The notes under the pieces: generated by a model
Seen by the model: the letters and a program-made list of their open reading frames with translations, nothing else
The model's database searches: none
What the model was told of the DNA's origin: nothing
In this document: in pieces, positions 1 through 18,575 of the stretch
Numbering within the stretch: position 1 is the stretch's first letter
How the letters are laid out: each line of letters starts with the position of its first letter
Made by a program: the position numbers and the translations under genes
Source: Breznakia sp. PF5-3
Lineage (GTDB): Bacteria; Bacillota_I; Bacilli_A; Erysipelotrichales; Erysipelotrichaceae
NCBI RefSeq assembly: GCF_029504745.1
Contig: NZ_JAQFIQ010000046.1
Span: forward strand, 1-18,575
DNA: 18,575 nucleotides
Direction of reading: 5' to 3'

Positions 1-273
1 TTAACATTTCAAGACAAACCTTAAAGAAGCTCAATTTATTACCTGTTTGTAACGTTTTTTAATACTTTAGGTATTCCTTAGTTGAATTAAGCGTTATTTT
101 ATTACCTCTATAAGTTTGATTCAAACGAGATACTTGATTAGAGACTCTATGAATTCGTTTATGGGAAATATGACCATGTAAGACCACATCGTGCAAACGG
201 TGGACTTACTCCTTATGCACAAGCGTTACAAAAAGAGTTGACTATCACACGAAAAGACGATCTATCTTATTGA
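1..273 (+). pseudogene. Decayed IS3-family (rve/DDE) transposase, C-terminal remnant
   Basis: Frame 1 reads ...KFDSNEILD*RLYEFVYGKYDHVRPHRANGGLTPYAQALQKELTITRKDDLSY*. The Y..Y...RPH...GG.TP pattern is the conserved C-terminal end of IS3/rve transposases. An in-frame TAG at 139-141 and more stops and frame changes in 1-100 show decay. An IS3-type terminus (TGTAGCCTATCCA, 319-331) follows about 45 bp after the stop. Confidence 0.55.
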
Positions 274-305
274 TAACTCGTCTATATAAATTATATATAT
301 TTCAC

Positions 306-336
306 CTGTCTACTTTATTGTAGCCTATCCAATTAC
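306..336. repeat. 31-bp direct repeat copy 1 (IS3-type terminal inverted repeat plus 5 flanking bases)
   Basis: CTGTCTACTTTATTGTAGCCTATCCAATTAC matches 8267-8297 at 30 of 31 positions in the same orientation. Its core GTAGCCTATCCA is the reverse complement of TGGATAGGCTAC at 7051-7062. Confidence 0.8.
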
Positions 337-372
337 TAATCCAACTTCAAAGAGAATTCTTATATGATTCTA

Positions 373-1560
373 TTATTCAACAATCTCTTGTTCCAACTTT
401 ATATTGTGCAATAGCATATAATCTATTACTGGGTCTTTAAATATCTTTTGCAACTTTTTCAGCCGTTTAACATCATTAGTTGATAAGGGCAAAGCATAAT
501 CTTGATATTTTTTTAATGTGGAAACATCCATCTTCATCGTTTGAAAAGGGATATTTGTTTTATTTATCAAATCTTGATAAATATAAAATCCTCCTGCATC
601 AATATCTCCAAAGTGGTAAAACCTAACATCACTCTGTACTGCATTATAAACATAAACCAAAAAATCTCTACTTAGTGAATTATGAAAACCTCCTAAATAT
701 AATATCATACTTTCATGCGTGCTCATATCATAAAATGATGTAAGATTTTCCACGGTAATAACCCTTTTAACATCGATACTTAAAATCTCAAGCTCTTTTA
801 TATCTCTGCTTGCGAACACAAAACAATCACTAAAACCATTTAAATCAATTATTTGACTATTTATCTTTAGTTTGATATTCCCTTTTATATATATTTGTGA
901 AGGGTTTCTTAAAATATGAAAACAACCAAACGCATCATATTCCGTTTCAACTGTATTCTCATAGAAGTCTTTTACTATGTTAAATATTTTATTCTTATAC
1001 AATTCTAATTTTTTAGAATCCTGAAACACTAAAATAGAAAATTTTCTAAATGATATCTCCTCCTTCTGAGTCACCATCTTCTTTAAAATATTCATAATAT
1101 CTAAAAAATCATCTAAAGAATTATTATCAATATAAGGACTTAATGTCTTATTTTTTTCCAATTGTCTTTTAATATATCTAGTAAATTCATCAATAAAGGA
1201 ATACGTAGTTAATCCTTCTATTTCCTCTATAATTCTACTTTTGTAATCAGATTTTTCTTTTCGATTTAAATATTTATATATTCTCTTTATGACATCTTGA
1301 TTCATATTCAAAATCACTTCTTTATTTCCAAATTCATTACTCCTACCTTTTAAAATAAAGTTAGCTTTGAAAAGATTTGATACTGAAATTTCTATTTTTT
1401 CTGTTTCGACAAAATAAGAGCTTTTTCCATAATGCGGAAACAATTTTGATATTTTAAGATAAATCTTTCTTGATGGAGCACTAAATCCACTTTTGAAATA
1501 CTTACTATTTTCATACTTATCAATAAAATATGTAAGTATTTTATATTCATACGCTTTCAT
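373..1560 (-). CDS. jetD: Wadjet JetD (MksG-like), Toprim-type nuclease subunit
   Basis: 395-aa ORF, last gene of the four-gene operon, overlapping jetC by 14 nt. An SD GAGGT lies 8 nt upstream of the ATG. The C-terminal half carries VITVENLTSF ... FYHFGDIDAGGFYIY, the Glu plus DxD arrangement of a Toprim fold as in JetD/DUF2220 proteins. Size and position fit JetD. Confidence 0.85.
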   Translation of the reverse strand: MKAYEYKILTYFIDKYENSKYFKSGFSAPSRKIYLKISKLFPHYGKSSYFVETEKIEISVSNLFKANFILKGRSNEFGNKEVILNMNQDVIKRIYKYLNRKEKSDYKSRIIEEIEGLTTYSFIDEFTRYIKRQLEKNKTLSPYIDNNSLDDFLDIMNILKKMVTQKEEISFRKFSILVFQDSKKLELYKNKIFNIVKDFYENTVETEYDAFGCFHILRNPSQIYIKGNIKLKINSQIIDLNGFSDCFVFASRDIKELEILSIDVKRVITVENLTSFYDMSTHESMILYLGGFHNSLSRDFLVYVYNAVQSDVRFYHFGDIDAGGFYIYQDLINKTNIPFQTMKMDVSTLKKYQDYALPLSTNDVKRLKKLQKIFKDPVIDYMLLHNIKLEQEIVE

Positions 1561-4500
1561 CTGTAATTACCTCTATAAAAGATTGCTCTTCATGCTTAAT
1601 TACCAACAAGCTTGTATTGACGTAAGGAATGATAGTGCTTGCTCTAGAAGGTGGAACTGCAATAAATGTTTGAATATCTCTTTCATTATAAAATTTTATC
1701 ATCTCTTTGATTCTTGGCTCATCCATGTTATTAAATGCTTCATCAAATAATACAACACACCCGAAATTCTCAACAGAATTTCGGTCTTTTATAATTTGTT
1801 CAAAACTTGCTGCCATAATCACGTAAAACGGTGTCTGTGTTTCACCACCAGATTTTCCTCTATTTGTTTTAGAAAAATAAGAAAATGCTCCATTCGATTT
1901 TGTGATTTTAATATCATAATCCAAGTAATTCCGATAATCTGTATATTTAGTAAGCAGCTTTTCAGTATCCGCATTATTCTCAGTACTGGATAAACGTTCA
2001 AACAGTTCATCCATTATTTTTCTTTGACTTTCATCTAATGTTTCTGATAATAGATTATCACTAATATAGTCTTTCCCTGTATGAATTATTTCATAGTATT
2101 CTTTAAATCCTGTTTTCGAAGTAGGAGAAATACAAAATTCATATGTTTCACCATTGAAATCGCGTTTTGATAAGTTCTTATTTAGAAAAAGTATATCCCT
2201 TTTTGCATTATCAATTTTTTCGTTTAATCCTGACACAAAGGAAGTTTGGAAAGTTTCCTCACTTTTTAATTTCGCTTGACGGGCTTTATCAATTTTATCA
2301 ACAATTTCAATATCTTTTAAATACCTATATTTCTTAATATATTCTTGAATTGCTTCAATTGTATTTTCGTATCCAACATTAAAAACATTGTTATAATTTG
2401 TCATATCAACTGCAATATTTGTTGCTATAGTATTTAGTTGATATATCCACTCACTTTGCTTTCTTTCAATTTCCTCGCTTATTTTTTTAAAATTTCTTGA
2501 AAATCTTTTTTCATAATTCATTATCAACCTATCTGCTCTTTCAGTTGCGTCAATATGTTCAAGTTCATATTGAAGAATTCTTTCGCGGATTATCTTTAAT
2601 TCCCTTTTATTATTATCGAAGTCTTTTCCTAATTGATTAAGTTCTACTTCAATTGTTACCTTTTGTGTATGGAATTCATATATTTTTTGCTTCGTAACTT
2701 CTATTCGCTCACTCAATTTTCCACTTTCTTCTTGAAGTGAAAGAATTGTATCATCCAATGTAATCTTGTTCAATCTTTTCTCTTGTATATTATAGTTACT
2801 TACAATCGACTGATATTCATCAATCAATTGTAAGCGATAAGAAAGTTTTTCAGATCTTAACGCTTTCAGTTGATTCAAATTTATACTAAGTTGTTGCTTG
2901 CGTTTTTTATCTGCTTCTATAATTGGTTTCAATTCTTCTAATTCCATCTCTATTTCTTTTTTCTGGATTTTTATAGCCCCTAAACCAATTACTGGATTCT
3001 TATAAATGTGAGGATTCAATGCTCTTACTGTATAATTTTTATACAGCATCACTGTTTTTGTAATTGCCGTTCTATATTGACGCAATTGGCCTATATCATC
3101 AACACACATTACATACCTAAGTAACATATTCGTATACCATCTAGCATATATGTTTTTGGAATCAACCTTTTCTGCCAACGTTCCTTTAATATCAATATCA
3201 TTAAATCGCTTCAATTTTGCAACATCTACAATCCCAACACCAAAAATTCCATGTTTGCTCTTATACTCTTCATATGCACGCATTGCATATCCAAAATATT
3301 CTGGATCAACGATGATATCAAATCGCTGCGTATTCAAATAACCCTCAATTGCATTTCTCCATGTTTCATCTTTTACTTCCAAATATTCACACAAAGGTTT
3401 AACCTCAATATGCTTTCCATAATGATTAAAAAGTTTTTCTTTTAATAATTCAATTAGAGCATGAACTTCTGGCTTATAAATTAATTGATTTTGTTTTAAC
3501 GCTTCATATTCTTTCATTTTTTCACTGAAGTAAGAAGTATCTTTTTCTGATTTATTGATTAATTCACGAACTTGGTCTTCTAATTTCTCCTTTTTGATTG
3601 AAATAGACTCAATAATTTCTAGAATGTACGACTGTAGTTCATTACTTGTGAAATTCCCTGATGCTACATACTCTACAAATTTTTGGTGAATTCTCAGCTG
3701 TTTTAATTGTGCTGCTTCTCCTCTTATTTCATTGACCAATATTTCATAGGCATTTACTTTCTTTTCTTTTTCTCTTTTTACTTCATCAAAACTTTGTTGA
3801 ATCTTTTCCTTCAAACGATAAGACTCATTTTTAAACATAGAATTATTTACTTCATTCAATTGGTTCATATCTAACTCATTGTCTTGTTGCAATTGAATTA
3901 AGTTTGCATTTACTTGCTCCAATTTAGAAGTGAGTTTTTTCTCTTTTTCCTCTAACAAAGATATTAAATGCACAAAATTCTTTTCTTTAATTTTTTCCTT
4001 AACAAAATTTTGAATTTCTATTTTATTAGTAATTTCTCCATGGATTTTACTTTTTTCTATAATTGGTTCTAATGTTTCACACTCTTTTTGACTAAGTTTT
4101 AATTGTTCCTCTATTCGCCGATAATGCTGAATACTTTGTCTTAAATTATCAATATCAACAAAATCTTCTTTTAATAAAAAATCCATAATGAACTGATATA
4201 CTTTATCAATAGCCTTGAAAGCAAGTGCCTTAGTAACTAAATCAAAATACTTTTCTTTAACTCCTAGCGCATTAGAAAACAATCGCTTGCTGTCTCTTAT
4301 TGTATCCTTAAAAATAGCTTGTTGAGAATTATTATTCAAGTTGTTTTTAAATTCTCTTTTTGTAAGAATCTTTTTATTTATGATAAAAGACACTTGATTT
4401 ATGCTTTTATCAACAATTTGAAAAAATTCACGCCAAGGTTTTCCCCCAGATGCCAAATCTGCAACTACCCCAAGTATTTGATAAGCCTTTGTTTTTTCAT

Positions 4501-4789
4501 CATAGAATTCCAACACTATATAACTAGTCACATCCCCTGTACGCTTATACTCATTACCTTCCTCACCTGTTTTACAGCGCATATAAGTTTCCAGTGTCCT
4601 ATCCCCTATATCACTTGCAGCTTTATTAAACTTACATGTCCCTATTGTTAGAACATATTGAACCGCATCCAATACTGTTGACTTACCACTTCCATTCTCT
4701 CCTGTAATGAGTGTGTTTTTATAAACCTGAAACTCTTGGTTTACAAAAGTATACCAATTAATCAATTTCACTTTTGTCAATGTCTTCAT
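1547..4789 (-). CDS. jetC: Wadjet JetC (MksF-like) SMC-family ATPase
   Basis: N-terminal Walker A GENGSGKST. C-terminal signature-like GKSGGETQ and Walker B VVLFDEAFNNMD. These are separated by about 800 aa of K/E/L/Q-rich coiled-coil-type sequence. I prefer the ATG at 4789 (MKTLTKVKLINWY) because AGGAG lies 6 nt upstream. The maximal ORF reaches 4834. Confidence 0.9.
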   Translation of the reverse strand: MKTLTKVKLINWYTFVNQEFQVYKNTLITGENGSGKSTVLDAVQYVLTIGTCKFNKAASDIGDRTLETYMRCKTGEEGNEYKRTGDVTSYIVLEFYDEKTKAYQILGVVADLASGGKPWREFFQIVDKSINQVSFIINKKILTKREFKNNLNNNSQQAIFKDTIRDSKRLFSNALGVKEKYFDLVTKALAFKAIDKVYQFIMDFLLKEDFVDIDNLRQSIQHYRRIEEQLKLSQKECETLEPIIEKSKIHGEITNKIEIQNFVKEKIKEKNFVHLISLLEEKEKKLTSKLEQVNANLIQLQQDNELDMNQLNEVNNSMFKNESYRLKEKIQQSFDEVKREKEKKVNAYEILVNEIRGEAAQLKQLRIHQKFVEYVASGNFTSNELQSYILEIIESISIKKEKLEDQVRELINKSEKDTSYFSEKMKEYEALKQNQLIYKPEVHALIELLKEKLFNHYGKHIEVKPLCEYLEVKDETWRNAIEGYLNTQRFDIIVDPEYFGYAMRAYEEYKSKHGIFGVGIVDVAKLKRFNDIDIKGTLAEKVDSKNIYARWYTNMLLRYVMCVDDIGQLRQYRTAITKTVMLYKNYTVRALNPHIYKNPVIGLGAIKIQKKEIEMELEELKPIIEADKKRKQQLSINLNQLKALRSEKLSYRLQLIDEYQSIVSNYNIQEKRLNKITLDDTILSLQEESGKLSERIEVTKQKIYEFHTQKVTIEVELNQLGKDFDNNKRELKIIRERILQYELEHIDATERADRLIMNYEKRFSRNFKKISEEIERKQSEWIYQLNTIATNIAVDMTNYNNVFNVGYENTIEAIQEYIKKYRYLKDIEIVDKIDKARQAKLKSEETFQTSFVSGLNEKIDNAKRDILFLNKNLSKRDFNGETYEFCISPTSKTGFKEYYEIIHTGKDYISDNLLSETLDESQRKIMDELFERLSSTENNADTEKLLTKYTDYRNYLDYDIKITKSNGAFSYFSKTNRGKSGGETQTPFYVIMAASFEQIIKDRNSVENFGCVVLFDEAFNNMDEPRIKEMIKFYNERDIQTFIAVPPSRASTIIPYVNTSLLVIKHEEQSFIEVITDESV

Positions 4790-5390
4790 TGTTAACTCCT
4801 TGTTTATAATTTTGAATTCTTTCTTCAATTTCATTTATTTTATGAATAGGCAATATGTAATTTATTGTTGGATATAAAATCAATCTAGAATCATCATCTC
4901 TTAAATCTCCGATTCGCTCGCAAATATTATATCTCGATAAAAACTGATATAATTCTTTTAATTCTGTTATATTAATTCTTTTATCATATAACCCCGTTGC
5001 TTCAACTTCAGCATGCAATTCTCCCAAAGTAACGTTGATAAATTCTGTATCTTGCAATTCTTGAGACTTTTGAAAATACATTTTTCTCAGTAACAACAAA
5101 ACAACTGAATAAATTTTATTTATATTCAAATGATTATAATTATTCTTATTTATAATGTAAACAACCTGATCAGCTTTGTTTATATAAAAATTGTAATCAA
5201 TCAAAATTAAAAAATTACTGAATAACGATTCATAATCACTGATAAAATAATAATCATTTCTATCTTTTTTTCTCCCACCACATAAATAGTTAACAGATAA
5301 TAATCGATTGAGAATTCTTGAAAAATTATCCCTTTGATAAGTAGACATATTAGAATAAGTCCTAAGAATATGTTCCATTTTATCTTCCAT
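4758..5390 (-). CDS. jetB: Wadjet JetB (MksE-like, DUF4194-type) subunit
   Basis: 210-aa ORF between jetA and jetC, starting 1 nt after the jetA stop and overlapping jetC by 32 nt. AAGGAG lies upstream. The assignment rests mainly on the conserved operon position and size. No catalytic motif is expected. Confidence 0.7.
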   Translation of the reverse strand: MEDKMEHILRTYSNMSTYQRDNFSRILNRLLSVNYLCGGRKKDRNDYYFISDYESLFSNFLILIDYNFYINKADQVVYIINKNNYNHLNINKIYSVVLLLLRKMYFQKSQELQDTEFINVTLGELHAEVEATGLYDKRINITELKELYQFLSRYNICERIGDLRDDDSRLILYPTINYILPIHKINEIEERIQNYKQGVNNEDIDKSEID

Positions 5391-5391
5391 A

Positions 5392-6735
5392 TTATTTTTT
5401 CTCCTTTATTATAAATTCTCTAAACTTGTATTGATTTGTATTTACAAGTGTATTTAATGGTTCTATTTTGTATTTTGATTTTTCGTTATATCCGTATAAC
5501 CATGTTAAAACAAACAGGGATATATCCATTTGTTCCTTAAAATATACGGATCCATTTAAGACTGAATTACCATCTAATCTTTCCAAAATACGCTTCTCAA
5601 TTGATTGCTGAGTATACTTACTGTTTACTTTAAGCCTATTTATTTCTTGCTCACGAATTAAATCATCCAATTTCACTTCTTTTATAGACTCTAAATGCAT
5701 TGGTAACTTTTGCTTTCTAGATGAAAAAATTGAATGTGAGTCTAAAGTTTTATTAACAGACAATTCTACTATATTATTTAAACTTCCATCATATTGTTGC
5801 CCTGATTTGATAATTTCATTTATCTTTCCACCTATATCTTCTTTTACATTAATTAAAAACAGTATTCTGTTCGTTGCCGAAGCAACAAACTTTTCATTCT
5901 TTTTGCTTATTTCATTAATCAAATCTAATATACTTTCAAAAGAATCGATCATATAGTTTGTTTGTTCATCGAAAATATCATATGCTTTTTCATATGTTAT
6001 ATCTTTGCTATCCATTATATTTCTTACTATACAATTAATTTTTTCTTCTGAATTTCTAATTTCACTAATTGCAGCTATTATAGTATTTCTATATTTTAAA
6101 GGATGATCTCGGGTAGTCAAGTTATAAAAAGCTCTATCTACAATCATTAACTGATATTCATTAAGTAATGAATCCAATAACTGATTTAAATCATTTTTCA
6201 TATTATCTCTTAATAATTTTTTAATATATCGTTTAATATTTGTATTTAAATTTTTTAATTTATTCATTAATTCTTTTGTTGTTCTGTAATGAGAGTCAAG
6301 GATCTTATGCCCATTATTTACATCAAATCTAACAAATGAAGAATAAATATTATATACCATACTTGAATATTCAACATCTGCATCTGCATCCAATTGAAAT
6401 AATATGTTCATAATTGATGTTGCATAATCTTCAAAACTTGCATAAATTTGGTAATTATCCCCTTGTTCTTCCGAAATCCACCCACAATCTTTGAGCCTTT
6501 TATAAATATTATCTGCCCTTTCTTTTGGTGTTCCAGAAGCTATTTCATCAGTTTCTATAATATGTGAATTAAAATACTTAGTCAATTCGAATATCACATT
6601 TTCTTTTAAAGAAGCAAAAGCTGAGTCTTCTTTCATATAATCATACAATACAAATAAGCATTCACTAATCATACCTTTGTTAGAATTATTAAAAATATTG
6701 AAAAAATTTATAGGTAATGTCTCAAAAATATTCAT
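5392..6735 (-). CDS. jetA: Wadjet JetA (MksB-like kleisin, DUF3375-type) subunit
   Basis: First gene of the operon. About 447 aa from the ATG at 6735 (MNIFETLPINFF), which is preceded by GGAGGG plus 4 nt. The listed 490-aa ORF starts at a TTG with no SD. The assignment rests on position and size in the jetABCD order. Confidence 0.7.
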   Translation of the reverse strand: MNIFETLPINFFNIFNNSNKGMISECLFVLYDYMKEDSAFASLKENVIFELTKYFNSHIIETDEIASGTPKERADNIYKRLKDCGWISEEQGDNYQIYASFEDYATSIMNILFQLDADADVEYSSMVYNIYSSFVRFDVNNGHKILDSHYRTTKELMNKLKNLNTNIKRYIKKLLRDNMKNDLNQLLDSLLNEYQLMIVDRAFYNLTTRDHPLKYRNTIIAAISEIRNSEEKINCIVRNIMDSKDITYEKAYDIFDEQTNYMIDSFESILDLINEISKKNEKFVASATNRILFLINVKEDIGGKINEIIKSGQQYDGSLNNIVELSVNKTLDSHSIFSSRKQKLPMHLESIKEVKLDDLIREQEINRLKVNSKYTQQSIEKRILERLDGNSVLNGSVYFKEQMDISLFVLTWLYGYNEKSKYKIEPLNTLVNTNQYKFREFIIKEKK

Positions 6736-6778
6736 TTTTCCCTCCACAATATTAAATATATTTCCTCTTATATTTTTA

Positions 6779-6807
6779 ATTATACTATAATATTTAGTAT
6801 AAAATAA
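6779..6807 (-). promoter_or_regulatory. Possible sigma-A type promoter of the jet operon
   Basis: The minus strand reads TTATTT-17 nt-TATAAT, with the -10 box 43 nt upstream of the jetA ATG. The -10 is perfect but the -35 is weak. AT-rich context makes chance matches likely. Confidence 0.25.
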
Positions 6808-6952
6808 CCTTTTCTGATGCTTGGGTAGTATAAAATATCTTGTGTAAACTCTTGGAACTACCAATCCACGAGTAATAGTTAATATAGAAAAAGGGAACCG
6901 TTCCTAGTAGAATTAATTGTGACCAAACAATATTCGAAAGGAAGGTTACCCA

Positions 6953-7050
6953 TGAACAATTTTAACACAGAAATCTACAAGGCACTATCACAAGGTTTAA
7001 GTATTGACCAAATTATTTGCAATGAGCTGCAAGAACAGCTTAATCATTTA
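6953..7050 (+). pseudogene. Possible IS256-family transposase N-terminal stub, truncated by the IS3 insertion
   Basis: The ATG at 6953 is preceded by GAAAGGAAGG. It translates to MNNFNTEIYKALSQGLSIDQIICNELQEQLNHL, resembling the MNNF.TE..KAL... N-termini I recall for clostridial/bacillary IS256-like transposases. The reading frame runs straight into the IS3 terminus at 7051 and does not resume after 8292. Confidence 0.3.
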
Positions 7051-8292
7051 TGGATAGGCTACATGGAATGGCAACACTTTTGTAGACAAATTTTATAAGG
7101 TCATGTTTTGTCTATATTCCACAGAACTTTGATAACCTAAAGTTGAATGCACTCGCTTATTGTTGAACCAATATACGTATGCGGATAATTCTTGTTCCAA
7201 ATTCAGCAATGATGCAAACGTTCTTTCGCGGACGAATTCAGCTTTGATTATTTTGAAATGTGCTTCTGCAACTGCATTGTCCTATGGATTTCCTTTTCTA
7301 CTTAAGGATCTATCAATTCCAAATGTTTCTAATACATTATCGATTAAATGATTATCAAATTCATTACCTCTATCTGTGTGGAATATATCATATTCAAATA
7401 GATTTCCTTTGATGCTTAAAAATGCTTGTTTCACAAGTTTTGCATCTTTATATTTCCCACAACTATAACCTACAATCTCTCGATTATACAAATCGATAAT
7501 TACACAAATGTAATTCCATTGGTTATTCACCCTAACGTACGTTAAATCACTTACTATGACTTCCTTTGGCATTCTCTCATCAAATTCTCGATTTACTTTA
7601 TTTTCTATGTTTGCTTTATTAACAGTTGTCTTATGTACTTTATATTTCTTCACTGTATATACTGATACAAGCCCATTTTGATGCATAATCCGTGCAATTC
7701 TTCTTGATATACAAATGCCTTGTTTCGCTAATAAATGCTTGATTCCCCATGTTCCATAGACTTTCTGGTTATCATCAAATATTCTAACTACAATATCATT
7801 GTAACTATCAACCTTTGTTACCACATCTTGGTATTTATAATATCCAGACCTCGAAATATTTAATGCCTTACACATTTTCACTACCGAATATTTGTGTGCA
7901 TTTGCTCTGATTACTTTTACTTAGGACGTAATCAGAGCTGCTTGCTTCTAGGTGCCCTTGGGGCATAAAATATCGTTCTCCATTTCAAGCTGTTTATTTC
8001 TTTTTCTTAAAGCAATTAATTCTTTTTCTTCTGGAGTAAGGCTATCTTTTGTTTTGAATGATCCTGCTGTATCCGCCTGTTTAATCCATTTTGTTAATGC
8101 TGAAGGGGTTAAATCATATTCTCTAATAATTTCGGGCTTGGGTTTTCCACTTTGGTATAAGTTTACCCTTTACTGTTTAAATTCACTTGTAAATACTTTA
8201 CGTTTTCTTCTTGTTGTCATTTTCTTTTCCTCGCTCTTCTATTTTACCATGACAACCTTATCTTTTCTGTTTACTTTATTGTAGCCTATCCA
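7051..8292 (-). mobile_element. IS3-family insertion sequence, 1242 bp, inactivated
   Basis: Terminal inverted repeats TGGATAGGCTACA (7051-7063) and TGTAGCCTATCCA (8280-8292), with the TG...CA ends typical of IS3. It contains OrfA-like HTH and OrfB-like DDE coding sequence. No target-site duplication is seen (flanks ...TTTA and ATTAC...). Confidence 0.85.
7093..8220 (-). pseudogene. IS3-family transposase (OrfA HTH + OrfB rve/DDE) with four in-frame nonsense codons
   Basis: One continuous frame of 375 codons: MTTRRKRKVFTSEFKQ*RVNLYQSGKPKPEIIREYDLTPSALTKWIKQ...ENDILCPKGT*KQAALITS*VKVIRANAHKYSVVKMCKALNISRSGYY...SDLTYV...HTDRGNEF...SRKGNP*DNAVAEAHFK...YWFNNKRVHSTLGYQSSVEYRQNMTL*. The stops are at 8170-8172 (TAA), 7948-7950 (TAG), 7921-7923 (TAA) and 7282-7284 (TAG, where GNPYDNA is expected). 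Confidence 0.85.
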
Positions 8293-8297
8293 ATTAC
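8267..8297. repeat. 31-bp direct repeat copy 2 (IS3 terminus plus 5 flanking bases)
   Basis: CTGTTTACTTTATTGTAGCCTATCCAATTAC has one mismatch to 306-336. The identity continues 5 bp (ATTAC) beyond the IS end at 8292. Confidence 0.8.
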
Positions 8298-8489
8298 AGC
8301 AAAAGTAATCGTAATACCCTTTATACAACCACATATAAACCATTTTAACTGCCATTTGTTTTTAGTCAATATAAAACCATTGGTAGTTTTCTTTTACCCT
8401 TACATACCTTTTATTGTCAGTATTAATACTCCTCTCTACAAAGTCTATTATGTATCTTATACTTGGTTTATGAAAGTGAGGAATATAAT

Positions 8490-8735
8490 ATGACAACTGA
8501 TATTAAAACTTCTCTGATAAATGATTTATGTATTTCAATCCAAGACACAATACTAATTGGGATAGAGCAGCAACCTAATGATTTTATTTATCTAATAAAT
8601 ACGATTAATCTACTAACAGCATTTCAAAATAACGGTATTAAAATTGATACTACTATCTTCACAGATATTTACATGGATAACCTTTATAGGGAGATACGAA
8701 CATTTCTATTGAAACCCTACAAAATTGAAGAATAG
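8490..8735 (+). CDS. Hypothetical small protein (81 aa)
   Basis: The only plausible plus-strand gene. The ATG at 8490 (MTTDIKTSLINDL...) is preceded by AGTGAGGA 8 nt upstream. I see no recognisable motif. It lies between the IS3 element and the convergent terminator hairpin. Confidence 0.4.
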   Translation: MTTDIKTSLINDLCISIQDTILIGIEQQPNDFIYLINTINLLTAFQNNGIKIDTTIFTDIYMDNLYREIRTFLLKPYKIEE

Positions 8736-8875
8736 TGTATACAAACTTATAGGCAATTTCGATTGTGACCAACCTTTTCCTTACGACATAATTGCTACCC
8801 TAATTCAAATATACACTTATTTTATTGCAGTTATATACTTTTCTATAGCAATATGTAAAACTAAATAGCACATAA

Positions 8876-8913
8876 AAACAGTACTAACTTTGTCTATTTT
8901 GTTAGTACTGTTT
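8876..8913 (-). terminator. Rho-independent terminator closing the minus-strand toxin/immunity array (possibly bidirectional)
   Basis: Perfect 13-bp inverted repeat AAACAGTACTAAC / GTTAGTACTGTTT with a 12-nt loop. On the minus strand the stem runs into TTTTTAT. It lies 126 nt downstream of the stop at 9040 and 140 nt downstream of the plus-strand ORF ending at 8735. Confidence 0.6.
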
Positions 8914-9039
8914 CTTATGTATTGCTTGTATTTAGTTAGTAGGGTTATTAGTATCGTGTTGTATTACAGGTTATTACTATTACGTTTATACCTCCTATGC
9001 ATTAACACTATACTTCCTATCTCCGCGCATGTACTGATT

Positions 9040-9492
9040 TTAAATATTTCTCGCTTCTGGTATACTATCTCTAAAATTCTGAATGAAATCCTTTTGATTT
9101 GAAAATACTTTAACAAATGAAGAGTCTTCTGAAATTATTTCAATGATACTCAAAGAAGGAAAGTATTTTTCTGTTTTATAAGTTGGAAGTTGATTTTTCA
9201 ATACATCTTCTAATGAAGTAGTTAAAGGAAACGCTATGATTATTCCCCAAATAAATTGAAGGGTTTCATTTTGAATTAATTCGTTAAAATCTTTTCCTGT
9301 TAACCATATGTAATCATGTCTTTTATTTTCCAATTCCTCAGTTGGATAATAATTACATTCATACTGTGTAATCAACCAATTATATTGACTTGTATTTATT
9401 TTACATGCTTCAACTATAACATTTAAATCAGTGTAATATATTTTTGAATTATTATAATAAATGTCTCTTCCTTGTAAAATTGCTCCATCCAT
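9040..9492 (-). CDS. Putative cytoplasmic immunity protein of the orphan toxin tip at 9504-10061
   Basis: 150-aa ORF starting 11 nt after the toxin stop, with AAGGAGA 6 nt upstream of the ATG. No signal peptide. The assignment is by position immediately 3' of a polymorphic-toxin C-terminal domain. Confidence 0.6.
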   Translation of the reverse strand: MDGAILQGRDIYYNNSKIYYTDLNVIVEACKINTSQYNWLITQYECNYYPTEELENKRHDYIWLTGKDFNELIQNETLQFIWGIIIAFPLTTSLEDVLKNQLPTYKTEKYFPSLSIIEIISEDSSFVKVFSNQKDFIQNFRDSIPEARNI

Positions 9493-9503
9493 TCTTATTC
9501 TCC

Positions 9504-10061
9504 TTATTTTCTAACTGGTGTTCCATTAATCCATTCCCAATAATGTTCATGTGGGAAGGTATGTGTACCAGAACCATTTCCATGTAAGAAATCAATATCC
9601 TTAATCATATTACCATTACTATCATAAAATCTTCTTTGCCACAATTCACCATTCACATACAAATCTTGGCTAGAATTTGGTGTAGAAGTTTTTGGTAAAT
9701 CCCCACTTCTACCATTTACATTTTTATGATTTGACATCTTATCTGATTGGCTACCCCATTTATCACCCGAACCCTATCCATTATTTATTGGTAGTCCCAT
9801 AAGTGCGAAAGAACCAGTGCTTATTCCTACACTTGTTAAAAATAAGATTTCATCAAAGTTTGTTATGTCTTCTCCTGCTATTATTTTAGCACCCAGTGCT
9901 ATTTGAGTTGCTTGTGCTGTTATTGCTGCATTTTGTGCCGCTGTAACTCCTGCTGGAGTAATTGTTAGCATACCTCCTCCAGCTAATCTAACTCCTCCTA
10001 TTGCGAGATTATAAAATATCCTCCTGCAGTTGTTATCAATCTGTATGAATTTTAATATACT
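9504..10061 (-). pseudogene. Orphan Rhs C-terminal toxin tip interrupted by an in-frame TAG
   Basis: It starts with a short Rhs core-end homology (SILKFIQIDNN, 10023-10061, compare SIGNFIQIDNNYAG at 18530-18575). Next comes an Ala/Gly-rich hydrophobic segment, then ...LPINNG*GSGDKWG... with TAG at 9774-9776. It ends in a His-rich tail: LYVNGELWQRRFYDSNGNMIKDIDFLHGNGSGTHTFPHEHYWEWINGTPVRK. There is no start codon at the homology boundary. Confidence 0.65.
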
Positions 10062-10082
10062 TAATCTATAAATAGATCTTAA

Positions 10083-11102
10083 CTATTTACTAAAATATTC
10101 AGATATCTTAATATCGTTAATTTCTTTTCCATCTTCTGAGATTTCATATAATTCCTTTTCAGAATAAAATTTAATCTCTTTATTAACATTATAAATTGCA
10201 TAAAGCACTTCTGTTTTAACTGATGATGAAATATCTAATCCATCCTTATTATATAACTGCTTTAATTGTTCATAAATAAACTTTGATGTCTCATAATCAT
10301 TTATCGAACTCTCATCAGTTCTAACATTTGGTATGTATGCATTCAATATTCTAGTTTCTTCTTTTAAAATCTCATTTCCTTTTTTGGATTCATTCAAAGT
10401 TTTTGTAAAAACCGATAACTTATCTCTGTACATTTCCAAATCATAATAATATATATTCCTAATATACTGAACCCATTGATTTAACTCAGAAAAGAAAATT
10501 GATTCATAATCATCAAACTTATATTTTTTTATTGCTTCTTCTAATTTTGACTTAGGCTCATATAACTTAATTAGTGACTCTTTTATAGCTACTAAATCAA
10601 ATTTTTCTGATTTATTATTATAAAATATTTCTATTTCAACTTTACTTAAATCATACTGTTCTTTTTTTGCGTACTTCCATGACTCATCAAAATCCATTAA
10701 TCCTATATTATTATATTTTACAGGTTTCCCATTTTTCAAATTAAAAAGTTCTATATTTTCTTTCTCTAAAGACACTTTCTTACATTCATTTTTATTATTT
10801 TCACAAAAACTAATTATTATTTTATCAATCTTATAATATGTTGTTCCTTTTATTACTATTTCAAAATTGCTTAATGATTGGTCATATTGATTGTAGAATA
10901 CATATTTTATATCGAAAATTTCTCCACTTGAAATCAATTCTGGGGATTTATTGTAAAATCTTTCAATTTGTTTTTCTTCATAGTCTGTCATTTTATCAAT
11001 GTTTATTTCACTTTTCTTATCTGTAACAAAATTAACCAGTGAAACACTAAGAATTATTACAGATACGATTAATATACTTACTAATAGTGCCTTTTTTTTC
11101 AT
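10083..11102 (-). CDS. Membrane-anchored extracytoplasmic protein, paralog A (putative immunity protein)
   Basis: 339 aa with an N-terminal MKKKALLVSILIVSVIILSVSLVNFV anchor and GAGGAG 6 nt upstream. It is clearly paralogous to 11648-12679 (for example ERFYNKSPELISSGEIFDIKYVFYNQYD versus EVFYDKSPNLISYGENFDVKYVFYNVYD). It lies downstream of a toxin-tip fragment. Confidence 0.65.
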   Translation of the reverse strand: MKKKALLVSILIVSVIILSVSLVNFVTDKKSEINIDKMTDYEEKQIERFYNKSPELISSGEIFDIKYVFYNQYDQSLSNFEIVIKGTTYYKIDKIIISFCENNKNECKKVSLEKENIELFNLKNGKPVKYNNIGLMDFDESWKYAKKEQYDLSKVEIEIFYNNKSEKFDLVAIKESLIKLYEPKSKLEEAIKKYKFDDYESIFFSELNQWVQYIRNIYYYDLEMYRDKLSVFTKTLNESKKGNEILKEETRILNAYIPNVRTDESSINDYETSKFIYEQLKQLYNKDGLDISSSVKTEVLYAIYNVNKEIKFYSEKELYEISEDGKEINDIKISEYFSK

Positions 11103-11345
11103 TTCTTTCTCCTCGCATAATAATTTTAAAAATATGAATTGCTTATTTTTTGTGTGCTGATATTAATCTTAGTTTTTACTATTCAAACATTTATTATGAG
11201 CATTGACTTAAAGCATTTAACAAAACCTGTAAACTCCCTGCATATGAGTATTCGTCTTTTATTTCGATAACTATTTCCTTTATAAATAGTCTTTTTTTGT
11301 AAATGGTTATTTTAAATTTTCTCTAGTTGATCCATTTCCAAAAAA

Positions 11346-11591
11346 TTATACTATTGCTACATATTTTCCAATTTGCTCGTCTTTACTTGAATCTCTTGCA
11401 TAACTGATAAAATTTGTATTTCCATAATAGCTATTCTTTGCTGAATGATATTTCCTTACTGCTACCATTATCATTGAATTCACGCTACTCCATAAAGGAT
11501 CTCTTTCTTGATGTACAGGTGAATCCCCTTTTCTAACATTAATAATCCATGTACTTTGTTTACGAATACTTAACCCTGCATTATCAGTTAT
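11346..11591 (-). pseudogene. 5'-truncated orphan toxin-tip fragment, paralog of 12694-12900
   Basis: 81 open codons with no start, preceded by ATG-AAC-TAA: ITDNAGLSIRKQSTWIINVRKGDSPVHQERDPLWSSVNSMIMVAVRKYHSAKNSYYGNTNFISYARDSSKDEQIGKYVAIV*. By eye it aligns with ...AGKILD(K)ELLTKNVRNDDPSLYSAVDDLWNSTDGLVTYAIRLYYDSKNSLFGFNYLSYKNHNSAKDKLVKYYNAVI*. Confidence 0.5.
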
Positions 11592-11647
11592 TTAGTTCAT
11601 AATCTATCATTAGCGCTAACCCTTCTTTGATAGTATTATTCTATCAT

Positions 11648-12679
11648 TCATTTTTTAAAATATTCATTAATGTTTTCATCCCATTCTTCTCCATTGACAA
11701 TAGAATTCAGTTTTCCTGCATTATACAATTTCATACTATCATTACATTTATTAATTACGTGTATCAATTTAGATTTAACTGATGAAGATAAATAATCAGT
11801 TTTTTCATAATACAATTTTTTTAAATTCCTATATATTTCATTAGCCGTTTCTACATTCTCAATTTCTGTATCTCCGTATGATGGCCAAAAAGCATTTGGT
11901 ATAATAGTATTGTCTGATAAAATTTCTTTTTTATATTTCGATTCTACTATTGTTGTAGTGAAATCGGTTAATTCTTTCAAATATAATGAACTATCAAAAT
12001 AATATAGATTATGTAAATATTCACTCCATTCATTAATACCTTTATTATACATCTTTCCATTTTCTTTAGAATATGAACCAACTACCTCATATATAGTTTT
12101 TGAAGGTTTGTATAAATTAATCATTTCATTTTTATTAAATTTTAAATTCAATTTTTCTACCAAACCATCATAATAGATTTCAACTTCAACCGATTCTATA
12201 TTAATAGTTTTATTTTTTCGTTTTGAATATTCAAAATTATTATCAACATCGCTAAAACTGAAGCTATTATATCTTATAGGTACTTTTTTATTGTAATCAA
12301 ACAGTCTGATTTGTGAATTTTCTACATCTCTTGATATACAATTGTTTGAAGTGTCATATTCACAAAATTTTAATTTTATTTTCTCAATATCTATAAATTT
12401 ATCCCCTTTCATTACGACGTCAAATGAACTTGTCATGGGGTCATAAACATTATAAAATACATATTTCACATCAAAATTTTCTCCATAAGAAATCAGATTA
12501 GGAGATTTATCATAAAAAACTTCTATATTCTTCTTTTCAATATTACTCATCATAGAGTCATCTATACTTTTTGAGGTGCTATTTATCCACAAATTTACAC
12601 CTGCAAATATAACTATTGCAAGAAGCACTATTATAAATAGTACTTCTTTTCTCCCAAAATTTAATTTCTTTTTTCTCAT
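11648..12679 (-). CDS. Membrane-anchored extracytoplasmic protein, paralog B (putative immunity protein)
   Basis: 343 aa with an N-terminal anchor LFIIVLLAIVIFAGVNLW. It starts 14 nt after the stop of the toxin tip at 12694, with GGAGGA upstream. Paralog of 10083-11102. Confidence 0.65.
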   Translation of the reverse strand: MRKKKLNFGRKEVLFIIVLLAIVIFAGVNLWINSTSKSIDDSMMSNIEKKNIEVFYDKSPNLISYGENFDVKYVFYNVYDPMTSSFDVVMKGDKFIDIEKIKLKFCEYDTSNNCISRDVENSQIRLFDYNKKVPIRYNSFSFSDVDNNFEYSKRKNKTINIESVEVEIYYDGLVEKLNLKFNKNEMINLYKPSKTIYEVVGSYSKENGKMYNKGINEWSEYLHNLYYFDSSLYLKELTDFTTTIVESKYKKEILSDNTIIPNAFWPSYGDTEIENVETANEIYRNLKKLYYEKTDYLSSSVKSKLIHVINKCNDSMKLYNAGKLNSIVNGEEWDENINEYFKK

Positions 12680-12693
12680 AAATCCTCCATTAT

Positions 12694-13175
12694 TTATATA
12701 ACAGCATTATAATATTTAACTAATTTATCCTTAGCTGAATTATGATTTTTATAGGATAAATAATTAAACCCAAAAAGACTATTTTTTGAATCATAATATA
12801 ATCTTATTGCATATGTTACTAATCCATCCGTGCTATTCCAAAGGTCATCAACCGCACTATATAATGATGGATCATCATTTCTCACATTCTTTGTTAACAA
12901 TTCTTTAATCTAATATTTTTCCCGCCTTGATCTGTAGCAATTTTATACACTGAGTCAAAAGAAAAAGAGGAAAGTTTAATTTTTCTTCGAATGCCACCTT
13001 TGATAAATGAGCCCATTTCCTAGCAAAATTTTCTGCCCATAATTTCCCATCCCTATCTACGTACTTATAAGGGTAGGATAAGGTGTAGTTATACCGATTC
13101 TGTGTTCCTACATCTTCTTTCTCTCCTGCATAGTTGTTATCTATCTGTATGAAGTTTCCTATACTTGGATTATAA
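12694..13175 (-). pseudogene. Orphan Rhs C-terminal toxin tip with a frameshift
   Basis: 13044-13175 is near-identical to the main-gene core end at 18444-18575 (YNPSIGNFIQIDNNYAGEKEDVGTQNRYNYTLSYPYKYVDRDG). The tip follows: KLWAENFARKWAHLSKVAFEEKLNFPLFLLTQCIKLLQIKAGKILD*. The frame breaks around 12903-12910 (GATTAAAG), and removing one T restores ...ILDKELLTKNVRNDD..., as supported by the paralog at 11346-11591. There is no start codon. Confidence 0.65.
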
Positions 13176-13278
13176 GTGAATAATAGAAATAGATTTATTT
13201 CATTAATCCTTTATTTTATAGCATTAAAAATGCTGTGATTATTTTTATACTATTTATTACCCAAAATAAGTCTATATT

Positions 13279-14235
13279 TTAACATCCATCCCCTGACAAA
13301 CTTATATATCTACAAATTTCCACATCATTATTATTTTCAAAAATCACCATATTTGTTTCTCTAATAAAATCCATATTGTTTATTGGAATCCTCCCTTTAT
13401 AGGTGTCAACAATATCAAGTGTATCAGGATTAATAATATTTATTTTACCAAGTACCTCATATTTATCAATAACCTTAAAATTATTTAATGATATAATTTT
13501 TATTTCCCCATCTATCTCATACATTAAATAATTACTTTTTTCATTTATTACAAAATCAATTGGCGTTGTTCTATCTATTGTTTTATCAAAATAAACTATT
13601 TTCATATTATTTCTAATTGATATATGTTTTTCCCCAGAAATAACTAGGTATTTCAAAGACTTGTAATACTTGAAAATGTCATCATTAGAACTAAAAACAT
13701 CTAATTCTACTAAATCATTTTGTGCCAAATAAAATGATTTAGTCATAAATTTTTTTGACTTCATTGGCAATTCAGTTGTTACAATAAAATAAGTCTTTTC
13801 CGTATTCAATCTACTGATTACATGTAGTTTTGAATCAAGTGATTGTTCCATAATTTTTTCTTCATCGCAGTTCCATTGTATTAATTTATTTTTATGCTTT
13901 TCACCCTCAAAATAAGAAAATTGAAGATACATTTTATTTGATACCATTGTCATAACATCCATTGTTATGCTATCTTCCATTAATTCTAATATTTTTTCTA
14001 CAGAATCATTAATAAAGTCTATTTTTAATACATAATGATTATTGAAGAATACAAATAAACAATTATCAGCTTCAGAAAAACACCCTGCAGAAGGATAATC
14101 TATTCTTAATTCATATATTTTTTCATTGTTTGAATTATAAACCCTTACATACTTGGCAACATAAAGGGCGTATAGCCCTTTACTATATGATGTTGCCAAT
14201 AAAGAAGTCCTCCTATATTTTTTAATAAGTTTCAT
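13279..14235 (-). CDS. Hypothetical cytoplasmic protein (318 aa), repetitive beta-strand-like sequence; possible immunity/accessory protein
   Basis: Long intact ORF. AAGGAG lies 7 nt upstream of the second ATG (MKLIKKYRR). No signal peptide and no motif I recognise. It sits behind the putative lipoprotein gene in the cassette headed by the Rhs tip at 14811-15078. Confidence 0.55.
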   Translation of the reverse strand: MKLIKKYRRTSLLATSYSKGLYALYVAKYVRVYNSNNEKIYELRIDYPSAGCFSEADNCLFVFFNNHYVLKIDFINDSVEKILELMEDSITMDVMTMVSNKMYLQFSYFEGEKHKNKLIQWNCDEEKIMEQSLDSKLHVISRLNTEKTYFIVTTELPMKSKKFMTKSFYLAQNDLVELDVFSSNDDIFKYYKSLKYLVISGEKHISIRNNMKIVYFDKTIDRTTPIDFVINEKSNYLMYEIDGEIKIISLNNFKVIDKYEVLGKINIINPDTLDIVDTYKGRIPINNMDFIRETNMVIFENNNDVEICRYISLSGDGC

Positions 14236-14284
14236 TTGCATTCTCCTTTACTACCTTTATTTTTTTAATATACTATTAATATAT

Positions 14285-14806
14285 TTAATCACTTATTAGA
14301 TTATATTTAATATTATTTTCGTCGAATTTTTGATTCTCAAATAATTGCATACTCCAAACAATATAATGCCTATTTTCTCCATCAATTTTTAGTGTGATTG
14401 ACTTATACTGGAAAAATCTCACATCTGCCTCATATTCGACTGTTCCTTTACCAACTATTACTCCAAAATATTGGCTTTCTTTTGATTCTCCTGGAACTTT
14501 AAAATATTTAATGTCATCATTAAGAATGTATCCGCCCTTCACATATCCTCCTTTAGAAATTTTTGACAAATAGAAAATATGATATGTATCTCTTGTATCT
14601 TCAACTATAGCTATATAAAAGTTTTTATATTTTATTTTAAGCTTTGTGTTTTTATATTCTGGTCTAATCCCATCAGAAGGAGGAGTATCATCTGAGTCAA
14701 AATACTTCTCAATTATATTTACTGAATTTTCATTATCTTCAAAGATAACACACCTTATGCATCCAAAGATGATAATCAAAGACAAAAAAGCAATTATTTT
14801 TTTCAT
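14285..14806 (-). CDS. Putative secreted protein or lipoprotein (173 aa)
   Basis: MKKIIAFLSLIIIFGCIRC has a signal-peptide shape with a lipobox-like IFGC. AAAGGA lies 8 nt upstream. The ATG lies 4 nt after the frame-corrected stop of the toxin-less Rhs tip. Confidence 0.6.
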   Translation of the reverse strand: MKKIIAFLSLIIIFGCIRCVIFEDNENSVNIIEKYFDSDDTPPSDGIRPEYKNTKLKIKYKNFYIAIVEDTRDTYHIFYLSKISKGGYVKGGYILNDDIKYFKVPGESKESQYFGVIVGKGTVEYEADVRFFQYKSITLKIDGENRHYIVWSMQLFENQKFDENNIKYNLISD

Positions 14807-14810
14807 TTTT

Positions 14811-15078
14811 TACATCCTTTCAATTAAAGAGTTAACCACTTGCTTTTGCTGATTTGCTTTCTTTGCATTGGCTGTGGCTTTTTTTGGACATTGCATTTAC
14901 ACCAGATAATAGTGATAATCTAAGCTTCGGTTTCTTTGCCTTATTCCCATCCCTATCTACATACTTATAAGAGCTAGATAAGATGTAGTTATATCTGTTT
15001 TGTGTTGCAATATCTTCCTTCCCATCAGCATAGTTATTATCAATCTATATGAAGTTTCCTATACTTGGATTATAATAA
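14811..15078 (-). pseudogene. Orphan Rhs core-end plus tip linker, lacking a toxin domain, with a nonsense codon and a homopolymer frameshift
   Basis: 14871-15078 is homologous to 18385-18575 (roughly four-fifths identical by eye). It reads NYYNPSIGNFI*IDNNYADGKEDIATQNRYNYILSSSYKYVDRDGNKAKKPKLRLSLLSGVNAMSKK..., with TAG at 15045-15047. The T run at 14879-14885 is 7 long versus 6 at 18390-18395 in the main gene. After correction only about 20 more codons follow before the stop. Confidence 0.6.
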
Positions 15079-15246
15079 TTAAAAAGTAGTAGACTATTTT
15101 TAATTATTATTTCAAAATTCTAATTTACATTCATATAGTCCAGTTGACTCCACACAATCACCAATTTTTCTATACTAATTGTAAAATCTCAATAATTATC
15201 TTTTACTTTACAATCAGAATATCCATATTATTTTCTTTCGTTATTT

Positions 15247-15603
15247 TTATACTTCCTCATTCCTTTGTATAAGCTTTCTTTTGCTAAAATTCAAATATGT
15301 TATTGTAAGAGCTGGCAAAGCTATTATAAAATTATCAAAATTTCTATTTGCTATCAACACTATCATATTTGCTATTGTTATTATCCATAAAGGGACAAGC
15401 AAAAAATATGCTGTTTTCTGCTTCCATGATGCTGTGTTGTTGAAACTCCCTAATTCAGTTAACAGATAAAAAACACCTAGTAAAAGTATGGTATTTCCAA
15501 TTGAAAAAGCAAGAACTTTTATAATTTCAATTATTCCTATTGGGTTACAATATATTACACTAATTCCTAATAATAATATATACAATCCTATTATTTTTAT
15601 CAT
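15247..15603 (-). CDS. Small polytopic membrane protein (3-4 TM), putative immunity to a membrane-acting toxin
   Basis: 118 aa from the ATG at 15603 (MIKIIGLYILLLG...), with GGAGGA 7 nt upstream. There are hydrophobic stretches IKIIGLYILLLGISVIY, VLAFSIGNTILLLGVFYLL, AYFLLVPLWIITIANMIVLIA and FIIALPALTITYL. The start is 1 nt after the stop of the toxin remnant. Confidence 0.65.
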   Translation of the reverse strand: MIKIIGLYILLLGISVIYCNPIGIIEIIKVLAFSIGNTILLLGVFYLLTELGSFNNTASWKQKTAYFLLVPLWIITIANMIVLIANRNFDNFIIALPALTITYLNFSKRKLIQRNEEV

Positions 15604-15604
15604 C

Positions 15605-15688
15605 TTATATTCCTCCAATTAACACTATTTTTCCAACTGCACCTAGTCCAATTCCAGTCTTCCAAACTGCTTCAATTGTTGTATAACT
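15605..15688 (-). pseudogene. Remnant of a toxin C-terminus ending in a glycine-zipper-like hydrophobic segment
   Basis: 27 open codons with no start: SFDFSYTTIEAVWKTGIGLGAVGKIVLIGGI*. It is tightly abutted to the membrane-protein gene in the usual toxin-immunity arrangement. It is too short for a family assignment. Confidence 0.3.
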
Positions 15689-15769
15689 AAAATCAAATGA
15701 TCAACCCACATCAACACCTAATCATATAAATCCCCCTAGATAAATAGTCAAAAGGTGATAATGACAGTG

Positions 15770-15804
15770 ATATTGGCACTTTCCTACAGAAAAGTGCCCA
15801 ATAT
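15770..15804 (-). repeat. Cassette-boundary hairpin, copy B
   Basis: Plus strand ATATTGGCAC-TTTCCTACAGAAAA-GTGCCCAATAT (one bulged base). It lies 10 nt after the stop of the immunity ORF 15815-16273, and the spacer begins TTAATT as in copy A. Confidence 0.6.
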
Positions 15805-15814
15805 TTAATTATTC

Positions 15815-16273
15815 TTACATCCCATCATCATAAGGGTTTCTAGTTAAAATTTCTGCTATCTCTTTTTTCCCCATTTGATAATATACTTCATCAATAGATG
15901 ATAAGATTTCTAGTCTTTTTTCAAAAGACCATCTTCTCCAGTCACCAGAAAAATCTTTTACTATATATACTGGTGGTGTAGACAACCTAAATGCAATATC
16001 CCAAAAAATAGAAAAACACAATTCTGATAATGTATATGTCTTATTATCCTTATGCAGTTCTCCACAATCTCCAATACCAAGTTTATGGTAACCTGCTTCA
16101 TTTGAATAGATAATAACAAAAGGACCAAATTTATGCTTAGTTATTTGAAAATAATTTGTAAACATATAAGTTTCTTTTAAGTCATTTAATAATTCCTTTT
16201 TATATTTACTTTTATTTAATTCAGACTTTACAAAAACTTCCAATTCCTCTATATTAAATAGTTTGTCTTTCAT
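15815..16273 (-). CDS. Putative immunity protein for the TNT-like (NADase) orphan toxin
   Basis: 152-aa intact ORF. GGGAGGA lies 9 nt upstream, and the start is 17 nt after the toxin-remnant stop. Cytoplasmic. Assigned by position only. Confidence 0.65.
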   Translation of the reverse strand: MKDKLFNIEELEVFVKSELNKSKYKKELLNDLKETYMFTNYFQITKHKFGPFVIIYSNEAGYHKLGIGDCGELHKDNKTYTLSELCFSIFWDIAFRLSTPPVYIVKDFSGDWRRWSFEKRLEILSSIDEVYYQMGKKEIAEILTRNPYDDGM

Positions 16274-16290
16274 TTCTTTATTCCTCCCAC

Positions 16291-16494
16291 TTAGTAACCT
16301 AAATAATTATTGTCTAAATACCATTGAATAGGCTTTGGTAGGACATATTGTAGTCCGCCACCAGGTGACCTGGACTGTAACGTTACTGATTTTTCACTTC
16401 CTGGTACAGCACCATTATTTGGTGGATAATTCATACTTCCATCTTTATTATCCAACTTGTGTTCCCCGACCCCTGTCCAAAAAATTGATTTCAT
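16291..16494 (-). pseudogene. Internally deleted TNT-domain (NAD+ glycohydrolase-type) toxin remnant
   Basis: ...DGSMNYPPNNGAVPGSEKSVTLQ joined directly to SRSPGGGLQYVLPKPIQWYLDNNYLGY*. YPPN(D/N)G...G.e...L is the start of the TNT domain and (q)PGGG.QY.L......L...GYL is its end, so roughly 90-100 residues of catalytic core are missing. The listed ORF start (16557) lies across hairpin C and is not credible. Confidence 0.6.
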
Positions 16495-16501
16495 AATATA
16501 C

Positions 16502-16539
16502 AAAATTAGACACTTCTCTATTAAAAAGTGCCTAATTTT
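16502..16539 (-). repeat. Cassette-boundary hairpin, copy C
   Basis: Plus strand AAAATTAGACAC-TTCTCTATTAAAAA-GTGCCTAATTTT (12-bp arms, one mismatch). It lies 7 nt after the stop of the immunity ORF 16547-16885. Confidence 0.55.
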
Positions 16540-16546
16540 GTATAAA

Positions 16547-16885
16547 TTAAATGCCAAAATGAATTATATATTTTTTTTCTTTTATGGCTTCTTCAATTAG
16601 TTCTATTAGTTTTTTCACTTCACTTCTATTCTCATCTTTTATTACAACATTTAAGAATTCTAAAAGTGATTTTGGTGGAATAAGTGTTACTCCATAACGT
16701 GCCAACCCTTCATTAGGCCTATTTAAGTTATGCCAAAACGTCGGCATTTTTTTCAGGTTGGAAACCCATTCATTAACAAAATCATCTGAGATTTTTACAT
16801 AATTATATTTATCTTTATCCGTAAAACTATAATCATACTCTAATTCTAAATGATCAATTATTGCAAACTCATTATATGGTCCCAT
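16547..16885 (-). CDS. Putative immunity protein (112 aa) of the orphan toxin fragment at 16858-17121
   Basis: Intact ORF with AAGGAG 7 nt upstream of the ATG. It overlaps the end of the toxin-fragment frame by 28 nt. Cytoplasmic and acidic/basic mixed, with no motif I can name. Confidence 0.65.
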   Translation of the reverse strand: MGPYNEFAIIDHLELEYDYSFTDKDKYNYVKISDDFVNEWVSNLKKMPTFWHNLNRPNEGLARYGVTLIPPKSLLEFLNVVIKDENRSEVKKLIELIEEAIKEKKYIIHFGI

Positions 16886-17121
16886 AATTTATCTCCTTCT
16901 ATAAATCCATCAACTTTTGACTTTGTAGCTCCCTTCAAGTTTTTAGAAAATTCTACTGCTTTATTCAAATAATTTTGCTTACTCGTTGCTCCTACTTCTG
17001 ATCCGTGTTTAGCATAGTGCTTATCAAGTGAAGTTTGAGGACTATCATGACTACCTTTATCCCAATTCTTCTCTGCAGTATATTCACTACTCTCCGAACC
17101 CTGTACAAGAGAACCTAATTT
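16858..17121 (-). pseudogene. 5'-truncated orphan toxin fragment, no start codon
   Basis: 87 open codons bounded upstream by a TAG (17122-17124): KLGSLVQGSESSEYTAEKNWDKGSHDSPQTSLDKHYAKHGSEVGATSKQNYLNKAVEFSKNLKGATKSKVDGFIEGDKLWDHIMSLQ*. The LDKHY.KHG.E.G...YL..A..F helix pair looks like the opening of small nuclease-type polymorphic toxin domains, but this is a weak recollection. No ATG, GTG or TTG is usable, and there is no Rhs-core homology upstream. Confidence 0.45.
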
Positions 17122-17133
17122 CTAACTACATTG

Positions 17134-17169
17134 ATATTGGACACCTCTCTATAGAAAAGTGTCCAATAT
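17134..17169 (-). repeat. Cassette-boundary hairpin, copy A
   Basis: Plus strand ATATTGGACAC-CTCTCTATAGAAAA-GTGTCCAATAT, with perfect 11-bp arms and a 14-nt loop. It lies 10 nt after the stop of the immunity ORF 17180-17689, and the spacer begins TTAATT. Confidence 0.65.
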
Positions 17170-17179
17170 TTAATTGCGT

Positions 17180-17689
17180 CTACATTATATCAACAAATAA
17201 ACCTAATTCTTCAATTTTTTTTATACTATTCTTTTTTAAATTATCACATACACAATACATATAGTAATCATAGCCAAATTGAATTTTAAATTTATTATTA
17301 ATATCTGTAAATTCACACCATATTAATTCTCTTAAAACTAGAGTGGCTAATATTAGTGCTTCATCTAAATCCAAAATCATTTCATTTTTTGCTTTTTTAA
17401 ATATTTTTTCTGTTTTTGAATAAGGCATATCAAATGTTTTTTTCTTGATTTCTTCAAAAGAAAAATACTTTTCCATCTTTTTTACAATGATATTCTTAGA
17501 ATTAAAATTTTTAAAAATAATACTAATCGAATCCAAATATTTTTTTTCCACTCTCAAATACATCTCTAAACTTAATTTAGTTCCATTAAATTCTTTTCCA
17601 ATTTCTCCTACTGAAGTCCAATCATCTACAGAATATGCTCCATTTTCTACCCTATATTGAGAATTATATTTTGTTATTCTATATTTCAT
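17180..17689 (-). CDS. Putative cognate immunity protein of the main Rhs toxin tip
   Basis: 169 aa from the ATG at 17689 (MKYRITKYNSQY...), with AAGGA 8 nt upstream, 19 nt after the toxin stop at 17709. The longer listed start at 17719 overlaps the toxin gene and lacks an SD. Confidence 0.7.
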   Translation of the reverse strand: MKYRITKYNSQYRVENGAYSVDDWTSVGEIGKEFNGTKLSLEMYLRVEKKYLDSISIIFKNFNSKNIIVKKMEKYFSFEEIKKKTFDMPYSKTEKIFKKAKNEMILDLDEALILATLVLRELIWCEFTDINNKFKIQFGYDYYMYCVCDNLKKNSIKKIEELGLFVDIM

Positions 17690-17708
17690 TTTTTTGTCCT
17701 TTCTCACT

Positions 17709-18575
17709 TTATGGTGCAATCCAATTCAAGTTAGCATCATATGTCCCCATTCGAGTGGATTTACTTCCTAGATTTTTAATTGAATCAGCCATCTTCCAAA
17801 CCCCTCCACTATGTGCATCTACATCTGGGGTAATATATCTATTACCTTTTCGAAATACTTTTTGACCATGTGAATATTGGTTAGTATCTTTGTATCCTAG
17901 TTTATTTGCTGCCTCTGTGGCTTCTTTATTGGTCATAGGAGTCTTATTCGAACCCTTATTTTTATCTTTGTCTTTATTATTAGGATCCCCTGGATCAGAA
18001 GCAGTATTTGATGTGCTAGATGTTTTTACTTTATCCTTCTTTTTCGCATCTGCTTGCTCTTGCTTGTACCTGTTAATTTCATGATATTGTTGGCTATGTG
18101 GTGGGTACAATCCATCCCATTCTTTCCAATACCCTTTCCCAACGTTTACTCCTCCTCGATCACACATCTTCTTCCAAGCATTTGCAACTTCATTTCCTAA
18201 CCCTACAAATCCATCTACTGCATAATCAAATAAGCCTAATGCTCCTGCTGCCAAAATTGCAGCTAATCCTGCTAATATTCTTCCTAAGGTATCAATGATT
18301 GGTGGTAATTGACCTAATACCTCTACATATCCAAGAGTTGGCTTAGGAGCTGGATTGTTTGTTTTCTTTTTTGTTGTATTAGCTGCGGCTTTTTTGGCCA
18401 TTGCATTTGTACCAGATAATAGTGATGATCCAAGCTTCGGTTTCTTTGCCTTATTCCCATCCCTATCCACATACTTATAAGGGTTAGATAAGGTGTAGTT
18501 ATACCGATTCTGTGTTCCTACATCTTCCTTCTCTCCTGCATAGTTGTTATCTATCTGTATGAAGTTTCCTATACT
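17709..18575 (-). CDS. Rhs/WapA-type YD-repeat polymorphic toxin, 3' end only (core end plus C-terminal toxin tip); partial, continues past the right edge
   Basis: The frame is open to the window edge (867 nt, in frame with the stop at 17709). It reads SIGNFIQIDNNYAGEKEDVGTQNRYNYTLSNPYKYVDRDGNK, matching the RHS repeat-associated core end (RYY.P.IGRFI..D.Y.G....N.Y.Y...NP..Y.D..G). The variable tip follows: a hydrophobic LGRILAGLAAILAAGALGLF segment, a K/D/N-rich linker and a terminal module ...KLGYKDTNQYSHGQKVFRKGNRYITPDVDAHSGGVWKMADSIKNLGSKSTRMGTYDANLNWIAP*. Confidence 0.85.
   Translation of the reverse strand, partial: SIGNFIQIDNNYAGEKEDVGTQNRYNYTLSNPYKYVDRDGNKAKKPKLGSSLLSGTNAMAKKAAANTTKKKTNNPAPKPTLGYVEVLGQLPPIIDTLGRILAGLAAILAAGALGLFDYAVDGFVGLGNEVANAWKKMCDRGGVNVGKGYWKEWDGLYPPHSQQYHEINRYKQEQADAKKKDKVKTSSTSNTASDPGDPNNKDKDKNKGSNKTPMTNKEATEAANKLGYKDTNQYSHGQKVFRKGNRYITPDVDAHSGGVWKMADSIKNLGSKSTRMGTYDANLNWIAP

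Follow-up and report, generated by a model that had tools for sequence, protein, structure and literature searches.

What does the right edge of this contig encode, and what do the repeated gene fragments behind it do? The window analysed, 18,575 bp long, is a complete contig from an insect-gut-type bacterium, an unclassified Breznakia sp. (Erysipelotrichaceae). Between positions 9040 and 18575 the minus strand holds 12 stop-free stretches of at least 100 aa and the plus strand none, and composition-preserving shuffles gave a mean of 0.02. All features of the array lie on the minus strand, at coordinates that are exact or a few bases off those of a preliminary description of this DNA (Table 1). 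At the right edge lie an RHS core end, a linker of ∼170 aa and an Ntox21 toxin domain; the contig stops within the repeated core, and the window contains no RHS body. Seven orphan cassettes follow the main gene, with one or two intact ORFs apiece. We consider it very probable that the locus comprises the 3' part of an RHS polymorphic-toxin gene of the WapA type, together with a toxin/immunity array that is chiefly an immunity bank.

Table 1. Features of the array between positions 9040 and 18575 of the window, listed from the contig edge downstream
Feature	Position	Strand	Description	Basis
T1	17709..18575	-	3' end of main wapA/rhs gene	Translation; uninterrupted frame to contig edge
T1 core end	18575-18456	-	SIGNFIQIDNNYAGE...NPYKYVDRDG	Translation
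T1 linker A	18455-17949	-	With hydrophobic helix LGRILAGLAAILAAGALGL	Translation, hydropathy
T1 KGS junction motif	17956-17949	-	AGGGTTCG	Sequence
T1 toxin domain	17948-17712	-	Ntox21, then stop codon	Pfam PF15526
I1	17180..17689	-	169-aa presumptive immunity protein for Ntox21 tip	SD site, ATG; position
Inter-cassette element 1	17095..17175	-	Hairpin + spacer + junction motif	Pattern search, RNA fold
Hairpin 1	17169-17134	-	16-bp stem	RNA fold, -21.3 kcal/mol, z=-5.4
Junction motif	17105-17094	-	ACAGGGTTCGG, opening T2	Motif statistics
T2	16858..17121	-	Core-less orphan toxin domain, opening at AGGGTTCG	Stop-free stretch 17121-16861
I2	16547..16885	-	112-aa immunity-type ORF; start overlaps T2 stop by 25 nt	SD GAAGGAGA
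Hairpin 2	16497..16544	-	22-bp stem, after I2 stop	-25.8 kcal/mol, z=-9.7
T3	16291..16500	-	Internally deleted TNT-type (NAD+ glycohydrolase) toxin remnant	Pfam TNT, 4QLP alignment; stop-free stretch 16563-16294
I3	15815..16273	-	152-aa immunity-type ORF	SD GGGAGG
Hairpin 3	15770..15804	-	After I3 stop	-16 kcal/mol, z=-3.8; pattern search
T4	15605..15700	-	31-aa C-terminal remnant, small/hydrophobic-rich GIGLGAVGKIVLIGGI	Stop-free stretch 15700-15608
I4	15247..15603	-	118-aa polytopic membrane protein, immunity-type ORF	3-4 hydrophobic helices (hydropathy); SD GGAGG
T5	14832..15078	-	Orphan with core-end copy and start of linker A	DNA and aa alignment
I5a	14285..14806	-	173-aa protein, N-terminal hydrophobic helix + Cys	SD/ATG, hydropathy
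I5b	13279..14241	-	320-aa soluble ORF	ORF + SD
T6	12694..13175	-	Three-part orphan	Core-end copy 13175-13044; linker B start to ∼12975; C-terminal remnant 12909-12697
I6	11648..12679	-	343-aa immunity-type ORF, unnamed family	N-terminal TM anchor, beta-sandwich, helical domain
T7	11346..11591	-	C-terminal toxin remnant of 81 aa, homologue of T6b	Stop-free stretch 11591-11349
I7	10083..11102	-	339-aa paralogue of I6, with TM helix	Alignment, hydropathy
T8	9504..10086	-	Decayed orphan	T8a core-end remnant + hydrophobic linker 10086-9777; T8b toxin domain 9773-9507
I8	9040..9492	-	150-aa DUF2691 protein, immunity-type ORF	DUF2691 E=4.1e-6, 27.2 bits (cutoff 25)

Nucleotide alignments confirmed that the core-end DNA recurs three times downstream on the same strand: 18575-18390 aligned with 15065-14880 (88% identity over 186 nt; 85.6% over 215 nt, E=6.5e-66, in a longer alignment of the main core end with the T5 copy), 18575-18454 with 13165-13044 (95.9% over 122 nt, E=2.4e-52), and a third copy was found at 10061-10021 (86% over 43 nt, E=2.8e-7). 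The translations agree with those first quoted, apart from the leading 'YNP', which belongs to the copy at 13175; the contig begins at 'SIGNFIQ'. The one observation in favour of an unrelated dispersed repeat family is that assemblies break at these 130-200-bp segments. In translation, however, they match the C-terminal half of TIGR03696 (Rhs_assc_core; positions 42-75 of 76 for the T1 core end, 38-75 for T6), which scores above cutoff in sequence-identical longer fragments of strain PM6-1. In a sister strain (L030, GCA_030266565.1) the orthologous locus runs from 14 RHS_repeat stretches into such a segment without interruption, and the same holds for the RHS repeats of P0169 (2856 aa) and P0176, two further, independent full-length parents from this core clade. 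Because the full-length L030 gene has RHS/YD repeats, we take the segments to be rhs core ends and rejected the dispersed-repeat family, to which we give next to no chance.

The full rhs gene with YD repeats and secretion signal that the preliminary description anticipated was found in L030 and not within the window contig. L030 thereby answers the question on which that description had made its reading depend, whether YD/RHS repeats precede the core end. Over 626 bp (window 18575-17950) its 2,818-aa gene is 97% identical, and window 9775-7726 matches the flank downstream at 99.5%; these DNA identities suggest that both strains are of the same species. The L030 protein (RHS_repeat, E=4.6e-153; YD_repeat_2x, E=3.4e-102; Rhs_assc_core, 45.2 bits, cutoff 32.5) runs from a Sec signal peptide through LysM, DUF6531, the YD-repeat shell and core end to a ∼170-aa linker, which contains a hydrophobic helix, and ends with a ...KGS joint followed by 75-80 aa of toxin domain. 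For the window strain itself the RHS body would lie beyond the contig edge, and at this locus it is seen only in the sister strain. Genes homologous to the core end that lack their 5' part, and have no full-length gene before them, were found in B. pachnodae (L017) and two MAGs (L021, L022), so truncated main genes do occur in this lineage. The right-edge gene might therefore be such a remnant and the 9.5 kb a purely defensive poly-immunity island. We regard this as improbable: at the corresponding position L030 has a complete gene, with 97% identity as far as the toxin joint; the T1 frame stays open up to the edge of the contig, and its Ntox21 domain is intact, with the catalytic residues conserved; and in PM6-1 contigs the frame goes on for another 48 nt upstream (KEETGLIYLRARYYD) until it breaks.

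The T1 toxin domain matched Ntox21 strongly (PF15526, E=2.7e-26, 92.2 bits, cutoff 25) and aligned with PDB 4NTQ_A (E=3.2e-7; YITPDVDAHS..WKM with YITPDIDSHN..WKM). The structure is that of Enterobacter cloacae CdiA-CT(ECL)/CdiI, whose toxin, of the same Pfam family, cuts 16S rRNA with the active site D203/D205/H207/K214 (PMC9086364). As the D-x-D-x-H and K residues are all conserved, T1 is predicted to cleave 16S rRNA; it sits on an RHS/WapA scaffold, whereas the E. cloacae toxin belongs to a CdiA/T5SS system. The presumptive cognate immunity protein, I1, has no Pfam family and no detectable similarity to any PDB chain, and so appears unrelated to CdiI(ECL); an AF2 single-sequence model was too poor to use (pLDDT 40). 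Its homologues lie directly 3' of Ntox21 in 8/14 independent loci (full-length identities of 29-37%, best E=7e-31). By homology we newly place I1 in an immunity family that has no name and goes with Ntox21 in Firmicutes (eight genomes).

Comparison of strains for tip replacement, as had been proposed, showed it directly: Ntox21/I1 in the window is replaced by Ntox33/DUF4279 in L030. The 5' breakpoint is not at the core end but at the linker/KGS joint AGGGTTCG (…GS|), where the two toxin domains diverge. This motif occurs three times (0.05 expected), each time opening a toxin domain. Inter-cassette element 1 is 85% identical to L030 9647-9725, which follows the L030 immunity gene and marks the 3' boundary of the swap. 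A conserved hairpin (16-22 bp) lies 3' of three immunity genes, with two compensatory pairs in hairpin 2 relative to the other copies; any role for it would be putative.

The four further tip fragments reported downstream all exist as stop-free stretches (Table 1). Of the tips described as free of core homology, T2, T3 and T8b start at the second conserved joint and are not random fragments. T2 has ∼78 aa after its QGS junction, comparable to the Ntox21 and Ntox33 domains (74-79 aa), and may for this reason be intact. T3 opens with a variant motif (ACAGGGGTCGG, 16477-16466); it matched Pfam TNT positions 61-85 of 88 (E=0.0011, 19.8 bits, under the cutoff of 27), its N-terminal NYPPNNGAVPGSEKSV aligned with NFPPNNGAVPGTRIAY of 4QLP, and the similarity argues for a TNT remnant, a new assignment. 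I3 weakly resembles Imm63 (E=0.0016, 19 bits, under the cutoff of 26.7). T4 is possibly the tail of a membrane-active toxin.

T5 resembles T1 in sequence (65 aa, 69% identical). In its core CAG has become TAG, a nonsense codon (15047-15045), the linker is cut after 37 aa, and two ORFs follow. The signal of I5a looks lipoprotein-like. T6 aligned with L019 (201 nt, 93% identity) and with P0038 (66 aa, 88% identity). It has a linker B start in common with the lysozyme-tipped RHS of PM6-1, breaks frame after 46 aa, and continues as a 71-aa C-terminal toxin remnant, T6b, 35% identical to T7. I6 is 36-37% identical to I7 and 25% to a 380-aa ORF of L016, located behind an RHS tip that is intact; the T6/I6-type pair recurs there. 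The AF2 model of I6 (pLDDT 67, pTM 0.64) had no Foldseek match in the PDB (best E=0.016, TM<=0.2). T8 is presumably the oldest orphan: its core remnant is 80.6% identical to the core over 72 nt, and a CAG->TAG change (9776-9774) falls within its junction motif (9775-9768). The 87-aa T8b is 39% identical to the L021 tip, a homologue that matched Ntox24 under the cutoff (E=3e-4, 21.5 bits against 24), and I8 is 29% identical to the ORF behind that tip. A protein identical to I8 lies downstream of the full-length RHS in L030. I8 pairs with a T8b-type tip in two distant genomes, and an Ntox24-like tip with DUF2691 is a new assignment.

The statement that several tips and all immunity-type proteins carry no assignable motif accordingly fails for the Ntox21, TNT, Ntox24-like and DUF2691 assignments, the weak Imm63 match and the Ntox21-linked immunity family. 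It holds for T2 (no match in Pfam, PDB or plasmids), T4 and I4 (no Pfam family), I2 (no family in the Pfam search; a singleton cluster named 'hypothetical'), I5a (no Pfam or NCBIfam family) and I5b (no match in Pfam, NCBIfam or PDB). I2, I4, I5a and I5b are putative immunity-type families by position only. All downstream ORFs are intact, with an AGGA/GGAGG-type Shine-Dalgarno 5-10 nt 5' of ATG, as had been described; they are not all small (112-343 aa), and the T5 cassette has two.

The orphans might serve as functional spares, swapped onto the main gene by homologous recombination at the core end. Toxin replacement between strains is real, T5, T6 and T8a retain core-end homology, and the mechanism has an experimental precedent in Salmonella, where tip-switching used 522 bp of 95% identity (PMC3967940). 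The tracts here are much shorter (122-227 bp, 86-97% identity), and all three lie on broken tips, T5 and T6 by the lesions above and T8a by its TAG and decay. Moreover, T3, T4 and T7 are fragments, and the observed swap broke at the linker/KGS joint. Because all three core-homology orphans are broken, core-end recombination would yield dead toxins, and we consider an active tip-switching reservoir unlikely. The displaced-tip architecture of the preliminary description therefore stands, but not the core homology as a substrate for working tip switching. Revival is plausible for the T2 and T8b toxin domains only.

Published orphan arrays of rhs genes and WapA loci of Gram-positive bacteria share this architecture (PMC3967940; PMC12704120). 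As in enterobacterial rhs loci (E. coli, Dickeya, Salmonella Typhimurium LT2; Poole et al. 2011, PMC3150448; Koskiniemi et al. 2014, PMC3967940), the main gene, whose core end is conserved and whose tip varies, comes with an immunity gene and is followed on the same strand by fragments with partial core homology, without start or export signals, each with an immunity gene, and displacement by incoming modules is a model common to both. However, the Breznakia host is Gram-positive, its protein is Sec/LysM (WapA-type) and not T6SS-linked, the core ends in PYKYVDRDGN and not PxxxxDPxGL, and the second modular joint (..GS|) after the ∼170-aa linker and the hairpins 3' of immunity genes are additional. 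Among Gram-positive systems (B. subtilis WapA/WapI; Streptococcus suis WapA-CT1/CT2), the 3,158-aa S. suis WapA-CT1 shares with the L030 protein a signal peptide, LysM, DUF6531, RHS shell and C-terminal toxin, and truncated 'Rhs orphan' duplicates lie downstream of it (PMC12704120). Unlike WapA systems, the L030 protein showed no DNRLRE domain, and upstream of its gene a conserved 150-aa membrane protein gene was found instead of SecF-like or SrtB genes; the Breznakia array is also much longer (seven orphans), with a different toxin repertoire. Heterogeneous poly-immunity loci (Zhang et al. 2012, PMC3482391) likewise hold tandem, diverse, intact immunity-type genes with cognate toxins absent or dead. 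Here, in contrast, the immunity genes still adjoin toxin remnants and a live main toxin gene, and the origin by displacement is therefore visible. A conceptual analogue only, from a different biological system, is the promoter/stem-loop 'mobile regulatory cassettes' of T4-type phages, described as short conserved stem-loop pieces bordering swapped modules (PMC2839356); by analogy, stem-loop elements at module borders could serve as recombination homology.

We propose that incoming toxin/immunity modules recombined into the main gene and that seven older cassettes were displaced downstream. Class A orphans (T5, T6, T8a) retain core-end homology, and class B orphans (T2, T3, T8b) open exactly at the linker/toxin joint, T2 and T3 preceded by the conserved hairpin element. 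Most toxin parts are decayed by nonsense codons, deletions or frameshifts, and the immunity-type ORFs are all intact behind their own ribosome-binding sites. The main protein would be exported by Sec, anchored to the wall by LysM, released autoproteolytically at the core end and delivered into neighbouring cells, and the immunity ORFs may protect against toxins of related strains. The locus is a weapon locus of an already known kind, here mainly intact immunity genes adjoining decayed toxins, and the array today probably acts chiefly as a bank of immunity genes.

All genes of the array lie on the minus strand; the GC content is 22–39%. Between 9000 and 18575, this strand has 12 stop-free stretches of at least 100 aa and the plus strand has none, the mean in shuffled sequences being 0.02. 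The core-end motif of the main gene is PYKYVDRDGN, which is of the Px4Dx2G type that demarcates the variable tip. The right-edge protein matched the Rhs_assc_core model TIGR03696 at positions 42–75 of 76 with 21.1 bits, below the cutoff of 32.5 because the contig end cuts the fragment. Two fragments from Breznakia sp. PM6-1 (P0038 and P0026) that are sequence-identical but longer scored 47.8 and 49.6 bits, above this cutoff. The downstream proteins are present in four Breznakia assemblies (Erysipelotrichaceae, Bacillota), including PF5-3, as singleton clusters named 'hypothetical protein' with the exception of one DUF2691 protein.

The preliminary description had taken the right edge for the end of an RHS core, a reading that depends on YD/RHS repeats being encoded upstream. 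These repeats fall outside the window, as the contig ends at the core. Sister-strain draft assemblies retrieved by exact-protein look-ups all break at the same core, which must therefore be multi-copy. The look-up with I8, the last immunity-type ORF of the array, led to locus L030 (GCA_030266565.1) of a sister strain, where the same locus is assembled through and the prediction was borne out. Here, a 2,818-aa gene has RHS_repeat in 14 stretches (E=4.6e-153), YD_repeat_2x (E=3.4e-102) and Rhs_assc_core (45.2 bits), preceded by a hydrophobic signal-like N-terminus (MKKIKKIGAAFLACLMLLQA...), LysM (E=5.6e-10) and DUF6531 (E=3e-13). Its 3' end is 97% identical to 18575–17950 of the window over 626 bp, and its downstream flank is 99.5% identical to 9775–7726. 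Full-length parents of the same core clade were also recovered by an exhaustive profile search (P0169, 2856 aa; P0176, 2830 aa). LysM and DUF6531 are present in the two proteins together with RHS_repeat (E=1e-137 to 4e-157), and the N-terminus of P0169 is signal-peptide-like. Two profile searches of a word-indexed protein database returned only proteins of up to 735 aa and missed the query member P0169, and are uninformative for long proteins. A scan of the genome contigs gave no conspecific RHS body, and two metagenome DNA scans gave 0 matches extending toward that of the window strain. Taken from sequence comparison, these data support the assignment of the region to a WapA-type RHS locus, the body of which is read in L030, trailed by a long array of orphans. 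The architecture is not new: it is known from enterobacterial rhs (PMC3150448, PMC3967940), and orphan arrays have been described for the Gram-positive WapA of S. suis (PMC12704120); both share the layout of a main gene plus orphan array with the Breznakia locus.

A conserved gene of ~150 aa with an N-terminal hydrophobic/Cys segment almost abuts the full-length wapA-like gene on its upstream side in L030 (156–608) and in L023 (297–764), two distantly related loci. Its product matches no Pfam family, and could be an accessory factor for export or anchoring.

The attached tip at the 3' end of the main gene, T1, is tripartite, being made of core, linker and toxin domain. The core end (to ...YKYVDRDG) is followed by a linker of ~170 aa with a hydrophobic helix, the ...NKDKDKNKGS joint and a 79-aa Ntox21 domain. 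The linker is common to L030 and the Tox-PL-2-tipped protein of PM6-1 (46% over 176 aa in the latter). The toxin domain matched Ntox21 PF15526 with 92.2 bits (E=2.7e-26; cutoff 25) and PDB 4NTQ chain A with E=3.2e-7, YITPDVDAHS...WKM being aligned to YITPDIDSHN...WKM. 4NTQ is the CdiA-CT of E. cloacae, which targets 16S rRNA through the active site D203/D205/H207/K214 (PMC9086364; PMC3482391). T1 belongs to the same Ntox21 family and keeps the conserved D-x-D-x-x-H and K residues in this alignment, and is predicted to cleave 16S rRNA.

The ORF following T1, I1 (169 aa), had no Pfam or PDB relative by sequence search, and its single-sequence AF2 model was unusable (pLDDT 40). In 8 of 14 independent loci (Clostridia, Lachnospiraceae, Oscillospiraceae and Patescibacteria), Ntox21 is directly followed by a homologue of I1, 29–37% identical along its whole length (E as low as 7e-31). 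This synteny is good evidence for I1 as the probable cognate immunity protein of the T1 Ntox21 domain. The ~170-aa I1-like ORFs (L003–L009 and L018; for example, L007 10206–10712) come from eight unrelated genomes, and the family, a candidate new named immunity family, has no Pfam or NCBIfam model.

Downstream of the main gene, the core-end DNA had been described as recurring three times, together with four tip fragments lacking core homology and small ORFs with their own Shine-Dalgarno sites. We recovered all of these. The segment 18575–18390 recurs at 15065–14880 (88%, E=6.5e-66; orphan tip T5, 186 nt), 18575–18454 recurs at 13165–13044 (95.9%, E=2.4e-52; T6, 96% over 122 nt), and a third copy lies at 10061–10021 (86%, E=2.8e-7; T8a, the core/linker part of T8, 81–86% over 43–72 nt). 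Translation placed the four core-less fragments and every downstream ORF where they had been reported, and a good Shine-Dalgarno sequence precedes each ORF. In T5 and T6, homology is lost at YNPSIGN, upstream of which there are stop codons and no start; T2, T3, T4 and T7 are stop-bounded fragments. The orphans have no initiation or export signals of their own. An intact immunity-type ORF comes after every orphan; there are nine such ORFs with SD sites, and for three of the pairings other genomes have a counterpart. Cores of other strains carry the T5 and T6 linkers (T1, L030, P0026 and P0038), and none of the related loci compared has the toxin domains of T2, T3, T8b or T6b/T7 on a full-length gene. 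The coordinates of the orphan tips and of the remaining features are tabled below.

Features of the array and of its left flank
Feature	Coordinates	Strand	Description
Type I Wadjet anti-plasmid system	373-6864	minus	complete; Pfam + PADLOC
JetA	6864-5392	minus	Pfam E=3.4e-76; PADLOC JetA1 5.9e-79
JetB	5390-4758	minus	Pfam JetB/DUF4194 E=1.6e-20; PADLOC JetB1 7.2e-62
JetC	4834-1547	minus	PADLOC JetC1 3.6e-285
JetD	1560-373	minus	Pfam JetD_C E=3.1e-21; PADLOC JetD1 1.7e-100
IS3-family insertion-sequence remnant	7096-8169	minus	between array and Wadjet
90-aa ORF	8463-8735	plus	between array and IS remnant; no family match
T2	17121-16861	minus	~78 aa after QGS joint, then I2 (112 aa)
T3	16500-16294	minus	TNT NAD+-glycohydrolase remnant; first ~17 and last ~25 residues, middle absent
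T4		minus	31-aa tail rich in small and hydrophobic residues; followed by I4, a polytopic membrane protein
T5	15078-14835	minus	core-end copy and start of linker A (the T1 linker)
T6	13175-12697	minus	core-end copy, start of a different linker, frame break, 71-aa C-terminal remnant
T8		minus	decayed core remnant and hydrophobic linker, then TAG, then 87-aa domain T8b

Individual cassettes differ in how much of the toxin is left. T2 matched no family by Pfam, by PDB sequence search or by tblastn against plasmids. T3 reached 19.8 bits against TNT (cutoff 27), through profile positions 61–85 and a 17-aa N-terminal motif only, and is read from its sequence as a deleted TNT remnant, probably no working member. 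Its neighbour I3 (152 aa) shows resemblance only to Imm63 PF15599 (19 bits, cutoff 26.7, E=0.0016). The Imm63 partners listed by Zhang et al. are Ntox40, Tox-CdiAC and Tox-ARC, TNT not being explicitly among them (PMC3482391); an Imm63–TNT pairing as support for I3 was dropped, since Imm63 is paired otherwise there. The T4 tail and the membrane protein I4 would fit a membrane-active toxin. In T5, the core contains a CAG to TAG nonsense change and the linker breaks off after 37 aa; two ORFs follow this tip, the lipoprotein-like I5a and I5b of 320 aa. The T6 linker is 93% identical in DNA to that of the lysozyme-tipped RHS of PM6-1, and the T6 C-terminal remnant is homologous to T7 (35%). The ORFs after these two tips, I6 (343 aa) and I7 (339 aa), are 36–37% identical, both TM-anchored, and homologous to a 380-aa ORF after an intact RHS tip in L016. 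An AF2 model of I6 (pLDDT 67) has a TM helix, a beta-sandwich and a helical domain; Foldseek against PDB returned only generic beta-sandwich matches (E at least 0.016, TM at most 0.2) and no fold match. PDB sequence searches with T2, T8b, I1, I6 and I5b gave nothing significant. T8b itself had no Ntox24 (PF15529) match at E<0.1; its homologue in L021 (39% identical) scored 21.5 bits (cutoff 24, E=3e-4). I8 matched DUF2691 PF10903 with 27.2 bits (cutoff 25, E=4.1e-6), and is entered as 'DUF2691 family protein' in one source. L021 has the T8b/I8 pairing as well.

The retained core homology had been proposed to serve tip switching by homologous recombination. The preliminary reading holds, with one amendment on function: all the core-homology orphans are broken and their tracts are short (122–227 bp, compared to 522 bp for the Salmonella rhs tract; PMC3967940), so that recombination through the core end would yield dead proteins. 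With every core-homology orphan broken and all nine immunity-type ORFs intact, the best reading of the array is that it records one displacement after another and is now kept mainly for immunity. T2 and T8b are the only toxin domains that could plausibly be revived.

Tip replacement between strains, which the preliminary description had suggested looking for, was seen on comparing the window with L030. On the same core end, the toxin domain is Ntox21 in the window, Ntox33 in L030, a phage-type lysozyme in P0038 and Tox-PL-2 in P0026 of PM6-1. The window and L030 differ in two respects: a swap of toxin domain plus immunity gene, bounded by the KGS joint and a hairpin element, and a 7.3-kb indel (17095–9775 of the window), with hairpin-QGS at one border and the QGS of T8 at the other. 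The comparison documents, with breakpoints to the base, a toxin-domain swap that occurred naturally among near-identical strains.

Two PM6-1 contigs carry this core end. In L019 (1–3460), it has the phage-type lysozyme tip and then three tandem paralogous ORFs of 230 aa. In L020 (1–5736), it has the papain-like Tox-PL-2 tip and then a 234-aa ORF; an HNH protein and a member of the WapI family (PF24716) are encoded close by. As these core ends are on separate contigs, Breznakia genomes hold several core-end loci.

Alignment of the inter-cassette DNA revealed an element of ~80 nt after I1 and I2, with a partial copy after I3, in which a 16–22-bp hairpin and a spacer precede ACAGGGTTCGG. Folding energies of the hairpins are -16 to -26 kcal/mol (z scores -3.8 to -9.7), and their consensus pattern was found 5 times against 0 expected. 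Comparison of four hairpin copies gave two compensatory pairs, as well as several U·G pairs possible on the sense strand only. On the 5' side, the octamer AGGGTTCG occurs 3 times in the window against 0.05 expected, and none of 200 shuffles reached three. Each copy is on the coding strand: one is located at the T1 linker/toxin joint, and the other two fall in the first codons of T2 and of T8b; a version with one base changed is present in T3. Directly 3' of AGGGTTCG, T1 and the L030 gene cease to match, and a C to T change within the octamer accounts for the TAG that separates T8a from T8b. After the DUF4279 immunity gene of L030, the hairpin element (85% identical to window 17175–17095) is followed directly by QGS-T8b.

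We consider it possible, though rather unlikely, that the cassettes are bounded on both sides by dedicated conserved elements acting as two homology arms, a 5' joint and a 3' hairpin unit. The 5' border would be the joint (A/C)AGGGTTCG(G), encoding ..(K/Q)GS|, and the 3' border would be the ~80-nt unit with its 16–22-bp hairpin just after the immunity gene. Two such arms could allow precise exchange, insertion or deletion of units of toxin domain plus immunity gene, with the RHS core uninvolved. The swap and the indel that distinguish the window from L030 are events of precisely this kind. To our knowledge, only 5' homology is recognised in rhs and cdi loci, and we found nothing comparable to joint-plus-hairpin borders in the literature on such loci. 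The borders may serve as recombination substrates, as terminators or as stabilisers of mRNA, or may be inherited flanks and no more. A consensus scan, uninformative in the AT-rich DNA here, found no canonical terminators on the coding strand and no excess of promoter-like sites over shuffles (81 versus 72.9 ± 7.9). An Rfam scan of the window returned nothing, the hairpins matching no known RNA family, and a tRNA scan revealed no tRNA and no tRNA integration site. The hairpin element was found in none of the other related loci compared.

Related genomes contain shorter genes with this type of core and tip. In B. pachnodae L017 (6433–10855) and in L021 (7922–10837) and L022 (10001–10906), the latter two being MAGs, 5'-truncated core-plus-tip genes of 278–438 aa have no RHS body upstream. 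In L017 and L021, an Agr-like LytTR response regulator and histidine kinase are encoded immediately before them (L017 also has an AgrB-like gene), and the gene of L022 directly follows a gal operon. The two-component pair upstream thus recurs in two different genomes. We considered these genes beside agr-like systems as a stand-alone toxin class. Comparison with P0168 shows that the RHS homology of the B. pachnodae gene runs upstream of its ATG to a stop codon, so the short genes of L017 and L021 look like truncated rhs remnants instead. L021 also has a 794-aa ORF (11863–14247) that combines ~200 aa of YD repeats with a core end of this type and a tip of ~400 aa. It is a longer kind of rhs remnant, as it starts right after an unrelated gene. 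The database search returned many proteins of this shape with 550–650 aa, some of them representing as many as 243 member sequences. L016 (166–2541) is from a MAG labelled Aminipila sp., a Clostridia genus; despite this label, its RHS shell end and core are 92–95% identical in protein to the sequences of B. pachnodae and of P0168, a likeness that points to mis-binning or to a recent horizontal transfer.

To the left of the array lie the Wadjet genes, so the toxin/immunity array adjoins a defence system. The IS3 remnant between them consists of an orfA-like HTH piece (8169–7951) and an rve-type orfB (7920–7285) that is broken by a stop and resumes at 7281–7096. The contig of L030 ends inside this remnant; the data suggest that the IS3 element is repeated in the genome. 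The 90-aa plus-strand ORF may be no gene.

These results extend the rhs/wapA orphan-array architecture to the Erysipelotrichaceae, with an array in Breznakia that is unusually long at eight cassettes. It offers testable material: an immunity family, so far unnamed, that accompanies Ntox21 across the Firmicutes, an immunity-type family of ~340 aa with a membrane anchor (I6/I7/L016) and no structural relative, an Ntox24-like/DUF2691 pair and at least one small toxin domain with no family assigned (T2). If the proposed border elements are true, they would constitute a layer of cassette shuffling that has not been described for rhs or cdi loci, and as recombination substrates they would explain the movement of toxin/immunity units as discrete cassettes. 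That the toxins have mostly been lost and the immunity genes preserved speaks for defence, and not for an arsenal, as the reason why arrays of this kind persist.

Follow-up and report, generated by a model that had tools for sequence, protein, structure and literature searches.

Introduction

Stable stem-loops without a U tract, at the 3' end of a message or between cistrons, protect the upstream mRNA; the REP element in malE-malF, phage T7's RNase III sites and the cry1Aa 3' retroregulator are examples. In Rhs and CDI orphan arrays with core-end homology, such as those of Salmonella, displaced toxin-immunity modules lie downstream of the main rhs gene. The rAID-1 arrays of Bacteroidales carry a conserved XerD-family recombinase and repetitive intergenic sequences and are independent of a toxin gene (10.1101/471110).

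The DNA analysed here (the window; 18,575 nt, 18.6 kb) holds an Rhs toxin/immunity array of Breznakia sp. PF5-3 in which the hairpin-bearing genes lie on the minus strand. It shares with rAID-1 the orphan immunity genes, the toxin remnants and a repeated intergenic motif (here a hairpin with leader and linker), but has an Rhs gene at its head and a Gram-positive host, with no recombinase in the window. The left half of the window follows the core-end pattern of Rhs/CDI orphan arrays (repeat families D1 and D3), whereas in the hairpin modules the toxin domain is preceded by no core end but only by a linker motif of ~15-20 nt, and a 3' hairpin is present. The hairpins resemble the mRNA-stabilising stem-loops of malE-malF (REP/BIME), phage T7 and Bacillus thuringiensis cry1Aa in their place directly after a cistron, the lack of a U tract, the polycistronic setting and the sense-strand fold. 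They differ from the T7 RNase III sites in having perfect stems of 16-22 bp without the T7 internal loops, and from REP/BIME in being tied to toxin/immunity junctions and not dispersed genome-wide in the DNA covered, which for PF5-3 itself was the 18.6-kb window.

Array layout

The genes and the terminator of the array are as follows.

17709..18575, minus strand: 3' end of the main Rhs gene, with the core end (...YKYVDRDGNK), an N-terminal CT region of ~190 aa, a linker and an Ntox21 toxin domain
17180..17689 (ORF 17180-17719), minus strand: imm169 (169 aa), encoding immunity to the main Ntox21 toxin (homologs P0058-P0063)
16862..17121, minus strand: fragA, orphan toxin-domain fragment (HYAKHGSEVGA...), truncated at both ends
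16547..16885, minus strand: imm112 immunity gene, 112 aa (homologs P0050-P0057)
16291..16494, minus strand: orphan, internally deleted fragment of a TNT-like toxin; the PF14021 match covers only model positions 61-85
15815..16273, minus strand: Imm63-like immunity gene, 152 aa
14880..15075, minus strand: older orphan starting with ~190 nt of Rhs core-end homology (likewise 12980-13175 and 10028-10071)
8871..8916, minus strand: canonical intrinsic terminator closing the whole array, 13-bp stem followed by UUUUU

The window ends inside the main rhs gene, whose upstream region lies outside the scanned DNA. Pfam scans of the window ORFs gave Wadjet, IS3 transposase, Ntox21 (residues 222-286 of the main toxin), TNT, Imm63 and DUF2691; among these ORFs no tyrosine recombinase, integrase or Xer-type protein was found, only IS3 transposase pieces, and the same scans gave no regulator gene in the array. 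Longer homologs of fragA lie at L087 9690-9983 and L086 5390-5676 (other loci are given by their L numbers). The terminator with its flank is 92% identical to B. blatticola L007 10767-11006.

Position and fold of the hairpins

17134..17169, minus strand: hairpin A, 16-bp stem with a UAUA tetraloop, 10 nt past the stop of imm169
16497..16544 (16-bp core 16502-16539), minus strand: hairpin C, 22-bp stem with an AAUA tetraloop, 2-7 nt past the imm112 stop
15770..15804, minus strand: hairpin B, 15 bp and one bulged G with a UGUA tetraloop, 10 nt past the stop of the Imm63-like gene

These hairpins, which follow three mutually unrelated immunity genes, had been proposed in a sequence-only reading of the window at 10 (A), 10 (B) and 7 nt (C) past the stops. 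All three were located, and the degenerate core pattern GRCACTTTTYNNTAGRRARGTG matched the window at exactly these sites, on the minus strand, against 0.02 matches expected from shuffles. A repeat search of the window placed them in one family (D6; 76-83% identity across 29 nt). The TTAATT spacer and the 10-nt distance proposed as common to A and B were confirmed; the distance is also 10 nt in the L095 copy.

The sequence-only reading had assigned a 14-nt loop. On the coding-strand RNA this stretch pairs through G-U wobbles (UUUUC with GAGAG, GGAAA or GAGAA), so that the stem is continuous over 15-22 bp and the true loop is a tetraloop. The calculated RNA folds of the sense and antisense strands were -22.7 and -15.9 kcal/mol for A (z -5.3; covariance-model score 71.7 bits), -16.0 and -14.8 kcal/mol for B, and -26.2 and -16.9 kcal/mol for C (z -8.7). 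Ranked by stability among the local folds of both strands of the 18.6-kb window, the hairpins came 1st, 4th and 11th, and among minus-strand folds only 1st, 3rd and 7th.

As in intrinsic terminators, a stable stem-loop lies directly downstream of the gene on the sense strand, soon after the stop, and the C-type copies have an A-run/stem/U-run layout (in C, the G+C-containing core is preceded by A4 and followed by U4). The criterion for a U tract was ~5 or more U within the 8 nt directly after the stem; of the A-type copies, A, B and L095 have 2/8 and the C-type copies 5/8, interrupted. A terminator scan of the window flagged none of A, B and C on either strand. The earlier statement that no U tract follows and that these are not standard terminators therefore holds for A and B, while C, also negative in the scan, has its five U non-contiguously. 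The stems further differ from those of intrinsic terminators in being AT-rich and unusually long, and the array has its own terminator at 8871-8916. Hairpins A, B and L095 are not ordinary terminators.

Two other identities were rejected. MITE or IS terminal repeats would be accompanied by a target-site duplication, which is absent, and the flanks are conserved 3' UTR and leader. A sequestered ribosome-binding site was considered for the 3' inner arm, which is Shine-Dalgarno-like, but the distance to the start codon is inconsistent in A, B and C.

Homologous copies and covariation

Homologous hairpins were found only in Breznakia-type Rhs arrays, with eight copies beyond those of the window, five of them intact or nearly so and three decayed (11 in total). 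All 11 lie in Rhs arrays at toxin/immunity cassette junctions, none being scattered without link to a cassette, and pairing is conserved: 90.5% of stem positions are paired and both sides have changed in 7/16 pairs, counts that include shared descent, all the copies belonging to a narrow clade. None of 500 shuffles matched the observed values and slid controls gave 38-52%. Columns 13/38 do show the compensatory change from G-C to A-U that had been described for A against C, and a second double change, from U-A to A-U, was found at columns 9/42. At L095 the immunity homolog is 75.8% identical in DNA and the hairpin is identical at 32/36 positions; the four differences come down to the switch of one pair from C-G to U-A and to 1-nt deletions that match between the two arms. 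In the paralogous L086 copy the stem is substituted at three positions, each time (3/3) with pairing kept.

The strict hairpin pattern was absent (0 matches each) from 185,579 reference genomes, B. blatticola and B. pachnodae among them, from JGI metagenomes and from viral contigs. No copy was found by covariance models in ~0.7 Mb of other loci, the hairpin was found in none of >70 other Rhs loci, and an nhmmer sequence profile gave no significant match in ~1.1 Mb of Rhs loci. A gapped A-type pattern gave two matches in metagenomes, which we regard as chance (they lie inside unrelated coding DNA and are unscored by the covariance model); the collection used also missed the known JGI copy L096, which makes this a weak negative. 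The single match in an Rfam scan of the window was a chance snoRNA (E 3.1). Within the window, pattern and copy searches gave no hairpin at the three orphans with core-end homology and no further copy in the left half, as had been noted before.

About half of the homologous junctions are without a hairpin. At L004 and L006, position and short matches (L004, blastn E 0.017) are suggestive of remnants that have lost one arm or have the arms swapped. The element is thus dispensable, given the decayed copies, the possible arm-less remnants and the junctions without it. Such losses would be expected of a relic, that is, a vestigial terminator or 3' flank of a once-terminal rhs-immunity operon that was copied with the cassettes by duplication and gene conversion and is now functionless. 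The A-run/stem/U-run layout typical of a bidirectional terminator, kept by the C-type copies and the L086 185-aa copy, fits such an origin, as does conservation that spans the whole junction block and not the stem alone. We nevertheless hold a relic to be unlikely: double changes and matched indels keep the pairing although the neighbouring gene has fallen to 76% DNA identity, long perfect palindromes are unstable in DNA and yet were kept in several lineages, and the bias towards G-U described below is strand-specific.

The arms read ATTRGRCAC ... GTGYCYAAT and are conserved between the A and C types beyond the needs of pairing, as might be seen in a protein-binding inverted repeat (a DNA operator or the site of an RNA-binding protein) that regulates cassette expression. 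However, the half-sites are 14 bp apart with the bases between them covarying as a helix, and the array has no recognised regulator gene. An operator would moreover be expected before a promoter, while the sites follow stop codons; a promoter in the spacer was rejected, promoter-like sites not being enriched (81 found, 73 expected). A protein-binding repeat is therefore very unlikely.

Strand preference of the fold

Sense folds were also the more stable at other loci (L095, -21.1 against -13.6 kcal/mol; L086, -16.8 against -9.4 kcal/mol). An A-C pair on one strand corresponds to a G-U pair on the other, and when the pairs were counted on the sense strand of five copies that fold well (two from L086 and the three of the window), 14 were G-U and 1 was A-C. 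Folded as DNA, the two strands are weak and about equal, e.g. -6.6 and -5.8 kcal/mol for an L086 copy, which indicates that the substitutions preserve an RNA helix and not a DNA hairpin. A role of the RNA in stability or processing, already suggested by the sequence-only reading, appears to be the best-supported one, judged from the strand-specific G-U pairing together with the covariation in homologous loci. Recombination at the DNA level is possible but is the weaker reading, since the DNA strands fold weakly and about equally. By GC skew the sense strand of the hairpin is the G-rich strand and is therefore likely to be the lagging-strand template; there, single-stranded DNA could fold into a hairpin as well.

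The cassette junction

17088..17133, minus strand: leader of the junction that follows hairpin A, CAATGTAGTTAGAAATTAGG...TTGTACAGGGTTCGGAGAG; the (K/Q)GS linker motif forms its end
16460..16496, minus strand: leader of the junction that follows hairpin C, GTATATTATGAAATCAATTTTTTGGACAGGGGTCGGGGAA; it includes the linker motif
17942..17956, minus strand: linker motif AGGGTTCGAATAAGA (coding for KGSNK) in the main toxin gene, an exact match 9 nt before the Ntox21 domain

The conserved junction comprises ~100 nt: the stop codon, the hairpin, the leader and the (K/Q)GS linker motif. The leader after A is ~80% identical to L087 8975-9057 (blastn E 4e-13) and L095 1469-1510, and the block after the C-side stop is 86% identical throughout to L086 6032-6118; the leader is about as conserved as the hairpin. 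The fragments behind A and C open with the conserved leader and a AGGGTTCGG / ACAGGGKTCGGRG motif homologous to the linker preceding the Ntox21 domain of the main toxin. The motif at 17942..17956 is the counterpart of the one that opens the orphan modules, and the alignment with the L086 orphan Ntox21 module runs through the domain start. Given this exact match and the homology continuing into the domain, a derivation of the motif from the Rhs core end (GATAGGGATGGG), of which it would be a leftover, was rejected. The sequence-only reading had taken the DNA behind the hairpins as truncated toxin fragments without Rhs-core homology. No core homology was indeed found behind A and C, but these fragments, starting at leader and linker motif, are to be read as toxin-domain-only modules and not as random truncations. 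Downstream of hairpin B the linker motif is not recognisable and the homology to A or C is not significant.

Leader and linker motif also occur at hairpin-free junctions (e.g. L087 9663-9701 and L086 6873-6910), so the hairpin does not define the point of toxin truncation; nor is it an obligatory boundary signal, because only about half of the junctions carry it and several copies are decayed or half-deleted. The cassette start is set by linker homology, not by the hairpin, against the earlier suggestion of a hotspot defining cassette boundaries, of which DNA recombination as such stands as a weaker reading.

In its fuller form that suggestion has the palindrome extruding on the lagging-strand template or stalling replication and, with the linker motif, supplying short homologies for the insertion, swapping or deletion of cassettes. 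Cassette order does differ, being Ntox21-imm169-hairpin-fragA-imm112-hairpin-TNT in the window and fragA-imm112-hairpin-Ntox21 fragment in L086 and L101. The partner behind the same hairpin varies (in the window it is fragA, in L095 a Colicin D module and in L087 a third toxin), one immunity family has the C-type hairpin in four loci and the A type in L101, the possible remnants at L004 and L006 resemble palindrome-mediated deletions, and the folded strand is the G-rich, probably lagging-strand template. We consider a DNA-level boundary rather unlikely all the same, as DNA hairpins are weak and nearly equal on the two strands while substitutions of the G-U type build up, linker-motif junctions show that cassettes join without a hairpin, the homologies are short and diverged (29-36 nt, 76-89%), and the window has IS3 transposase pieces but no recombinase gene beside the array. 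It is more doubtful still that hairpin, leader and (K/Q)GS linker form a dedicated exchange system, in which a replaceable unit would be framed by the linker in the main gene and the hairpin that follows the corresponding immunity gene, and silent cassettes would be copied into the expression site, like silent pilin copies with a conserved 3' repeat, the hairpin acting as a 3' recombination or replication-pausing signal.

A one-orientation array of gene-plus-hairpin units resembles an integron, with a hairpin at each cassette 3' end and strand-specific folding as in attC, and rAID-1 immunity arrays likewise contain repetitive intergenic sequences (10.1101/471110). An attC or other site-specific recombination site marking mobile gene cassettes is nonetheless hardly credible here. 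RYYYAAC...GTTRRRY core sites in attC order are absent (the element order is reversed and the crossover-position G/C is missing), the stems (15-22 bp) are perfect without extrahelical bases, the whole element measures 36-48 nt against 57-141, the window holds neither integrase nor Xer-type recombinase, and the element has no match in Rfam. A dif/Xer site in the C-type flank TGTATATTATG was rejected, its left arm being mismatched and its bases belonging to the extended stem.

Conclusions

We propose, with a probability of about one half, that the element is an RNA stem-loop in the 3' UTR of the immunity cistron, on a polycistronic minus-strand transcript, and that it forms or protects the 3' end of the message. 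The 15-22 bp stem with its tetraloop would fold 7-10 nt behind the immunity stop as the transcript emerges and would either define the 3' end (by weak termination in the U-flanked C type or by endonucleolytic processing) or block 3'-to-5' exonucleases, so that the upstream immunity message would outlive the dead downstream toxin fragment. RNase III sites, for comparison with the 16-22 bp stems, are double-stranded RNA of about two helical turns that is cut in vivo. The hairpin would be inherited and exchanged with toxin-domain/immunity cassettes as the upstream part of the ~100-nt junction, and unrelated immunity genes would carry related hairpins because the whole junction moves with the cassettes. 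Against the RNA proposal stand the dispensability of the element, the shared descent contained in the covariation counts and the G-rich, likely lagging-strand character of the sense strand. The arm sequence is moreover conserved in excess of pairing and the leader about as well as the hairpin, so that the conservation could stem from a recent exchange of the junction as a unit and not from selection on the RNA.

The finding is genuine but modest: the hairpin is a new case of an already known kind, the intercistronic or 3' RNA stem-loop, and is confined to a narrow insect-gut clade, which limits its general reach. Most likely the RNA serves to mark the end of each immunity message or to protect it. 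If it protects or delimits these messages, it would show how orphan immunity genes stay expressed amid dead toxin fragments, a matter of importance for interbacterial competition and little studied in Gram-positive bacteria. In the Rhs toxins of Breznakia, module exchange appears to take place on two levels: entire C-terminal regions are swapped at the core end, and toxin domains by themselves at the short (K/Q)GS linker. This two-level exchange may matter more than the hairpin, as it gives a concrete and testable picture of how the toxin repertoire diversifies.

Layout of the Rhs array

Matches to the window come from assemblies of unclassified Breznakia (Erysipelotrichaceae), and the immunity proteins bear Breznakia sp. 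PF5-3 locus tags. The genes relevant to the hairpins lie on the minus strand throughout.

Units of the array and its flank, from right to left, all on the minus strand

17709-18575: 3' end of the main Rhs gene, with the core end (...YKYVDRDGNK), followed by a C-terminal region (~190 aa) that leads through a low-complexity linker to an Ntox21 domain
17180-17689: immunity gene of the main toxin (imm169), then hairpin A (17134-17169)
16547-16885: 112-aa immunity gene (imm112) with a toxin fragment (fragA), then hairpin C (16497-16544, core 16502-16539)
15815-16273: Imm63-like gene with a TNT-like fragment, then hairpin B (15770-15804)
Left of hairpin B: glycine-zipper fragment and membrane immunity protein
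Left of the glycine-zipper unit: three older orphans, each opening with up to ~190 nt of Rhs core-end homology
8871-8916: classical terminator with a U tract, at the array end
Left of the terminator: IS3 transposase pieces and the Wadjet jetABCD operon

The distal flank (8640-9045, minus strand), terminator included, is 92% identical to positions 10767-11006 of the Rhs locus of B. blatticola, the stretch behind the single toxin-immunity pair of that locus; the array therefore grew with the rhs core on one side and a fixed flank downstream on the other. Another compared locus (L095) has this flank in duplicate, and one of the two contains a (CAACA)n microsatellite.

Besides its start, fragA is also cut short at its 3' end (16862-16900, minus strand). 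Relative to loci L087 and L086 this is a deletion between two AGGAG repeats, joining ...FIEG to the ribosome-binding site of imm112. The TNT-like fragment (16291-16494, minus strand) has kept the start (YPPNNGAVPGSE) and end (GGGLQYVLP) of the domain and lost the middle; its Pfam match is restricted to model positions 61-85. The older part of the array includes two paralogues (10083-11102 and 11648-12679, minus strand; 339 and 343 aa) that have a signal-anchor-like N-terminus and share a repeat (D2, 72% over 101 nt); neither gave a Pfam match. A strong 46-nt palindrome (14153-14198, -21.9 kcal/mol on either strand) in the 5' part of a 320-aa ORF is kept in the homologous L086 gene (2665-2720).

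A complete Wadjet anti-plasmid system (373-6864, minus strand) adjoins the array.

JetA: 5392-6864, minus
JetB (DUF4194): 4758-5390, minus
JetC: 1547-4834, minus
JetD: 373-1560, minus

A 31-nt direct repeat (306-336 and 8267-8297, 97% identical) encloses the operon together with the IS3-family transposase pieces (7282-7881, minus strand) and possibly delimits an inserted island. The Rhs flank of B. blatticola instead runs on into mgsA.

Structure of the hairpins

The three hairpins of the sequence-only reading were recovered and form one repeat family, lying, as described, 10 (A), 10 (B) and 7 nt (C) from the stop codon. A degenerate core pattern matched exactly these three sites in the window (0.02 matches expected by chance), which rank first, fourth and 11th among the most stable local folds of both strands; covariance models found no fourth copy there.

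The 14-nt loop proposed earlier did not survive folding: on the coding-strand RNA it is closed, since G-U wobbles let UUUUC/U pair with GAGAG, GGAAA or GAGAA; the stem is then 16, 15+1 or 22 bp long and capped by a tetraloop. The antisense strand lacks this closure because G-U becomes A-C there. Sense and antisense RNA energies were -22.7 and -15.9 kcal/mol for hairpin A, -16.0 and -14.8 kcal/mol for B, -26.2 and -16.9 kcal/mol for C, and -21.1/-13.6 and -16.8/-9.4 kcal/mol for two homologues from other loci. With DNA parameters both strands folded weakly and nearly equally, and five well-folded copies held 14 G-U pairs against one A-C. The accumulated substitutions thus keep the sense-strand RNA helix.

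The 3' inner arm (e.g. 17140-17163, minus strand) is purine-rich and Shine-Dalgarno-like (GAGAGGUG; GAGGAGUG in L086), and the 5' arm CACUUUUCUA resembles the 16S rRNA 3' tail. No start codon lies at a constant distance from the Shine-Dalgarno-like arm, so these likenesses are perhaps coincidence.

Homologues and covariation

The strict pattern had no match in 185,579 reference genomes, in JGI metagenome contigs or in viral contigs, and Rfam gave none. A covariance-model search of over 70 Rhs loci fetched through the conserved core end, among them those of B. blatticola, B. pachnodae and other Erysipelotrichaceae, gave no copy. Further copies were found only through immunity-protein homologues, in other Breznakia-type arrays.

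Copies in other arrays

L086 6033-6082: behind an imm112 paralogue (82% identical); intact, three stem substitutions, 3/3 pair-preserving
L086 7721-7769: behind a 185-aa gene; intact or almost so
L095/L096 1425-1468: 10 nt past an imm169 homologue; intact
L101 725-774: resembling hairpin A (A-type), behind an imm112 homologue; intact
L102 1245-1290: resembling hairpin C (C-type); one mismatch
L087 (two copies) and L086 (one copy): decayed

The L095 hairpin is identical at 32 of 36 positions, against 75.8% DNA identity in the neighbouring gene, and the four positions that differ comprise a C-G to U-A double change and one deleted nucleotide per arm, the two deletions matching. Over 11 copies, all from one narrow clade, 90.5% of cells were paired and seven of the 16 pairs had changed on both sides, a covariation signal that partly reflects shared descent since the copies are mutually related; none of 500 shuffles matched these values, and slid controls gave 38-52%. 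The element is a 3' UTR hairpin restricted to one lineage and conserved in structure.

Junctions and cassette exchange

ACAGGGKTCGGRG lies about 25-30 nt past hairpins A and C, with a leader (GAAATTA...TTGG) ahead of it. This block recurs after hairpins of L086, L087, L095 and L101 and is likewise present at junctions without any hairpin. An origin as an Rhs core-end vestige was rejected, as an exact AGGGTTCGAATAAGA lies within the main toxin gene (17942-17956, minus strand), 9 nt ahead of the Ntox21 domain. Alignment of the main gene with the orphan Ntox21 module of L086 runs from the motif into the domain, and in L087 the corresponding linker of the main toxin also contains the motif. The fragments downstream of the hairpins, previously read as 5'-truncated toxins, are therefore toxin-domain-only modules starting at the (K/Q)GS linker.

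In the main Rhs gene the linker motif AGGGTTCGG..., coding (K/Q)GS, stands ahead of the toxin domain; it also opens ~15 orphan modules in Breznakia arrays.

Window, minus strand: 17942-17956, 17088-17102, 16464-16476
L086: 1616, 2434, 6101, 6893, 7782, 8428
L087: 9043, 9688
L005: 3909

The array holds two orphan classes, an old one joined at the core end and a newer one joined at the linker, and the hairpin is confined to the latter. The position of the motif implies a second point of exchange, at domain level, in addition to the classical one at the core end.

Cassette order varies among arrays. The imm169 hairpin is followed by fragA, Colicin D or a third toxin, the imm112 hairpin by TNT or Ntox21, and a single immunity family may carry either hairpin subtype; cassettes have evidently been reshuffled at the hairpin/linker junction. 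This shuffling favours the main rival reading, a role of the hairpin in recombination at the DNA level, as do possible one-arm remnants in L004 (1590-1645; 3' arm then 5' arm, the order swapped with pairing still possible) and L006 (12300-12340; 3' arm alone, then a degenerate linker motif), which look like palindrome-type deletions and are statistically insecure. Against it, the hairpins fold poorly as DNA, junctions work without them and a recombinase is absent from the window. An integron attC site was excluded on four counts: core sites, imperfections in the stem, length and the integrase. Membership of Rfam, attC or MITE families was rejected on the features testable here, and membership of the REP family is unlikely. 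Repeated intergenic motifs are already known from the rAID-1 immunity arrays of Bacteroidales (10.1101/471110), which, unlike the Breznakia array, have a XerD-like recombinase and no attached Rhs gene.

Function

Most likely, the hairpin acts as an RNA element, each copy forming or protecting the 3' end of its immunity message within a long rhs transcript. Direct evidence supports the RNA helix; an effect on transcripts is inferred from the analogous intercistronic stabiliser hairpins, and the mode of working would resemble that of REP-type or T7-type intercistronic stem-loops and, in part, a weak terminator. The A-type copies (A, B and L095) cannot be ordinary terminators, as the sequence-only reading held for all three hairpins, because only two U occur in the 8 nt past the stem. 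C-type copies, with their A-run/stem/U-run layout, are perhaps weak terminators; the array has a canonical terminator of its own at its end. Two points count against a strong functional claim: roughly every second junction has no hairpin, with several copies in decay, and the adjacent leader shows the same degree of conservation as the stem, so the conservation may in part be due to recent exchange of whole junctions.

The two-level modular exchange of Rhs toxins, at the core end and, as the motif implies, at the domain linker, is a more interesting by-product of the analysis than the hairpin itself.
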